The notes beneath the pieces were generated by a model. The model saw nothing but the letters and a program-made list of their open reading frames with translations, searched no databases and was not told the origin of the DNA. From the IMG/VR virus record IMGVR_UViG_3300037067_011569, positions 26,362 to 90,361 of that record: DNA of 64,000 bases, one strand, 5' to 3'. A program made the translations under genes and the position numbers. Of this stretch, positions 1 through 64,000 are shown piece after piece; within the stretch, counting starts at the first letter, position 1, and each line of letters starts with the position of its first letter. The stretch is from a virus. Its lineage: Duplodnaviria > Caudoviricetes.

Positions 1-157
1 TCCCTGAAGATCCGAATATAGTATCCAATGTTGCTTTTATCACTTCCTTCATCTTCAACTGATCTCTCACTGAGAGAGGATAAATTAAAATGTTCCTCAG
101 ATTTCGGATACCAATTTCAAGTTCCTTAATCTGCGGATTAAGTTTGGGCTCCGGCAT
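1..157 (-). CDS. Partial ORF downstream of tail tube gene, possible tail assembly chaperone
   Basis: AAGGAG SD then ATG at 157 (MPEPKLNPQIKELEIG...), open to the window edge; function inferred only from synteny. Confidence 0.4.
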   Translation of the reverse strand, partial: MPEPKLNPQIKELEIGIRNLRNILIYPLSVRDQLKMKEVIKATLDTIFGSSG

Positions 158-173
158 TGCTATTCTCCTTCAA

Positions 174-752
174 TTACACAAAGATGATATGACCAAGCGG
201 TGCGGAATTCCAAACAGCATTACCACCGGTTACATCAGAGCTTGCAATCTTGCTCTCAAATGTAAGAGTTGGTTTTGCATTGTCTTCTTTTGCAAGGTCA
301 ATTTCCATTACAGACGAAACCTGCGCTCTGGGGAAGATAATATACATGTAGTTAGTACCTGCAGGAAATGTATACTGAGCTTCCATTCTTACATACTCAG
401 GAGCAGCAAGGTTGCCAAGAGTTACTTCACCACTTGTGGCAGTATACGTTTCGGTAGTCGGATCGAAGCCACGAGCAAGTGCCATGGTGTAGGGTTTAAT
501 TTCTTCAAACTGACACTCAAGATGTGCCTTCTCTCTGAGGGGATAAATCTGATCTTCTTTGAGAGGGAAACCTGATTCATGTCGCCAATAGTCAACAGAA
601 GACGAAAACTTTGTGGTAGCAAGAGCACCGATACTGTCAGAAGCAGTAGAGCATACACCAGTTTTCGCTATGTTCGTAGCAGAAGCGACAACACGAACCT
701 GGGCAAGACCTAGTGCAAGTGTTCCAGTATCTTTGATGATAGGACCTGACAT
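174..752 (-). CDS. Putative major tail (tube) protein
   Basis: 192 aa, beta-rich, small-residue-rich; follows the neck/terminator-like genes in the late operon. Confidence 0.6.
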   Translation of the reverse strand: MSGPIIKDTGTLALGLAQVRVVASATNIAKTGVCSTASDSIGALATTKFSSSVDYWRHESGFPLKEDQIYPLREKAHLECQFEEIKPYTMALARGFDPTTETYTATSGEVTLGNLAAPEYVRMEAQYTFPAGTNYMYIIFPRAQVSSVMEIDLAKEDNAKPTLTFESKIASSDVTGGNAVWNSAPLGHIIFV

Positions 753-805
753 AGTTGAAACTCCTTATGTAATGTTTGAATCGTTTCACCGTTGAAGCCG
801 GAGTT

Positions 806-1096
806 TCAGTCAGTCTTTGGTGAGGAGGATGACTGATTTATTTCGAAGATATTAAATTCGTTCCAATGGTCTGGGTGTTCCCTCCTGCATGATCGTCTTA
901 AACATTTAATCCTTAATATGCCTATAGCTTCTAATTCAACTACAGTACCTATACAAGAACCAATGCTGTCACCGAAAATGAACCTCCAAGTACCATTTGA
1001 AGTTCGCTCAATTACAGGTTTATTGCACAAAGTACATTTAAGAAGCTTTCCCATTATACTTTGCTTTCCCATCTCAATCGTACATTCAGAATGCAA
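806..1096 (-). CDS. Small Cys-rich (Zn-ribbon-like) hypothetical protein
   Basis: CTLC...CLRRSC motifs; co-oriented with the operon. Confidence 0.45.
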   Translation of the reverse strand: MHSECTIEMGKQSIMGKLLKCTLCNKPVIERTSNGTWRFIFGDSIGSCIGTVVELEAIGILRIKCLRRSCRREHPDHWNEFNIFEINQSSSSPKTD

Positions 1097-1524
1097 AACT
1101 TGGTTTCATCATCCGTTGTGTCTTCCGCTTCCTCATACACACTCTGAACAATAAAAGCTCCAAGTAGTGTCCACGCTAGTGAAGGATGACTTCTGTAAAA
1201 AGGTATTCGTTTCATCCCATCTGAAGTACTCGTATCGGATAGATACCCTAGCACTGTATCTCTCAATTGTGCAAGTCGAAAACCTTCATTATCCATTTTC
1301 GTACAGCAAAAAACTTTTAAATCCAACCCAGACATATATCCCATGTCTATGTTTCCAATTGTTATCGACACCCACTTGTCAACCTCCCTTCCTTGTATCA
1401 TGGGTGCAGTTAAATACTTATCAAAAGTAACATCAATCTTTTCAGTCTTTTTAAGATTGTCCACAAAGAATTTTTTTATGGAATCTTTTACATTGGCTTT
1501 TCTTGCAGTAGGGTCAAGAGCCAT
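1054..1524 (-). CDS. Putative tail terminator/completion protein
   Basis: 156 aa immediately upstream of the tube region; size and synteny. Confidence 0.4.
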   Translation of the reverse strand: MALDPTARKANVKDSIKKFFVDNLKKTEKIDVTFDKYLTAPMIQGREVDKWVSITIGNIDMGYMSGLDLKVFCCTKMDNEGFRLAQLRDTVLGYLSDTSTSDGMKRIPFYRSHPSLAWTLLGAFIVQSVYEEAEDTTDDETKFCILNVRLRWESKV

Positions 1525-1753
1525 TGTCTATTTCCTTAAGAAACTTTTTGAGTTCTGGGAAGAATTGGTTAACAATCCAGTTAACAGAATCTTTAACATC
1601 CACTCTGTTTTCATCTTGGATCTTTGTTATATCAAACTCAGCAACATTCAGAGCAAGTGCCAACTTCTTAAGGTCTTCAAGTTCATGCTCAATTATAACC
1701 CTAAAACCTGTTGGTTTCACATCTAGTATCTTTAGAGGCAAACTCATGACCAA
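1514..1753 (-). CDS. Hypothetical protein
   Basis: 79 aa ORF overlapping both neighbours, consistent with translational coupling. Confidence 0.5.
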   Translation of the reverse strand: MVMSLPLKILDVKPTGFRVIIEHELEDLKKLALALNVAEFDITKIQDENRVDVKDSVNWIVNQFFPELKKFLKEIDNGS

Positions 1754-2322
1754 TTCCTTTCTATATCACTCATTACTCTATCTGGTATTCCATCATAGTT
1801 TTGTTGTTCAAATTCATCTAGTGTATTTGAAAGAACTGGTCTTGGGAAATGATAGCCACCTTTTCTTGCTCTGTAATCACCACCATATTCAAGAACTGTT
1901 GCTATCATTGCTATTCTTTTTGAGTCACCTTTATCAAGTTTCCCAAACCAAGACTTTCCGCCTGAATCAGTAACACTTCCAGGTATTCCACCAACCCATC
2001 CACCTTTCTCTTGGAAATTATTTATACTTGCAACTAAATCACCTTTTAACTTCCAAAAAGGTTGACTTCCTAATCCTACTTTAGCTTTCCAATCCGAATA
2101 TCTTTGAACATATGGCATAAAAGACCATTTTTTTGAAAGGATATTTGCTATTACTTTAGAGGAATAACTAGAAGATAACATCCTATTAAGTTCACCACCA
2201 TTAGCTTTTAACCACCAATGAGCACTATTTTGTATGCCCCTGACACCTTTAGTCCATCGGGCCAAATCTTCTTTATTCAACTCTACAACTAATCCAATCA
2301 TTGTTTCTTCTCTCTTATCCAC
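1744..2322 (-). CDS. Putative neck/tail-completion protein
   Basis: 192 aa; ends in a RPVLSNTLDEF segment resembling HK97 gp10-like proteins; synteny. Confidence 0.4.
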   Translation of the reverse strand: MDKREETMIGLVVELNKEDLARWTKGVRGIQNSAHWWLKANGGELNRMLSSSYSSKVIANILSKKWSFMPYVQRYSDWKAKVGLGSQPFWKLKGDLVASINNFQEKGGWVGGIPGSVTDSGGKSWFGKLDKGDSKRIAMIATVLEYGGDYRARKGGYHFPRPVLSNTLDEFEQQNYDGIPDRVMSDIERNWS

Positions 2323-2720
2323 CCGTCAAGGGCTTTAACAAATTTCAAACCTTCTACTTCTTTATATGTTTCAATCCCTAAAGGGACTTTATTTGTTCGG
2401 AATATCCTTGTTGCAAGAAATACTGCTTTATCTCCATTCTCTTTTTCTATATCCTTAAAGAACGTAATGGCATCAAAATCAGAAAGAAGATAAACATCTA
2501 ACACATTTGCCATATCCAAATCAAACCATTCATTGCCGAAAAGGAAACCCCACCACTCTGTATCAGGAACGTCACAGGATTGTAATTCATCTCTATGATC
2601 TAGAAAGACTACATGACAGTTAACCTTTTCCAAGGAATCCATAAACCTTGACTTGTCATCAAGTGTTTCTACATCACCCGGGAAGAAATACAAAGTAAGT
2701 AAAGTTTCTTCATCGTTCAT
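2298..2720 (-). CDS. Hypothetical protein
   Basis: 140 aa ORF coupled to neighbours. Confidence 0.5.
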   Translation of the reverse strand: MNDEETLLTLYFFPGDVETLDDKSRFMDSLEKVNCHVVFLDHRDELQSCDVPDTEWWGFLFGNEWFDLDMANVLDVYLLSDFDAITFFKDIEKENGDKAVFLATRIFRTNKVPLGIETYKEVEGLKFVKALDGWIREKKQ

Positions 2721-3112
2721 GCTGCTACCCTATGCTTGAATAGCCATTTTGCAACTGCATCAACACCTTTTTCCCAAGTGCCCCAATCTTTTATTGCTCC
2801 AGTATCATCATTACCTACATTTCCTGGATTATGTGATCTTGATCCTTTCCCTTTTGTTCCAAACATTGAATCGTTCTGCATCAATGCAACCATTACTGAT
2901 ATGCCCCCTGATCCAAGATTGTATTTATTTGCTGCTTCATAAATCATTGCACCAGTTATAGGACTATTTGGTGCTCTAGACGTAATATACTTATCAATTT
3001 GATCAACTACCAAAACATTAATCTTTTTAGCCATTGCAGCAATTCTTACTTCATGATCAGGATCTGTGGCATACTTTGTTATATCAAACCCATAAATAAT
3101 TCCTTTGCTCAT
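2717..3112 (-). CDS. Glucosaminidase/lysozyme-like protein, candidate endolysin
   Basis: IYEAANKYN...VALMQNDSMFGTKG...HNPGNVG...WGTWEKGVDAVAKWL pattern resembles lysozyme-fold glucosaminidases (Asp at the usual catalytic Glu position). Confidence 0.5.
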   Translation of the reverse strand: MSKGIIYGFDITKYATDPDHEVRIAAMAKKINVLVVDQIDKYITSRAPNSPITGAMIYEAANKYNLGSGGISVMVALMQNDSMFGTKGKGSRSHNPGNVGNDDTGAIKDWGTWEKGVDAVAKWLFKHRVAA

Positions 3113-4347
3113 TTCAGTTTCTCCTTGTCTTTGTACAAGTCTTCTATCATATCTCTATACTGCACAAGTTTTTCTGAGGAGAGTTCATCAGTGCTTACTG
3201 CACACTTGTATTGACCAGGTGTTCCTTTAAACCATGTAACATTATCATTGTATTCAAAATGAAGACCAAATCTTTCTGGATTATCAAAAATAGGTGAACC
3301 TGGTAACGGTTGGAGAATGGAAACATCAATATCATCAGGCTTTGCATCTTCTACCCACTTGCAGGTTTCAGTTATTGTTTCTTTTGTTTCTCCTGGAAGA
3401 CCCACAATCAAAAACGCCTTTGCTCTAATGCCTGATTCATGCAAAAGTTTCACTGCTCTGGTATTAGCTGATCTAGTAGTTCCTTTAAGATTTGTTGCAA
3501 GAACTTTGTCAGAACCACTTTCTACACCAAGACCAACTTCAACAACTCCCATTGCTTTCAGCAGTTCACATGTTTCTTTATCAAGTAAATTTGTTCTGGA
3601 GAAGCATCGGAATTTAAGACCTTCATCTTTTACTACCTTATTAAGCAAAAAAGCCATCTGTTGCAGACGCTTCTTATCAGTCGTAAATACATCATCAAAG
3701 AACATAAAACCTTTAAATCCAAATTCTTCTTTAACATGAAGTATTTCTCTTACGGTACGAAAAGCATTCTGAATCCTGCACTTCCTAGTAAGTTTGGCGC
3801 AAAAACTACAGGCGAAAGGACATCCGCGGGAACTCATCAAAACAGTAGTTGGCTCATCATCAACAAAATATTGATACTTAACAACAGGCAGTGCAGTTCT
3901 ATCTGGAACAGGAATTTCTGTGTTGACATCAAGATATCTTTCATACTGTAAAATATCTTCCCCTTTATCTAAGTCACCAGAAACTATCCTACTTAGTCCT
4001 ATTTCCCCTTCACCCCTTACTACATAATCAAAGCCTGCCTCTATGCACTCTAATGGCATATGTGTAGCATGTGGTCCACCAGCAATAAGTGTGTGTCCTT
4101 TTTCTTTCAATTCTTTTGCTATCTGGTATGCTTCAAATCTTTGTGGTGTAGTGATAGATACACCTACAAGTTTTGAAGTGACTTCTTCTGGCTTAAACAC
4201 ACCATCAAGACCTACATCAATGCATTTCACATCTGCTTTATTATGCTTTTTCAAATAAGCAGAAAGATACAATATCCCCAAAGGAGGAAAAGCTGACTGG
4301 TTCAACAAAAAGTTACTTGGTGGGAATATAAGAGTAATATCACTCAT
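3109..4347 (-). CDS. B12-binding radical SAM protein (class B methyltransferase-like)
   Basis: N-terminal PPLGILYLSAYL and GGPHAT cobalamin domain; SRGCPFACSFC CxxxCxxC; FFDDVF, GVESGS, IVGLPGET. Confidence 0.92.
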   Translation of the reverse strand: MSDITLIFPPSNFLLNQSAFPPLGILYLSAYLKKHNKADVKCIDVGLDGVFKPEEVTSKLVGVSITTPQRFEAYQIAKELKEKGHTLIAGGPHATHMPLECIEAGFDYVVRGEGEIGLSRIVSGDLDKGEDILQYERYLDVNTEIPVPDRTALPVVKYQYFVDDEPTTVLMSSRGCPFACSFCAKLTRKCRIQNAFRTVREILHVKEEFGFKGFMFFDDVFTTDKKRLQQMAFLLNKVVKDEGLKFRCFSRTNLLDKETCELLKAMGVVEVGLGVESGSDKVLATNLKGTTRSANTRAVKLLHESGIRAKAFLIVGLPGETKETITETCKWVEDAKPDDIDVSILQPLPGSPIFDNPERFGLHFEYNDNVTWFKGTPGQYKCAVSTDELSSEKLVQYRDMIEDLYKDKEKLK

Positions 4348-5093
4348 AGTCCTTTTTTCAACTCCTCTCTATAAAGATCACAAGCATTTTGTGGATTCAC
4401 ATCATCCATCAAAAAGTCATCTGTGATTATCTGACAAGGAATATTTTCTTTATACCAGAAACTAAGATCACCTGGTCTTTCCTCCCCTGTCAATGCCAAC
4501 ATAGGAAGAACCCAATCATCAAGTCCTTTCAAATATTCAAGAAAACCATACTTAGGCCAAAACATCAAAGTAGGATCAGCAAAATCATTTCGTAAACTCA
4601 ATATCCATTTATGGCAATGTGCTCCTCTCCAAAATCCTGTAACACCACAACGATCTAACCCTTCTTCACTGAATTGACTTCCACGTTCAAGTTCTATGTA
4701 CTTACTAGGCACACTAACAAAACCCTGTTTAGCAACTGATGTTAAAAAACGAATACCAAAACTAGGTTCAGGAACATGCTCAAGAACATGACAACATATA
4801 ACAAAATCAAACAACCCATGCTTCATCACATCGTCTTTGACAGCATCCCATGTAAAAGGATTTCCAATATCTGCTTGAAAGTATCCCGCTCTTTTAAAAT
4901 CTTCGTCATATACATGTGGATCATTTATTGCTACATAGTCTTTTTCAAGTAGATCAACATAATGAGTAACATACTTCCTTGCCCAGGGATGAAGTATTCC
5001 CCCCACATCAAGAACTCTTGGGTATTGTGATTTTTCCAAGTGTGCCAGAACTTCAGCCTTTTGATTGTGCCTGTTCTTGAAATTGTATATCAT
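4344..5093 (-). CDS. Class I SAM-dependent methyltransferase (paralog A)
   Basis: VLDVGG motif I; FDFVICCHVLEHV motif. Confidence 0.8.
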   Translation of the reverse strand: MIYNFKNRHNQKAEVLAHLEKSQYPRVLDVGGILHPWARKYVTHYVDLLEKDYVAINDPHVYDEDFKRAGYFQADIGNPFTWDAVKDDVMKHGLFDFVICCHVLEHVPEPSFGIRFLTSVAKQGFVSVPSKYIELERGSQFSEEGLDRCGVTGFWRGAHCHKWILSLRNDFADPTLMFWPKYGFLEYLKGLDDWVLPMLALTGEERPGDLSFWYKENIPCQIITDDFLMDDVNPQNACDLYREELKKGL

Positions 5094-5102
5094 TAAAATC
5101 TC

Positions 5103-6194
5103 CTAGAAAGGAATGTCTATCTTCCCGATACGAACACCTTCATACACAATCTTATTAAAAAACCATTCGTATCTTTCACCCATTAGCTTTGCAGTAAATT
5201 TTTTCATAAACTGTTCCCTGCAAGCCTCTCTACTAATCTGTCCTATCTGTTTCATCAGAGGCCAACCTTTTTCAAGAATCTCCTCTACATCATTTGAATC
5301 TTTATAATTCAAAAGGAATCCATGAATCCCATCCTCAATGATTTGATCTGTCTTTATTGCACAATCTTGATCAATTCTATTAAAACCAATAATAGGAACA
5401 CCCATTGCCAATGCTTCAATATTGGTTATGCCAAAATGCTCTTTCCATGTATTATCATTAGCACTTATAAACACCTTAGCCCTTGACATAATCTTATATT
5501 TCTGTTCATCGTTCACACCTCTCACCCAGAAAACTGTTTTGTTGTCTATGTAAGGTGCTACTTGTTGCCAGAAACAACCTGTATTATAAGGAGGTCCCAT
5601 TACTACCATTTTAAGACCTGCAGACAGAGCAAGTTTGATAGCAAGATGTGGAGCTTTTCCTCCTTCTATCTTACCAAGCCAAACTGCATAATTATCATGC
5701 TCAGAAGAGAACTTGTACAAATCTTCTGGTATTCCATAATGTATTAATGTAGAAGGAACACCAGATTGAAAGAAATCCTGCTGTAAAACTTTAGAACAGG
5801 ATATTATATTGAACGAAGGATTGATATTTTGAAAAGTTCCGTGGCTCCATCTACACCAAGGAAATTCAACATAACCAGGAAATGCAAACTGACACTCAGG
5901 ATTCCATCCGTCGCCAAAATATCCGCAAAAATAAACATCAAAATTCAGGTTTGGATGTTCACCAAGATATTTCTTTACTGCCTCGTAATGAACATCTACT
6001 TTGCTATCAAGTGCAGCAGTAGGAACATAATCCTTAATTGGAACATTAGTAAAATCGGAACCTTCTCTTGCAAAAACATATACTTCATGACCCATTTTTG
6101 CAAGTTGTTCAATAAGATAAAAAATCATTCTTTCACCACTATATGCCAAGTGGCGACCCATCGGAAATACGTTGCCTGTCATTGCAATTTTCAT
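5103..6194 (-). CDS. Glycosyltransferase, GT-B fold (GT4-like)
   Basis: GERMIFYLIEQLAKMGHEVYVF; LGKIEGGKAPHL; EHFGITNIEALAMGVPII (ExFG...EA motif). Confidence 0.9.
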   Translation of the reverse strand: MKIAMTGNVFPMGRHLAYSGERMIFYLIEQLAKMGHEVYVFAREGSDFTNVPIKDYVPTAALDSKVDVHYEAVKKYLGEHPNLNFDVYFCGYFGDGWNPECQFAFPGYVEFPWCRWSHGTFQNINPSFNIISCSKVLQQDFFQSGVPSTLIHYGIPEDLYKFSSEHDNYAVWLGKIEGGKAPHLAIKLALSAGLKMVVMGPPYNTGCFWQQVAPYIDNKTVFWVRGVNDEQKYKIMSRAKVFISANDNTWKEHFGITNIEALAMGVPIIGFNRIDQDCAIKTDQIIEDGIHGFLLNYKDSNDVEEILEKGWPLMKQIGQISREACREQFMKKFTAKLMGERYEWFFNKIVYEGVRIGKIDIPF

Positions 6195-6586
6195 TATAGA
6201 TCCATACCTTTCAATTGAGAAACCAATTGATTAAAATCTTGATCCAGCATCTTTTCACTAAAAGTCACCCTGATAGAATCTTCTGGATCATCATGTGTAG
6301 ACACTTCAATAAACATTGAATCTTCAATACCTGTAAATCTGTGACATTCTCCTTGTTCTATGGTTATGGACATGCCCGGCCACATAACAATCAAAGCTTC
6401 TGGTCTATGCCTACTGGCTATCTCAAGGAACACTAAACCATATTCCAGTATAAAAGTTTCTTTCTTCACTTCATGGTAATGGATGCTGCACCTGTATTGT
6501 TTAGTTAAATGGAGTTTCTTACAACAGTATTCTGGTTCATTTACCAATATTTCTTCTTTTCCCCAAACTTTCTTCACAATAACCAT
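6194..6586 (-). CDS. Cupin-fold sugar isomerase-like protein
   Basis: Start reassigned to ATG 6586; KKVWGKE...SIHYHEVKKETF...HRFTG...EVST cupin motifs. Confidence 0.75.
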   Translation of the reverse strand: MVIVKKVWGKEEILVNEPEYCCKKLHLTKQYRCSIHYHEVKKETFILEYGLVFLEIASRHRPEALIVMWPGMSITIEQGECHRFTGIEDSMFIEVSTHDDPEDSIRVTFSEKMLDQDFNQLVSQLKGMDL

Positions 6587-6587
6587 G

Positions 6588-7433
6588 TCATACTCCACTA
6601 ACATCACAAGGGTATGAAATGCCACCACATTGTCTAACATATGCAAGTACATCATCATATGGCAATTTATTGAGATATGCAAAAAGTCCAGATTTATAAC
6701 AACACCAACTAAAAATCATGTAACTCTTGTATTGCATAGGGGGATAAAAGACCTTATCAGGTCCAGCTATTATGCCAAGTATATGTTCAAGCCAAGGGCA
6801 TCTTCTGTACTTTTCCCCATACTTTCCATAAAGATAATCATCACTCATCAAACATTTCAGTATTTCTGGAAAGTCGAACGCCTCTTGTTTACATATAAAG
6901 AAACGTGTACTAGCCCATCTGTAATCCCATTTACTATCTTCATCAGGAGATGGTGTCCAATATGAAGGATAACTAATATAATCGTACTTACCACTATCAA
7001 GAAAGTGCAACCAATAAGCGATAGTGCTATTAGGATCTTTTCCAAAAATTGCCATATCCCCGTCAAAATGAACAACATATTTTCCCTTTGCCAATGATAA
7101 TGCATTAATATAGTTAAGATCATTGTATTTTGGAAAATACTCACCTCGAAATTGCTCACTATGTGGACTAATAACAAGTTTCATATTCTTAGGACAAGAC
7201 TCAACTATCCTATTCCAATCACTAAAACCTTCATGAACATCAATATATTGTATCAACTCAATACTTGGATAGTCCTTAAAAAAGTTGTATTTGTTCCAAA
7301 TACTTTCAACTAAAAAGTCTAAATTTCTTGTGCCATCAAACTGCTTGCCTTGAACAGAAATAGATTTATCAAAACCAGGTCTTGTGTCAGTATTTATAAC
7401 AATGCTGATCATAAACCTTTCTCCAATTATCAT
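6588..7433 (-). CDS. Glycosyltransferase, GT-A fold (GT2-like)
   Basis: ALSLAKGKYVVHFDGDM with DxD motif. Confidence 0.65.
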   Translation of the reverse strand: MIIGERFMISIVINTDTRPGFDKSISVQGKQFDGTRNLDFLVESIWNKYNFFKDYPSIELIQYIDVHEGFSDWNRIVESCPKNMKLVISPHSEQFRGEYFPKYNDLNYINALSLAKGKYVVHFDGDMAIFGKDPNSTIAYWLHFLDSGKYDYISYPSYWTPSPDEDSKWDYRWASTRFFICKQEAFDFPEILKCLMSDDYLYGKYGEKYRRCPWLEHILGIIAGPDKVFYPPMQYKSYMIFSWCCYKSGLFAYLNKLPYDDVLAYVRQCGGISYPCDVSGV

Positions 7434-8117
7434 CTACTGTCCTTTAATTATTTCAGTTCTCCAATGTTTCATGTATTCCCAACCATTTGGGCCCATAAAA
7501 TCATCATTGAAGATTTCAAAAGGTATATCATCTTCCCACCAAAAAGAAAGTTCATGGAAATGATTATCTTTGTTTTCTCTTGTAGCCCATTCAAGGTCAT
7601 TAATGTATTCCACAAATCCAAGTTTTGGAAACAATCGAAGTCTGCCTTCATAGATAGTTAAAATCCATCTATGATGAAAATAGCCACGATACTTACCCCC
7701 ACTTATTCCCCAATCTGCTTGATCTTCAGGAGTTCCGCATTCTATTCCTCTACAAAGTTCCGCGTGTTTACTTGGAAACGCAATAAAACCTTTCTCCGAT
7801 ATTTTAGGCAACATTTCCAATACAAGACTAGGATTTGCTATGTCTTCAAGAACGTGTGTACATATAGAGAAATCAAACTTTCCATTTGATTCCACCATAG
7901 CAATAATGTACTCCCATTCTGTTTCTTTTGATATATCAGCACGCAAAAATCTACCGTCATAATCAGGTTTATTTATGTCAATACAATGAGTAACATAAGG
8001 TGATGCCCAAATATTCATTCCACCACCCACATCAACCACATTAATTTCTTGATTATTTTTTAAATAATCAAGCACAGCAGGGTGTCCATCTGACTTATCT
8101 TTTACATCATAAATCAT
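7434..8117 (-). CDS. Class I SAM-dependent methyltransferase (paralog B)
   Basis: VVDVGGG; FDFSICTHVLEDI; collinear similarity to 4344-5093. Confidence 0.8.
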   Translation of the reverse strand: MIYDVKDKSDGHPAVLDYLKNNQEINVVDVGGGMNIWASPYVTHCIDINKPDYDGRFLRADISKETEWEYIIAMVESNGKFDFSICTHVLEDIANPSLVLEMLPKISEKGFIAFPSKHAELCRGIECGTPEDQADWGISGGKYRGYFHHRWILTIYEGRLRLFPKLGFVEYINDLEWATRENKDNHFHELSFWWEDDIPFEIFNDDFMGPNGWEYMKHWRTEIIKGQ

Positions 8118-8431
8118 GCCACACCCCTGACTCTTTTCATTATACTATCTTGCAACTCACTGAGAGAGTAGAATCCTTCTTCAGGAGTGTAGGTGTGAAC
8201 AAGATAAAAAGGCTCTCCTGTATAAGGATGAAATCTAACATCATCAGGGAACTCATAACAAATGCCAGAAACCCATATTGCTGAAATTGGCATTTGAAAC
8301 AATTGCATCTTATATTTTGCATCCATATCAGAGATGTTTTCGATTGAATCCATTCTGTCTGCATAGCAGAAATTTGGTTTCTCTTCTGCCTTGACAGCAC
8401 GGCCGCACGATTTACAAACGTATATTGTCAT
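8114..8431 (-). CDS. Hypothetical protein with N-terminal CxxC
   Basis: YVCKSCG...PNFC; coupled to neighbours. Confidence 0.5.
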   Translation of the reverse strand: MTIYVCKSCGRAVKAEEKPNFCYADRMDSIENISDMDAKYKMQLFQMPISAIWVSGICYEFPDDVRFHPYTGEPFYLVHTYTPEEGFYSLSELQDSIMKRVRGVA

Positions 8432-9138
8432 TTTACCCTCTTAATGCAACCTAAGAAGTTTGGGTTAGCCATGTCTTTAAAGTGCCATGTGTTATTATCT
8501 TTTTCAAGATCATACTTGTTGACAAAGTTTATTGCTTTTTGCCAGTCTATATCAACATACTCATACAAACCTGTTCCTACCATGTAATCTGCCGTCATTC
8601 CAGGTGCAACATAGTTTCCCATGAAATCATGAAAAAAGATAAGACCGCCGACCATTACTTTCTCTAATAGCATCCTTGTTTCCTGATGCAATAGATCAAG
8701 TTGATGGTCATCCGAATCAATAAACACATAACTATAATTTCTTGATTCTTTTAGGTATGTTAAAGAAGTAACACCGTACAAAACATGTTCAAGTTTGGAT
8801 ACTTTCTTCAGCTTTCGAAGTAAGTCCTTCTTAAAGTTCTTTTCTTTGCAATATCCCCATGGAAGATTGTCAACTGTCTTCTGAAATGTGTTCTTCCATT
8901 CCTCTTCATTTGTGAGATCATAAACAGGATCAACAAGATGGAAAGTATCAGTTCGAAATATAGCAGAAAGTGCAGCAGACCCGACAAAAGAAGACTTGCC
9001 AGCATTAGAGCCTAAATCAACAGCAACTCCCATGGGACATTGCAAATTATTCACCACAGTATCAAATAGACCAAATAATTCAGTCATCGACACTGCTCCA
9101 GGTGTTTTGCGTACAAGTTCAAGTAGATTATAATCCAT
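8428..9138 (-). CDS. Class I SAM-dependent methyltransferase (Methyltransf_24-like)
   Basis: VDLGSNAGKSS; YVFIDSDDH; GGLIFFHD. Confidence 0.8.
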   Translation of the reverse strand: MDYNLLELVRKTPGAVSMTELFGLFDTVVNNLQCPMGVAVDLGSNAGKSSFVGSAALSAIFRTDTFHLVDPVYDLTNEEEWKNTFQKTVDNLPWGYCKEKNFKKDLLRKLKKVSKLEHVLYGVTSLTYLKESRNYSYVFIDSDDHQLDLLHQETRMLLEKVMVGGLIFFHDFMGNYVAPGMTADYMVGTGLYEYVDIDWQKAINFVNKYDLEKDNNTWHFKDMANPNFLGCIKRVK

Positions 9139-9522
9139 TTACTTATCCCCACCATGATCAACAAGCTTATTCCTATCTATTGCTTCACTTTTCACTTCAG
9201 CCTCTTTAACTTCTTCAACAATCATTGAAGCTGGTGATCCAGCTTCAATATCTACAACAGGTGCAGAAGGCACACCTGCAACTACTTCTTGTGGTGTTTG
9301 GGGACGCATACCAACATGGGGAGAAATTAACCTAAAAACAAGAACAACAACAGTAACAAACCCAGCTTGTTCTTCTGCGCTTATATCTAATCCCCAGTAT
9401 TTTGCCGCAATAGTTGCAAAAAAAGAAACCAATGCAGCTATTAGGGTCTTATCTTCCCAAGGTTTTCGTCCTGCACTTTCACCAACCTTATAGACATAAA
9501 AAGCTTTCAGGAAGTTTAACAT
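9139..9522 (-). CDS. Holin-like membrane protein
   Basis: Two short hydrophobic segments (KTLIAALVSFFATIA; GFVTVVVLVFRLIS) and a charged tail. Confidence 0.5.
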   Translation of the reverse strand: MLNFLKAFYVYKVGESAGRKPWEDKTLIAALVSFFATIAAKYWGLDISAEEQAGFVTVVVLVFRLISPHVGMRPQTPQEVVAGVPSAPVVDIEAGSPASMIVEEVKEAEVKSEAIDRNKLVDHGGDK

Positions 9523-9546
9523 ATTACCTCCTATTCTTAAAAAGTA

Positions 9547-9993
9547 TTACTTCCCCCAATTTATTATGACACTAAGCAATGCTATCAATAAAGCCACCAC
9601 ACTTATTATAGCAGTTATTAGAAATTGCCCTTGTGAAGCTTTACCTCTAGCCTGCATCATATCATCTCTTACTTCGCTTAACGATTTCTCCATTGCTTCA
9701 TGTGAAGCCCTGTACTCTGTTCTAGGCAGGAACATTCTGGCTTGATCTGTCATGGCTCCCCTTATCTCATTCAATGCATCTAATCTCTTTTCCATGCTCT
9801 CTCGGGCGTTAGTCGTCTGACTTTCAATGTCAGCAACTTTCGAATTGAGTAGTTCTTTTACACCATCAATAAGAGACTCGAAGTACACCCGGCATGACAC
9901 ATCATCCTTATCACATTTATCATTTTGCATCAGTATGCCTATAACAAATATTTTACTACCATCTCCAAGTCCACCAGAATAACAAATTATCAT
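9547..9993 (-). CDS. Coiled-coil protein with C-terminal TM helix
   Basis: Heptad-like middle and FLITAIISVVALLIALLSVII; true start may be downstream. Confidence 0.5.
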   Translation of the reverse strand: MIICYSGGLGDGSKIFVIGILMQNDKCDKDDVSCRVYFESLIDGVKELLNSKVADIESQTTNARESMEKRLDALNEIRGAMTDQARMFLPRTEYRASHEAMEKSLSEVRDDMMQARGKASQGQFLITAIISVVALLIALLSVIINWGK

Positions 9994-10059
9994 AATCTAG
10001 AACTTCACCCTCAATGAAAAAAGGTGAAGTCTCATCAGTCCTGTCCCCGGCACTAAAAA

Positions 10060-10455
10060 CTATTTTACCGGGGCGGGCAAAGGGACATTAAGAGTGGCTG
10101 CAATATCTTTGATCTTTCCCACTGTTTCGTTGATCTTTGCCAATGCCTTAATAAGTGTTGCTTCTGCTGTTGCAGAATCACCAGAGCCTGTGGCAACAAT
10201 TGCATGATAGCTACCCAAAGCACTCTGGGCTGCTTTTACTGCTGCTTGTGCTGCTACTATTTCAATGGTCTGTCCAGTGTACATAGAAACTGCTGCAATA
10301 ATCAAAGGTGCGTTATTCAATGCCCCACCAACCCACAGATCAGCCCATGTACCAAACGCATCAAGTTTTGTCTGTACTTCAGGTGACCACTTACCAAAAC
10401 TTGCACAACCACTCAACATAAACAATACTGCAACACAACAAATAATCTTTTTCAT
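10060..10455 (-). CDS. Lipoprotein (possible spanin-like)
   Basis: MKK + hydrophobic stretch + LSGC lipobox. Confidence 0.65.
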   Translation of the reverse strand: MKKIICCVAVLFMLSGCASFGKWSPEVQTKLDAFGTWADLWVGGALNNAPLIIAAVSMYTGQTIEIVAAQAAVKAAQSALGSYHAIVATGSGDSATAEATLIKALAKINETVGKIKDIAATLNVPLPAPVK

Positions 10456-10466
10456 GGCATTCTCCT

Positions 10467-10889
10467 TTAAGGGTTATTTCTCTTAATTTGCCTTTGCATT
10501 TCCACAATCAACTGATTTACAGAGTTTGTTAGTTCTCTTTTTTCTCCTCTTTGGAGTTCAAGTATAGCTGCTCTAAGCTCTTTCCTTTCCTCCTCTGATT
10601 TCCTATCAGAGAATTCTAATGAGTCAAGGTGCCTAGCATGTACACTTCCTTGTTCTTTTATTGTAAACACCTTTTCTGTAAGATTCGAAAAATAAGGGTA
10701 AACAGCACCAAATATTCCAACTAAAATAACTGCTGCACCCGCCAAGGCAGCATAGCCCAATCTTAACAACCATTTAACATCCGCACTTATAGTAGCCGTT
10801 CTTTCAGCTACATTTGTTATAATGGCTGTTTGTGGACCATGGAACTCACAAACATCTTTAAAATCTGGAAAGTCTTTTGACTCCGACAT
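10467..10889 (-). CDS. Single-TM coiled-coil protein
   Basis: Central TM (LGYAALAGAAVILVGIFGAVY) and helical C-terminus. Confidence 0.5.
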   Translation of the reverse strand: MSESKDFPDFKDVCEFHGPQTAIITNVAERTATISADVKWLLRLGYAALAGAAVILVGIFGAVYPYFSNLTEKVFTIKEQGSVHARHLDSLEFSDRKSEEERKELRAAILELQRGEKRELTNSVNQLIVEMQRQIKRNNP

Positions 10890-10905
10890 GTTAAATTACT
10901 CCTAA

Positions 10906-11631
10906 TCAAGTACCCCAATAATTACTATCAGCATACTTGTGCAATTCTGGCTTTATCGTTGTTTCGAATATATCAGCGGTAAGATCCAGTTCTTTTCTTC
11001 GAACTTTGCACCTTAACCACTTCTTTTCGATTCTTTCTCTATCCCGAAGATCATCTTTTTCATAATGGATAATATCTGCAACTATATTCTCATTTGACTT
11101 TTGACCAATAAGCACATGATGTGGAGAGTTAATCCATCTTAGTTCTTTATTTCTCCTTATCAACCTGCACTGAAAATCAGGATATTGGCCTATTTGGTGA
11201 GATTCTATAGGCCAACCATCTGCACCAATCATAGCAAAAGGAGACTCTTCATAACGAAGTGGTTCTATTGTTCGTCTTGAAAAGTGAGCTATATCTGTTT
11301 CAAATTTTCTTGACCCTGAATCAATATCAGCTAAAACTTGCTTCAACTCTTCTGACATTCTTTCATCAAAATCAAGGATCATAGCTTTCCTGCCGTGAGG
11401 CACATAAGATAGCGCAATGTTAGACTGACAAGTTTCCATATCAAAATAACTATCAATCCAAGGATGCTGATACACTTCTACTTTAGAAAACTGCTTCAAT
11501 TCTTCAACAGTGTAATCATTGCTGCAACCATCAATAACAATTATTCTTTCTACCCATTTTTCATCATGAAAATTACCGATGCACCTTTTAACATACTTCT
11601 CTTCATTCAAAGATTTAAGCAAAACAATCAT
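10906..11631 (-). CDS. Glycosyltransferase family 2
   Basis: LNEEKYVKRC; IIVIDGCSNDYT; ILDFDE DxD motif. Confidence 0.9.
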   Translation of the reverse strand: MIVLLKSLNEEKYVKRCIGNFHDEKWVERIIVIDGCSNDYTVEELKQFSKVEVYQHPWIDSYFDMETCQSNIALSYVPHGRKAMILDFDERMSEELKQVLADIDSGSRKFETDIAHFSRRTIEPLRYEESPFAMIGADGWPIESHQIGQYPDFQCRLIRRNKELRWINSPHHVLIGQKSNENIVADIIHYEKDDLRDRERIEKKWLRCKVRRKELDLTADIFETTIKPELHKYADSNYWGT

Positions 11632-11634
11632 TTG

Positions 11635-13731
11635 TTATTCTCCTAAGAGATTTTGAATTGCTTTTTTTACTTTCACTGGATGAATAGTATTAATACAAGG
11701 TGTCATACAGGGATTTTTATCTTGCTGTCCCCAACACCCTGAAGTAATAGGACAAACATCAAGTCTATCAGGTTCAAGTATTATTGATCTTGCTCCATGT
11801 TGCATTCTTGGTTGTGTAACTCTAGCAGGAGCAGGTCCAAATATTGCTACAGTGTTTATACCTAATGCACCTGCTAAGTGCATTGGAAATGAATCAACAC
11901 ATACTGCAATATCTGCCATTGACATCACCCATGCAGTTTCACGCCACGTAAGTTTCCCTCTCAAGTCCAACTCAGCAGAACGAACAGGCCAATCATTTTC
12001 ACTGCCGATCTGAATCACAAACAATGCCAATCCTTTTAAAGCGATATCCAAGTGCTTGTACATTCTATACTGTGGTTGCCCACCTGTAGTATGCACAATA
12101 CACATAGGTCTTGCTGTTGCTAATGTATCATCATCAAAAAATTCAGGTTTGGAAATAGTTATTGATATTTCATCAGGATCTACTTTGCAGAAGTATGGAT
12201 ACATACTGTACAAAGTAAAATCAAGGTTGTTCCAACCACCGGGTAGAATCTTTTCTCCATGAGGATTATAGACAATATCATATTGACCAAATTTATTTTT
12301 ATCCCATGATACAATCTTGTCTATATATTTATTCCCTTCAACAATATCCATGAATACTGGTTGTGTCATATAGTGAAGTGGAATATTAGGATGTCTTTCT
12401 TTTATACCCTTAAGGCATTGTGTTGTCATAAGAACATCACCAGCAGAACTATGCTGTGCAAAAAGAATTGCATTTTCTTTACTTGCTACAGTTTCAATTG
12501 TGTTAGGAGCTAATTCAGATAATAAATTATTTATATCTGAAACACCACACAACCAGTTTTGAGCAGTCTTTATGTTGCTTCTACCAATCTCTTCTCTTAT
12601 TTCTTTTGATTCGTATGACATATTCAACATAGCATCAGCTAAAGAATTAATATTACATGCTTTTGTCTCTATATGAGATTGGCCAAAAGCAGTCATGGAA
12701 TGTAAATATGTTAATTCATCACATTCCACTAAGTACTTATCATTCTCAAACAATTCTATATGGGCAGTGTTTTTTGATGCAATAACAGGCGTACCACAAA
12801 GCATTGCATTAAGAATTGTCCAACTCAAACCTTCTTGAAGTGAACAATTAACAAGACAATCAATACCATTATATATCTCAGCCATTTCAGACTCGGGTAA
12901 TGTAAAATCTTGCTTATTAACAGATATTGACCCCGTTCTGATATCATAATCTTGTACTAAAGAATGTATGTTAAACACACCATTAAAATTGGTGTGTAAA
13001 TAGATGTATGTATTATTATTATTTGGATTTACTATCTCACCAAATACCTTAAGAAACCTAGGCAAATCTTTTCTTACTTGGTTCTTGCCTATAAACCCAA
13101 ATATAAAAATATCATCATTTTCTTCACCACCTAAAATCTTTTTTCTTGCGGCGTTCCTTACTTCAGGTGAGTACTTTTTATATAGATCAGAATCGGCAAG
13201 TGGAGGTCTAAAGTAATGAAGATTTTTTACGACATCTTTCAGAGTATTATACCCATATTCACTGTACACACAAGGAACATCAAAGAAATTGAACCACTCA
13301 CACCAATCAGTTCTTAACTTGAGTAAATCGTAAGGAAATATTCCAGACAATTTTATCTTAAACGCCGATCTTAAATCATCCAGTTGTCTAAAAATATAAC
13401 CGTATCTCCAAATATCTAAACCCACAATTACCATCGCATCATACTTAAACTTCTTTATCAATTCCACTATTTGAGAACCACCATAAACTTCATCATTATG
13501 TGGTGTAAAAGGAATTAATAAATAAGGAAGATTTATTGGAGTAGAAGCAATAACAAATTGAGATTTAGTAGGTACAGTAACACCGAAGCAGGTTATTTCG
13601 AATTTAGTATAATCAATGGTACTTAATAGGGAACGCATCATATTCCCATTTCCTGTGAATGCGTAAGGATGATCTCCAACCAGTAAGATACGCTTCTTCA
13701 CCGGACATAACCTCCAAATTTTCTTCACCAA
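11635..13731 (-). CDS. Fused GT4-like + GT9 (heptosyltransferase-like) glycosyltransferase
   Basis: N-half GKNQVRKD...SLQEGLSWTILNAMLCGTPVIAS; C-half SSAGDVLMTT...LRGKLTWRETAWVM...VCVDSFPMHLAGALG...IFGP. Confidence 0.88.
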   Translation of the reverse strand: MVKKIWRLCPVKKRILLVGDHPYAFTGNGNMMRSLLSTIDYTKFEITCFGVTVPTKSQFVIASTPINLPYLLIPFTPHNDEVYGGSQIVELIKKFKYDAMVIVGLDIWRYGYIFRQLDDLRSAFKIKLSGIFPYDLLKLRTDWCEWFNFFDVPCVYSEYGYNTLKDVVKNLHYFRPPLADSDLYKKYSPEVRNAARKKILGGEENDDIFIFGFIGKNQVRKDLPRFLKVFGEIVNPNNNNTYIYLHTNFNGVFNIHSLVQDYDIRTGSISVNKQDFTLPESEMAEIYNGIDCLVNCSLQEGLSWTILNAMLCGTPVIASKNTAHIELFENDKYLVECDELTYLHSMTAFGQSHIETKACNINSLADAMLNMSYESKEIREEIGRSNIKTAQNWLCGVSDINNLLSELAPNTIETVASKENAILFAQHSSAGDVLMTTQCLKGIKERHPNIPLHYMTQPVFMDIVEGNKYIDKIVSWDKNKFGQYDIVYNPHGEKILPGGWNNLDFTLYSMYPYFCKVDPDEISITISKPEFFDDDTLATARPMCIVHTTGGQPQYRMYKHLDIALKGLALFVIQIGSENDWPVRSAELDLRGKLTWRETAWVMSMADIAVCVDSFPMHLAGALGINTVAIFGPAPARVTQPRMQHGARSIILEPDRLDVCPITSGCWGQQDKNPCMTPCINTIHPVKVKKAIQNLLGE

Positions 13732-13742
13732 AAGGGGTGATT

Positions 13743-14369
13743 TTATTGTCTAGTATCTTCCTCTACATTTACAACATCAATATTACTGTAAACCCTTTTC
13801 TTTACAGCAGTTACTTTGAAATACTCACCACTTGCAGGGGAGTATCTATCCATGATCCGAATGCCATAATTAGAAGGAAGATACAACTCGTTTTTTGCAA
13901 TATTCAATTGTGCAAAATCTTGTTGATCCAACTCATTACCAAAGAACGATTCAGTTAGTAATCCGTAAGCAGGTGTCTTTACTGAATTCCATACTGTCTC
14001 TCTATGGTATGTTTGTGTGAACTCCGTATCATCATCTGTGGAAAGAACTTCTCTTAAAATTTCCCCTGAAACATTTGCCTTATACAAAATAGAATCATAT
14101 TTGTATATTTGTCCCTCTAGGTCCAGTCCTTGCTTATGCATAACAAGATATTTGGAATTTAAAGAAGGAACAGATACAACATCCCCTGGTACTACTTGTG
14201 TATCGTAAGACAATTCCGTTTCAAGGAAAAATTCAAGAATGAATGGTTTTGTGACTTGTTTATTTGGCTTATGTCTTAGATATTCACCCGAAATTGTAGT
14301 TGCCCGTAATATGGTAAACGGTGACCCGATTTCCACTAATACTTCTTTGATATCAGGTCCGATTGACAA
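13743..14369 (-). CDS. Putative head closure protein
   Basis: 208 aa after the adaptor-like gene; synteny. Confidence 0.4.
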   Translation of the reverse strand: MSIGPDIKEVLVEIGSPFTILRATTISGEYLRHKPNKQVTKPFILEFFLETELSYDTQVVPGDVVSVPSLNSKYLVMHKQGLDLEGQIYKYDSILYKANVSGEILREVLSTDDDTEFTQTYHRETVWNSVKTPAYGLLTESFFGNELDQQDFAQLNIAKNELYLPSNYGIRIMDRYSPASGEYFKVTAVKKRVYSNIDVVNVEEDTRQ

Positions 14370-14373
14370 CTTT

Positions 14374-14829
14374 TTAATCCTCAGATGAAGGTGTGATTAT
14401 TGTTGCATTAGCATAATCTTCACTGTAAGTTAAATCTCTACCTGTATTCTTCTCATAAACAAAACCTGCATCCATCTTAACACCAAGAGTTCCACCAGCA
14501 GCGACATCATCTGGCATCATGCCACTGCTTTCTTTCTCCCAAGATTCATCCATTTGATCAATCAGTTTGTTGTAATGATCAAATCTGTGCTGAAGATTAA
14601 TTCCATCGACTTTGAATTTATGGGCACTCTCAGTCCTGAGCATAAAATAAAGATGGCGAATAGTTCTATCCTTAATCCACTTTATTTTATAATCAGTTGT
14701 AACAGGGAAAGGCCAACCAGTTTCCATTGAAGCGGTTGATACCGCATTAGTAAAGTCCGCATCCACAAATCTCGTGGAAAGACTTTTCAATTCTTGCTGG
14801 ATTCTAGTTATTAGCTCCCCGCTAGTCAT
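14374..14829 (-). CDS. Putative head-tail adaptor
   Basis: Helical 151 aa protein after the capsid block; synteny. Confidence 0.45.
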   Translation of the reverse strand: MTSGELITRIQQELKSLSTRFVDADFTNAVSTASMETGWPFPVTTDYKIKWIKDRTIRHLYFMLRTESAHKFKVDGINLQHRFDHYNKLIDQMDESWEKESSGMMPDDVAAGGTLGVKMDAGFVYEKNTGRDLTYSEDYANATIITPSSED

Positions 14830-15152
14830 TATTTACGCCTTTTTATCGGTGAAGATTTCGAACTCACTTTCGGAATCTCTACTGCTTTTTCAACCTCTGG
14901 AATGATCACTTCCTTTGATTTTTCTTCTACAACTGCAACAGACTCTTGTTTTACTTCCGCAACCACAGGAACAGATGGTTGGGGTACAGCTTGCTTGAAT
15001 CTCACAAGTACTGTACCCCGATTTAGTGAATGTTCTTCCAAAACTTCTCTTGGTATGTTTGGAGCATAGTACACCATAGGAGTAAAAAGTTTACCCTGGG
15101 GACCAGCTTTTATCGAAACTAACAACCTTGCTTCGACAATTTCTTTTTCCAT
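14829..15152 (-). CDS. Hypothetical protein with acidic tail ending SPIKRRK
   Basis: 107 aa ORF with SD. Confidence 0.6.
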   Translation of the reverse strand: MEKEIVEARLLVSIKAGPQGKLFTPMVYYAPNIPREVLEEHSLNRGTVLVRFKQAVPQPSVPVVAEVKQESVAVVEEKSKEVIIPEVEKAVEIPKVSSKSSPIKRRK

Positions 15153-15170
15153 TGTCGATTACCTTTCTTG

Positions 15171-15656
15171 TTAAGTGGTAGGTTCAACTTCTACAATGAC
15201 ACAAACATTCTGCATCTTTGTAGCAGGGGAAGTTTCACCATAGTAGATAAGGTCCCAAGTAAGTATATCACCTTCAGCAAAAGTATTAGCTGATTGGTTA
15301 ATGACTGCTGCCCTTACCCCTGTATCAGCAGCACTTGTGAAAGTGGTTTTATGCTCAGAAGCAGCACCTGACTTACCGTAGATTCTGGGTTTCGTAGTAA
15401 GACAAGTGGTTCCGTTGATCTTTACATCAACTTCCCCGCTGATAAAAACAGTGGTGTCCCGTCTACCGGACTGCAATGCAGCAATATTAATATCCACAAT
15501 TCGTCCAGCGAAACGAGCTATTCCAAGAGGGATACCGAGTTTATTTATTGCAATCTCTCCTGAAACATTCCCAACAAAAGGAGGGAACACCTCATTTGCA
15601 ACTTGCTGGGGGAAGTTGACCGGTAATGGAAAATACGGTCTTCTTTGATTAGGCAT
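15171..15656 (-). CDS. Putative capsid-associated protein
   Basis: Beta-rich 161 aa directly after the major capsid gene. Confidence 0.45.
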   Translation of the reverse strand: MPNQRRPYFPLPVNFPQQVANEVFPPFVGNVSGEIAINKLGIPLGIARFAGRIVDINIAALQSGRRDTTVFISGEVDVKINGTTCLTTKPRIYGKSGAASEHKTTFTSAADTGVRAAVINQSANTFAEGDILTWDLIYYGETSPATKMQNVCVIVEVEPTT

Positions 15657-15668
15657 TTAATCCCCCTT

Positions 15669-16904
15669 TTATTTTACAGTAAGAACGTAAACACCCTTAG
15701 GTCTGTAAAGAACAGGCAAACCCTTATTCTCTACCATCACATAACGACCTTCAGGATCTTCAACGTCCCAAGACTTTACCTTCATTCCGTACGACCGAGC
15801 AAGACCAAAAGGTGCATTGTAATAACCAGCAATTTGATCCCCTTCAACAGTATTGCAATACATTGCAAACTTGCTTTCGGAGATAAACTTTTTGGTCATT
15901 GAAACGTAATCTTCACCCTTTACATAGCTTGCTACAGGTGCAGTATCAACAGTAACAGTGCCATTTTCAGCAGAAACAGCGGAGATTGTTGAATCTTCAG
16001 AAGTTCCTGCACTTACATCATGGAAAGTAAGCTCTGCACCCACTTCAAAATCAGTTGCATCCTCAACATAAATAGTAACAGTTGAGTTGAGAGTAACAGC
16101 AGCAGTCAGGTAAGTCCTAATTTCGTACATTTCATCATAGACCAGCATATTCGGAATCTGAAAAAGATTCTGAAGTGCAGGAATAGGATTGGTGAGATAC
16201 GCATTAAGACCAGGTTGACCAGCAAAACCAGAGTTGGCCATGATCTGAAGAATCCCCTTGTCCTGCTGGAGAAGCTTCAAAACCTCAGAAGTAAAAATAG
16301 CGTGAGTAACCTGTGCAGCGGCTTTATTCTGAAGATACAATCTTGCATCTGCAATGTCATCCACGATATCTCTATTGGTACCAGAATCCCACTTTCTGTC
16401 AGCGGCAAGGGTTACGAGGTGAGCAGAAGGAACACTGTAATCAACAGATACCTTTACTTCACCACGACCCAGATACTCAAAAGAACCTTCAGTCATCATC
16501 TTGCAGAACATCCATTCTTTTCTGCGGTCACAACGATTCCTGAGGTTTTTGGTTTCCTGTGCAACCTTACGAGCAGCAGGCATATAAGTCTGACGACTAC
16601 CTACCTGACGGAGATTGTTAAGAAAAACTTCATCAAAGAAGAGTTTTTCCTTCCAATAAGCGGCCATCGCTCTACCGGCCCCGTGACCAGTAAGACTTGT
16701 TTCTTTCGCAGGTGAACCGGGAGCAGCAAACGGAGTAAGTCCCCTGGTGCCCACAATGCTTTCCCATTCAATGCTATCAGATTCATTATTCTCTGAAGGA
16801 AAAGCAGTCATAAAATGAAGATTCGGTGGTGTCATATAACTTTCAATAGTCTTCTTCAACACCACTAGCCTGAGATCAGCAATATCAGAAGCGCCTTTAG
16901 GCAT
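15669..16904 (-). CDS. Major capsid protein (lambda gpE-like) with inserted beta domain
   Basis: GLTPFAAPGSP, RCDRRKEWM, GLPVLYRP segments typical of gpE-like capsids; strong GGAGGTG SD; position after the decoration gene. Confidence 0.85.
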   Translation of the reverse strand: MPKGASDIADLRLVVLKKTIESYMTPPNLHFMTAFPSENNESDSIEWESIVGTRGLTPFAAPGSPAKETSLTGHGAGRAMAAYWKEKLFFDEVFLNNLRQVGSRQTYMPAARKVAQETKNLRNRCDRRKEWMFCKMMTEGSFEYLGRGEVKVSVDYSVPSAHLVTLAADRKWDSGTNRDIVDDIADARLYLQNKAAAQVTHAIFTSEVLKLLQQDKGILQIMANSGFAGQPGLNAYLTNPIPALQNLFQIPNMLVYDEMYEIRTYLTAAVTLNSTVTIYVEDATDFEVGAELTFHDVSAGTSEDSTISAVSAENGTVTVDTAPVASYVKGEDYVSMTKKFISESKFAMYCNTVEGDQIAGYYNAPFGLARSYGMKVKSWDVEDPEGRYVMVENKGLPVLYRPKGVYVLTVK

Positions 16905-16926
16905 ATTATTTCACCTCCTCCCTCAA

Positions 16927-17634
16927 TTATTTAAGGATCAAGTATTGACCATCTTGTTCAGCACCATTACCAAGATCGGTAACAGCGGCACTGTCGATGT
17001 TTTCAAGCATACCATAATGAAGAATTGCATTGGTTACAATTCTTACACCATGTCCACCCTTTGCATTTGCCCCAACACCAGTATCAACAGCAAATTCAAG
17101 AATGCCTGCCGCCTTACTGTAGGTATTTGCATTCTCAGTATCAATACAAATGTGTGCTTTATTAGCGGCGGTATGACTAACAGAAATAGTACCTGTTACT
17201 GTTATTGCCGCACGGGACTTATCAGTTGTTACATCAATAGCACTGATAGTCAACTGGTAAGGAGTGCCACCAGCAGAATCAAGTACTATAACATCATCAA
17301 CTGCAAACTTATAGGAATCATCTATAGTGGTGTAAAGAGTCTGACCCGTGCCAGAATCAGCTACAAGATAAGCTCTTGCACCATGCCATGAAATAGCAAC
17401 ATCAGAGGCAAGATTAGGATTAGGATTGTAAGGAGCCCAATAACCTGCTCTATCACCCGCCTGAATCTTACCAATGACTGTGCCTTGAGGAATTACACCA
17501 AACCCAGGTACAAGCTGAAGATCAAGAGTAAGTGCCAATTCGCGCTTACTCCTGTACAATCGCTTATAGTCTTGTCCATCCTGGGTGTAAATATAAGGAG
17601 TATCTCCCTGATGGGTAACCAACGATCCTGCCAT
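16927..17634 (-). CDS. Head decoration protein (gpD-like) with inserted domain
   Basis: GTVIGKI...WAPY...AAGIL...GVRIVTNA pattern; between protease and capsid. Confidence 0.7.
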   Translation of the reverse strand: MAGSLVTHQGDTPYIYTQDGQDYKRLYRSKRELALTLDLQLVPGFGVIPQGTVIGKIQAGDRAGYWAPYNPNPNLASDVAISWHGARAYLVADSGTGQTLYTTIDDSYKFAVDDVIVLDSAGGTPYQLTISAIDVTTDKSRAAITVTGTISVSHTAANKAHICIDTENANTYSKAAGILEFAVDTGVGANAKGGHGVRIVTNAILHYGMLENIDSAAVTDLGNGAEQDGQYLILK

Positions 17635-17660
17635 AATCTACCACCTCTCTTTCTATTTTA

Positions 17661-19283
17661 TTATTTCGCCAGTTTCAAGTTTCTTTTGACAATAACATCT
17701 TCCTCAGCGGTAAGATCACGATCTTGATCATTAAGATCAATATCTTCACCATCTACTTCTTTGGAAGCAGTACCGAACCCAAGAACCGAAGACTGAGTAG
17801 TTGTAAAACTACCTTCCCAATCCTTGATCTTTTCGTCAATTGCTGCTGAGAAGCCTGCTACATCAAGAACACATTCCTTAATATAATCATCTGCCTTTAC
17901 AATGGCTTTCAGATCATCATGTCGCCTTGAAGGAATGTTGCTCTTTGTGAGTTTCTTAGTCCAGATAGAGTCAACAGTAGCAGTAAGCTCTCTTTCAGAA
18001 CGAAGGATATCTTTCTCCTTCAGCTTGGAATTTTCTGCTTTGAGCATCTTATTATCATCCTCAATAGCATCCAAGCGGTCCTTCAGAGAGTTGAACTGTT
18101 GATCGGAAGAAGATTTAGCTTCTTCCAGTATCTGCTGGACAAGTTCAGGATGATTTGCTTTCAACTCTTTCAAATCCATAGTTTTATTACCTCCTTCTTT
18201 TTCGGTATGTGTTTCTGAAACACTTAGCTGAGAACTTGTGAGATTAATTACTTCCACAGTGAAGCTTGCACTTGCAGAATTATTATCTGCCTTCCTTGTT
18301 GAATCAATTCTACTCCTCAACCTTTCCATTGCTACTTCTCTTGTACCTATATGATCAATTAGCCCTATATCCCTAGCCTGAGCACCAATGAATATTTTTC
18401 CTTCTGCCATCTTCATTGTATCCTCAGACGATGCCCCTCTATTACTAGCCACATCATCAACAAATATCTTGTAGTAAGTATCCAACATGTCTTGAATATA
18501 CGACTTTCCTTCTTCACTAAGTGGTTCATCGGAATTGGCGAGTCTTTTGTACTTACCTGAATAAATGTGAGTCTTTTTAACTCCCATTTCTTCATTTCGT
18601 CTACTATAATCATTGTGTACAGCAGCAACACCAATTGAACCTGCTTGTGACAGATCGGTTCCTACTATCTCAGATGCAGCAGAACTAACCCAATAAGCAG
18701 CAGAGGCGATAAGTCCATCTGTAAAAGCAACAATAGGTTTAATATCTCTTGCTTCTTTTACATAATCTGCAAGCTCTTTTGTTCCCTCTACAGCACCACC
18801 GGGTGAATCAACATCAAGGAATATGCCTTTAACATCAGGATCTTCTATTGCCGCTTGAATATGTGTTCTAAGTAGTTGTGTGGAAGTGCCCCCACTAAAC
18901 TCTGAAAACATATTCATTCTTTTGCTCATTACACCATAAATAGGAATAGTAGCAATTCCATTATCAAGTGTGTAATGGTCATTTGCTCTATACCCACTTC
19001 TACCTTCCCTATATGCTTCTATATCAGCTAGTTTGGTAGTAGTGTATCTTTCCACCAATAGTGCATTTATTTCTTCAAGTTTCTCAGGTACAATAGCACA
19101 AGGGGTATTTTGAAAGGTGTCGAGAATAATACTCCCTGTACTTTTCTCTTTCTTGTTCTGTTCCCACTTAGATTCACAGATAGCTCTAGCTTGATCAGGT
19201 TTGTATCCCTCTTTGTTGATCAAATCAGAGGTACATCTGTTGATATAATCCTGTTTCTTTTCGCCCTTATTCGGTGTAGGCAT
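17661..19283 (-). CDS. S49 family prohead protease fused to scaffold
   Basis: LDVDSPGG, ASAAYWVSSA, GSIGV, SGKYK motifs; coiled-coil C-terminus. Confidence 0.92.
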   Translation of the reverse strand: MPTPNKGEKKQDYINRCTSDLINKEGYKPDQARAICESKWEQNKKEKSTGSIILDTFQNTPCAIVPEKLEEINALLVERYTTTKLADIEAYREGRSGYRANDHYTLDNGIATIPIYGVMSKRMNMFSEFSGGTSTQLLRTHIQAAIEDPDVKGIFLDVDSPGGAVEGTKELADYVKEARDIKPIVAFTDGLIASAAYWVSSAASEIVGTDLSQAGSIGVAAVHNDYSRRNEEMGVKKTHIYSGKYKRLANSDEPLSEEGKSYIQDMLDTYYKIFVDDVASNRGASSEDTMKMAEGKIFIGAQARDIGLIDHIGTREVAMERLRSRIDSTRKADNNSASASFTVEVINLTSSQLSVSETHTEKEGGNKTMDLKELKANHPELVQQILEEAKSSSDQQFNSLKDRLDAIEDDNKMLKAENSKLKEKDILRSERELTATVDSIWTKKLTKSNIPSRRHDDLKAIVKADDYIKECVLDVAGFSAAIDEKIKDWEGSFTTTQSSVLGFGTASKEVDGEDIDLNDQDRDLTAEEDVIVKRNLKLAK

Positions 19284-20904
19284 CGTCTTCTACCTCAGTC
19301 TTTACAGGTTTAGCAGGCTTTGCTGGTTGCTTACGTTTTATTGGAGTAGGTGCATTTGGATTTGCTGGCTTCTCCAATTTCTTTTCCTGCATCGACTCTT
19401 GTTCTATGGTAGTCAGTAATTCAGGATAATGAATCTTTTCAGTTTCGCAGACAAGTCTTTCCTTATAGTAATTCTGGATACCCATTTTCTTAGCAATAGT
19501 TCTATTACTAATACCAAGAGTCTCATTTGTACTGCCGTGTTTTACGCCAAGCCATGCTCTAGCTTTAGCTTCAGCATCAGCAGTTTCAGACGTTGGGTAT
19601 GAAATCTCTATAAGGTCTTCTGGTTTCTTTTGTACTTTCTCTTTCTTAGGTTTCTTTCCGTTGAAGCCAATCACTTCTTCAATTGAGAAAGTTTTAGGAA
19701 AATCAGCCATTGCTGATCTAAGAAAGAAAATAGGCTTCCAGAAATCATATCTGGCGAATCTATCGTGATACGCTATTTCATCTGCGGTTCTATCGCTCAT
19801 AGGACCACGACTAGCTTTAACACTAGCAAATGTGCCTTTAGATTGTCCGGTTGACACATCTTCAGGTTCGTTAAGTCCACTCGTAATCATATGAAGGATA
19901 TCAGTATCAGACTCAGTTATGTTTGGAAGTTTAGGATTTATTGCTTCAAGTTTTATGCCAGGTGGAAGAAACAATCTACTACCAGGTGTATATTTACCAC
20001 CCAATCCTGTATTTTGTTTCTCCGCATCAGTCATGGCAAGAAACAACCTATAAGACTTCCAATCTTCAAACTGTGCAACCCATAAAAAAGCCCCTGCTGA
20101 CTTCTTGTGGTCAACTTCATAAAATTTCAGTTGTTCATATATATTGAGCCATCTAAGAACTGTTCTCAAATGGGAAGTGTTTCTTTTGGCAAGTAATGAT
20201 TTATCCCAATGAGTTATGAACCTGAAGTTGCCACCAAGTTTACTGAAAGCAGACTTTGGGGATTTGGAAAACTTCAACTGATCCCAATTGAAATTAGGAC
20301 TTTTGGATGCATAATTTATTAATTTTGGATCATATGCCACATAAATAGAAGGTATTTGAACTGAATCGTTTGTATTCTCCATCTTCACTGTATAAACAAG
20401 AGGCATCGAAGATTTCAGAGGGTGATAAATAACTCCGTCTTCATCACCACCTGTTACTGTACTCGGATCAATAAAGTCTACTTCTACAAATCCATCTTCA
20501 TGTACAGTGAAACAGTTAAACAACTCCCCTTCTATGTAACTCCTGCCTATGTACTTAGGCCAAGAGTCATACAAACGATTTCTGTAATCGTACCATTCTT
20601 CATCAATTACATCTTGTATTTCTTTTAACTCTGAAGTTACCTCAAATCCTAAACCAGCAATTCTGCCAACTTGTCCCCTTATAGAAGTATTTACTTGTGG
20701 ATTATCATGGAACTTTTGCCAACAAGCTTTTTGCAACTCTTCTCTATCCAGGCCGTCAAGATTCTTAGAGGAAGTAAGAATATCTTCCGGTTCTGCATAA
20801 GTATTAGTTGTTTTTGAAAACTGCCAAGGCGCCATAGTAGCTATTTTAAACATTAGCTCATCTGGTATTGCCTCTAGCTGCTTAAGTAGCTCTTCATCTG
20901 GCAA
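19267..20904 (-). CDS. Portal protein
   Basis: 545 aa between TerL and the protease; YIEGELF...VDFIDPS pattern; TTG start. Confidence 0.75.
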   Translation of the reverse strand: MPDEELLKQLEAIPDELMFKIATMAPWQFSKTTNTYAEPEDILTSSKNLDGLDREELQKACWQKFHDNPQVNTSIRGQVGRIAGLGFEVTSELKEIQDVIDEEWYDYRNRLYDSWPKYIGRSYIEGELFNCFTVHEDGFVEVDFIDPSTVTGGDEDGVIYHPLKSSMPLVYTVKMENTNDSVQIPSIYVAYDPKLINYASKSPNFNWDQLKFSKSPKSAFSKLGGNFRFITHWDKSLLAKRNTSHLRTVLRWLNIYEQLKFYEVDHKKSAGAFLWVAQFEDWKSYRLFLAMTDAEKQNTGLGGKYTPGSRLFLPPGIKLEAINPKLPNITESDTDILHMITSGLNEPEDVSTGQSKGTFASVKASRGPMSDRTADEIAYHDRFARYDFWKPIFFLRSAMADFPKTFSIEEVIGFNGKKPKKEKVQKKPEDLIEISYPTSETADAEAKARAWLGVKHGSTNETLGISNRTIAKKMGIQNYYKERLVCETEKIHYPELLTTIEQESMQEKKLEKPANPNAPTPIKRKQPAKPAKPVKTEVEDDAYTE

Positions 20905-21008
20905 TGTGAACTCCTGTTGACAAAATAGACAAATTGGATTTCAATCTGAATCAGTAGGTGTTTTACATCAAAATGTCAAGGAAAAACCTTCAGAAGCAAT
21001 AAGGTTTT

Positions 21009-22880
21009 TCAATAATTACCATAAACCTGCTTTTCTTGTACGTATATACCAAATATAAAAGAAGTAGTACCTCTTTCTCTGAAATTCTCTATTCCTAAAT
21101 TCCTACCTGAAAACATCGCCCAACCCGTAGCAAACATTGAATCATCTTGTATTCCGCCTTTCTCTTCTTTTTCAGGGGAACCAAACCATCTTTTTTCTAT
21201 ATCGTGATCAAATATTTCCATTTCTTCTATCTGTATATCACCACTCTTTGACCCCAATACACCTGTAGGTGCTGATTTAAACAAACCTTTTGATACAGAG
21301 GAATAAAATTCACCGAATGCTGATCTCTGTCTATCATAAGTAGGGAATATAAGATCAAACGATATTTCTCTTTCTGTTGCCCAAGGTTCTAAGTCCCATA
21401 ATCCCCAACGCTCTCCACCTATTGCATCAATCCCATCATATTCAAGATGATATTGATTCAATAGTTCCTTTATGCCTTCCAAAGAGTGGTTTGTTACATC
21501 TTCTAAATGTAAACGTATATACATATAGTTAGGAACTACACCTTCTCCGTAAAACATGAAGGGATTTGATCTGCTCCCAGGTAATCCTTTTGCCAAACAA
21601 GTAACAATAGTTCTAGCAGAGGATCTGGTTTTCATTGGATCTGCACGATCAACCCCTACCAAAATAACCCAATTTGTATCAAACAAATCACCTAACTTTT
21701 TCAAGTCTTCTATGGTTGCTGCTTGATTTTCATACCCATTATTTAGTTGATAGTACTTAGAAATCCTGCCAAATCTCTTCTCTATGTCATGTAACAATGC
21801 CTCATTGCTTGCTCTTGCATCAATATCTTTAACTTCAAGGTCACTTATCTGCTGCAACATCCTATTTTTTTCTTCAAGCAACTCAATTACCTTATCTTGA
21901 CTGCCAAGATGTCCATCAACAGAGTAAATAGACATTGCCTCTATCATTTCGTCCGAAAAAACACGAACTTTTCCTGCTGACCACAAGTTCTTAAAGAACT
22001 TTTCAAACTCACCAAAAGGAAACTTGACTTTGTAGCCGTCAAGTTCCTCTTGCGTCATGTTTGGATGCCACCAATCGTTTTGATTCCCTTCTTCTGAGTA
22101 CCTATACGAATAAAATATGTTCTCTGTACCAGGTTTTTTCTCTACTTTGTCTCTCCACATAGCATAAAGAGGATGTTGCTTTGGTGAAACGGTAGAATCT
22201 ATTACACCAAGAGCATTTGCAATAGTACGAATAGAACCGTCAAGCTCCACAAAAAACTTTGGATTCTTCATGGAGAACATTTCAGAGAATGTGTAACCCG
22301 TAATATTTGAAACAATCCCTGAAAAACTAGACAATGCTCTTATTGTACTAACTATTCCCCCTCTTTTATCTCTCAAAGTTATGGATTTTTGTTGCACATT
22401 CTTCCAACCAACAATGCCCAATAGTCTTGGTGAGTTCTTCACTATATCAGACATAACATCAAAGTGGACAAACTTAATCTGATCTTTGCTATTTGCACCA
22501 AGAACTATATCTTGTTTAGGCCAACAAAAGAACTTCCATAACTGTATAAGACAAGCAAGGAACGATTTACCTTCACCTCGCATCCAACAAAAAATGAGAA
22601 GTCTGTAAACAAACCTCCCATTCTCCATCTTCAAAGCTTCTCGGACAAGCTTCTTTTGTTCATCCCACATTTGCTTATAACTTCTACCTGTCTTAGGATT
22701 TGGTGTATCAGGCAGGGAATGAACTGGTACCCATCTCGCAATATCAGAGCCTTCAGGGTATATTTTGATACAAACATTTTCTTCACACCAATATATAAAA
22801 CCTTCTGCTCCATCTCTATACTTCTGAAGTTTTGTAAGTTCTGGTTTCTTGATATTTCTTCTTCTCACGATGGGTATCAT
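21009..22880 (-). CDS. terL: Terminase large subunit
   Basis: RGEGKS Walker A, GANSKDQ, DST motif III, VGVD and QDDS nuclease acids. Confidence 0.88.
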   Translation of the reverse strand: MIPIVRRRNIKKPELTKLQKYRDGAEGFIYWCEENVCIKIYPEGSDIARWVPVHSLPDTPNPKTGRSYKQMWDEQKKLVREALKMENGRFVYRLLIFCWMRGEGKSFLACLIQLWKFFCWPKQDIVLGANSKDQIKFVHFDVMSDIVKNSPRLLGIVGWKNVQQKSITLRDKRGGIVSTIRALSSFSGIVSNITGYTFSEMFSMKNPKFFVELDGSIRTIANALGVIDSTVSPKQHPLYAMWRDKVEKKPGTENIFYSYRYSEEGNQNDWWHPNMTQEELDGYKVKFPFGEFEKFFKNLWSAGKVRVFSDEMIEAMSIYSVDGHLGSQDKVIELLEEKNRMLQQISDLEVKDIDARASNEALLHDIEKRFGRISKYYQLNNGYENQAATIEDLKKLGDLFDTNWVILVGVDRADPMKTRSSARTIVTCLAKGLPGSRSNPFMFYGEGVVPNYMYIRLHLEDVTNHSLEGIKELLNQYHLEYDGIDAIGGERWGLWDLEPWATEREISFDLIFPTYDRQRSAFGEFYSSVSKGLFKSAPTGVLGSKSGDIQIEEMEIFDHDIEKRWFGSPEKEEKGGIQDDSMFATGWAMFSGRNLGIENFRERGTTSFIFGIYVQEKQVYGNY

Positions 22881-22882
22881 AA

Positions 22883-23533
22883 TTACTTCCCGTTATTCAA
22901 AGAAGTTTTGAAGTTCATACTAAAAGGATCTCCTACAGGCTCAGTTTCTTTCATTAATTCTGATACATAATCATTATCATCATTGCTTCCACTGCTTCCT
23001 AGATCAAGCAATTCCTTCTCTTTTTTCTTCATCAAATCTGTCAATCCTGCTACTGATTTTGGATCTATGGCTAGTTTCTCAGCAGTGTAGTAAATTGCTT
23101 TCATTGTTTCTCTGATCTCTTTAAATATTGGATGAACGTACTTGCTTTTTCCTACACATATAATATCTTCTAATCCAAGACCTGCTTCAACAAGTTTGAA
23201 CTTACACAATTGAACAAACAAAGGTGTAAGATGCATACCAAAACCATATAGTTGAAATTGATCCCATTCTTCCGCATATGCTTTCAACAATGTATTGGAT
23301 GCAGTCTTAACATATTGCATCTGGACAGTACATTTATGTTCATTGGTTTTGTTTTCTGCTGGACATCTTTCGTAGACAGGACATTCTTCTACAGCACAAA
23401 CTCCCACAATATCCCATGATACTAAAGTTTTTCCTGCAAAGATTCCCCCATGAAATCCAAGTTCCCCAAATTTTCTTTCAAAGCGATCTGGTAATTTACT
23501 TCTTCTGTTTTTGCTAATCATTTCTTTCTCCAT
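22883..23533 (-). CDS. Putative terminase small subunit
   Basis: First gene of the late operon directly upstream of terL; Cys cluster CAVEECPVYERC. Confidence 0.5.
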   Translation of the reverse strand: MEKEMISKNRRSKLPDRFERKFGELGFHGGIFAGKTLVSWDIVGVCAVEECPVYERCPAENKTNEHKCTVQMQYVKTASNTLLKAYAEEWDQFQLYGFGMHLTPLFVQLCKFKLVEAGLGLEDIICVGKSKYVHPIFKEIRETMKAIYYTAEKLAIDPKSVAGLTDLMKKKEKELLDLGSSGSNDDNDYVSELMKETEPVGDPFSMNFKTSLNNGK

Positions 23534-23650
23534 ACTTAAATTTTATCTATGACAGATCCTGACATTTTTCAGCATTGAATTAAAAAATCCAAATGTCAAT
23601 ACAAAAAAGTGAATAAAAAGTAAGAAAAATGTGCTATACATGTAATAACA

Positions 23651-24088
23651 ATGCAATTAACTTATTACATGGGGGATACATTGAAAAAGGAAAGTAAGTT
23701 AATAAAGCATGGGCACACAAGAGGTGGCATAGAATCAATCGAGTACAGAACATATTCAGGGATGAAGAACAAGTGTTGTAATCCAAATTATGTCAGATAC
23801 GATCTTTATGGAGGAAGAGGAATCACTATTTGCGAAGAATGGATGAATTCATTTGAACAATTCCTTATTGATCTAGGACCAATGCCTGATGGTGCAGTAC
23901 TTGGCAGAATTGATGAAAACAAAAACTTTGATCCTGAAAATGCTAGATGGATGAGTAAGGGAGATTATATAAGATCACTTCCTTCTTCTTTTGGTTATAG
24001 AAAACATCCCAGAATGTCTGCAAAGAAAAGAAAGCTCCAAGAGATGCTTGCACTTATTCCAATTAAAAGGAGAAACAATGGTAACTGA
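23651..24088 (+). CDS. HNH-like homing endonuclease homolog, probably degenerate
   Basis: KHG...MKNKCCNP...YGGRGITICEEW...F..F..DLG...LGRIDENKNFDPENARW. Confidence 0.7.
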   Translation: MQLTYYMGDTLKKESKLIKHGHTRGGIESIEYRTYSGMKNKCCNPNYVRYDLYGGRGITICEEWMNSFEQFLIDLGPMPDGAVLGRIDENKNFDPENARWMSKGDYIRSLPSSFGYRKHPRMSAKKRKLQEMLALIPIKRRNNGN

Positions 24089-24308
24089 AGAAGAAGTACT
24101 GAAGAAGATAGAAGAACTTGAGGTAGTAAAAAAGATATACGAAAAAGAAAGAGCCAATGCAGACATAGAAAGGTACTTTGATTTTTACAACACAAGACTT
24201 TCTATAATAGAGGAACACATAACCATGTTGAATTGGTTTATTGGTAAAGTAAGTAGTTTTGAACTCCATTGGGAAAACAAAGAATGGTTAACTTTACAAA
24301 GGATGTAG
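24078..24308 (+). CDS. Hypothetical protein
   Basis: AGGAG SD then ATG 24078 (MVTEEEVLKK). Confidence 0.55.
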   Translation: MVTEEEVLKKIEELEVVKKIYEKERANADIERYFDFYNTRLSIIEEHITMLNWFIGKVSSFELHWENKEWLTLQRM

Positions 24309-24309
24309 A

Positions 24310-24510
24310 ATGAGAAAAAGAAAATTTTCTTCATATCTACCTAATGTCTGTGGAATATGTAATAAAAGAATAACCTTTGACAACCAAAGAACATACGTTA
24401 CAGGTGAATCAGGATCAAGAGATTACTTTGCACATGTAGATTGTATCAGAAAAGAAGAATCCATAGCAGGAAACTATAAGCCTTTAACTCACAACACAGA
24501 AAGAGAGTAA
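24310..24510 (+). CDS. Small Cys/His (LIM/Zn-like) protein
   Basis: CGIC...AHVDC. Confidence 0.5.
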   Translation: MRKRKFSSYLPNVCGICNKRITFDNQRTYVTGESGSRDYFAHVDCIRKEESIAGNYKPLTHNTERE

Positions 24511-24514
24511 AGAT

Positions 24515-24859
24515 ATGCCTACTAGAAACATTCTTTCTTACGGAACACATCCCCCACCAAAGATTGATTACGAAGGTCAATGGTTTCTCAGAGCTATAAA
24601 ACATGAAGCTAAAAGACTTGAAAAGAAATACAACCATAAACCTAAATACATTCTTATGGATCAAACCACTTATCACCACATAAGAATGTACCTTCTTTCT
24701 ATCAACCTGGAACATGAAACCCATAGATTCTACCCAGACCAATTATGGGACATGAAAATAGTTATCTATCCGATAAAAGACAGAACCATACTCAAGTTAG
24801 TAAGAACACCTGTACAGGAAGTGTGCTACCCAAATGATAACACTAAGGAGTACATATGA
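24515..24859 (+). CDS. Hypothetical protein
   Basis: GAG SD; coupled to the next ORF. Confidence 0.5.
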   Translation: MPTRNILSYGTHPPPKIDYEGQWFLRAIKHEAKRLEKKYNHKPKYILMDQTTYHHIRMYLLSINLEHETHRFYPDQLWDMKIVIYPIKDRTILKLVRTPVQEVCYPNDNTKEYI

Positions 24860-25128
24860 CTTTCACCACCTTCATTATTTGTCCCAGCAATGATATTTAT
24901 AACCTGTACCTAAAGTCATTAAACATTAAAACCAAAGAAGAGAAACAAAGTTACCAAAGACTTACAGAGAAAGATCAATTAAATGGTTATGGTAATTTCA
25001 ATGTAATTGTCATAGAATCAAATCACCAATACTTTACTTTTGAGAAAACAGTTAGGATATTAAAATACGTAAACTACCTTCAATCTTTAAAAGCTATCTC
25101 ACCAATAAAAAGAATCACCAAGTTTTAG
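24856..25128 (+). CDS. Hypothetical protein
   Basis: AAGGAG SD; ATGA overlap. Confidence 0.5.
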   Translation: MTFTTFIICPSNDIYNLYLKSLNIKTKEEKQSYQRLTEKDQLNGYGNFNVIVIESNHQYFTFEKTVRILKYVNYLQSLKAISPIKRITKF

Positions 25129-25132
25129 TATC

Positions 25133-25196
25133 TGTTTTATCTGGAGCTTGTAGGGATTTAATAAAAGATTAGTTCCTTACAGTTCCAGATAAAACA
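25133..25196 (+). terminator. Long hairpin closing the small plus-strand cluster
   Basis: TGTTTTATCTGGA / TCCAGATAAAACA 13-bp perfect arms plus an imperfect inner stem, 4 nt after the stop. Confidence 0.5.
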
Positions 25197-27073
25197 ATAA
25201 CAAGGTTTCTATTCAGCAATGATAACAATTAATTCCCTTCCTCTTTTAACAATCATTATCTTGGTTCTTATTCAATATATATACCTTATAATTCCCTTCT
25301 AAATAAATCAATCCCAAAACACAAAATGATGTTTTAGACTACTCTAACTAAGACTTTTACACACTAAAATCATCACTGGAACTAACAGGAATTAATTGCA
25401 ATAAAGCTTTAATAAGAACCAAATAAGTTTGGTTCTTATCTTTTCTATTCAAATACTTATTCAGTAAAGTTCCTTAGTTTTTATATAATTATTGGCACTA
25501 AAAAATAAAAACAGTAAAAAATCAGGACATAATAAACATCACTGTAGAGTCTACTTTTAGACTACTCTGATTAAACAAAGATAAGATAAATAAATCATAG
25601 CATCCCTGTATCAGGGATTAAGTTTAAATCAAATGGAAGTTCTAACTGTAGTAAAAATACTATTTTCAAAAATAAAAAGTCCCAAAATAAAAAGAAGGAA
25701 AACATAGTAAATAGAAAAGGGAGGGGGTAGGTTGGTAGTAGATAAAATAAAAGATTCAGTAAGAAAAAGAGTAGTAAGAATATAAAGCAGAGTTGTTCCC
25801 CTTGTTGGTAAGTAAAGTTTATTATTGTTCATTTTATTGGGAGTAGTTAGAAGAAAGTATATGCATAAATGGGAGGAGTTAGTTTGATTGTTATTTTGCC
25901 GGGAATAATTATGTAATTAAAATTGGTTTTATATGTAGTAAGGAAAAGTATTTTATGTAGTTATTTTATTGGGAATAATTATGATCGGTACCCCCGTGCT
26001 GCTGTCTGTCCATTTCTTTTGAGATAGAACGAGGGGGTATCTCTTTATCTAATCATTTCAATAGTTTAGCTGATATAGCGTCTGATATTGTATGTTATGT
26101 AAACTTGTAATGATATCGCATAGTTAGCTATGCTTATGTTTTCTGATTACAATAAGTGCATATACACTAACTATATAAGCGCAAAGCATGATATCGCTCG
26201 CTTTGCTCGCTTACAGTGCAACGCTTCGCTCGCTTTGCTCGCTGTAGTCGCTTGTCTTACTTCGCTTGTTGTAGTCGATTACAGCAACTTGTCTTTGTCT
26301 TCACTACTCGCTTTATTCACTCTTACAATTCGCTTTGTTTTCAATATTATTTACTCTATCATTATCACAATTGTTAACAATGTTGTTAAAAGTGACAAAA
26401 ATTGTCACTCGGTTACAGTCTACATCACATGATATAGTGTTTCTATCTTGATACAACACTTGACAAAATGTGATAAGTTCTTTTCTGTTTTTAACTAAAT
26501 AACATCACTTTCCTGATATAGTTTAACGATATATAGTAATAATTATGACAATAATCATTCTTCAATCAACGATCGGCTATGCAAACGAAGTAGAGTACAC
26601 TCTCAATTTTGCTCTGCTCAAAATGCTTAAAAACGATGTTAGAATCAATATTCAACTTTTTGCATATAAGCTTTTGAGTGAAGAGATTGTTAACAATGTT
26701 GTTTATGAAAGTAGTCTACTTTTTACTGTTTTCAATATTGTTAAAGATATTGTTAACAATTTGCTACTTACTGTATAAAACTACTTTTTCTTACTATTCT
26801 GATTAGACTGATTTAGTTCTCTTTTCAGTACAGTACAAAAAGTAAGTAGAATAAGAATTTTGCAAAGTACTTTGATTTATCTGTTTTTTCTTACTTTATT
26901 GATTTTACTTGTTTTGCTTTAATCTATACTGAATCTATAGAGTAAGTGCTACAAGACGTTTTAACGCACGCTAGAACACGAATTATGAACTATGCAGTAC
27001 AATGCTTTTCATTATGCTGCATCGTTTCTGCATAAGCTTTTGAGTGCTTTCTTAAGAATGATTCTCTTTTGCA

Positions 27074-27181
27074 CAGTTTTATGTGCAATGCACTGTTTTA
27101 TGTGCAATTTCTTGATTCTTTAGTTATCTCAATAAGTTAAGTATGTTTTCGAGTAAAAAATTGCACATGTTTATGTGCAAT
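27074..27181. repeat. TTATGTGCAAT repeats (direct x3, one inverted copy)
   Basis: Copies ending at 27089, 27108 and 27181; ATTGCACAT at 27160-27168 forms a palindrome with the third copy. Confidence 0.8.
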
Positions 27182-27982
27182 GACGAATAATTCTTCTATT
27201 CTGAACTAGTAAAAATGAACTTATTTTTACGAGTAAAAATAATGCTTTATCTTCTTTTTTGTTTCTAAAAGCGGGTATAGCATAAAATTTGCATTCTCTT
27301 TTGTTCGTGCTGACATATAGTCAGAGACTCTGAAAGTAAAAGCTCATGAGAAATAGAGTGAAGAGACTTTGAACGAAGTCTCAACTTTCAGAGAAAGCGA
27401 ATAACTGCTAAATTCTTTCTCGTTTGACTGTAGAGTGACTACAGACAAGTTGAGTAGCAGTGAAGAGCAACAGTGAACGCATTGCGTTTTTCGTGTGCTG
27501 ACTAGTGAAGAGAAAGCACAAGCGCAACTATGTAAAACGTGTGAGTAGACTAAACACGTTGCGTAAATCAGATTCAAAGACTGTTGTAGTTATGCGAAAG
27601 ACAAGAGAATTTAGCTTATCACTTTCGAAGTAGCATGCTGAATCTAAGCATTGCGAAATTGACAATTTAATCTGATTAACAAAAAGCAAATAGCTTGTTC
27701 TTGTGCTATTGCTATGCGAGTTAAAGCATAGATTGCACAAAGCGAATAGAAAGCTAGTGCTTAGTCTTTTATTGCTGCTATGCAGATATGTCATTATTAC
27801 AGACTATAGGGTAAGAACTATAGATAATGATTAAACGTCTTTACTCTGCTATTCGCATAGATAAGATAATAAATCGAATCTAAAGCATAAAAGACTGATT
27901 AAAATACATAACAAGAGCATTTATACTTTATGCTTTTTGCTAATCAGATTTTCTCTTTTCTCTTTTCTCTTGACTCGTAACA

Positions 27983-28016
27983 AAAAGAGATAGTAGCAAT
28001 TGCTACTATCTCTTTT
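27983..28016. promoter_or_regulatory. Perfect 34-bp palindrome
   Basis: AAAAGAGATAGTAGCAA|TTGCTACTATCTCTTTT; bidirectional terminator or operator. Confidence 0.75.
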
Positions 28017-28049
28017 CAATATGCAGAGTAAGAAAGTAGAGCAAATATC

Positions 28050-28232
28050 ATGTTAAAAGACAGAATATTAAATGCTACAAGAGATTTTCTTAATGCAAAG
28101 AATTCTAGTAGACTACTTATCAGCAATTTTGAAAATGAAATTGCTGTATGTAAGAATTTTAATGAATACAAAGAAAACAAAGAACTAAAAGAACTTGAAT
28201 CACTTATTAATAAGTTCAAGTCAATTCTTTAA
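28050..28232 (+). CDS. Small protein with no Gly/Pro/Trp
   Basis: 60 aa; purine-rich leader without GG. Confidence 0.55.
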   Translation: MLKDRILNATRDFLNAKNSSRLLISNFENEIAVCKNFNEYKENKELKELESLINKFKSIL

Positions 28233-28305
28233 TCTTACATACTCTGCATGTTGATAAGAGATAGATTGCAATGACTTCTATCAGTCTTTTAAGACTAGAA
28301 AGAGA

Positions 28306-28527
28306 GTGAAGAATTTGATTATTCGAGTATCTGATACTTTCAAGTCTAATCTTAGAAATAGCATAGATAGACTTGAAAATCGTAGCAAAGTAGAACTTGA
28401 GAAAGATTTTTTTGACAAGTTCACTTATGCACAAGATAGTTGTGTTGCATGTAATTCTGATTTAAAAGACTTTTCTAGCTTTTATTGTCATGAATGCGAG
28501 AAAGTGATTGCTAAACTGAAGAGATAA
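28306..28527 (+). CDS. Small Zn-ribbon protein with no Gly/Pro/Trp
   Basis: GTG start; CVAC...CHEC. Confidence 0.6.
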   Translation: MKNLIIRVSDTFKSNLRNSIDRLENRSKVELEKDFFDKFTYAQDSCVACNSDLKDFSSFYCHECEKVIAKLKR

Positions 28528-28568
28528 GTGCTTTTAACTTCTAACGTCAAAAGAAAGAGAGAAAAATC

Positions 28569-29030
28569 ATGAAAACGAGAACTGTAGTTCTGAGAAAGAA
28601 AAACAATGTCGTTTCTACTGTCAATGCAATTGACAGTGATGCACTTGCAATATTTGAAGACAAAAAAGCCTTCATTGCAATGAAGGCTTTGAAAAGTGCA
28701 ACTGATTTACTTGAAGAGAGGCGTGCAACACACTATGCGAACAAGTACGAGATTGCACGTGAAGTTGTGAAGAGTGTAGTGAAGAGCAACAAAAGAGCAA
28801 AGTCAGAAAAACATGCGTGCGTTAGTTATATTGAATCACTGATCGAACAAGCACGCTATACACACAAAGAGATACTTGCTAGTGCATGCGTAATGTTTTC
28901 TGATTTAGCACGAATCACGATTGCAACGTATCTTTCAGACTCGAAAAACCCATCTGAAAAATACGGATTCAGACGACATAAGTTCTCAAGACTTGCGAAA
29001 ACTGACAGCAACAAAGTTATGCATTATTAG
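28569..29030 (+). CDS. DSKNP-domain protein, paralog 1 (putative DNA-binding)
   Basis: C-terminal domain aligns with 31199-31900 and 50021-50671; GG-less leader AAGAAAGAGAGAAAAATC. Confidence 0.85.
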   Translation: MKTRTVVLRKKNNVVSTVNAIDSDALAIFEDKKAFIAMKALKSATDLLEERRATHYANKYEIAREVVKSVVKSNKRAKSEKHACVSYIESLIEQARYTHKEILASACVMFSDLARITIATYLSDSKNPSEKYGFRRHKFSRLAKTDSNKVMHY

Positions 29031-29037
29031 CAGCTAG

Positions 29038-29075
29038 TGCAGTCAGCTAGAGCATTCGTGTTCTGACTGACTGCA
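29038..29075 (+). terminator. 17-bp hairpin with UUCG loop after paralog 1
   Basis: TGCAGTCAGCTAGAGCA-TTCG-TGTTCTGACTGACTGCA. Confidence 0.6.
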
Positions 29076-31198
29076 TTATGATGCATGTAATGTATTTTGA
29101 GAAAAGAGAACAAAAGCTAATAATATCAGTGATTTAGCTTGTCATTGACATTGTAGAGCAATGGTAGACTCTTTTTGCACTTTTTGGGGAAGAATCTGCA
29201 TTGCAGAACTATGGACAAATCACTGAAACGATTAGCTATATACAGAATTGTCAGCTATTTTGGAGATTAGTGCTGCATACAGAATTTCTGGGTGTTTCTG
29301 AGATAAATTGGAACATACAGCAAATTGGGGTATTTTTGGAGTTAATTTAATTTCAAGAGAGAAGGAGAAAAACATGGTACTTTATTTTAATGTGCAATGT
29401 GTAGAGTGTAATTTGTGGATGAAAGAAAGTAAAGAAAGTAATCTTTCGCAGGTGGCGAGGTACACCTGCACTAAATGTGGTAAAGTTGTAGAAGTATCTT
29501 TGGATATAGATGCAGATTAGCAAAATGTGGAGTGTTGTGTTCTTTGGATACAACATTTCACTTGTGCTAGTGTGCTTTGGAGTTAATCTACTGACAAGAG
29601 AGAAGGAGAAAATTATGAAATTTAAGGTAAAAGTGTTGTTCGAGAAAAAATGGATGTTTGTTTCTGGAACTAAAGAAGAATTGGAAATTTTCTTCGACAT
29701 ATTCCAGATTGAAAGGTTTGCTCTCTGCTAATTGCGGAGGTGTATCATGAAAAGTTGGTGCCAACATCATGGAAACGAACTTCATGTATACTGCAAACTT
29801 AGCTATTTTCTGGGGAAAAAGCTTTCAAGGAAAATAGCTAAGTTTTGGGGGAAAACTTTTCTTTACAGGAATTTCATTTATTAGTCGGAGGATTAGAAGG
29901 ACGTATGAAATATCAAATTTGTAGATTGAATGTCTGGAAAGCTATAATCCAGACATTCTGTATACAAGTCTGATAGTAGGATGAAGTGATTTTGATCTAA
30001 ACTTAAAACAAGAGAGAAGAGAGAAAAAATGGGAAGTTTCGTAATTAATCACGGGGTAGAATTTGATGTGGATGAAAATTTTGTGGAACTCTTTTCAAGA
30101 AGAGAAGATGGAAGAATCATTCTGCAAATTCGGGAACTGGAACAATTAGTAAAAATGGCAAAAGCAATGAATCAGGAAGAATATGTGTTATTTGAGGAGG
30201 ATGAAAAAGAAAGTCAATTTTGTACGATGGAAAACGGTGTTCTCTGTCACGGTTGCGGGGAATGTGAGAAATAACTATTGAACAATGGTGAAAGGTGTTA
30301 TTTGAGGAAAATGACATCTTTCTTGGTTGTTTGGTAGAAAACAATTAAACAAGAGAGGAGAGAGAAATGGTTGAATTAAAAGTAGAAGTTTTAACATTGT
30401 CCAAAAAAGTGGCGGAGTACATTCCAATTCTTCATCTCGGAATGAAAGAAGAAGATTTGGCATGGTGGGACAATGCAGAAGGTTTAGGAGTTGTTTTCAA
30501 TGCAAAAGGATTGTCTTTTGCATATGGAAATTCAGAAGCTATTCTTCTGAAAAAAGAAGGCAAGTATGCTTGGACTGTTTTTAGAAGTAACCGAGGATTG
30601 GACTCAATTATTCTGAAATAGTAGATAGGTGAGAATCAGTATGATTTAAAGGATTATACTGATTCTCTTGTATCTACAAAAAGTAGGAATAAACAAAAAC
30701 AAGAGAGGAGAGAGAAAAAATGGTTGAAATCTCAAAAGAAAATGAAAGAGGTGGATTACGTCTTTATCGTAATGTTGGTGACAGAAAAAAAGGGATGAGG
30801 TGGGCAATTAAACGAGGATACAATTACTTTGTTGGATTTAAAGATTGCAATCACACACATCCTGCTGGACTATCTTACGGAAAAGCTGATTGGGTAGCAG
30901 AAGGTAAAATTTACGAAAAAGACGTTCTGGTTAACAGAATAATCCACTAGGAGAAAAACAATGGAAACATACTATGCAGTACATTGGACTCATGGTGTAG
31001 CAATGTTGGTAGGATTCGGATTGGGGGCAGCAGTTTTTACTGCCATGTATGCAAATCTGATGTTTAAGGTGAAAAGAACTTTGGAGAGAAAACAACAGTA
31101 GATTAGCAAAACGTCAAGGATTAGGAGAAATTCTAATTTTTGACTTGTGCTAGTGTACTAATGGAAGTTAATTCTAAACAAGAGAAAAGGAGAAAAAA

Positions 31199-31900
31199 AT
31201 GGAAAATGAAGAGAGAATTACTATGGCTGTGGATCTTCTGAATCAAGGTGTGGCAGAGGATGAAATTGTAAAAAGGCTTAGGTTTGCTCACAAAGTCAAA
31301 GTCAAAGAAGCTTCTGCAATTCTTCTCCAGGCGATGGAAAGAACTAGGACTGCAACTAAACAAGTGACAGGAGATCCTGAACCAACAAAAGAAGAAAGCA
31401 CAGAAATTATTGCCCATACTGAAAACTCAAATACTTCTGAGGAGAAAGTGGAAGAGTTGAGTGAGGTAGAAAAAGCAAAACAATGGGCAGGTGAGGGAAA
31501 TGACATGCCATGCTCAGTGTACGGTGAGCAAGACTTGTCAGACCCTGGATGTGATGCTTGCAAACGTGACTGTCCAGTAACCTTTGCTTTCTGTTCCGTG
31601 TTGTCTAACAAGCCGAAAACAGTGAAGAAAGTAGCTTCGACAACAGGGGATAAAACGTCGAGAAAAAGAGTCAAAGGTGCTGGGTATGAGAAGGTCAAGT
31701 ACATAGAAGGCTTGATCACTGAAGGGACACATACCCAGAAGGAGATTGTTGCTCTTGCGATGGAACAATATCCTGAAGTTAAGAGAATCACTATTACTAC
31801 CTACATTAGTGATTCTAAGAACCCATCTGAGAAATATGGGTATGCAAGGCATGGATTCAGTTCACTTGCAAAGGTGACTGATGGGAAACTTCATTACTAG
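31199..31900 (+). CDS. DSKNP-domain protein, paralog 2
   Basis: Helical N-domain, Cys cluster (CSVY...CDACKRDC...FC), C-terminal EGTHTQKEI...SDSKNPSEKYG domain. Confidence 0.85.
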   Translation: MENEERITMAVDLLNQGVAEDEIVKRLRFAHKVKVKEASAILLQAMERTRTATKQVTGDPEPTKEESTEIIAHTENSNTSEEKVEELSEVEKAKQWAGEGNDMPCSVYGEQDLSDPGCDACKRDCPVTFAFCSVLSNKPKTVKKVASTTGDKTSRKRVKGAGYEKVKYIEGLITEGTHTQKEIVALAMEQYPEVKRITITTYISDSKNPSEKYGYARHGFSSLAKVTDGKLHY

Positions 31901-32073
31901 GAGGAAGTGATGGATATAACTAGAAAATCACTTACCGAAGTTGACATGCTATTTGGAGAAGGAAAGATTACAAGAAAAGAAGCGGAAGAATATGTTGCGA
32001 TGTGGAATGCAGTGGCACATTTCACTGTTGCAAAGGTTGAATATAATTACATCTCCAATAGGTTGAATGATTA

Positions 32074-32125
32074 GTTAGAAGGTTGATGCTATGCTAAATG
32101 GCATAGCATCTTCCTTGTAGCTAAC
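32074..32125 (+). promoter_or_regulatory. Intergenic RNA hairpin, representative of a family of at least 8
   Basis: GTTAG-AAGG-TT-GATGCTATGC-loop-GCATAGCATC-TT-CCTT-GTAG-CTAAC; near copy at 33883-33940 with G.U substitutions. Confidence 0.8.
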
Positions 32126-32162
32126 CATAAACCAACACAACACAAGAGGGAAGGGAGAAAAA

Positions 32163-32927
32163 ATGAACGAAAGATTAAATCCAGAAGAACACAATAAAAT
32201 GGTAGACAAACTCCAAAAACTGCTTGCTCTTGCAACATCTCCGAATGAGAATGAGGCAAGATTGGCAATGGACAAAGCAGCGGAATTGATGGAGAAATAT
32301 TCTCTGTCAATGGCTGATGTAAATGAGAACGGAAATTCAAAACCTGACCATATCAGGGAGCAAATGACAAGAGAAGATATTCCTGGACTTGGAAGTAGAA
32401 AAGTAAACTGGGAAAGTCTTCTTGCCAATTCGATTGCAATGGCATTTGACGCAAAACTTGTAACAATGCCATATGCAACTTGGAAAGACGGAGAAAAAAG
32501 AGATTGGTCTTTGTCTTTCTTAGGATTTAAAGCTGATGTGGAGATGGCAATATGGTTGCATCTTTATATCAGAAGAAGCATTAGCAGGCTGAGTAGTAAA
32601 GGATACAAAGATATTAATGGCAGAAATAACTTTGCTCATGGCATGGTTTCTTCTGTTCATGGCAGATTGCAAGAAATGTACAAGAGGAGAAATGAAATCT
32701 CCGATTGTAAGGCATTGGTTGTTGTAAAAACCGATGCGGTAAAGAAATTTACCACAGAGCATTTTCCTAGCCTGAAGAAAGGTACAAGAACTCAGATTAC
32801 CGGTGATAGAAGTGCTTACTACAATGGGATAGAAGAAGGAAAGAAGTTGAATCTTTCTCGTCCGTTGAATGGAAGTGGTTCTTCTGGCAGAAGTGCTATT
32901 GACAGTGGACAGAAAAAACTGACATAA
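32163..32927 (+). CDS. DUF2786-like protein
   Basis: KLQKLLALATSPNENEARLAMDKAAELMEKYSL is a characteristic N-terminus; NNFAHGMV. Confidence 0.8.
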   Translation: MNERLNPEEHNKMVDKLQKLLALATSPNENEARLAMDKAAELMEKYSLSMADVNENGNSKPDHIREQMTREDIPGLGSRKVNWESLLANSIAMAFDAKLVTMPYATWKDGEKRDWSLSFLGFKADVEMAIWLHLYIRRSISRLSSKGYKDINGRNNFAHGMVSSVHGRLQEMYKRRNEISDCKALVVVKTDAVKKFTTEHFPSLKKGTRTQITGDRSAYYNGIEEGKKLNLSRPLNGSGSSGRSAIDSGQKKLT

Positions 32928-33017
32928 TTATTGGGTGTGGCACTATCCAAACAATAGTGTCATTCCTTGTAATTGTGTAACATAACCAAAACCAAACAAG
33001 AGAAAAGGAGAAAAAAA

Positions 33018-33887
33018 ATGGAAGAATCAAGATTAAAAGAAATCCTGAAGAAACATTTACTTTGGTTAAATGATGAAGAAGATGGGGAAAAAGCAGACTT
33101 GCATAGTGCAGACTTGTGTGATGCAAACTTGTATGGTGCAGACTTGCGTGGTGCAGACTTGTGTGGTGCAACCTTGCATGGTGCAGACTTGCGTGGTGCA
33201 AACTTGCATAGTGCAAACTTGTGTGATGCAGACTTGCATGGTGAAGACTTGCGTGGTGCAGACTTGCGTGGTGCAGACTTGTGTGGTGCAGACTTGCGTG
33301 GTGCAAACTTGCATAGTGCAAACTTGTGTGATGCAAACTTGCATGGTGCAGACTTGCGTGGTGCAGACTTGTGTGGTGCAAACTTGCATAGTGCAAACTT
33401 GTGTGGTGCAGACTTGTGTGGTGCAGACTTGCGTGGTGCAGACTTGTGTGGTGCAAACTTGCATAGTGCAGACTTGCGTGGTGCAAACTTGCATAGTGCA
33501 AACTTGTGTGATGCAAACGGAATAAATAAATATCTAATAACCCCTCTTCTATTGTTATTAGATCAGCCGGGAAAGATTATTGCCTACAAAATAGTCAATG
33601 CTAAGAACACAGGAATTTATTTCCCTGGCATTTACTACAAAATAGGAGAAACATTTGAAGAAAAAAATGCAAATTGTTACGAAAATGAACAATGTGGTTC
33701 AGGCATATCACTGGCTACTCTTGATTGGTGCATAAAAGAATGGAAACCAGGAAGAAAAATACTCATGGCTGAGTTTGAAGCAAAAGACATTGCTGCAATA
33801 CCAATTGGAACTGATGGAAAATTCAGGGTGTTCCGATGTAAAATTGTAGGAGAAAAAGACTTAAAATCAATCGGACTTATCGACTAA
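33018..33887 (+). CDS. Pentapeptide repeat protein
   Basis: Start reassigned to 33018 (SD); ILKKHLLWL...28 A(D/N)Lxx units; C-terminal CGSGISLAT...GKFRV domain. Confidence 0.92.
   Translation: MEESRLKEILKKHLLWLNDEEDGEKADLHSADLCDANLYGADLRGADLCGATLHGADLRGANLHSANLCDADLHGEDLRGADLRGADLCGADLRGANLHSANLCDANLHGADLRGADLCGANLHSANLCGADLCGADLRGADLCGANLHSADLRGANLHSANLCDANGINKYLITPLLLLLDQPGKIIAYKIVNAKNTGIYFPGIYYKIGETFEEKNANCYENEQCGSGISLATLDWCIKEWKPGRKILMAEFEAKDIAAIPIGTDGKFRVFRCKIVGEKDLKSIGLID
33093..33512 (+). repeat. 15-bp tandem repeat x28 (GCARACTTGYRTRGT-like) encoding the pentapeptide units
   Basis: Directly visible tandem units. Confidence 0.95.
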
Positions 33888-33982
33888 CTTAGAAGGTTGG
33901 TGCTATGCTAAATGGTATAGCATCTTCCTTGTATGTTAGTAGGTAGAAATTAATCCAAACAAGAGAGAGGGGAGAAAAAAAA

Positions 33983-34855
33983 ATGGAAACAGGAACTGTG
34001 GCTTATCTGAATGAGGCAAAGGCGCTTTGTGGGGAACTTTTTCCTGATCGTGTGTTCCCTAATGTGGGTCGTTCACCTGTATGGTTTGGAAGAAGAGACA
34101 AGGTGTTGGCAGAAGGAAGAAAAGCTATTGTGGATTTCAATAATGATAATCTCTTTGCAATCGCCAGTAATGAGTACAAACTGGTAAGGCATGAAGAGAT
34201 TGTGAAGCAAGTCCACGATGCTTGTCTCGAAATTCCTGAGTATGGTATACCTGAAATGAAAATATCTTTACCGTATTCTGGAGCAAAGATGATTCTCGAT
34301 GTGAAGTTTCCAGAAATGATGAAAGACATAAAGGTGGGTGACACAATCGTTCCAAAGATTAGTGTCCGTTCGTCTTATGATCTGCAATGGAAGCTTCGTA
34401 GTGACGGTGGATTGTACAGAGTGATATGTTCGAACGGAGCGATGGCTCCAGTGAAAGGAAAAGCATATTCCTACATAAACCGACATGTATCAAGTCTTGA
34501 TCTGAACCTGATGATCGACACGATTAAAGAAGGTCTCATTCTTTTCAGTGAACAAAGTGAGTTGTGGAAGAAATGGGCTGAGGCGAAAATTTCTAATGAG
34601 GTGTATTCTGAAATTTGGGAAGCACTTCCGTTCAGTCCGGCAGAAAAAGGGAAGATGGAAGAACTTCCCGAAACTGGCAGCAAGTTATTTCTTCCTGCTG
34701 CACTGCAAAGAGAGGAACTGACATTGTGGGATATGCATTCTGTGGTGACACAGTTTGTAACCCACAACATTGAAAGTGAAAACAGGAAGGCTGATCTTGA
34801 ACCACAAGTGGCAAAAGTATTTGACAATGTATACTGGAACAGGATGAACAACTAA
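33983..34855 (+). CDS. DUF932/DUF945-like protein
   Basis: SNEYKLVRHEE...SYDL...GGLYRVICSNGA...HVS...LWDMHSVVT. Confidence 0.75.
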   Translation: METGTVAYLNEAKALCGELFPDRVFPNVGRSPVWFGRRDKVLAEGRKAIVDFNNDNLFAIASNEYKLVRHEEIVKQVHDACLEIPEYGIPEMKISLPYSGAKMILDVKFPEMMKDIKVGDTIVPKISVRSSYDLQWKLRSDGGLYRVICSNGAMAPVKGKAYSYINRHVSSLDLNLMIDTIKEGLILFSEQSELWKKWAEAKISNEVYSEIWEALPFSPAEKGKMEELPETGSKLFLPAALQREELTLWDMHSVVTQFVTHNIESENRKADLEPQVAKVFDNVYWNRMNN

Positions 34856-35394
34856 CAAGAGAGAAGGAGAAAAAATGAAAGAACACAAACTGATGGTGGT
34901 GGATTACAATGTACTTCCTAAAATATCACTTTACAAATGTGATAAGGAAGAAAATGTGAATTGGAAAGAAGAGGCAGCAGAGGCGTACTTTGAGTTTTTT
35001 AATACTTGTGTTCCTTGTGGAGTAATAGATATACTGGAAAAAATGTTTATAAATAACAGGTGACATAGTTATTGGGTTGTGCACAGTTGAAAGACTGTGC
35101 ACTTCCTTGTACCTGTGTAACATAACCCAAACAAGAGAGAAGGAGAAAAAATGAAAACAATTAAGTTCAAATTGGCTGTAAGCCCAAGAACCCACACAGA
35201 AAAAGGTGTTTATGATTTATTTACACCAGAAGTTGAAGGATATGTATTTAACAGGGATAATCATAGTATGGAATATGCGGCAGAGGAATACCTTCAGTTT
35301 TTTTACGAATGTGTTCCTGTTGGTATTATTGACATTCTGAAAAGAAAAATGAAATCACTCTAAACCATCCAAACAAGAGAAAAGGAGAAAAACA

Positions 35395-35838
35395 ATGGGA
35401 CTCGACATGTATCTTTATGGCAAGAAGTATTTTTCTTCCTTTAATGAGGAGAAAAAAGCACAAGCAGATAGAATCGGTGAAATACTTAATATTCCTGCGG
35501 ATCTGGAGGTTAAAGAGATATCTGTAGAATTCGGATATTGGAGAAAAGCAAATCACATTCACAATTGGTTTGTTAACAATATCCAAAAAGGCACTGATAA
35601 TTGCGGGACTTACTATGTATCTCCTGAACAACTCCAAGAACTCCACAAAGCTTGTAAAGAGGTGTTGGAAAATAAAAACTCTGCAAAAAATATACTTCCT
35701 ACTGCATCCGGGTTCTTCTTTGGAAACACAAGTTATGACGATTGTTATTTTGGTGACTGTGAGCATACTATAAAGATAATTGACAGGTGTCTCCAACACA
35801 AAGGAGATTTTTACTTTTCATACCATAGTTCATGGTAA
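35395..35838 (+). CDS. Conserved phage hypothetical protein
   Basis: MGLDMYL...YWRKANHIHNWF...DNC...LPTASGFFFG...YHSSW pattern recalled from phage proteins. Confidence 0.7.
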   Translation: MGLDMYLYGKKYFSSFNEEKKAQADRIGEILNIPADLEVKEISVEFGYWRKANHIHNWFVNNIQKGTDNCGTYYVSPEQLQELHKACKEVLENKNSAKNILPTASGFFFGNTSYDDCYFGDCEHTIKIIDRCLQHKGDFYFSYHSSW

Positions 35839-38332
35839 CTAAGTTAGATGAATGCCTTCTCGTAAGAAGGCATTCTTGTACCTTAGTAACCAACAACAAC
35901 CCAAACAAGAGAGAAGGAGAAAAAAATGAGAGACAACATGACTATCCTTGATGGCTGGAAAGACTTGGAGCAGTATGGAATTTCTTTTCTGACAGGTGAG
36001 GCAGATGCCTATTCGTTGAGGGCTTTATGCTCCCTCAACGAAGATGGAGTAAAACTGATGGAATCTTTTCTGTCAGTAAAGGTGAACAAAGATCCTTGGA
36101 GCAACTACAAAATTAATGGAAAAGAAACTGTTGCTTCTATAATGATTCCCTATTCTATCTACCGAGACCTTGCAACATTCTGTTTATTCCATGTTGACAA
36201 TTTTCAAGAGGTTGTAATAAACGACATGTGGATAGGTGGATGCACCAAAGAACACCTTGACCACTATGCAGAGAAGTACAAAGAATACTATCCGAATACG
36301 AAGTTCAAGCACAATTTCGGGTATAAGGCTGATCCAAGTATTTCTCGCAATGGTAGAAACGTCCACCAAATGTCAGGGAGGGTAGAATGAGCCCTGTAAT
36401 AGTTGATGGAAGTGTTCTTATGGCAGTAATATTCCTTATGATTGCTTCATTTGGGGTAGGTTACTTTCACGGAAAGAATGTTGCTAATTATCACAACAGA
36501 AACAAATGGCGTAGGTAGTATCACAAAGGCTATGATGTTAAGTTCATAGCCTTTGATGGTAATATCTGCAACAAACAACACAAAGAGAAGGAGAGAAAAA
36601 ATGCCAACAGGTTCAATATTTAATTGGTTCGACATGAGCAAAGAGGAAAAAGAAGAAAGAAACAAAATGGATTATTTTACTATTATTAACCTTATAAAAA
36701 TAGATGGTGAATGCAAAAGGACATCATCTGGAGAATTTCAAAAAGTTGATATTATTGCGGCAGTAGGATGCAATGGAATAGAACATGCAGTAGAAATAAC
36801 AGAGGAATATTATGTTGATAATGAAATAGTCCATGCTAGAATTATTTCAAATTCAAGGATAGGAAAGTGTACTTGTAAAAAAGATAAAAATTATGGATTT
36901 TTTGGCATTGAAAGAGAAGGAGAAAAATGACAAAGGACTTGGAACAAACATTCTGGGAAAAGTTAAAAGAAGGAGACGAGATATATATTATCGACGTTTC
37001 CGCGAGGAACTCCGACTACTATTCTGGTCCCCATAAAGTTGTTAATCCCGAACTCCGTACGTTAGCAGAATATGGTGACGGAAAAATGTTTATTACCTTT
37101 ACCTCCCTTTTGTTTAGGGAAAAGGAGATAGGATGAAAGCAATTAGAACAAGGTTTCTTGGACCTTCTTATGCAAGAGGGAGTAGAATAAAAGCTTCCAT
37201 AGATGATGGTGACAGAAAAGAACAAATCACTATCGGACTTGAAACTGCACAAGAACTTAGTGTAAACCAACACTGGGATGATGTACACAAAACAGTTGCC
37301 AAAGAACTTGCAAAAGTGATGAAATGGGAAGGTGAAATTGTTGGGGGTGTTTACAAAAATGATTACTACTGGGTGTTTGTATAGGAGGAGTAAATGTTTA
37401 CTTTGAAATTCATTGATGGAACACCTGTTCCAAAAAGCTACACGGAAGAATTGAACAAAATGATTTCCGATGCTTGTATAGCGGAGGAATTGTTTGAATT
37501 GGACGAACTTGAACTTTATGCAAGGAGCTATAATGATCCGAGAAAAGTTCTCCATCAAGATTGAGAAACAAGAAGGCACCAGAAGTTTTCAGAGAAAAGT
37601 CGAAGGGACTTTCTACTCAATTGGAATAAGCACCAACGGGTTTCAAACAAATTTTACATCAGAAATGACAAGAGAGGAAATGCAAGTTCTTATAGGTTAC
37701 CTTGTTACATGGGACAATATAGAAAAAGAAAAGGAAAGAGATGCAAGGAATGTGGAAAGTTTGCAAGAAATGTAATTTTGCTTCCCCTTACTGCCAAGAT
37801 GATTCCCTTTCATGTAGAGATTGTGGACAAATCATGGAAGTGAAAAATCTTGGTACTTGCACATGTAAAACTTGTGATGGAAAAGGAACCATTGAAGAAA
37901 AACCCAACACTATAACTCCCATAATAATACGAAGAAAGAAGGTAGAGAAAGAAATAAACTTATTGGATTTCCTAAGCTAGTGTTTTGCGGATTGGGTAGA
38001 AATTTCTACCCAATTCTTTGAACATTAGAAAGGAGAAAGAAATGGAAGACAAAGCACCTGTAATGAGAGCGTTCAAGAAATTTGCAAGATTAAAAGGGAA
38101 GTCTACATTGTGGTTTGATAAGACCACAATGAACTTTATTCCAGGATCATTCAGACTACAATTCTTGAAAGGAGGAAAAGTTAGGGTAGCAGAAGTGATT
38201 GATGTTGAAGGCACTATGAGAATGGTAACAAAAGACCTTGACAAAAAAGTTTTTATTGAATTAACAAACCAACTAAAAGGATTTATGAAGGAGTTAGAGA
38301 AATAACTTTTTAACAAATTTTGTTTAGTGCTA

Positions 38333-38341
38333 TGCTATAAT
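38333..38341 (+). promoter_or_regulatory. Extended -10 promoter (TGcTATAAT)
   Basis: Related TGCTATA elements sit upstream of genes at 49957-49965, 62119-62127 and 23632-23640, and on the minus strand at 27274-27282. Confidence 0.55.
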
Positions 38342-38791
38342 GTCAGAAAACCCACGAAACTACTAATCCCAAAAGAGAAAGGGAAACCCATGATTACAAT
38401 AAAAACAAAAAAAGTTGTGAAAAAAGGTGTTGCTCTCAGGAAGATTCTTGAAATAAAAGCTTTGGCTTACGAAGAACTTCCTACTGAATACTTCAGTTCA
38501 TATCCTTACTGCTATAAAAAAAGTGATGGTAAAGAGTTATATATAAATAATGCTTGGAACAGGAGCATATTTGTTAATGAACTTTACAGAGAGTCATATA
38601 TCCAAGAATTATTAAAAGCGATAGCGGAATGCGGGGCAAGATTGAAGGAAATTAATGTGAAAGTAAAAGAGCTTGAAAAAACATGGGTAGGAGAAGAGAC
38701 CTTCTGTTTTTAATTAAGATAGAGAGTTGGTGCGATGCATTCAGTATCGCACCTTCTTTGTGTGTTAATTAACCAAACAAAAGGAGAAAAT

Positions 38792-39139
38792 ATGGCTAAA
38801 GAGTGTCAGTATTGTCAATTATGGAGTGATATACCACCCAAACTCCGTATCATCGAAAGAATTGGGGAGAAAAAAATAAGTAGAAGAAAATGTACTTTTA
38901 CCAAAGACTTTGTTTATAGAGAAAATGAAGGTTGTGTACATTACATTCCTGGTACTTATTTCTGGTGTGATAAACAGCATGAAAGAATCCATCAAAAAAT
39001 TTGCATCCACAGAGCAAGGAACAAAAAATATGATTGTACGGAAAGATGCCCTCAATACAAATGCATTTTATCTGGGCTAAGAGGATATAGACAACCTATT
39101 GAAAATGGGTTGATTGCTCCGATAAGAAGGAGGACATGA
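38792..39139 (+). CDS. Cys-rich hypothetical protein ending APIRRRT
   Basis: AAGGAG SD at the reassigned start 38792; multiple CxxC. Confidence 0.6.
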   Translation: MAKECQYCQLWSDIPPKLRIIERIGEKKISRRKCTFTKDFVYRENEGCVHYIPGTYFWCDKQHERIHQKICIHRARNKKYDCTERCPQYKCILSGLRGYRQPIENGLIAPIRRRT

Positions 39140-39574
39140 TGGCTAGAAAAAAACCAAAGACTTACTTCAAAGTAGATAAAATATGGATGGAGTTTCCTAA
39201 AGATAAATACGTCCCCAAAGTTTATTTCGATACCACTGAATTTATCCCACGCAATAACATCTATTCCATAGTTTACAGCAATGACTTTGAAACCATCTAT
39301 GTTAAGAGGAAAATATCATGACAAAAAAACACAAAGAAGGGATAGAGGATGCATTTAACATCCTCTATAACAATTGTTTTGACCCAAGAATTTATGATCT
39401 TCTAGATAATGATCCCAATCCAGAAGAATATCTAATCAAAAAGGAAGCAGCAGAGGGAAAAGATCCTAAGTTATCTACTAGGGCGCAACTCCTGATTGAA
39501 TTTGCAATAGAAGAATACCCAAAAAGAGAAGTCACCCCAACTGAAATATTTAAACTTGCACAAAAGGAGATGAG

Positions 39575-41074
39575 GTGGACGGCAAGAATACTGAAGGAAA
39601 CAATAAAGGAAGCAAGAATGTACGCCAGATCAATATTAAGATAATCAATAATGTGTGGTCAATTGGAGATAGAGAGGACCTTGATGTATTTGAGGAATGT
39701 CTCTATTTCATTGACATTCGGGTTAAACAAGGAAGATTTAACAAGGAGTTTGTAGAAGATAAATTCCCAGTATTTGTAAAAACAAAGTCAAAATTTAAAG
39801 GAAGTATTGGCATCTATACTGGACTTCTACCGCGACTCAAAGCATTTTGCCAAGAAAAAGAATATAATTGCAACATAGACAATAATGGTGTAATTCTTCC
39901 TTCCATGGAAAATCCCACATTACCTGCTATAACATTCTCTGATGGTAGAAAATTTGAAGAACTAAGAGAAGATCAATTATCCCATATACTAAGTATGGGA
40001 TTTCATGGCAGAGGAGTGTTGCAAGGATTTACAGGGATGGGGAAGTCTATGTTAGCAATGGGATTGATGATTGCATATCCCAAAGAAAGGATCTTGTTTC
40101 TTGCACACACCACCGGATTGATATCCCAATTAGCTGAAGATATGGAAGCATTTGGGTGTTTCAATTTCACTGCTATTTATGCCAACAAAAAATGGAATCC
40201 AAATGCTAGAATCTGGTTAGCTACAAGGCAATCTATCGCTAACATGCTAAGTGAACTCCAAATAAATAAATTTGGAGTGGTTATTTGTGACGAATGTCAC
40301 CACATAAGTGATTTCAACGGCCAATATGCGGAAATTCTATCTAAGTTTGATGCACCAATAAGATGTGGACTTACTGCTACAGTTCCAAAAGACTACACAA
40401 GAAAAAGATTAGCAATGGAATCTTTTCTTGGTCCTGTAATTGCATCATTCACAATACAAGAAGGAAGTGACTTGAACTTGTTAGCGGAACCTAAGATTTG
40501 TATAAGAAAAATCCCATTTTCTGCTGAGGTAAGAAACCTCAAAAGATACCCAGAAGTCTACTATCATGGTGTTAAGTTTCGAGAAGATGCTAATATGTTA
40601 AAGGTTGAGGATGCTAGAGAATTAGTATCTCATGGCCTTAGTGTGTTGGTATTTGTAACAAACATAGATCATGGTGAACTACTGCAAAGAATGCTAAGAG
40701 AAAACTTAAACTGTTTCGTACCTTTCATAAAAGGAGACATTTCAACTGATAACAGGGATACTTTGAAGGAAAGCATGAAGAAAAAAGAAGTCAAGTGCAT
40801 AGTCGCAAACGTAGTTTGGCGAGAAGGAATCAATATCCCTTCGCTAGATGTAATGATAAATGCAAGTAGTTCTAAAGAAGAAATTCAAACATTACAAACT
40901 GTAGGAAGGGGGCTGAGAAAAACTGCTGATAAAGAGGAAGTTTTGATTATTGACTACTTTGATAGTAGTCATTACTTCCTGATTAATCATTTTGGCGAAA
41001 GACTGAGTACTTACATGAATGAAGGTTGGGAATTTATGAGTATCAAGGAGTTCATAAAGAAAAGGAGAAAATAA
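39575..41074 (+). CDS. Superfamily 2 (UvsW-like) helicase
   Basis: TGMGKS, DECHH, GLTAT, EGINIP, QTVGRGLR. Confidence 0.92.
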   Translation: MDGKNTEGNNKGSKNVRQINIKIINNVWSIGDREDLDVFEECLYFIDIRVKQGRFNKEFVEDKFPVFVKTKSKFKGSIGIYTGLLPRLKAFCQEKEYNCNIDNNGVILPSMENPTLPAITFSDGRKFEELREDQLSHILSMGFHGRGVLQGFTGMGKSMLAMGLMIAYPKERILFLAHTTGLISQLAEDMEAFGCFNFTAIYANKKWNPNARIWLATRQSIANMLSELQINKFGVVICDECHHISDFNGQYAEILSKFDAPIRCGLTATVPKDYTRKRLAMESFLGPVIASFTIQEGSDLNLLAEPKICIRKIPFSAEVRNLKRYPEVYYHGVKFREDANMLKVEDARELVSHGLSVLVFVTNIDHGELLQRMLRENLNCFVPFIKGDISTDNRDTLKESMKKKEVKCIVANVVWREGINIPSLDVMINASSSKEEIQTLQTVGRGLRKTADKEEVLIIDYFDSSHYFLINHFGERLSTYMNEGWEFMSIKEFIKKRRK

Positions 41075-41614
41075 ATGGAAGATATTATGATTGACTTAGA
41101 AACAATGGGAACTGGCCCTAATGCTGCTATTATAGCAATAGGTGCAGTAGCATTCAGCATTCCAGAACAAAATATTCATCCAGAAACCTTCTACGAAGTA
41201 GTAGATTTAGAATCTTCTATAAGAACCGGTGGGATTATTAACGCTTCCACTGTTATTTGGTGGATGAAACAAAGTGATGAAGCCAGAAATTCCATAACAA
41301 GGGAAGAAGGTAGACATATAGAAAATGTTCTGTACGACTTCTCTGAATGGGTATATAGATTCAATGTTCCTATAGACCAAATAAAAGTATGGGGAAATGG
41401 AGCAGCATTTGACAATGTAGTACTCGGTTCTGCTTATGATAGAATAGGTCTAACAAGACCTTGGACGTACAAAGGTGATCGTTGTTACTTAACTATGAGG
41501 AACATGTATCCAAAAATTGAGATTCCTGATATGGGAATTACTCATAATGCTTTAGATGATGCAATTTACCAAGCTAATTATTTAATGAGAATCCTTACAG
41601 AGAAGGGGAAATAG
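41075..41614 (+). CDS. DEDDh 3'-5' exonuclease
   Basis: MIDLETMG, WGNGAAFDNVVL, HNALDDA. Confidence 0.9.
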   Translation: MEDIMIDLETMGTGPNAAIIAIGAVAFSIPEQNIHPETFYEVVDLESSIRTGGIINASTVIWWMKQSDEARNSITREEGRHIENVLYDFSEWVYRFNVPIDQIKVWGNGAAFDNVVLGSAYDRIGLTRPWTYKGDRCYLTMRNMYPKIEIPDMGITHNALDDAIYQANYLMRILTEKGK

Positions 41615-42421
41615 ATGGCTAATGATCTTGATGCAATTCTTGATAAACCAGTAGAGCCAACAAAGCCAGAAGAAAGAAAAAAACCAGAGTACCAATCAAA
41701 AGATGGATTCGAAATAGGTTGGTATGTTATCAGGGGGTTTACAGAAATAGAAAATGTTGTGGACTTCCTCAATGATAACTATGATACTGGTAAAGTCTTT
41801 ATCTGTGGTGGGTATGTTCGTTATATGTGCTCACCAAGACGAATCCCAACAGTTGCAAGCGATGTGGATATTTACTGCATGGATGAAAAAACATTCAATG
41901 CAGTAAAAAATGACTTAGCAACTGCACCTGTACATAAATTAGAAATAAGACACGAAAACGAAATGGCAATAACTTACAAAAGACCAGAAAATATGAGTCA
42001 TCCCTTCTTTGCTTCTCCACCTATACAACTGATTAAGCCGATAAAAGAAGGTAAAGTTGTAGCAACCGGGACAATGGAAGAAGTATTAAGTAATTTTGAC
42101 TTCACTGTAATTAGATGTGGACTAAACCCTTCTGGTCGTACTGCTGTGGTGGATGCAGACTTTCCACATGATGAAGAAAAAAGAATTCTTAGGTTAAAGA
42201 ACATTCATTGTCCTGTATCTTCCGTACTTCGTTGTATGAAGTATGCAATGAAAGGTTATTGGCTTCCACCATTTCAAGCATTTAGGTTGTTTCTTGATTG
42301 GGATCAAAGAGACGATGCCTACAAAGTAAGAATGCTTGAATTTCTGGAACTAGCAGAAGGTGGGGAAGGACTCACACAAACTGAAATTAACGAACTTGAG
42401 GCACTTATGAGGATTGATTGA
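41615..42421 (+). CDS. CCA/poly(A)-polymerase-like nucleotidyltransferase
   Basis: FICGGYVR...ASDVDIY (DxD), IQLI, NFDFTV. Confidence 0.75.
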   Translation: MANDLDAILDKPVEPTKPEERKKPEYQSKDGFEIGWYVIRGFTEIENVVDFLNDNYDTGKVFICGGYVRYMCSPRRIPTVASDVDIYCMDEKTFNAVKNDLATAPVHKLEIRHENEMAITYKRPENMSHPFFASPPIQLIKPIKEGKVVATGTMEEVLSNFDFTVIRCGLNPSGRTAVVDADFPHDEEKRILRLKNIHCPVSSVLRCMKYAMKGYWLPPFQAFRLFLDWDQRDDAYKVRMLEFLELAEGGEGLTQTEINELEALMRID

Positions 42422-43123
42422 TATGAAAAGAGAAATTGTTTGCAGTGAGAAATGTAAGCCAAAGTTTAGTTATAAACTTCTTACAGACGAAAAAGGGATT
42501 AGTTATATTGCTGATCCCTATCCTGGAGAATACTGTAAAACGGTGAAAGGGAAAGCAAAAGGAATCTATATTTGTGATGCTTGTGGCAAATCAATAAAGA
42601 AAGGTGATGTTGCAATAGCAATTTCAATATGGGCAGATTATACTGGTTTGCCCTATTTTGAATGGGAAGATGATTTTATTGAAAGAGAAGACTTCTTTGA
42701 TTCCCCTGAATACTTAGAAGGACATCCACAAAAGAAAGGTAAATAAAATGACAACATGGCAAAATCCATTTGAAGAAGAAAAAGATGAATGGTATTTTTG
42801 GGATGAAATACATAAAAAACACGGTCCTTTTGAATCAGAAGAGGAAGCAAGATACCAATTGCATAAGTATTGTAGAACTATATTAGGACCACCTTCAAAT
42901 GCAAATCAATGGCACTTTAATGGAAAAAGTGCAATCATACCAAAAATGGTTGAAGTTAATTGCACCAAACTCTCTGGTGGGAATTTCCCCTTTTCTTGGA
43001 AAAAATTAATATACAAAAGAGGAGAATGCAGTCAATTTCAACGAATAGATGTCAACAGTGGAACAGAAACAATAACTATTGATTTTGACCAAAATAAAAA
43101 TAACGCCATGATAACATACCAAT

Positions 43124-44056
43124 ATGAACACTGAGATATTTGACACCATAACTTACTTGATGAAACGGGGAATTCCTTACAGAACACCGGGCAAAGATGT
43201 TAGTCAGAATTGGATTGGTGTAAACTGTCCGTTCTGTAAGGATGACCCCGAAACACATCTTGGTATAAATATGAGTGACCCACGATTCCAAAGAAATTTT
43301 ATATCTTGTTGGAGATGTGGGAAGAAAGGAAATATTTACGATCTCATAAAAGATGTTGAGAGGTGCAATCACGATAGAGCGACAAGAATAATTGAAGAGT
43401 TCCAAGACAGATCACTTATTCACCTGATAACAGAAAAAAAGATTGTAAGAAAAGATCCAGGTAGTAAAATCTTATTGCCTGAATTCAGTAAAGAAATGAT
43501 GCAATGCCATTATGATTTTTTAGTGAAAAGGAGATACGACCCAGATTATGTAACAAGAAAATATGATCTTTACTTTTGCAATCAGTTAGGTAAGTATAAA
43601 TACCGGATAGTTATGCCGATTTATCAAGAAGGGAAACTTGTAACCTTCATTGCAAGAGACACTACAGGACTTGCAGAAGAATCTTACCTTGCATTAGCAC
43701 AAGAACAATCAATAAAGTTTTCCAAAGAATGTGTTTACGGGATAGATGACCTAAGAAGTGATACTGGTGCAATTGTTGAAGGTGTGTTTGACCAATGGAG
43801 AATTGGTGATGGAGCACTTGCAACATTTGGAGTAGAATTTACTACTGCACAATTAGTAGTGATAGCAAAGAAAATTAGCAAGGCAGTAGTGTTATATGAT
43901 GCTGGAAGTGATGCCCAATTAAGAGCAGACAAACTAGCTTGGCAACTCGCACCGTTGTTAAAACAAGTAATAAGATACTCTATCCCAAAAGGTGATCCTG
44001 ATGAACTGAACGATGATGAAGTAGCTTACCTGAAGAAAGACATTTTTGGGAGGTAG
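43124..44056 (+). CDS. DNA primase (Zn-finger + Toprim)
   Basis: CPFC...HLG...CWRCG; VEGVFD; YDAG; GDPDE. Confidence 0.88.
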   Translation: MNTEIFDTITYLMKRGIPYRTPGKDVSQNWIGVNCPFCKDDPETHLGINMSDPRFQRNFISCWRCGKKGNIYDLIKDVERCNHDRATRIIEEFQDRSLIHLITEKKIVRKDPGSKILLPEFSKEMMQCHYDFLVKRRYDPDYVTRKYDLYFCNQLGKYKYRIVMPIYQEGKLVTFIARDTTGLAEESYLALAQEQSIKFSKECVYGIDDLRSDTGAIVEGVFDQWRIGDGALATFGVEFTTAQLVVIAKKISKAVVLYDAGSDAQLRADKLAWQLAPLLKQVIRYSIPKGDPDELNDDEVAYLKKDIFGR

Positions 44057-44604
44057 TGATGAAAATTGAGGAGTGTATAAAATGTGGAGCGTTTGTAGAT
44101 GCTACGGATGCACCTCCGGGGTCAACAATTTACTGTAGCGACTGCTACCCAAAACAACCAAAACCAATAGAAAGAAAAGTGAGATCAGTACCACATCATT
44201 TGAAAAGAATACCAGGAGTTAGTAACTACAAGAAACTTGAAGACTTACCTGAAGGGGGTAGATGGGTTACAGTGGAAGAGGCAACAAATATTTTTGAAAA
44301 ACACAAAAACACAATACCTATGAGAATCAGAGCGGGCAGATACAAAATGGCTTATGTTAATGGGATGCTTTATATTGATCTAACATCATATTCAAGGAAG
44401 AAATACGAAAAAATTATTGTGAAAGGCATTCAAATAGTAAAGGGAAGATGTATTTGTGCAGTGGAAGACGGTATGCACTACAGACAATGTAATGGCAATG
44501 CAATATATACTTGGGAAGGGAAAAAAAATTACTGCATGAAACATTTTTCGGATTTGAAAAAAGGTAAGTCACCGAAAACAATATATGATTTGGAGAAAAA
44601 ATGA
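44056..44604 (+). CDS. Zn-finger/HTH hypothetical protein
   Basis: CIKCG...CSDC; VTVEEATNIF...IRAGR. Confidence 0.5.
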   Translation: MMKIEECIKCGAFVDATDAPPGSTIYCSDCYPKQPKPIERKVRSVPHHLKRIPGVSNYKKLEDLPEGGRWVTVEEATNIFEKHKNTIPMRIRAGRYKMAYVNGMLYIDLTSYSRKKYEKIIVKGIQIVKGRCICAVEDGMHYRQCNGNAIYTWEGKKNYCMKHFSDLKKGKSPKTIYDLEKK

Positions 44605-44947
44605 GACAAGAACACTTGATAAACAATCAGGGACTTCAAATTAGAATTGGTAGGAAATACAGAAACATGGAAATTTCTACACAGAACACACACAAAGTAA
44701 AAGTAATCCAATTCTCTTCTGATTCTTCTGTTTGGGCAAAAAATTGTGATAAATGCACAAGGAAGATTTGTGATGAAAGTGTCTGTTCTGGGATAGAAAT
44801 ACCAGTACATATTAATCGCCTTTTTCCATTCAATTCGGCTCGTTATACAGCAGCAAGAGAAGAAAAAAATCAAACTAATAAAGGTTTTTGTATGTAAATT
44901 TATTGAAAAGATGTATTATACAAGTGTTACTATTCTGGGGGATAAAC

Positions 44948-45008
44948 TTCATATCTACAGGAAATAAAAACAAGTAAAATCATATAAATTATTTCCTGTA
45001 GATATGAA
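44948..45008. repeat. Perfect 20-bp inverted repeat with 21-nt spacer
   Basis: TTCATATCTACAGGAAATAA ... TTATTTCCTGTAGATATGAA. Confidence 0.9.
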
Positions 45009-45087
45009 AATACTAATCGCTTAGGCGAATCTAACTATCCAATTTTTATTGATTTTCTTTTGATTTATTAGGAATGGAGTCATTTCC

Positions 45088-46548
45088 ATGTCTAGTGACC
45101 AAATTTTTATTGAAAATGATAGTTTCCCTCTTCTCGCCAAAGCCCTATTATCAAGAGACGATGATATACACTTACCCAGACATGTTGTTCGTCAAATGGG
45201 AATAAATGAAACTCTGATTCTAACAGAGTTGATCAATATTGACAATTATGCTAGAAGAATACCTAATTATGATGGTTGGTTCTTTGCAAAAGCTAAAATG
45301 CTGACAAAGGCAACAACACTCAAAGAAGATGCCCAAAACAGAATTACTAATAAATTGATGGGACTTGAAATTATTGAAAAAAAGTTAAAGGGAATTCCCG
45401 CAACCAACTATTTCAAGATAAATTATAAAAAAGTGATTGGCTTATTTGAGAATAAGATTGGTATAAGATTCGGGTCCCACCCGAATCAAGTTTCGGGTGC
45501 CATACGAAACTATTCTTTATTAACTAAAGAAGATAATAATATTTCATTATCTTCTTTTTTAAAAAACAAAAAAGAAGATAATGAAATCAGTGCCAATAAT
45601 GGCACACATAATGATAATTTTGTTTCAATAATAAAAAGAAAAAAGAACTCTGCTTCAGATAGCACAGTGACAGAAAATAAAGGTGATAAAAAAGAAAGAG
45701 TGCTTTCTGAGGGGGAGTCAGAAAGCACTCTAAGGGGAAAAGATGAGGATTTGTTACAGAGTATTGACGATATTAATCGAGATTTAGCCGAAACGCAAGT
45801 AAAAAATAATAAAAGTTCAGAAAAACCACAAGTAATAATAATACCGAAAACAATACAACCATTCATCGCTGTTTGGGAATCTTATGGGTTTAAATTACCT
45901 GGAGTTAATACTAAATCATTTAATTGCACCATACAATCCCTGAAAAAATTAGTAACAGGAACACTATTTAGACAAACAGAATTCCCTGTTATACCATATG
46001 ATCTTGCTGACTTTTCTAAAAGTGTTCAAAGATTACAACAATCATTAAGCCCTGATTATTATCCACTAAACAAAACATACCTTAATAAAATAACTCTGAA
46101 AGATTTCTTATATAATCCTTTTGCAACATCTAAATCTCTGTTCTTTTTCATGTTACAAAATGAACCCATCCCTGTAAGAAAAGAAGAAGTGGACTACCAC
46201 CCTGAAATAACAGAACTTATCATTGCCAAGTTTAAAAAAGAAATTCTTAATGTAAGTAATTACACACCACCACCTTCTGATAAGAGCAAATTTGTTGCTG
46301 CGGCGGCGCGGTTGAACTCTTTCTTTGAAATCAATAGCAAACATTATCCCACAATCTTTAGAAATATACATAAACAAGTGGAATGTTTGTATTCATGTAT
46401 AAAGACGAGTGTCAATGGTATTGATATATCACCGGGTTTCTTTTGTTCTGATGCCACATTCAGTAGAAGATTACCTACCTACTTAAATAATCAAGGTTAT
46501 ACCAAGAAAGAGAACACAAACAATAGCAACTTTTCCATATACAGATAA
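45088..46548 (+). CDS. Putative replication initiator / replisome organizer
   Basis: N-terminal wHTH-like GWFF...LT...Q...KL..L.IIEKKLKGIPATNYFKIN; low-complexity linker. Confidence 0.6.
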   Translation: MSSDQIFIENDSFPLLAKALLSRDDDIHLPRHVVRQMGINETLILTELINIDNYARRIPNYDGWFFAKAKMLTKATTLKEDAQNRITNKLMGLEIIEKKLKGIPATNYFKINYKKVIGLFENKIGIRFGSHPNQVSGAIRNYSLLTKEDNNISLSSFLKNKKEDNEISANNGTHNDNFVSIIKRKKNSASDSTVTENKGDKKERVLSEGESESTLRGKDEDLLQSIDDINRDLAETQVKNNKSSEKPQVIIIPKTIQPFIAVWESYGFKLPGVNTKSFNCTIQSLKKLVTGTLFRQTEFPVIPYDLADFSKSVQRLQQSLSPDYYPLNKTYLNKITLKDFLYNPFATSKSLFFFMLQNEPIPVRKEEVDYHPEITELIIAKFKKEILNVSNYTPPPSDKSKFVAAAARLNSFFEINSKHYPTIFRNIHKQVECLYSCIKTSVNGIDISPGFFCSDATFSRRLPTYLNNQGYTKKENTNNSNFSIYR

Positions 46549-46558
46549 AGGGGGAGAA

Positions 46559-46816
46559 ATGGTTTACTTGCTGCATTTTGCAGAGAAGTACAAGAATGTC
46601 CAACACTATCTTGGGTACACTACTGATTTAGAACAAAGAATGAAGAGACATAAAAATGGTAATGGTGCAAGACTTATGAAATCTGTTGCGGAAGCAGGTA
46701 TTGAATGGGAAGTTGCAAGAGTCTGGGAAGATGGGGATAAGAAACTAGAAAGAAGATTAAAGAAAGGTCACAATTCACCAAAGTTATGCCCAATTTGTTG
46801 CAGGGAGCATAAATAA
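46559..46816 (+). CDS. GIY-YIG nuclease family protein
   Basis: VYLLHF...HYLGYTTDLEQRMKRHKNG...ERRLK. Confidence 0.85.
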   Translation: MVYLLHFAEKYKNVQHYLGYTTDLEQRMKRHKNGNGARLMKSVAEAGIEWEVARVWEDGDKKLERRLKKGHNSPKLCPICCREHK

Positions 46817-46817
46817 T

Positions 46818-48365
46818 ATGGCATTTGAAGAGGGACTAGAAAAATACATGATTGATGCTTCTATAGAGAAGCAAATCATCACTGGAATGATCGTAAGTAG
46901 CGAATTTTTAAGAAATACCTTCCATTGCATAGATCCTGTTTATTTCAAGTCAGACTATGCCAAAACATTAGCTAAATGGATACTAACTTATTACGAGGCA
47001 TATGATAAAGCACCCCAGAAAAACATACAAGCAATGTTCGAATCTAAGAAGGAAAGCATAAGGAAAGATGAAGCTGAACTTCTCGTCATCTTTCTGTCTT
47101 CCATTTCAAAGGAATATGAAGGTTTGCAGTATTTCAACGAAGAATATCTCACGCAACAAGCACTTAGATACTTCAAAAAACGAGAAATCGAGATTCGAGC
47201 AAAAAATGCATTAGCCTACATTGAAAAAGATAGGGTAGAAGATGCAGATGCAGAAATATCTGGCATAAAAGAAATAAGTAAGATCACCTCTGACTGGTAC
47301 AATCCTTTTGACCCAGCAAATATTGTTGATGTTTTTGAAAGAGAAGAAAGGCCTATAAAAATACCTGGTAACTTAGGTGAGTTTGTAGGTGGACTTGATT
47401 TTGGTTGGACTTTGTTAGTAGCAGCAGGGTACAAGAAAGGAAAGACTACTTTATGTAATGAGTTGGCATTTATCATTGCATCACAAAACATCCCTGTTGC
47501 TATACTTTCTTTTGAAATGAAAAAACGAGATATAAATAGAAGGTTCTTTAAGAGAATACTTTCAGGTGATAAAGATGGAGGAACATTTGTTTATCCTGCT
47601 TTTGATTGTAAAGCTAATCAATCAGGTATGTGCAATAGAGCAGAAAGAACAAACCGTTTAACATTGTTCAATGAAGAAGGTAATATACCAGAATTTAGAT
47701 TAGACATGCAGTATAGACCTTGTACTTGGTGTAGGAAGAACGAACCAAGTACATACGAATTAGGTCACTGGTTTACTGCATACGAAAGGCCCTCATTTAA
47801 TTATGGAACTGTTTTTGAAAAAGTAAGAGAGTATGGGAAGTTTTTTGGGGATGACAATCTAAGAATAATATGTTATCCAAGATTTGGTGCAAGTGTTGAT
47901 GATGCATTTAGAGACTTAGATGTTCTCGAACACATTCATGGATTTAAATACAGAGTTGTTATTTGGGATTATCCGGAGATAACAATTCCTTCTGGCCATA
48001 AGAAAAATGATTGGGAAAGTATTAATGAAACTTGGATGAGAATTGTCGGTAGAGCAAGTGCAAAGAATTATTTATTAATTGCACCATCCCAGATAACAAG
48101 CAACGCTCTGTACACACCAAGATTGAAGCAAGATAATATAGGCAGGGCAAGAGCAATACTTGGTCATGTTGATGCAGGACTTACTATCAACCAAACTGCT
48201 GATGACAAGAGACTTGGGATAATAAGAGTTGGTACAATTATTCATCGTCATGATTTCTTCGATGAAGATGATGATTGTTTTGTATTGCAGAACTTGCACT
48301 TAGGACAAGCACATCTTGATTCCCAGATTGTAAGGGGAAACGGAAGGAACGATTCAACAAGGTAA
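46818..48365 (+). CDS. DnaB-like replicative helicase
   Basis: AGYKKGKTT, SFEM, WDY, SQ, R..ILGHVDAG; Cys-rich insertion. Confidence 0.85.
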   Translation: MAFEEGLEKYMIDASIEKQIITGMIVSSEFLRNTFHCIDPVYFKSDYAKTLAKWILTYYEAYDKAPQKNIQAMFESKKESIRKDEAELLVIFLSSISKEYEGLQYFNEEYLTQQALRYFKKREIEIRAKNALAYIEKDRVEDADAEISGIKEISKITSDWYNPFDPANIVDVFEREERPIKIPGNLGEFVGGLDFGWTLLVAAGYKKGKTTLCNELAFIIASQNIPVAILSFEMKKRDINRRFFKRILSGDKDGGTFVYPAFDCKANQSGMCNRAERTNRLTLFNEEGNIPEFRLDMQYRPCTWCRKNEPSTYELGHWFTAYERPSFNYGTVFEKVREYGKFFGDDNLRIICYPRFGASVDDAFRDLDVLEHIHGFKYRVVIWDYPEITIPSGHKKNDWESINETWMRIVGRASAKNYLLIAPSQITSNALYTPRLKQDNIGRARAILGHVDAGLTINQTADDKRLGIIRVGTIIHRHDFFDEDDDCFVLQNLHLGQAHLDSQIVRGNGRNDSTR

Positions 48366-48375
48366 GGGGGAGAAA

Positions 48376-48861
48376 ATGGCACAACCGTCAAGAGCACCTG
48401 AATTAATTGAATTGCTTAATGCTAGGTACAATTCATTTGTTACCAAATTTTCATTTAATGATTATCCCCACATGAATAGAACAACAATTAGTAGGTATTT
48501 AGATCAACTTGCAAGTCTTGGTTATATAGAAAGAACAAAAGGAGTTGTTGGTTTGCCCCATACTTTTACTATTCTTAAAAGAATACCAAATGATACAACA
48601 CTCGGTGGAAAAAGTTGGGCAAAGAAAAAGAAAGAAAACAGTAATGGAAAAGTAGTAGAAGTAACAAGTAAACCATCAGAATCAGTTCCAAATAAAGTTG
48701 AAGATGTAGCAACCTGGATCAAAGATTGGATTGAATATGCAAAATGGCTAGAAACAAAATTAGCGGAAGAAAAGAGAGACCACAAAGACTTAAGAGATTG
48801 GAGAGACAGAATTTGTAAGTCAGTCCCAAGTCCTGTAAAGCAAAGATACGTAAGATACTAA
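48376..48861 (+). CDS. HTH-containing protein
   Basis: MNRTTISRYLDQLASLGYIER. Confidence 0.6.
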   Translation: MAQPSRAPELIELLNARYNSFVTKFSFNDYPHMNRTTISRYLDQLASLGYIERTKGVVGLPHTFTILKRIPNDTTLGGKSWAKKKKENSNGKVVEVTSKPSESVPNKVEDVATWIKDWIEYAKWLETKLAEEKRDHKDLRDWRDRICKSVPSPVKQRYVRY

Positions 48862-48870
48862 GGAGAAAAA

Positions 48871-49257
48871 ATGATAACAGTTACCAGAAAGTTTGAAGTG
48901 TGTATTGCACATTGGTTGAAAGATCATCCTGGTAAGTGCAAAGACTTACATGGACACAATTTCCAGGTAGAGGTTACAGTAACAGGAAACTTGAATAAGA
49001 ATGGAATGATTGTTGACTTCTCTGAATTGAAAGGTATTGTACAAAATGTTCTTGATGAAATAGATCATAAGTGCCTTAACACAAGATTCCCAATGATGAA
49101 TGATCAGCCCACCGCTGAAAAAGTTGTGGATTGGCTTGCATGTGCACTGATACAAAAACTTTTACCATTGAATATTTCTCTAGTACTTGTCAGGTTGTAT
49201 GAGACAAGCAATTGCTTTGTTACTTGGGTCAGGGAATACTGGGGGAAATCAGAATGA
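48871..49257 (+). CDS. queD: 6-carboxy-tetrahydropterin synthase
   Basis: AHWL...CKDLHGHNF...DFSELK...DHKCLN...PTAE...YET. Confidence 0.93.
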   Translation: MITVTRKFEVCIAHWLKDHPGKCKDLHGHNFQVEVTVTGNLNKNGMIVDFSELKGIVQNVLDEIDHKCLNTRFPMMNDQPTAEKVVDWLACALIQKLLPLNISLVLVRLYETSNCFVTWVREYWGKSE

Positions 49258-49910
49258 AAACTTTGAATGTTAATTCAATATACACTTCCATAGATGGTGA
49301 GGTGAGTGTATTCGGACAAGGAAGAATTAGTACATTTGTACGTCTGGCGCAGTGCAATTTAAAGTGCCAATGGTGCGATACTACATATGCTCAACATAAA
49401 AATTCGGGCATAGATATTACTGTGGAAGAGATAGTAAAAGAAGTGGTGGCGAGAAATGTTCACAAAGTAACTATTACAGGAGGGGAACCATTATTACAAG
49501 ATAATGTGTTCGAACTAACAAAGCAATTGTACCAAGAATGTGTGGATGTAACAATTGAAACAAATGGAACAATAGAGCCTTTTGGATATGAAGTAAGTTC
49601 ATACATTGTAGATTTTAAATTGCCGTCATCAGGAATGCATGAACAAATGAACCCTGATGCATTCACAAAATTAAGGGTATGTGATTTTATCAAGTTTGTT
49701 ATAGATGACATAACAGACTATGAGATTGCAGTAAAAACGGCAAAAGGTTTTAGGGATTTAGCATTGATGGCACAGTTTGCATTCTCCCCTGTGTTTAGGG
49801 ACAATAATTATTGCATAAGTCCACAGGAATTGATGGAACGGCTTAGGAAAGACAGGTTAGGTAATTCTTATATTAATGTGCAATTACATAAACTTCTCAA
49901 CCTTAAGTAA
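49254..49910 (+). CDS. queE: 7-carboxy-7-deazaguanine synthase (radical SAM)
   Basis: Start reassigned to 49254; SIDGE, CNLKCQWCDT, TGGEPL, ETNG, VQLHK. Confidence 0.93.
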   Translation: MKTLNVNSIYTSIDGEVSVFGQGRISTFVRLAQCNLKCQWCDTTYAQHKNSGIDITVEEIVKEVVARNVHKVTITGGEPLLQDNVFELTKQLYQECVDVTIETNGTIEPFGYEVSSYIVDFKLPSSGMHEQMNPDAFTKLRVCDFIKFVIDDITDYEIAVKTAKGFRDLALMAQFAFSPVFRDNNYCISPQELMERLRKDRLGNSYINVQLHKLLNLK

Positions 49911-50020
49911 AAAAGTGTAACTGCCACTAGAAAATTGAAAAATTTTCTCGGCAATGTGCTATAGTAAAAATGAAAGCAGAAAACACAAACAAAACAACCT
50001 AACAGAAAGGGACAAAGTGT

Positions 50021-50671
50021 ATGATCTCTCTTGACCAAATCGACAGCAAAGAATTGAAAGTGGCAGTAACCCAGATTAATGAAACCGCGCTTGTCGAAAA
50101 GATGCGTACAGTTGGTGTGTCGAAAGCCGATCAGATTAAGAAATTTACCGAAGCTTTTGATACTTTGCAGCAAACAAATCTTGCTGTATTGCAGGAGAAG
50201 TGTAAAGATGCAATCCTGTTTTACAATAAGATTTACGCTGATGAAGTTGAAGGTGGTGGGACCACTGAAGAAACAAAAGAAGAGCCTGTAGTAGAAGAGA
50301 AGAAAGAAGAGAAACCTGCTAAGGAAAAGAAAGAAAAGAAAGAGAAAGTTGAAAAGCCTGCAAAAGAACCTAAGTCCGTGAAAGAGAAAGTCGAAAAAGT
50401 AAAGGAAGAAAGAGTTAGTAGAAAGGGACAGACACCTGATCAGATCACAGAAACTGCGGGTAAGCGTTATGAGCTTATGAGTAAACTCGTGGGTGAAGGG
50501 AAGTACACAAAGAAAGAGATTGTGGAGCTTGTTAGAAAAGAATTCCCTGCAATATCTTCTATCACTATTGTCACCAATCTCACTGACAGCAAGAACCCGA
50601 AGTATAATAAACTTTCGAAGCTTGCCTCTGAAGTAGAGAAAGACGGAAAGAAGATTTTCGTTTTCGCTTAA
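50021..50671 (+). CDS. DSKNP-domain protein, paralog 3, inside the que cluster
   Basis: KE-rich linker then EGKYTKKEI...TDSKNPKY; own extended -10 element upstream. Confidence 0.8.
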   Translation: MISLDQIDSKELKVAVTQINETALVEKMRTVGVSKADQIKKFTEAFDTLQQTNLAVLQEKCKDAILFYNKIYADEVEGGGTTEETKEEPVVEEKKEEKPAKEKKEKKEKVEKPAKEPKSVKEKVEKVKEERVSRKGQTPDQITETAGKRYELMSKLVGEGKYTKKEIVELVRKEFPAISSITIVTNLTDSKNPKYNKLSKLASEVEKDGKKIFVFA

Positions 50672-50687
50672 TCCCAATGCATTAAAA

Positions 50688-50723
50688 ATTGTAGATAGTG
50701 GCGATATCGCCACTATCTACAAT
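50688..50723. promoter_or_regulatory. Perfect 36-bp palindrome
   Basis: ATTGTAGATAGTGGCGAT|ATCGCCACTATCTACAAT. Confidence 0.8.
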
Positions 50724-50734
50724 AAGGAGTAATC

Positions 50735-51937
50735 ATGTGTAGTATCTGCGGGGGAACCAAATGGGACTACATAGCAGAACATATATGGGAAGAATCAAAA
50801 GATAGAGGAAGAGACGATTCTGGAATTAAGAAGTTGCCAAATGGATCTTGGATTGGTAATCATAGAGCAACACCTACAACAGAGATTGAAAAGCCGACAG
50901 AAAGGCAACCAGTAGGCTATGATCCTTATATAGTTTTTAATGGCATGATTGCTAATGACGATGCACTTGGAGCAAGACCCGGCGAAGCTGATACTTCTGT
51001 TTTGCCAAGAGTTTTAGATTTTTCTTCTTTGGAAGAATTTCATTATAGTCTAAAACAAATAATGGGCTCCTACGCAATAGGTGCAATGTTTAAAGATGGT
51101 GAGATTTGGCTTGCTTGTAATTATAAACCTATTTGGATTCTTGAATATCCAAAGAATTTTTATTTCTCTTCTCTTCGTCAGCATTTTCCAATAGAAGTTA
51201 GAAGATTAGCCTATCGAATGAACCCTTACTCAGTAAGAATCCTTGAAGATTTCAGATCATCAATTAAAATAGAAAGAAAACAGTTTGATTCTGCCCTAGT
51301 TATTTGCTCTTCTGGGCTAGATTCAACTTCTGTTGCTTCGTATGTTGCACAAAAACATTCCAAAGCTACTCTTCTTCACTTTGATTACAACTGTAAAGCA
51401 GGATCTAAAGAAAAGAGCAGTATTGTAAACATAGCGGAGTACCTGGGATGTGATTACAAAATACTAACTATCCCCCCTGTTTTATTTGGTGATTCTTCCC
51501 CTATAATGAACAACGAACTAAAGATATCTGAGGGAAAATCAGGGGTGGAATATGCACATGAATGGGTGCCAGCTAGAAACTTGATTATGTTATCAATGGC
51601 TGTAGGTTACGCTGAAGCATACAATTACGGACATATCTATCTTGGAACAAACTTGGAAGAATCAGGTGCATATCCTGATAATGAAGAACAATTTATTCTT
51701 GATTTCAAAGGTTTGCTGTGGGGAGCAGTACAAGAAGGAGTTAAGATTCAAGTACATACACCACTTGGCGGACTTATGAAACATGAAATAGTTAAGTTCG
51801 GGTTAAAGTACAATGCACCTTTTCATCTTACTTGGTCATGCTACGAAGGAGGAGATAAACATTGCGGAAAGTGTGGTCCATGCTTTATGAGGAAAACTGC
51901 ATTTGAAAGAAACGGAATGGTAGACCCAGTATTTTAA
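50735..51937 (+). CDS. queC: Glutamine amidotransferase-QueC fusion (Gat-QueC)
   Basis: N-terminal MCSICG Ntn Cys, RGRD, FNG; SSGLDS; VPARNL; YPD; TWSCY...HCGKCGPC. Confidence 0.93.
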   Translation: MCSICGGTKWDYIAEHIWEESKDRGRDDSGIKKLPNGSWIGNHRATPTTEIEKPTERQPVGYDPYIVFNGMIANDDALGARPGEADTSVLPRVLDFSSLEEFHYSLKQIMGSYAIGAMFKDGEIWLACNYKPIWILEYPKNFYFSSLRQHFPIEVRRLAYRMNPYSVRILEDFRSSIKIERKQFDSALVICSSGLDSTSVASYVAQKHSKATLLHFDYNCKAGSKEKSSIVNIAEYLGCDYKILTIPPVLFGDSSPIMNNELKISEGKSGVEYAHEWVPARNLIMLSMAVGYAEAYNYGHIYLGTNLEESGAYPDNEEQFILDFKGLLWGAVQEGVKIQVHTPLGGLMKHEIVKFGLKYNAPFHLTWSCYEGGDKHCGKCGPCFMRKTAFERNGMVDPVF

Positions 51938-51946
51938 GGAGTTTCA

Positions 51947-52513
51947 GTGAGAACACGAAATATAAGAAAGTTCCTATCTGAAGACCTGGGTCTTGATCTT
52001 ACTGACCCAAACTTGAAAGATACACCAAATAGAATATATAAAATGTTTTCAGAGGAGTTATTGTGTAACTCTGATTGTGAGTTTCCTGGATTTACAACAT
52101 TTCCTAACACAAAAAAATATGATCAGATAGTTGGCTTGGAGCTTATAGAGTTTGTCTCTGTATGTTCTCACCATTTTATTCCTTTCTATGGAACTGCTTG
52201 GTTCTACTATATTCCTAGATATGAATTGGTAGGAGCAAGTAAACCTGCACGTTGCATTCTTCATTATGCAAAAAGACCACAACTCCAAGAAACTTTGTGC
52301 CATGATGTTCTAAACAAATTTATGGAATTAGTTCGTCCGATAGGTGCAATGATCTATTTGAGTGGTAAGCATGGTTGCATGTCACATAGGGGAGTGAAAC
52401 AACCAAATATGCAAATGTCCACAAGTGCGGTAGCTGGTGCATTTAGAACAGAAAAAGAAATGGAATCAAAAGCATTACAGATGATTCAAATATCTCTCCT
52501 GCACAACAAATAG
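51947..52513 (+). CDS. folE: GTP cyclohydrolase I
   Basis: DTPNR, SVCSHHF, GASK, RPQLQE, HGCMSHRG. Confidence 0.93.
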   Translation: MRTRNIRKFLSEDLGLDLTDPNLKDTPNRIYKMFSEELLCNSDCEFPGFTTFPNTKKYDQIVGLELIEFVSVCSHHFIPFYGTAWFYYIPRYELVGASKPARCILHYAKRPQLQETLCHDVLNKFMELVRPIGAMIYLSGKHGCMSHRGVKQPNMQMSTSAVAGAFRTEKEMESKALQMIQISLLHNK

Positions 52514-52526
52514 AAAAGGAATTATA

Positions 52527-53057
52527 ATGACAGAGGATTTAAAACCCAATACTTTTGGCTGCAATATATCATTTGAAAAAGTCCCAAATACTCAATATAA
52601 TCAACCATATACGAATATATTGGAATGTTTTCCAAACGAGTTTCCAGATAGACCCTATGCAATCAAGATTGATTACGAAGATTTTTCTTTTATACAACCT
52701 AGCACTAATTTACATAACCTAGCAGTGATTGAAATAAGTTATGTTCCACAAAAGCTTTGCTTAGAAACTGAATCATTATCAAGTTATTTATTTGCATATA
52801 AAGATCATGAAGACTATTTGGAAACTATTGTTAACACAATTTATCAAGATATTTGCAACAGAATTGATCCTTTGCACTTGCAAGTAAAAGCAGAACTTGA
52901 TGAAAGAGAAGGAATAGGACTATCAATAGTTGTGGACAGTGATTATGTGAATGCAATGAATAATCTAATAAGGAATCAACAAAAAGAAAACATAGAAGAT
53001 GATAAGCCCATGGCAAATGCTGAGTTTCTTGATAAGTTACTTAACGGGAAGGAATAA
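52527..53057 (+). CDS. QueF-fold protein with degenerate active site
   Basis: Ungapped match to the QueF pattern (LE.FPN...DR.Y...ISY.P...E..SL..YL), but the catalytic Cys and Asp are replaced. Confidence 0.8.
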   Translation: MTEDLKPNTFGCNISFEKVPNTQYNQPYTNILECFPNEFPDRPYAIKIDYEDFSFIQPSTNLHNLAVIEISYVPQKLCLETESLSSYLFAYKDHEDYLETIVNTIYQDICNRIDPLHLQVKAELDEREGIGLSIVVDSDYVNAMNNLIRNQQKENIEDDKPMANAEFLDKLLNGKE

Positions 53058-53322
53058 TGATGCCATTCTATATCATGGAACAAGTCAAATTAGATATAGT
53101 ATCAAATCATGAGATAGAAAGAAGAAATATTACTTGGGGTGATATTATGTATATAGTTTTCTTTGGTGTATTATTTCTTGCTATTGAATTTGCAATAAGC
53201 TTTTACGATTGGTTGCAAGAAAAAGCAACGGAGTAAACTATGCCATTCATCTTTGGGTTTATACTCGGGAGCATTTTTGGTATTGTTTTGGTGTGTTGTT
53301 GTGTAATTTCAAGGTGGAAACA

Positions 53323-54195
53323 ATGAAAGTAATACTTGATAGTGGTGCTTTCAGTGCCTGGATGAAACAAACAGAGATAGATATAGAGGCTTACGCCAAT
53401 TTCTGTTTGGCCAATCTTGATCACATAGATTACATTGTTAATCTTGATGTTATTCCAGGTAAGTGGGGAGAGAAAAAACTAACACAAGAACAAGTTATCG
53501 CTTCTGCAAAGAAAGGATGGGAAAATTATCGTTACTTAGTAAACAAGGGACTTCCAAAAGAAAAGATAATTCATGTATTCCATCAAGATGAACCTTTTTC
53601 TGTGTTAGAAAGAATGGTATATGAATTTGATTATATTGGATTAGCACCCTCAAAAGATAGAACAACACAAGAGAAAATTCAGTTCCTTGATGTTTGCATG
53701 AATTATGTTTGTCACTCGGATGGAATGCCAAAGATCAAGTTTCATGGATTTGGTGTAACATCTATGCCTATTTTGTTTAGATTTCCTTGGTTTAGTTGTG
53801 ACAGTACCTCCTGGGTTAAGTTCGGGAAGTATGGGATAGTTCTATTCCCAAAAAGAAAATACGGAAAGTATCGTTATGACTTATCGCCATATACAATCAA
53901 AGTTTCTTCACGCTCACCTGCTAAAGCAAAAGCAGACAAGCACATAGATACCATGTCACCTACAGAGAATGATTGGTTTGTATCTATGATTGAAGAAAAA
54001 GGATTCAAGCTTGGACAAAGCTTCTTTGAAACTAATGAGAAAGGGAAACAAGTTGAAATAGTAAAAGAAGAAGGATTATCTAATAGTGGTGTGCAAAGAG
54101 ATAGATGGAATCTTTTGTATTATCTTAATATAGAACAAAGTGTTCCAAAGTGGCCTTGGGCCTTCAAATTTGAAGATAAACACACATTATTCTAA
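53323..54195 (+). CDS. dpdA: DpdA/TGT-like DNA base-exchange enzyme
   Basis: Start reassigned to 53323; ILDSGAFSAW, NLDVIPG, HVFH, HGFG, SCDSTSW; in a preQ0 cluster. Confidence 0.82.
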   Translation: MKVILDSGAFSAWMKQTEIDIEAYANFCLANLDHIDYIVNLDVIPGKWGEKKLTQEQVIASAKKGWENYRYLVNKGLPKEKIIHVFHQDEPFSVLERMVYEFDYIGLAPSKDRTTQEKIQFLDVCMNYVCHSDGMPKIKFHGFGVTSMPILFRFPWFSCDSTSWVKFGKYGIVLFPKRKYGKYRYDLSPYTIKVSSRSPAKAKADKHIDTMSPTENDWFVSMIEEKGFKLGQSFFETNEKGKQVEIVKEEGLSNSGVQRDRWNLLYYLNIEQSVPKWPWAFKFEDKHTLF

Positions 54196-54627
54196 GGAGT
54201 AAACTCATGTGTATTTGTGGGAATGTTGACAAGATTATAAAGAAAAGAAATGAACTTATCAAAGAGTATGGCCCCTTTGCTAAGTGGCCCGAAGGAGTAA
54301 AAGAAGAGTTTTACGAATACAGAGAAATTATGGGAAAAGGTTGCATTGCTGGTAATTAGGAGAAGAGATGATAAAGTGTCCTGTATGTGGATGTGCAAAA
54401 ATGATTTGGGATAAAGAAACCCCAGTAGATATAGGCATGTATTACTATTGGGATTTAGAGATGTTGAAGAAAGATCAAATATTAACGGTACAGATTTGTA
54501 AAACTATGGCAGGAAATCTTGTGGCGGAAACACTTACTTCAAGTTCTGATCTTTACTTTTATAGTCCAGTAGAGATGTTGAAAGGTGAATGGATTGGGCC
54601 TTTGCCCTTGCCTAGAAAGAGAAAGTA

Positions 54628-54807
54628 ATGAACCTATATCTGGCGGGAAACTTTCCATGGTTAAAAAATCCAGAACTTGAAAAAGAAGGAAGGAGACTAA
54701 TCGAATCTCAAGGACTTGAATATAAAAGATTAGTTTCTTTCTACTTCCTTGAAGATGTGGAAACAATTTTAAAGGTGAAGAGGGAGAATATAAATGGCAA
54801 GCATTAA
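54628..54807 (+). CDS. 59-aa ORF resembling the N-terminal segment of DpdA-like proteins
   Basis: MNLYLAG...RLVSFYF; not in the supplied ORF track (<60 aa). Confidence 0.45.
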   Translation: MNLYLAGNFPWLKNPELEKEGRRLIESQGLEYKRLVSFYFLEDVETILKVKRENINGKH

Positions 54808-54998
54808 AATAAAAATGAAAGATGGAACAGTTAAAGACTTTCCACATACACCTAGACCTGGTGGAAGTTATACAAAAACAATAAAATATGTACCGGGATT
54901 TGTTGTTATAACTGATGAATACTACAGAGAAACAGCAATTCCAACTGACTTGATAGAAGAGGTAATAACAATACCTGATAGATACTAGGAGAATATAG

Positions 54999-56060
54999 AT
55001 GGAAGTTATTAGAAAAGATTTATTGGCCATATTAGATGTTCTTAAGCCTGCTGTTGCTAAAAAAGAAATAATTTGTCAGCAACAACATGTGATATTTATG
55101 GGCAGTTACGCAGGAACTATAAACGGACAAATAATAATAACACATCCATTTGAAACAAACTTCAAGACCTCAGTAAAGTTTAACGACCTGCAAAAGATAC
55201 TTGCCAGTAGTGGTGACGAAAAGATAAACATCATAGTGGAAGAGGCAAGAATGAAGATACTTGCCTCAGATACTAAAGCAAGTCTTAATACAGTAGTAGA
55301 TCCAAAAGATAAGATTGAAGAAATGCTTGATTCCTTGATGAAGAGCGATATGAAAGACTGGAAGAAAACTCCAGAAGACTTAGCTGATGCATTGTACCTT
55401 TGTGCATTCTCAGCAAGCAGGAATCAAAATGATCTTGTTCTTACGACAGTATCTATCAATGGTGACAAAGCTGCATCGTCCGACAAAGTAAGAACAAGTA
55501 TCTATAAGATGAAGGGAAGTATTGCGCCTTTCTTGATATCTGCACCTGATGCACAAGAGTTGAGCCAATTCACCATTACTGAATATTGCATATCTGAAAA
55601 TTGGTTGCACTTCAAAACAGATAACGGAGCTACTTTCTCAGCAAGAAAGTACAATGGAGATCATCTTCCTTTTGAGAAGTTGTTTAGTGGATTGTATGGT
55701 GATAGGCAGATGTTCAATCTGCCCGTATCATTAAAGGAAGCTGTATCAGTTGTGTCCGCACTTATAGATAACACAACTGATAGTAACCAATTCATCACGT
55801 TAGAGTTTAAGACTGATGGGACTATCATTTGTAAGACTGAAAGAGAAAGAGGGAGTATTGAAAAGATAGTCAAGTCTGAATACAAAGGCAAAGAAATTAT
55901 GATTAACATTAATCCTTCTTTCTTGCAACAAATTCTTGAGAAGTCTACTGATATGAGTTTGCACCAATTGAAACGTGGTGAAGGCATGATTGTTGATGTA
56001 GCACAATTCATATCTGGTGAGTTCAGGCATATAATATTGCTCCCACTTGTAAAGAGGTGA
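54999..56060 (+). CDS. DNA sliding clamp (DnaN-like)
   Basis: 353 aa, three repeated domains; DL...L..L...V, A.SSD..R, ININPSFLQQIL. Confidence 0.75.
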   Translation: MEVIRKDLLAILDVLKPAVAKKEIICQQQHVIFMGSYAGTINGQIIITHPFETNFKTSVKFNDLQKILASSGDEKINIIVEEARMKILASDTKASLNTVVDPKDKIEEMLDSLMKSDMKDWKKTPEDLADALYLCAFSASRNQNDLVLTTVSINGDKAASSDKVRTSIYKMKGSIAPFLISAPDAQELSQFTITEYCISENWLHFKTDNGATFSARKYNGDHLPFEKLFSGLYGDRQMFNLPVSLKEAVSVVSALIDNTTDSNQFITLEFKTDGTIICKTERERGSIEKIVKSEYKGKEIMININPSFLQQILEKSTDMSLHQLKRGEGMIVDVAQFISGEFRHIILLPLVKR

Positions 56061-56854
56061 TATATGGGATATTCAGAAAAAGAAGATATGGTTAGAGTTG
56101 ATTTTTTCAAAGAGGGTGGAAAGTGGTATTGCACCGAAGCTGTAAGATGGACAGGTTGTTATCGTAATGAAGGAGACGATTTCTGTTCAATTCATGATGC
56201 TTTCAAGCAATCCCTTAGGGATCACCTAGGAGGACATAGACTAAGTGAAATGATCGCTGTTTGTCTTGAGCCTTATCATGAACATTCACATCCAATTATG
56301 ATTAAGGTTAGATCAATCTGGGAGGGATAATATGAATGGTAGAACTGCAAAACAAATAAGAAGAATGGCAATGATGACTATGGTTGATGAAAAGAATAAA
56401 GACCATAGACTTACAATGGAACCAAGATACAAAAAGAACAGTATAACAGGTCAAGTTGCTTTGTTTGGTTGCTTCAAAGCTTTTATAGTGGCAGTAAAGA
56501 AGATGAAAAAAAGACAGGAACAATTTATTCTTTCTATTTATACTCCAACAAGATTCAGTAAGACAATGAAGATTTGGCAAAGTGGAAAGAACAAGAAAAG
56601 TAAGAGGGTGAAATAATGACTACTTACATTATTGCATACGTTTTATTTGGTTTTGTTATTTTTATATTTACTTTGTATAAAAGATATAAGGAAGAACTTC
56701 ATGACTATGGAAAAATAATTGAAGAGGATGATTTTATTTTTACAGGATTTGTAGGTGCAGCTATTATGATTTTATGGCCACTAATGGTTGTGTTCGCAAT
56801 TATTACGTCAATAGCTAACTTTATTGGGAAGTTAATGACAAAAGGAAAGAAATA

Positions 56855-59800
56855 ATGCTAGGCTTCTTTTCAATAAAAGAAGTTATGGACGCTTCTGCTA
56901 CTTCTGCTCCCACTGAACCTAACTGTAGTGAGTGTGGTTTGTTCAGATATGTTAAATCACCTAAGATGCCCTACAGTGGGGAAGGCAGAAAGAAGATAGT
57001 AATAATAGCGGAGTGTCCCGGTGAGATAGAAGATAATTACAATCGACAATTAGTTGGGACTACTGGTGATTGGCTTTATCATAAACTACAAAGTTATGGA
57101 TACGATCTCTATAAAGATTTCTGGCTTATTAATTCAGTTAATTGTAGATGTATTGACGAAAAAGGATCAAATAGAAATCCAACACCTCTTGAAGTCAATC
57201 ACTGTCGTCCCTATGTTGAATCTGTACTCAATCAACTACAACCAAAAGCTATTCTGATGTTTGGAGAAGCTACATGTAGGAGTTTCTTTTCATCATATTT
57301 TGGTAACAACATTCAAATATCACAATGGGAGAGTCTAGCAATACCAAGCAGAAAACACAATGCTTGGTTGCTTCCTTTGTTTCATCCTCAATATGCAATA
57401 AGAAATCAGAAAGATGAAAATCTACAAGCTTACTTCGACATCTCATTAAGGAATGCCCTTGATAAGACAGAAGAACCTTTTCCTGTATTTGACGATTACA
57501 CAACAAAAATAAAGAACCTTTACAATATTGATGATATTTGCTCATTACTCCAAAATGTAATAGATACACAACCACCCTTACTGTTTCATGACTATGAAAC
57601 ATCGGGGATTAAGCCCCACAAACCAGGTCACAAAATAGCTTCAATGTCATTTGCATTAACACCTGATATTGCTTATTCATTTCCATATCAATATCGACAC
57701 TATTACACAAAAGAACAACAGATAAGAATAAAGTCTTTGTGGAGAAAGATTTTATCTAATCCAAAGATAGGCAAAGCTGCACATGGTTTGAAGTTTGAAT
57801 ACAGTTGGGGAAAGAATATTTTTGGTGTAGAAATGCAAGGCAGACAATGGTGTACAATGGATGCTGCACATATTGAAGATGGTAGATTCAAATACACAGG
57901 CCTAAAGAAACAAGCATTTATACACTTTGGTATTCCTCCCTACAACAATCACATTGAACCGTATTTGGAATCAACAGATTCTAATGGATTTAATCGAGTC
58001 GATGAAATTGACTTAGAAGAACTTTTAACGTATGGAAACTATGATTCCTTGCTTGGACGAAGGCTAATAGAAGTACAGAAGAGAACTCTTGATGATCATC
58101 ACGAAGTGGGATGTGGATCTCTTAAAGAGGCAAGAGAGTTTTTTCTCGAAGTAGGTAAGTGTTATATGGAAATGTCAGAAAGGGGCTTTCCATCTGATAT
58201 TGAATATTACAAGAAGGAGAAACAAAGAATCCAAACAAGAATTGCTGAACTGAAAGAGGAGATAAGAAACAGTGAAGAGGCCAAGTCTTTTTTTAGGGCA
58301 ATGGGAAGAGAAGTAAAGATCGGTAAGCAATTGTCAGATGATGATCTTAGGGTAATACTATTTGACATTATGAAGTTGCCGCCACACAAGTTAACAGATA
58401 GTGGCAACAAAGTTAGTGTTGACTCTGATTCTCTTGAACGAATTGACCTTCCATTTGTTACATCTGTAGTAGACTTGAAACACAATGTAAAGGTTGATAG
58501 TAATTATATCAACGGATTCATAAGAGAGACAGCATTAGGAGCTATTCATTGTAGTATTAACTTACATATTCCACGTTCATTGCGCTCCTCGGTAGACTCT
58601 CCAAATTTACAAAACGTGCCAACCCGTGAAGAAATGGCAAAGAAATCTACTAGAAGTGGAATGTTTCCAAGTAAAGGTAGACAATTGCTATTTGCAGACT
58701 TCAAAGGCATAGAAGTTTGTGTTGCTGCAATGTATTCTGGTGATAAGAATCTCATACGATACATAACAGATCCAACATCAGATATGCACAAAGACAAAGC
58801 TTCCGAGTTGTGGGTATTAGATCATGATAGAGTATCAAAAGACATAAGATTCTATGCCAAGAATAAATGGGTCTTTGCTCAGTTTTATGGTGATTGGTAT
58901 GGAGCATGTGCAGAGCAATTGTGGTTCTTTTGTTTGCATTTGAAAACCACTGATGGAGTAAAACTTGAAGATCATCTTATTAATATTGGGATGATATCAA
59001 GAAACGATCACCCAAGTAAACAACTTGAAAGCTTTAAGCAGCATTGCAAAACAGTTGAACATAAGATGTGGAATGAGCAGTTTGGTGCAATGAAAGAATG
59101 GCAAATCAATCTAGGGAAAGAATATAGAAAGAAAGGTTACGTTACTTTGAAACATGGGTTTAGAAGGGGTGGATTGCAAAGTATGAATCAAATTGGGAAT
59201 ACCCCAATTCAAGGTTGTTTGCAAGGAGGAGTTTTAGTGCAAACAAACAAAGGATGGGTGCCCATTAAGAAACTGGTTGATGTAGAAACAGAGGTGTGGA
59301 CTGGATTTAATTGGGCCAAAGCAATTGGCATTAACAGAGGGGAATCAAAACTTGCAATAATTGAACTTGAATCAGGATTGGAAATTCATTGTGATGTACG
59401 ACATAGGCTTAAAAATGTTAGAAATGAATGGGTTGATTTTAATAAATTGTGTGTAGGTGATTATGTGGCCTTGCCTAGAATATCTTTTGAAAGAATTGAG
59501 TCAAGAAAAGAAATAACATGGCCTTTTGTGTTAGGATTCATAATAGGAGATGGTTGTTTTTGTTCTAGATATAATAAAGGTGGCACTAAGGCACAATATT
59601 ATTTAAGTATATATGGAGATGAAGTAAAAAAGGAAGTATTAGAACAAATGTCATCATTTTTAAACAGTGAAGGATTTAATTCTAAAATCAGAACCATCGA
59701 AGAAGTTGGATACAATGATAAGTATTCCATAGATATTTATCAGAATAAAATCTTTGATAAATTAACTACTTTTGGCATGGAGGTTGATCTTAAAGCTAAA

Positions 59801-60697
59801 ACAAAAAAAATCCCTTCAAAAGTTTGGGAAATGGAACCACAAGATCAAATTGATTTTTTAAATGGTTTGTGGTTATCAGATGGTTCAAGATCAGATAAAT
59901 CTTTACATATGTCAAATCTTAATTTACTGAAGGATATTCAAATATTGTCTTATGGTTTAGGATATGATTCCTATTTTGTAAAAACAAAAGCAGAAGCATA
60001 TAAATTGGATTTTCGTCAAGTAGAAAGAGATGGCTATAAATACAATGGTAGAAGTAACAGAATATATCCAGTGGAAGCAGTAAATCAATTTATGAAAGGA
60101 AAAATATATAGAACATATGGAAATAGAAGTAATGAACAAATTGCAAATGCAAGAGCATTGCGTTCAAAAGGGAACATCAGTCAAACAACTGCCGAAAGAA
60201 TAATAGAAGAAATAAATCCTGATTATGAAATTTACAGATATGATAAAATTAAATATATAGATATTCTGAATGAAGCTGAAGAAACATTTACCATGTCTGT
60301 AGATGATGAACTGCACCAATTTGTAGCAGACGGTGTTATACACCAAAACACGGCTTCACATTTGCTTGCCAAGACAATAACAGAAAGTAACCTTATATTC
60401 AAACGTAACAAAACTGTATCTGAATTGATTCTCCAAATACATGATGAAATGATTTGTAACTTGCATCCACCTGAATACAAGTATGTAAGAAGAACTCTTG
60501 ACTATGTTGGGACACAAAAGATAAGGGAGGACTATGACTGGATTAATGTTCCATTAACTTTAGAGTTCGAAATGTGTTCTGTTGACTCTCCTTGGTACTA
60601 CAAAACAGAAATTGATGAAAATGGTGTTTGTGTAAAGAAAGGGAACCCACTTTATCAGAAGATGTTAGTTGGACAAAAGTATGAAATAGGAGGATAA
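56855..60697 (+). CDS. polA: Family A DNA polymerase with N-terminal UDG-like domain, 3'-5' exonuclease and intein
   Basis: UDG4-like C..C, AECPG, NSVNCR, FHP; exonuclease DYETSG, HGLKFE, YGNYD; SPNLQN, DFKGIE, AK...F..FYG, NTPIQG, QIHDE. Confidence 0.93.
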   Translation: MLGFFSIKEVMDASATSAPTEPNCSECGLFRYVKSPKMPYSGEGRKKIVIIAECPGEIEDNYNRQLVGTTGDWLYHKLQSYGYDLYKDFWLINSVNCRCIDEKGSNRNPTPLEVNHCRPYVESVLNQLQPKAILMFGEATCRSFFSSYFGNNIQISQWESLAIPSRKHNAWLLPLFHPQYAIRNQKDENLQAYFDISLRNALDKTEEPFPVFDDYTTKIKNLYNIDDICSLLQNVIDTQPPLLFHDYETSGIKPHKPGHKIASMSFALTPDIAYSFPYQYRHYYTKEQQIRIKSLWRKILSNPKIGKAAHGLKFEYSWGKNIFGVEMQGRQWCTMDAAHIEDGRFKYTGLKKQAFIHFGIPPYNNHIEPYLESTDSNGFNRVDEIDLEELLTYGNYDSLLGRRLIEVQKRTLDDHHEVGCGSLKEAREFFLEVGKCYMEMSERGFPSDIEYYKKEKQRIQTRIAELKEEIRNSEEAKSFFRAMGREVKIGKQLSDDDLRVILFDIMKLPPHKLTDSGNKVSVDSDSLERIDLPFVTSVVDLKHNVKVDSNYINGFIRETALGAIHCSINLHIPRSLRSSVDSPNLQNVPTREEMAKKSTRSGMFPSKGRQLLFADFKGIEVCVAAMYSGDKNLIRYITDPTSDMHKDKASELWVLDHDRVSKDIRFYAKNKWVFAQFYGDWYGACAEQLWFFCLHLKTTDGVKLEDHLINIGMISRNDHPSKQLESFKQHCKTVEHKMWNEQFGAMKEWQINLGKEYRKKGYVTLKHGFRRGGLQSMNQIGNTPIQGCLQGGVLVQTNKGWVPIKKLVDVETEVWTGFNWAKAIGINRGESKLAIIELESGLEIHCDVRHRLKNVRNEWVDFNKLCVGDYVALPRISFERIESRKEITWPFVLGFIIGDGCFCSRYNKGGTKAQYYLSIYGDEVKKEVLEQMSSFLNSEGFNSKIRTIEEVGYNDKYSIDIYQNKIFDKLTTFGMEVDLKAKTKKIPSKVWEMEPQDQIDFLNGLWLSDGSRSDKSLHMSNLNLLKDIQILSYGLGYDSYFVKTKAEAYKLDFRQVERDGYKYNGRSNRIYPVEAVNQFMKGKIYRTYGNRSNEQIANARALRSKGNISQTTAERIIEEINPDYEIYRYDKIKYIDILNEAEETFTMSVDDELHQFVADGVIHQNTASHLLAKTITESNLIFKRNKTVSELILQIHDEMICNLHPPEYKYVRRTLDYVGTQKIREDYDWINVPLTLEFEMCSVDSPWYYKTEIDENGVCVKKGNPLYQKMLVGQKYEIGG
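59216..60349 (+). mobile_element. Intein with LAGLIDADG endonuclease (378 aa)
   Basis: Inserted at NTPIQG|C...HQN|T; LGFIIGDG and FLNGLWLSDG blocks. Confidence 0.92.
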
Positions 60698-61071
60698 CAT
60701 GAATTTCTCTGATGCAATGAAGGAAGTAGTACACAACAGAAAGAAAATGCGTAGAAGGTATTGGGAAAATAAAGATTTTTATGTGGCAATTAACTCTAAA
60801 AGAATAACAACACCACCATACGTTTCTTGTTATTCAAAAGGTGAGTTAGTAACAAAAGATAGAACATTTTATCTTGAGGATTATATTGCTGATGATTGGG
60901 AAATATATGAAGAAAAATGTGATTGTGGTCCTTTTTTATTACATTTACCTTTGTTTAAAGAAAGACTACACTTCCCAAAAGAACCATATTTTTTAGAATG
61001 CACAAAATGTGGTAAGAAAACACCATTTAAAGAAATAAACTTTTCTTTCTTTTCCCCTGAGGAGATGCCAA

Positions 61072-62085
61072 ATGGCTGATCTAGCAACAGCATATAGACC
61101 AAGAGATTTTGATGAAGTGATTGGCAATAAGAATACAGTTGAAGCATTGAAACTTATCTTAGAAAGACCAAAAGATAAAGTACCAAAATGCATACTGTTA
61201 TCTGGACCTAAAGGATGTGGCAAAACCACACTTGCAAGAATCATTGCAAAACATCTTGGTGCTTACGATGATGAACAAGATTACAACCCAGACTTCAGAG
61301 AATATAATATAGGAGATGCAAGAGGGATTGACAACGCAAGAACCATTACAAGTGAATATCTTTATGCTCCACAATCTGGTTCAGCTATAGTATACATGCT
61401 GGACGAAATCCATAGAGGGACCAGAGATTTTATGGAGTGTTTATTGAAGCCAATGGAAGAACCCCCGTCACATGTTTTCTTTATTCTTGCAACTACTGAA
61501 CCAGATAAGTTACCAGAAACAATACGATCTCGATGCACACCATTTACAGTTGAAACTGTTTCTGGTGATGATATTATTGATGTTCTTATCCCAATTCTCT
61601 CTGAAGAGATTTCATGGTCAAATGATCCAAACTTCTTTCCCGATACTGATTTTATACTCAAAAATTTTCCAAGTAGTATATTCAATGCAATAATCAAACA
61701 TTGTGAAGGATCACCTAGGAATGCTATAAAATTGCTTGATAAAGTGATAGATATAGAAGATGAAAATCAAGCAATTGCATCTATAGAATCTACATTCTTA
61801 GGTGAAGCTTCAGTAAAAGATGTTTGTGACCTATTGCTTTCTAACAAAGGCAAAGAAGATAAATGGAAAGCAATGATAATTGTGTTGAATAAGATTAAAG
61901 ATACAAGAGGACAGTCAGATCCAGAGAAGATAAGAAGAGGTGTAATTACTTGGCTTACAAAAGTAATTCTTAACAGTCCTGATCATGCAAGGATTGCTAT
62001 AATGAGTAAATGTTTTTTTAATAACTACTACGATACAGGATATGCAGGACTTATTGTGTCTTGTTATACTGCGTGTCAGGTATAG
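61072..62085 (+). CDS. Clamp loader subunit (DnaX gamma/tau-like)
   Basis: YRPRDFDEVIG, GPKGCGKTT, LDEIH, EEPP, ATTE, TIRSRC, GSPR. Confidence 0.9.
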   Translation: MADLATAYRPRDFDEVIGNKNTVEALKLILERPKDKVPKCILLSGPKGCGKTTLARIIAKHLGAYDDEQDYNPDFREYNIGDARGIDNARTITSEYLYAPQSGSAIVYMLDEIHRGTRDFMECLLKPMEEPPSHVFFILATTEPDKLPETIRSRCTPFTVETVSGDDIIDVLIPILSEEISWSNDPNFFPDTDFILKNFPSSIFNAIIKHCEGSPRNAIKLLDKVIDIEDENQAIASIESTFLGEASVKDVCDLLLSNKGKEDKWKAMIIVLNKIKDTRGQSDPEKIRRGVITWLTKVILNSPDHARIAIMSKCFFNNYYDTGYAGLIVSCYTACQV

Positions 62086-62154
62086 ATATACTTTTTCAGC
62101 AAAAAATTCATGTGAATATGCTATACTTATCATAAGAAAGGAGATTAAATAACA

Positions 62155-62658
62155 ATGGCTGAGAATGAATATTACAATGATTTGTATGTAGATCCAGACA
62201 ACTTGTTTAAAGAATGGAATCGTAATGGACATCTTGCAATGAAGTGGGCAGAGAAATACGGTGAAGCAGCAAGAGAATTGAAACTTGCTGAACAAGATTA
62301 CAAAATTACTAAGGCTACAATAGAAGCAGAAGTAAGAGAAAATCCAGCAGATTTTGGTCTTCCTGATAAAATAACTGAAAGCATGGTAGTAATGGCAGTT
62401 AGGACTGACGCTAGATACAAAGAAGCTTCAGAGAAATGGGCAGAAGCAATAAAGAACTCTTCGATACTGTTTGAAGCAAAAGACAATATGAAGTTCCAAA
62501 GAAAAGCAACTTGCCAGTGGCTAACATCTATGAAATTATTTAGATGTGACGAATTTAACCAAGTGCCAAAAGAAGTGAGGGGTGTATTCGATCAGCAACA
62601 ATCAGGAGAAGATTTAGATGCGCACATGGAGAACTATCAAAAACAAAATTTCGTATAG
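62155..62658 (+). CDS. Helical protein, possibly UvsY-like recombination mediator
   Basis: All-helical, KITESMV...DARY; upstream of SSB. Confidence 0.45.
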   Translation: MAENEYYNDLYVDPDNLFKEWNRNGHLAMKWAEKYGEAARELKLAEQDYKITKATIEAEVRENPADFGLPDKITESMVVMAVRTDARYKEASEKWAEAIKNSSILFEAKDNMKFQRKATCQWLTSMKLFRCDEFNQVPKEVRGVFDQQQSGEDLDAHMENYQKQNFV

Positions 62659-62784
62659 TGTATTTTGGGTGGGGTTGTGTATCATAACAATACCTGCCCT
62701 AATCATAAAGTTCTGCACAAAAGTAATATGCAGAACTATGATGGAAGAGAAAGAATCATTTGAAAAAGACAAAAGGAGAGAAGA

Positions 62785-63909
62785 ATGTCATACGACGCAA
62801 CACAAGACGAAATCCTCCAGCAATTAGTTCAAGCTCAGGCAGAATCATTTGAGAGACTTGAAAAAGGGGGAAACTTTAAGTGGCAAGGATTGTTTGTTGA
62901 TCCTATGCCTACGGGATCACCGGAATGGTTCAAGACACCCGAAGGTAGATATTTGATTGATGTTATCCCTTTCATTGTTCAAACAGATATGCACTGCAAT
63001 AAAGAAAAAGGCAAATGGGCATATGTTCTTGACTTTTACGAGCATCAAAAGATTGGGCCTCTTGAAAAGAGAAGGTTTTGTTACCTGAAAAGTAAAGGCC
63101 AACGGTGTGCTATTTGTGAGGACATTGATAGAGAGAAGTTGAAACAAAATCCAAACAAAGCTTTGATAGATGCTTACCGACCAAAGAGAAGGACTTTGTA
63201 TAACATCTGGTCCCATTTACCTACAGAAGATGAAGCAAAAGGCATAAAGTTGTGGGATTGCTCTTACTTTATCTTTGAAAAAGAGGTAACAGAAAGAGCA
63301 GAGATTCCACTTGGTGGTGGGTTTAGGGTATGGATGAGCCCGGATATTCAACATGGTCGTAGGGTGTACTTCGAAAGAAAAGGCAAAACCCAAACGAATA
63401 CTGAATACATTAAACATGAATTTATGGAAAGAAGAGCACCTATTCCACCTGAAATCATGCAAAGAGCAGTATCACTTGAAACTGTTATACACTATCCCAC
63501 TTACGAAGAAGTTCTTGCAGATTGGAAGCAAGTTCCCATTGAAGGCGCTAATGCTGCAAACCCAACTACAATTTACCCAACTACTGCACAACCTTCTTAT
63601 CAACCAGTACAGCAACAAACTCAGCAACAAGTTCCTGCTGAAAATGCTTTCGTACAACCCCAACAGACACAATCAGTAAAAAGTTGTGAGCTTGGTGGGT
63701 TATTTGGTGTGGATTGTGACAATACTCCTTATTGTAAAACTTGTAAGCAATGGGATGAATGTTCTGCTGAGAAGTTGAGTAAAGCAGTAGAGCAAAAAAT
63801 GCCTGCACCAACTCAGCAAACACAACCTGCACAACAAGTTCAGGAACAGGTGACACAAGTAACTGAAACTTCAAGCTCTACCCCGATAGCTAGACGAAGG
63901 AGAAAGTAA
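62785..63909 (+). CDS. Single-stranded DNA-binding protein (gp32-like)
   Basis: C...K..RCAICE, RRTLYNI, GIKLW; Q-rich linker; second Cys cluster; basic C-terminus. Confidence 0.65.
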   Translation: MSYDATQDEILQQLVQAQAESFERLEKGGNFKWQGLFVDPMPTGSPEWFKTPEGRYLIDVIPFIVQTDMHCNKEKGKWAYVLDFYEHQKIGPLEKRRFCYLKSKGQRCAICEDIDREKLKQNPNKALIDAYRPKRRTLYNIWSHLPTEDEAKGIKLWDCSYFIFEKEVTERAEIPLGGGFRVWMSPDIQHGRRVYFERKGKTQTNTEYIKHEFMERRAPIPPEIMQRAVSLETVIHYPTYEEVLADWKQVPIEGANAANPTTIYPTTAQPSYQPVQQQTQQQVPAENAFVQPQQTQSVKSCELGGLFGVDCDNTPYCKTCKQWDECSAEKLSKAVEQKMPAPTQQTQPAQQVQEQVTQVTETSSSTPIARRRRK

Positions 63910-64000
63910 ATGGATGAATCTATTGAAGCAAAGTCAGTTTCTTTTGTTTCACCGACTACAGTTAGTTGTAAAGCAAATGATTGTAAGTTTCATGAAAATG

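Follow-up and report, generated by a model that had tools for sequence, protein, structure and literature searches.

A GG/CC-free zone beside a packaging-like site in a phage encoding 7-deazaguanine DNA modification

Described systems closest to this locus

The DNA guanine transglycosylase DpdA of phage CAjan has the motifs GA and GGC (PMC7544227), and that of iggy the motif GA (PMC10484667). Figures of 16.5% and 30% are quoted for known DpdA1 enzymes, and deazaguanine shields DNA from restriction enzymes and Cas9 (PMC10484667). In the CAjan and iggy systems, G is picked by its 3' neighbour, which is also the form of every dinucleotide step found to be banned here (GG/CC, GC, GT/AC and GA/TC). 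The same gene set (DpdA, FolE, QueD, QueE and a QueC-type protein) is present in the phage analysed here, and the known DpdA1 enzymes would be matched both in the one-neighbour rule and in the ~20% of G that, as estimated from genome dinucleotide counts, is modified if one neighbour is required. A motif-free or motif-saturated zone of the kind reported below is undescribed for CAjan and iggy, and no description of such zones was found in the literature searched.

Genes for preQ0 synthesis are encoded, namely FolE (PF01227), QueD (phrog_2389), the radical SAM protein QueE and QueC (PF06508, with a fused amidotransferase), along with a QueF-like gene. In tblastn, the DpdA matches DpdA/tgt genes annotated in 244 phages, and it is 30-40% identical to the DpdAs of Queuovirinae and other phages. 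This full gene module bears out the initial annotation, which had described a phage with 7-deazaguanine DNA modification.

Other viruses are also known to handle short words in their DNA in unusual ways. The first-step-transfer DNA of T5 has no EcoRI sites and carries pre-early genes, and the leading region of T7 carries gene 0.3. The zone may be likened to these terminal regions of first-expressed genes, in which a word is avoided for survival of the incoming DNA, insofar as its own position would be terminal. Here, however, the banned word is a dinucleotide whose removal costs three amino acids, and other restriction-type palindromes remain (GCATGC and ACTAGT twice each, GTTAAC three times and AAGCTT twice); in a check of restriction-type words, nothing but GG/CC and, weakly, GATC is lacking. 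Chlorella viruses encode frequent-cutter or nickase systems with 2-4-nt sites and paired methyltransferases, such as CviPII (CCD). The likeness lies in virus-encoded DNA marking of very short specificity, such that nearly all DNA has sites, but we know of no local site-free zone in those systems, and no frequent-cutting nuclease of the Chlorella type was found in this phage genome. Restriction-site avoidance and PAM depletion in phages are mild, genome-wide effects on 3-6-mers (Kupczok and Bollback 2014, PMC4246573). In these effects and in the zone alike, a short DNA word is selected against, although the loss in the zone is local, near-absolute and sharply bounded.

The GG/CC-free zone and its surroundings

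The window is a 64,000-nt stretch of a 90,361-bp virus genome (IMG/VR record IMGVR_UViG_3300037067_011569, positions 26,362 to 90,361), and its relevant features are collected in Table 1.

Table 1. Features of the window in and around the GG/CC-free zone and in the modification module (L001 is a relative of the window phage)
Feature	Position	Strand	Basis or remark
Terminase large subunit (TerL)	21009..22880	-	phrog_2 and phrog_9; marker used to gather relatives
Putative small terminase subunit (TerS)	22883..23533	-	216-aa ORF directly upstream of TerL; position only
HNH endonuclease	23651..24088	+	phrog_3377 E=1e-27; adjoins terminase genes
Three TTATTGGGAATAATTATG-like repeat copies	25831..25983	.	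repeats D11, D17
C5...TTTGAGATAGA..G5 element	25988..26040	.	left edge of zone; retained in L001 though flanks diverge
GG/CC-free zone	26041..29162	.	13 observed vs 167 expected; unique in genome
Iteron-like 9-nt CTCGCTTTG-type repeats	26190..26321	.	repeat families D1, D2
Palindromic operator-like sites (TTGTTAACAA x3, GTGACAAAAATTGTCAC)	26362..26762	.	D4, D6, I4, I8
Three TTATGTGCAAT repeats	27069..27182	.	D5, I2
Non-coding blocks shared with L001	27621..27973	.	77-78% identity (blastn, alignment)
Perfect 34-nt palindrome between T-runs	27983..28016	.	I16; terminator-like hairpin, both directions
60-aa ORF	28050..28232	+	0 Gly/Pro/Trp; flanked by 31-nt inverted repeats (I1)
73-aa CxxC...CxxC zinc-ribbon protein	28306..28527	+	0 Gly/Pro/Trp; translation
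153-aa protein, long helix then C-terminal winged-helix	28569..29030	+	1 Gly, 1 Pro, 0 Trp
Hairpin 3' of last zone gene	29035..29078	.	I20; zone end ~85 nt beyond
Winged-helix paralogue outside zone	31199..31900	+	P0003; normal Gly/Pro, 9.9% Gly+Pro+Trp
preQ pathway: QueD, QueE, Gat-QueC, FolE, QueF-like	48871..53057	+	profile matches
Third winged-helix paralogue	50021..50671	+	P0005; between queE and gat-queC
DpdA (DNA guanine transglycosylase, TGT-like)	53209..54195	+	phrog_887 E=8e-45

The expected number of GG/CC dinucleotides is based on the zone's own composition (G 539 and C 481 of 3122). Those that do occur fall at ten sites (26411, 26512, 26575, 27273-4, 27809-10, 28669, 28685, 28720, 28949-50 and 28965), between which lie GG/CC-free runs of 859, 698, 535 and 375 nt. 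The chance expectation for the longest of these is E=5e-23, and the longest such run outside the zone, across the whole 90,361-bp genome, is 97 nt. The zone begins immediately 3' of GGGGGTA (26040) and its right edge is at 29163; 500-nt windows on its flanks have observed/expected (O/E) ratios for GG/CC of 0.9-1.65. In the remaining 87 kb, GG/CC are not depleted (O/E 1.06-1.15; GG 1.07, CC 1.16), so the phage generally tolerates GG; outside the zones of relatives the O/E is likewise 0.98-1.23. The sharp 3.1-kb GG/CC-poor zone of the initial annotation was thus recovered with all ten of its sites, and the dinucleotide scan proposed there confines the loss to this one segment of the genome.

G+C content is only slightly lower in the zone (0.33 vs 0.37). 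GC has an O/E of 1.75 in the zone and 0.98 in the rest of the genome, CG of 0.88 and 0.45, and AG (1.26) and CT (1.35) are somewhat raised. The GC/CG enrichment is strongest in non-coding zone DNA (GC O/E 1.84). The packaging-side flank is biased in the opposite way, with O/E ratios of 1.65 for GG, 1.75 for CC, 0.6 for GC and 0.22 for CG.

The ban is independent of reading frame. GG/CC is found in 1.4% of the codons of the three zone genes vs 13.4% of those of 15 neighbouring genes, and across 0.7% vs 8.3% of codon junctions. The purge is equal on both strands and extends to promoters and 2 kb of non-coding DNA, and the ribosome-binding sites of the zone lack GG as well (AGAGAG-type). The near-absence of GG/CC leaves the zone proteins almost without glycine, proline and tryptophan. 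Among 147 family representatives, 19-20 have none of the three residues, in proteins less than 50% identical to one another. Through deep divergence, these natural proteins have been recast to do without Gly, Pro and Trp. Protein composition here yields to a rule set at the DNA level, which is rarely seen, and the proteins provide a ready-made set of winged-helix domains in a reduced amino-acid alphabet.

The 153-aa zone protein is predicted to be a winged-helix DNA-binding protein. Its AF2 model has a pLDDT of 85 overall and 93-98 over the C-terminal residues 80-153, which form a three-helix bundle with a beta wing. VIA-align gives Z scores of 6-7.9, a range that the tool calls common, to the cullin WHB, BlcR, MecI, Rpa2-WH, ArgR and PadR domains, and a Foldseek search with this protein returned nothing significant (E above 0.8).

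The gene next to TerL is probably that of the small terminase subunit, given its position; profile searches yielded no family match for it. The TTATTGGGAATAATTATG-like repeats are the window's form of a CAYAAATTTTTTCCCAA repeat found beside TerS throughout the family, and are a candidate terminase-binding site. The element that follows them is a candidate packaging (cos or pac) site, and relatives with 47-55% TerL identity have a C-run, TATCTCAAA and GGGGTACC/GGACCTCACCA at the zone edge. The HNH gene at the terminase genes and the conserved repeat-bearing site beside TerS recall HK97-type cos packaging, a likeness of genes and sites only. Within the zone, the operator-like sites have a counterpart in L001, where ACTGACAATTATTGTCAC is present in three copies. 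The conserved non-coding blocks, which also hold a (TTTTCTC)3 tract, contain a hairpin that still pairs although the two phages differ in the sequence of its stem; no Rfam family matched them. L001 has a different hairpin and T-run in place of the 34-nt palindrome, and its zone includes a homologue of the zinc-ribbon protein. Promoter-like matches in the window are no more frequent than in shuffles.

The zone adjoins the conserved packaging-like element beside TerS, and is therefore consistent with a terminal place in the chromosome. This adjacency agrees with part of the initial annotation's proposal of a leading end; contig ends do not coincide with the element.

Relatives and a second terminase family

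TerL has more than 300 relatives in IMG/VR and no match in 50,697 cultured phage records. Of 33 related contigs whose flanks are long enough, 20 have a GG/CC-free run at the same place, one of them unbroken over 2,630 bp, and the zone is inherited within this terminase family. An assembly artefact is excluded because many independent metagenome contigs carry the same zone at the same place. No complete relative is without dpdA. GC and CG are ~2-fold enriched in the zone of each relative, which is not codon compensation because the enrichment is strongest in non-coding DNA. In short-zone relatives, the zone may be one sigma-70 promoter-to-terminator unit; relative L074 has TTGACA-N16-TATACT where its zone begins and a terminator where it ends. 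The DpdAs of this family are 32-74% identical and do not form one clade, yet GG/CC is banned in all members.

Zones in the corresponding place, next to a packaging-like site, also occur among DpdA phages of a second terminase family unrelated to the first. In three genomes of this second family (G015, G018 and G030), GC and also GT/AC are banned, and these share a DpdA type with 58-67% identity. In two others (G029 and G031), GA/TC and also GG/CC are banned, and these have another DpdA type, 53% identical to each other and ~30% to the first. TerL identity to G018 is 68-70% throughout, and the two ban states intermingle in a quickly built TerL tree that carries no support values. G018 has stretches purged of GC alone, in which GT/AC is normal. 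Across the whole genome, too, the lineage that bans a step has slightly less of it (GT/AC 0.74-0.80 vs 0.87-0.97; GA/TC 1.0 vs 1.12-1.25). Since the banned G-dinucleotide varies with DpdA type, the zone is probably related to the phage's own DNA modification. This co-variation could tie such zones to DpdA, with a shared host shift as the alternative cause; it covers five genomes and two states, for which a perfect match by chance is expected ~1 time in 10.

A scan of CAjan, the motif of which is known, PaMx25 and 19 other DpdA contigs found no such motif-free zone, so DpdA phages do not in general require a motif-free window. No zone is seen in three phages with closer DpdAs (G014, G016 and G020).

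Possible roles of the zone

The tentatively preferred reading is that GG is the target of this phage's DpdA and that the zone stays unmodified. Selection would strip G-then-G, DpdA's own target context, from both strands of the chromosome segment directly beside the packaging site, which contains regulatory DNA rich in repeats together with a small operon ending in the gene for the predicted winged-helix protein. The segment would then be free of 7-deazaguanine, with the remainder of the genome modified, and would presumably enter the cell first. It may be that host RNA polymerase and sequence-specific proteins could thereby read incoming (modified) and new (unmodified) DNA alike, and that the segment escapes nucleases dependent on the modification. 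From sequence patterns we infer both GG as the motif and an unmodified, rather than fully modifiable, zone. DpdA and the preQ pathway are present, as is dpdA in all complete relatives; all banned steps are a G plus its 3' neighbour, as known DpdA enzymes select; and the GC-only purge in G018 is better explained by loss of a main target motif than by a drive to make all G modifiable. Against this stand the diversity of DpdAs under one GG/CC ban in the window family and the zone-free phages, including those with closer DpdAs. The DpdA-linked unmodified window of the initial annotation therefore survives in part, favoured by the module, the packaging-site adjacency and the co-variation in the second family, and countered by CAjan, PaMx25 and the 19 contigs.

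It is rather probable, more broadly, that some guanine-modifying phages write a terminal segment of regulatory DNA and early genes that omits their own DpdA's dinucleotide context, at the cost of three amino acids. If so, the banned dinucleotide reports DpdA specificity (GG here, and GC/GT or GA/GG in the second family), and the motifs of uncultured phages' modification could be read from sequence alone. A built-in chromosome segment in another modification state would represent a new organising principle for phage genomes, bearing on transcription, regulation and packaging of modified DNA and on its detection by host defences.

A somewhat unlikely alternative has the opposite polarity: DpdA cannot modify G before G, and the zone is purged so that every G on both strands can be modified. 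This would give an armoured segment at the packaging-site end, with the adjacent GG/CC-run packaging signals left readable. The GC/CG enrichment in non-coding DNA and the genome-wide rarity of banned steps in the lineages that ban them fit this polarity better than the unmodified zone. The opposite bias of the packaging-side flank also agrees with it, as do the slightly greater identity of the GC/GT-banning group's DpdAs to that of CAjan (33-42%, vs ~31% for the GA/GG-banning group) and the known protection by deazaguanine against restriction enzymes and Cas9 (PMC10484667). However, the enzyme would have to accept any neighbour but G and modify ~80% of G, which has no precedent of the DpdA1 type. 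In the GC-only part of the G018 zone some G would still escape modification, GG/CC is undepleted in the rest of the window phage's genome, and full protection of one segment is unexplained unless DNA entry is stepwise.

Alternatively, though this is unlikely, the leading end could be free of a two-letter word read by a host system unrelated to DpdA, such as the CC PAM of type I-F, I-B or I-A CRISPR, the Cas9 NGG PAM or a frequent-cutting nuclease, with the benefit that early genes are expressed or spacer acquisition is avoided. Among short PAMs, CC and GG are the most widespread, which speaks for such an end, as do the zone's place next to a packaging-like site, shared by two unrelated terminase families, and the apparent single promoter-to-terminator unit of the short-zone relatives. 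GATC is also low in zones (2 vs 8 expected). However, GG/CC is as frequent as expected or more so in the remaining 87 kb of the genome, where a match would be equally lethal; close relatives in the second family switch their ban, GC/GT or GA/GG, along with the DpdA type; and GC, GT and GA are, to our knowledge, not PAMs. Nor is the zone generally cleaner of restriction sites, because GCATGC is found there and nowhere else in the genome (0 vs 4.6 expected outside the zone). The PAM- or restriction-free end that the initial annotation had offered is thus weakened by the undepleted GG/CC elsewhere and the DpdA-linked switch, and retains the packaging-site adjacency and low GATC in its favour.

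It is very improbable that transcripts avoid GG/CC (through RNase, CsrA or Rho) or that a context-specific deaminase erodes CC on exposed single strands, for although the GG-less ribosome-binding sites and raised AG and CT would agree, both strands are equally purged in non-coding DNA and promoters, the ban is upheld across deeply diverged proteins, G+C is kept with GC/CG raised, a pattern that deamination decay would not yield, and the second family bans the self-complementary GC.

The GG/CC ban and the setting of the zone

In the zone at 26041-29162, 13 GG/CC dinucleotides occur where about 167 would be expected from the zone's own base composition, and a recount returns exactly the ten sites that the initial annotation had listed. 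The GG/CC-free runs here measure 859, 698, 535 and 375 nt, against a maximum of 97 nt elsewhere in the whole 90,361-bp genome, of which the window covers positions 26362-90361. G+C is only slightly lower in the zone, at 0.33 versus 0.37. The observed/expected ratio of GC is 1.75, compared with 0.98 in the rest of the genome, and CG, which is strongly depleted genome-wide (0.45), is relaxed to 0.88, as it is in the zones of all relatives. The ban is independent of reading frame: GG/CC-bearing codons account for 1.4% in zone genes and 13.4% in neighbouring genes, GG/CC at codon junctions for 0.7% versus 8.3%, and Gly, Pro and Trp together for 0.6% versus 10.8%. The packaging-side intergenic flank (25129-26040) has a bias opposite to that of the zone (GG 1.65, CC 1.75, GC 0.6, CG 0.22) and also holds an 832-nt run without CG.

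The late operon extends leftward from TerS and TerL, the probable small and the large terminase subunits; it takes in the protease and the major capsid protein as well as a 698-aa glycosyltransferase (11635-13731). An HNH endonuclease gene and some small genes point rightward and reach 25128, and beyond the zone lie the early and replication genes on the + strand, among them a complete 7-deazaguanine module (QueD, QueE, Gat-QueC, FolE, a QueF-like protein and the DNA guanine transglycosylase DpdA). No tRNA genes were found, and megablast, blastn and tblastn searches with the zone, its 153-aa protein and TerL returned no relatives among cultured phages. In the protein atlas, the clusters nearest to the 1,280-aa family-A DNA polymerase (56855-60697) join PolA to intein/LAGLIDADG parts and a uracil-DNA-glycosylase domain; as a clue to the host, the atlas gave viral clusters only.

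Coordinates of the principal features (window positions unless a contig is named)
Feature	Position	Direction or strand	Remark
TerL	21009-22880	leftward	late operon
TerS	22883-23533	leftward	start of late operon
HNH endonuclease	23651-24088	rightward
Conserved packaging-like element, window version	25831-26040
Perfect palindrome, 34 nt, with T-runs	27983-28016		different hairpin and T-run instead in nearest relative
DpdA	53209-54195	+	part of 7-deazaguanine module
G018 zone (second terminase family)	L226, about 3355-5423		upstream of TerS

The first 2 kb of the zone contain no convincing ORF and are dense in repeats, comprising 9-nt CTCGCTTTG units, the palindromes TTGTTAACAA and GTGACAAAAATTGTCAC, and TTATGTGCAAT repeats. 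With the nearest relative, two non-coding blocks share 77-78% identity, and the coding part is less conserved. There are no Rfam families in window 25000-30000, and a promoter scan of the window gave hits no more frequent than in shuffled sequence. The non-coding part is followed by three + strand genes, encoding proteins of 60, 73 (a zinc ribbon) and 153 aa. The last of these is predicted to consist of a long helix followed by a winged helix at the C-terminus: AF2 with a 111-sequence alignment gave a confident fold (pLDDT 85; an earlier model from 7 sequences, pLDDT 62, was discarded), and this model matches many winged-helix domains with Z of 6-7.9. Foldseek against the PDB gave nothing at E<=0.001, and a word-based homologue search with the zone protein recovered only the protein itself.

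The C-terminal domain of this protein has two paralogues outside the zone (31199-31900 and 50021-50671), both with normal Gly and Pro content, whose Gly and Pro positions are substituted in the zone copy. Among 147 family representatives from a profile search (mutual identity below 50%), Gly/Pro/Trp content is bimodal, being zero in 19-20 and 4-15% in most others. The second paralogue is encoded within the deazaguanine operon, with queE on one side and gat-queC on the other; it could regulate the modification system or act as its DNA-binding partner.

Inheritance of the zone and a packaging-like site

A TerL search returned more than 300 IMG/VR contigs. Within family 1, the TerL family of the window phage, a GG/CC-free run is present in 20 of the 33 loci whose flank upstream of TerL reaches at least 2.5 kb, counting runs for which the local expectation is at least 12. 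The nearest relative (TerL 78% identical) has 2,630 bp with zero GG/CC, and relatives at 51-53% TerL identity have GG/CC-free stretches of 1,146, 1,024 and 1,017 bp. Each near-complete genome has a single zone, with a weaker case (G007) made up of a few short adjacent runs, and Gly, Pro and Trp are entirely absent from the zone ORFs of the relatives. On this comparison, the zone is evidently inherited. SSU5 has a GG/CC-free run of only 154 nt.

The zone is bounded on its TerS side by an element conserved across the family, composed of a C-run, TATCTCAAA, then GGGGTACC or GGACCTCACCA, and then AAATTTTTTCCCAA, often repeated. Because this element sits at the zone edge and an HNH gene lies alongside, the region looks like a cos-type packaging region of which the zone would be the terminal segment. 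In relatives with a short zone, such as L074, the zone is a single unit that opens with a sigma-70 promoter close to consensus and closes with an intrinsic terminator. Many family 1 contigs start 0.9-1.7 kb from TerL on its upstream side, within the zone or close to it and not at the conserved element; strain variation or low coverage may cause assemblies to break at this point, and as a stand-in for the genome ends these starts carry no information.

Banned steps and DpdA type

Every complete family 1 relative carries dpdA, so there is no contrast in dpdA within the family. Phages were also collected by DpdA, and 22 long contigs were scanned end to end. One is itself a family 1 member (G027) with a GG/CC zone. 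A further two, G015 and G018, belong to a terminase family unrelated to family 1 and have, immediately upstream of TerS, a zone that lacks GC and partly also GT/AC. The remaining 19 have no zone. PaMx25 has no zone, and CAjan, whose modification motif is known to be GA and GGC (PMC7544227), has no GA/TC-free zone.

In this second family, the dinucleotide class purged (the banned step) is GC, with GT/AC, in G015, G018 and G030, and GA/TC, with GG/CC, in G029, L277 and G031; zones are absent from many other relatives. For these free runs the local expectation is 13-42, and a 560-nt GC-free run in G032 (L299), with an expectation of 6.7, was excluded as a zone. The second-family DpdAs split as the banned steps do. 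Those of G015, G018 and G030 share 58-67% identity; the DpdAs of G029 and G031 share 53%, and their identity to the first group is only about 30%. Both groups are strongly supported clades. TerL is 68-70% identical to that of G018 throughout, and in a quick TerL tree without support values the two ban states are interleaved with zone-less relatives. All four banned classes can be written as G plus its 3' neighbour, and the other six symmetric dinucleotide classes are banned in no zone. The second-family zone ORF showed no homology by hhalign to the family 1 winged-helix domain. The literature searched contains no description of such dinucleotide-free zones; what is new is that in two families they are linked to a packaging-like site and that they co-vary with DpdA type.

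Some peculiarities of individual sequences were also seen. A G018 ORF (24681-25091) lacks Ala and Thr and has Val once. The DpdA frame of G030 (L313, L317) is 676 aa long, and its two homologous halves are separated by about 300 inserted aa, perhaps an intein or some other domain. DpdA matches in G006, G038/G046, G040 and G041 contain in-frame stops (2 TGA, 1-2 TAA, or mixed), which may indicate pseudogenes, frameshifts or recoding.

Possible roles of the zone

Polarity aside, the zone is probably matched to the phage's own DpdA. That it serves as an unmodified window is the tentatively favoured reading, because known DpdAs depend on one particular neighbour and leave most G unmodified, because GC alone is banned in part of the G018 zone, and because GG/CC is not depleted in the rest of the window phage genome. 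The opposite polarity, in which the zone is fully modifiable, is somewhat less likely; in its favour, the enrichment of GC and CG extends to non-coding zone DNA, the packaging-side flank is biased the other way and is GG/CC-rich, and lineages with a given ban also show a mild genome-wide depletion of the banned steps. Three points count against a link to DpdA of either kind: family 1 DpdAs are not one clade and yet the GG/CC ban is found in all members, phages with nearer DpdAs lack zones, and the co-variation between ban and DpdA type comprises five genomes.

A leading end free of PAMs or restriction sites, as a protection against host defence, is unlikely, given that GG/CC frequency is normal outside the zone, that the ban changes with DpdA type among close relatives, and that GCATGC occurs inside the zone (two copies) and is absent elsewhere (0 versus 4.6 expected). 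An origin at the RNA level or through mutation is very improbable.

General restriction stealth was also considered and rejected: in the rest of the genome, 6-mer palindromes that contain GG/CC and those that do not show no difference in avoidance (Mann-Whitney p=0.70). Outside the zone of the window phage, some 6-nt palindromes are strongly avoided, including AGATCT (0 versus 24 expected) and AACGTT (0 versus 9.7), as well as GTGCAC (3 versus 15) and CTGCAG (5 versus 21).

Follow-up and report, generated by a model that had tools for sequence, protein, structure and literature searches.

The window analysed here, 64,000 nt in length, covers bases 26362-90361 of a 90,361-bp viral record, which is classed in IMG/VR as complete, with terminal repeats. 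The genome of this phage is labelled G000 below. The minus strand carries the late genes, which extend to about 23.5 kb of the window and comprise a glycan cluster as well as the genes for the capsid, an S49 protease and the large terminase (TerL). Genes for early functions and replication are found on the plus strand from about 29.2 kb on; among their products are a helicase, a DnaB-like protein, and a fusion of PolA and a UDG-like domain with a LAGLIDADG insert. Between the two sets lies a zone in which the dinucleotides GG and CC are almost absent. The features of the locus are listed in Table 1.

Table 1. Features in and around the GG/CC-free zone (positions in the window).
Feature	Position	Strand	Description
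Large terminase (TerL)	21009-22880	minus	Late gene
Repeat, ATTTTATTGGGAATAATTATG-like	25831-25983	+	Three copies; just beyond the zone on the terminase side
Boundary element GGTACCCCC..(~36 nt)..GAGATAGAaCGAGGGGG	25987-26040	+	Zone begins directly after it; candidate cos/pac
GG/CC-free zone	26036-29163	both	Three small genes, preceded by about 2 kb lacking convincing genes
Conserved non-coding block 1	27621-27762	+	77% identity with G001; TTGACA and a CTATGC/GCATAG hairpin
Conserved non-coding block 2	27897-27975	+	Ends in (TTTTCTC)x3-TTGA, identical in G001
Palindrome, perfect, 34 bp	27983-28016		Immediately precedes the first zone gene; resembles an operator or terminator
Zone ORF 1	28050-28232	+	60 aa; helical/coiled-coil-like; 0 Gly/Pro/Trp; no homologue found; gene status least certain
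Zone ORF 2	28306-28527	+	73 aa; CxxC..CxxC (zinc-ribbon-like); 0 Gly/Pro/Trp
Zone ORF 3	28569-29030	+	153 aa; long helix and C-terminal winged-helix domain ("DSKNP" family); 1 Gly, 1 Pro
Hairpin, 11-bp stem	28665-28690		Within ORF 3; its mutually paired GCC and GGC are two of the few surviving GG/CC
Shoulder	29164-31200	+	Sense-strand GG back to normal; sense-strand CC low (10 vs 24 expected)
Paralogue 1 of ORF 3	31199-31900	+	233 aa; out of the zone; 53% identity over 81 aa, E=8e-23
Paralogue 2 of ORF 3	50021-50671	+	216 aa; out of the zone, between queE and gat-queC; 43% identity over 53 aa, E=1e-6
QueD, QueE, Gat-QueC, FolE, QueF-like, DpdA	48871-54195	+	Pfam; DpdA by phrog_887
DpdA	53209-54195	+	phrog_887, E=8e-45

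The zone (3,128 nt) contains 10 GG and 4 CC against about 168 expected from its own base composition, which corresponds to 0.11 and 0.05 of expectation for GG and CC, respectively. Both dinucleotides are removed on one and the same strand. Gaps of 859, 698 and 535 nt without GG/CC are found in the zone, whereas GG/CC steps are spaced 13.6 nt apart on average genome-wide, with no gap longer than 97 nt in the rest of the window. Counting over the entire 90,361-bp genome revealed a single such zone and no second depleted part. The observed/expected ratio of GG/CC genome-wide is normal (1.07-1.16). The G+C content of the zone is barely lower, as extra GC and CG steps make up for the loss; GC is up to 1.74 and CG up to 0.88 of expectation, compared with 0.98 and 0.45 elsewhere. 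AG/CT steps are slightly up as well. The shoulder is present only in this phage and its closest relative, G001; in both, template-strand GG stays rare for the first 1-2 kb of the early genes. The shoulder is absent from G002, G006, G007 and G009. An Rfam search of positions 23000-32000 gave nothing credible, and a promoter scan gave scores no higher than those of shuffled controls.

The original prediction counted one Gly, one Pro and no Trp among the 286 aa of the three ORFs, and the recount was the same. The expected sum of the three residues is 33.8 (genome frequencies: Gly 6.4%, Pro 3.8%, Trp 1.6%; binomial P=2e-13). This scarcity is partly automatic, because ORFs in GG/CC-free DNA cannot hold GGN, CCN or TGG codons. 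When the same proteins were resampled synonymously with the genome codon usage, 4.3, 6.6 and 17.3 GG/CC were expected for ORFs 1, 2 and 3, against 0, 0 and 6 observed (P=0.010, 0.0006 and 0.0010; about 28 expected in total against 6). GG/CC avoidance extends to the synonymous sites and codon junctions of the three ORFs. The only Pro and the only Gly both sit in an NPSEKYG motif, as first described. No family in Pfam or PHROG was matched by any of the three ORFs, and a word-indexed protein search with ORF 3 returned only itself.

The leader of ORF 3 is also free of GG, in agreement with the original prediction; it reads AAAGAAAGAGAGAAAAATC-ATG. Six of the seven early genes just beyond the zone have a leader of the form ACAAGAGAG..GGAG..AAAA-ATG. 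The early gene at 30029, out of the zone, likewise has a leader without GG. For the three zone genes, the predicted anti-SD pairing amounts to -2.1, -4.7 and -5.2 kcal/mol; those early leaders reach about -9 kcal/mol. Among 88 genes out of the zone, 83% have GG at positions -20 to -4. The leaders of zone genes lack GG throughout the clade. Leader analysis indicates that ORF 2 may start at the TTG at 28315.

The AlphaFold model of ORF 3 (pLDDT 87) consists of a long helix followed by helices at residues 79-94, 99-109 and 115-125 and a wing. With an exhaustive structural aligner, the top 50 matches were all winged-helix proteins, with an rmsd of 2-3 Å over 54-68 residues and middling Z scores of 5.5-7.8. 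Foldseek against PDB gave no match at E<=0.001. In the Pfam family PF24706 (DUF7669-like), with a cut-off of 23 bits, ORF 3 gave no hit, paralogue 1 scored 14.2 bits and the family member P0021 scored 24.3 bits. Taken with the perfect 34-bp palindrome ahead of the three genes and the repeats inside the zone, the model makes ORF 3 look like a regulator accompanied by its operators. The roles suggested in the original prediction, as first-expressed and possibly anti-defence proteins, are conjectural; the one protein conserved in the zones, a winged-helix DNA binder beside iterons and palindromes, resembles a regulator.

The paralogues share the C-terminal 80 residues with ORF 3 and have Gly or Pro at exactly the places taken in the zone copy by Ser, Gln-Ala, Ser, Lys and Ser-Asn. 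All substitutions reported earlier, EG(T/K) to QAR, (Y/F)P to FS, DGK to SNK, EGL to ESL and HGF to HKF, are visible in the alignment. The family as a whole shows the same tendency. At least 372 proteins were found by domain profile search, and composition was computed for the best 150. Gly, Pro and Trp together make up 9.4% (median) of these 150 proteins, and each of six members has at most two such residues. Where Gly/Pro conservation is strongest, three columns hold Gly, Pro and Pro in 83-84% of ordinary members. In the six zone-type members, the first of these columns shows Ala in 6/6, the second Ser, Asn, Ser, Ser, Lys or a gap, and the third one Pro only. Three new Gly/Pro-free members with fetched DNA (P0007, P0148 and P0014), chosen only by the lack of Gly and Pro in the protein, are all encoded within GG/CC-free DNA. 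One contig has 3 GG/CC in its first 2,487 nt and a normal density thereafter. The original prediction expected Gly-to-Ala/Ser and Pro-to-Ser changes only in zone copies, and across the family the conserved Gly/Pro columns are indeed replaced only there. Homologues out of the zones are not equally poor in Gly and Pro, as seen in the family median.

The closest relative, G001 (91 kb), was found by the large-terminase search, and its TerL is 78% identical. Its zone, of about 3.4 kb, occupies the corresponding map position and includes 2,630 nt in which neither GG nor CC occurs. The zone DNA of the two phages can be aligned in three short patches only. G001 has orthologues of the 153-aa protein (43% identity, E=3e-27) and of the 73-aa protein (43% over 51 aa, E=1e-7). 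Both orthologues contain no Gly, no Pro and no Trp; the NPSEKYG motif is present there minus its Pro and Gly. The out-of-zone paralogue in G001 retains Gly and Pro. The presence of these orthologues in zone DNA that has otherwise turned over indicates that the genes are real and that the ban was kept through sequence turnover.

An alignment-based terminase scan yielded 80 loci, and zones were counted over 83 related loci, with a threshold of log10P below -6 for a GG/CC gap. Such a gap is found in 26 of the 83 loci, and no other dinucleotide class recurs, at G+C contents of 33-47%. Nine more records assembled from pieces, five of which are fragments, have one zone each, or none. In the clade, zones are always upstream of TerL at a distance of 1-6 kb. 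Those of the terminase-scan loci measure 0.3-3.4 kb, and among genomes of similar size the length is 0.2-3.4 kb. Pooled over the zones of eight genomes, 31 GG/CC are observed against 974 expected. The next most depleted word lacking GG/CC is GATC, about threefold down; TGCA, ACGT, GCGC and CGCG are enriched, and TC is not depleted. Next to iterons, shorter zones contain one ORF, of either orientation, that encodes 109-180 aa, ends in an HTH-like C-terminus and is devoid or nearly devoid of Gly, Pro and Trp. Some relatives (G008, G003, L030 and L055) show no more than a short iteron array, which is about 200 nt long in G008 and G003, or no such feature at all. The array of G008 is 210 nt, and iteron arrays of about 200 nt could be GG-free trivially. 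One relative, which has no zone, is found in a metagenome-assembled genome labelled Paludibacteraceae from buffalo colon, and such binning of phage contigs is unreliable. Searches of a phage collection with TerL, the zone DNA and ORF 3 gave no match to any cultured relative.

A comparable zone is present in Rhizobium phage RHEph10, a cultured phage of 115 kb with 60% G+C. It is about 1.15 kb long (98833-99982), with gaps of 159, 424 and 549 nt against a mean GG/CC spacing of 7.3 nt. The terminase of RHEph10 is unrelated, with no match to the TerL of this phage, and the zone is 11 kb from its own TerL gene. The best ORF in the zone encodes 204 aa with one Gly, no Pro and no Trp. It was considered as a member of the winged-helix family and rejected, as the homology search was empty. 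By tblastn, neither DpdA nor que genes were found in RHEph10.

At the terminase-side edge of the zone, TGGGAAAAAATTATGG-like repeats, two or three in number, precede GGTACCCCC, which is followed after about 36 nt by GAGATAGAnCGAGGGGG. The ..GATAGAnCGAGGGGG.. element and its upstream repeats are found at this edge in G000, G001, G006, G009 and G010, and in a variant form in G002. Equivalent TGGGAAAAAATTATGG repeats are present in G001, G006, G007 and G010. In at least nine related loci, the boundary motif is located at or within 750 nt of the terminase-side edge; in several zone-bearing loci, it is absent or displaced. G007 keeps the zone and lacks the G-run. Runs of G5 and C5 are common elsewhere in the genome. 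The element resembles a cos/pac region with binding repeats for the small terminase and is a candidate packaging site. If lambda is a guide, packaging would reach the zone last, and ejection would begin with it. Contig starts, used as a proxy for cos ends, were heterogeneous, many of them within tandem repeats, and indicated no clear end. Of the relatives examined in full, about half have the winged-helix gene facing the supposed end.

The phage DNA probably carries a 7-deazaguanine, because the genome encodes QueD, QueE, Gat-QueC, FolE, a QueF-like protein and DpdA. DpdA is present in every complete or near-complete relative with a real zone examined (G001, G002, G006, G007 and G011). G008 has the full pathway but only its short iteron array. 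Neither a GA/TC-free nor a GG/CC-free zone was found in phage CAjan, the motifs of which are known, and no zone was found in 50 kb of the 53 kb of the DpdA-positive RHEph04. GGCC and CCGG are moderately under-represented genome-wide in G006-G008. Known DpdA motifs are 2-3 nt long: GA and GGC in CAjan and GA in iggy (PMC7544227, PMC10484667, PMC10516641). The idea that zones track DpdA was not upheld, as RHEph10 has a zone without DpdA, while G008, CAjan and, over the 50 kb covered, RHEph04 have DpdA without a real zone.

The ban on GG and CC holds at one place in the genome, is paid for by proteins and leaders, and has been conserved under sequence turnover. Selection at the nucleotide level is well supported, because GC and CG steps are gained, conserved Gly is replaced by Ala, the edges are sharp and conserved, and the zone of G001 has 2,630 nt free of GG/CC. 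The claim that selection on the DNA has reshaped the proteins is thus borne out by the avoidance at synonymous sites and codon junctions, by the kept zone of G001, and by the column changes restricted to zone copies. The accompanying argument against a passive mutational bias also holds, given the extra GC/CG steps and the Gly-to-Ala transversion, which is unlike decay by deamination.

The explanation which we favour, tentatively and without considering it probable, is a blind spot at the DNA level on an early, probably first-entering regulatory cassette. Selection would keep GG and CC off both strands of a discrete cassette, and a DNA-acting factor that needs GG/CC would find no target there. 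The factor would read double-stranded DNA, because GG and CC are both gone from one strand, including the roughly 2 kb without genes, and it would have the same specificity throughout the phage clade. Candidates, from the host or a competitor, are nucleases, PAM-dependent effectors and other DNA enzymes. The cassette contains the winged-helix protein and its likely binding sites (iterons and palindromes), joined in this phage by two further small genes. Packaging genes flank it on one side and early genes on the other, and in this subgroup it begins right after the packaging-site-like element. If that element is the packaging site, the cassette would be the last DNA packaged and the first into the cell, and we infer that it enters and acts first. 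The proteins pay for the ban: they forgo Gly (GGN), Pro (CCN) and Trp (TGG), their genes avoid AGG, CGG, GCC, ACC and TCC codons as well as G|G and C|C junctions, and the AGGAG ribosome-binding site is swapped for AAAGAGAG.

The strength and two-strand symmetry of the ban, its retention through sequence turnover, its price in coding, and the content and position of the cassette speak for this blind spot. The zone of RHEph10 supports it too, since the ban there is independent of DpdA and que genes. Several observations stand against it. We know of no enzyme or defence system that needs a bare GG/CC step only. Restriction sites are longer, and CRISPR PAMs vary between hosts. The ban is identical across relatives with probably different hosts, and this constant specificity argues against host-specific restriction sites or PAMs. 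Unless the DNA enters or is expressed stepwise, a cassette of 0.7-3.4 kb leaves the remainder of the genome unshielded. The missing or displaced boundary motif in several zone-bearing loci, the winged-helix gene pointing towards the supposed end in about half of the fully examined relatives, and the relatives with a short iteron array or nothing also weigh against it.

An expression-level cause is unlikely. The constraint would then bear on transcription or on the transcripts, and the zone would escape from an RNase or a regulator that reads GG/CC, from SD-like sites, or from stable G:C stacks, and the symmetry between strands would come from transcription of both strands or from flips of orientation. 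A RegB-like cut at GGAG is an example of an RNase reading such a word; we know of no RNase with GG/CC specificity. The clade-wide GG-less leaders of zone genes, as opposed to AGGAG in six of the seven neighbouring early genes, the winged-helix gene in both orientations and the strand-specific CC shoulder in G000 and G001 are consistent with such a cause. The same ban in unrelated hosts would fit a universal machine such as the ribosome or RNA polymerase. However, GG and CC are both gone from one strand, even where convincing genes are lacking. UC is not depleted, which does not fit the YC preference of Rho, and evasion of Rho was rejected for this zone on the same ground, as TC is not depleted.

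Self-modification is a further alternative, to which we give a rather low probability. The phage's own DpdA would modify the G of GG to a 7-deazaguanine, and the cassette, by avoiding GG/CC, would stay unmodified. This might be of use to the host RNA polymerase or enable the winged-helix protein to read its sites. The complete set from FolE to DpdA, the presence of DpdA in all five complete or near-complete relatives with a real zone examined, the short motifs of known DpdA enzymes (GA and GGC; PMC7544227, PMC10484667), the zone-protein paralogue inside the que operon, and the rarity of template-strand GG in the first 1-2 kb of early genes in G000 and G001 all point to it. Against it, RHEph10 has a zone and no DpdA or que genes, CAjan and the fetched 50 of 53 kb of RHEph04 have no motif-free zone, and G008 has the full pathway with a 210-nt array only. 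Therefore, DpdA cannot be a general GG/CC reader. In addition, GG sites seem not to be fully shielded, as GGCC and CCGG are under-represented in G006-G008, and the template-strand shoulder is missing in G002, G006, G007 and G009.

Packaging fidelity is an improbable explanation. The terminase would cut at or near the G-run element when the head is nearly full, and the last kilobases would be kept free of look-alikes against premature cuts. No host factor is required, the trait follows the TerL-defined clade, and in this subgroup the zone abuts the conserved G-run element and its upstream repeats beside the terminase genes. However, G007 has a zone without the G-run and several zone loci lack the motif, G5/C5 runs are common elsewhere, zone length varies from 0.2 to 3.4 kb at similar genome sizes, and the zone of RHEph10 lies 11 kb from an unrelated terminase. 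It also leaves unexplained why the same regulator gene is always inside the zone. A passive local mutational bias without selection, for example by repeated deamination at CC, is very unlikely: the slight rise of AG/CT steps agrees with it, but the largest gains are in GC and CG steps with G+C content held, conserved Gly became Ala (G to C) and not Asp, Glu, Ser or Arg, the edges are sharp and keep their map position even between relatives that can no longer be aligned across the zone, and G001 has zero GG/CC across 2,630 nt.

Two other candidates were tried and rejected. General avoidance of restriction sites does not agree with the enrichment of 4-mer palindromes lacking GG/CC in zones, and no strong avoidance of palindromes is seen genome-wide. 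VIPR, a phage RNA-guided silencing system with GGY/NN guides, requires neither GG nor a PAM in its targets.

A localized dinucleotide ban was not found in the literature searches. The nearest concepts are the first-step-transfer (FST) DNA of phage T5, early-injected regions, PAM depletion and the leading regions of plasmids. The pre-early FST DNA of T5 has no EcoRI sites, while the rest of the T5 genome has them. Like the zone in the proposed reading, it is a segment free of a target carried by the rest of the genome, and it encodes small early proteins with one DNA binder; the T5 segment is terminal and the first to enter and act. In contrast, the banned word here is a bare dinucleotide, avoided on both strands with the loss of three amino acids, and stepwise entry, the terminal repeat and the terminal position are only putative here. 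GG/CC is the core of NGG and CC PAMs. Phages show a mild genome-wide depletion of restriction sites and CRISPR PAMs (e.g., PMC4246573), where short words read by DNA-targeting defences are likewise selected against. Unlike in known site or PAM depletion, GG/CC is here normal genome-wide and near-absent in one cassette.

In Autographiviridae, the early-injected region is reported to decide the sensitivity to type I restriction (PMC12455610), and the place of the sites relative to the order of entry counts, not their number. This precedent is in favour of the blind spot, although it concerns a defined type I site and one host, unlike the clade-wide ban here. The modification systems of CAjan and iggy resemble the present phage in having DpdA and the preQ0 pathway, and this enzyme family reads motifs of 2-3 nt. 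They differ in that CAjan is without a motif-free cassette, and RHEph10 has a cassette without DpdA. In G000 and G001, variable small genes followed by a conserved HTH-type regulator with a palindromic operator resemble acr-aca operons (PMC13551039). It is a resemblance only; the zone ORFs have no Pfam or PHROG match to any Aca or Acr family, and no dinucleotide ban is described there. The anti-defence leading regions of conjugative plasmids (PMC11541004, PMC13478746), which are expressed first on entry, would also be similar, and no dinucleotide ban is described for them.

The motif avoidance known from phages concerns sites of 4-8 bases and is a mild bias spread over the whole genome. In the present case, one cassette has lost a two-base word almost wholly, at the cost of three amino acids and the normal ribosome-binding site. 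The ban is kept through deep sequence turnover in many relatives and is seen also in an unrelated cultured phage. The zone proteins are natural examples of proteins built without Gly, Pro and Trp. It is conceivable, but we regard it as doubtful, that distant bacterial groups or their phages have an undescribed activity reading bare GG/CC, and that unrelated lineages, the gut/rumen-type clade and the RHEph10 group, each built a regulatory cassette that is invisible to it, without Gly, Pro and Trp. The pattern is a testable sign of a GG/CC reader and a marker of the DNA which the phage most needs untouched. Should GG/CC be read by a defence system or a modification enzyme, the specificity of that system or enzyme would be readable straight from the sequence.

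Past the GG/CC-free zone of the phage genome (G000), and in the first 1 kb past the zone of G001, its closest relative by large terminase, GG on the sense strand is immediately back to normal. CC on the sense strand is still low there, at 0.41 of expectation in G000 and 0.28 in G001, versus ~1.2 in later genes. The other dinucleotides show no difference past the zone in these two genomes. Low sense-strand CC past the zone was not seen in the relatives G002, G006, G007, and G009.

The third copy of the winged-helix family, the family of zone ORF 3, is placed between queE and gat-queC. The N-terminal part of its protein is kept beside que genes in G002 and beside DnaB in G003, from which the que cluster is seemingly absent. 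In the complete relative G007, the match to DpdA contains two in-frame TGA codons, which could indicate either a broken gene or recoded TGA. In G000, an ORF of 1,280 aa encodes a UDG-like domain fused to a family A DNA polymerase, and also contains a LAGLIDADG insert, which is probably an intein.

The cultured Rhizobium phage RHEph10 (JX483881; 115 kb, 60% G+C) has its own GG/CC-free zone of ~1.15 kb. The annotation of gp148 in this zone probably has the strand wrong: on the opposite strand lies an ORF of 204 aa that contains a single Gly and lacks both Pro and Trp.

The overlapping ends of the G000 record are joined by a tandem repeat of ~94 nt. Thus, the "terminal repeat" is an assembly overlap within a repeat array, and is no evidence for physical ends. 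The stretch that separates the zone from the small-terminase gene holds a conserved non-coding element, a candidate cos/pac site, with TGGGAAAAAATTATGG-like repeats, GGTACCCCC, and GAGATAGAnCGAGGGGG. Equivalents of this element are observed at matching places in G001, G002, G006, G009, and G010.

Positions of the features in the phage, its relatives, and RHEph10
Feature	Genome or locus	Position
Non-coding element	G000	window 25831-26040
Inverted repeat	G000	window 28006-28036 with 28234-28264
Region past the zone	G000	window 29164-31200
Third winged-helix copy	G000	window 50021-50671
Polymerase fusion ORF	G000	window 56855-60697
Overlapping record ends	G000	genome 1-220 and 90161-90361; window ~63800-64000
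DpdA match with TGA codons	G007:C1	27237-27803
Iteron array	L025 (G004)	1-190
Iteron array	G008	30010-30220
Iteron array	G003	31650-32006
Iteron array	L010	5457-5665
GG/CC-free zone	RHEph10	98833-99982

The 60-aa zone ORF of G000 lies between the two arms of an inverted repeat, which are 31 nt long and 87% complementary. The iteron arrays that the relatives carry at the zone differ from one relative to another and include a 23-nt unit repeated 8 times, GTGAATATGATTCATTTA repeated 5 times, GAGTCA/TGACTC arrays, and ATTCGTGTTAC repeats. Such unlike arrays suggest that the pairing between protein and binding site is evolving fast.
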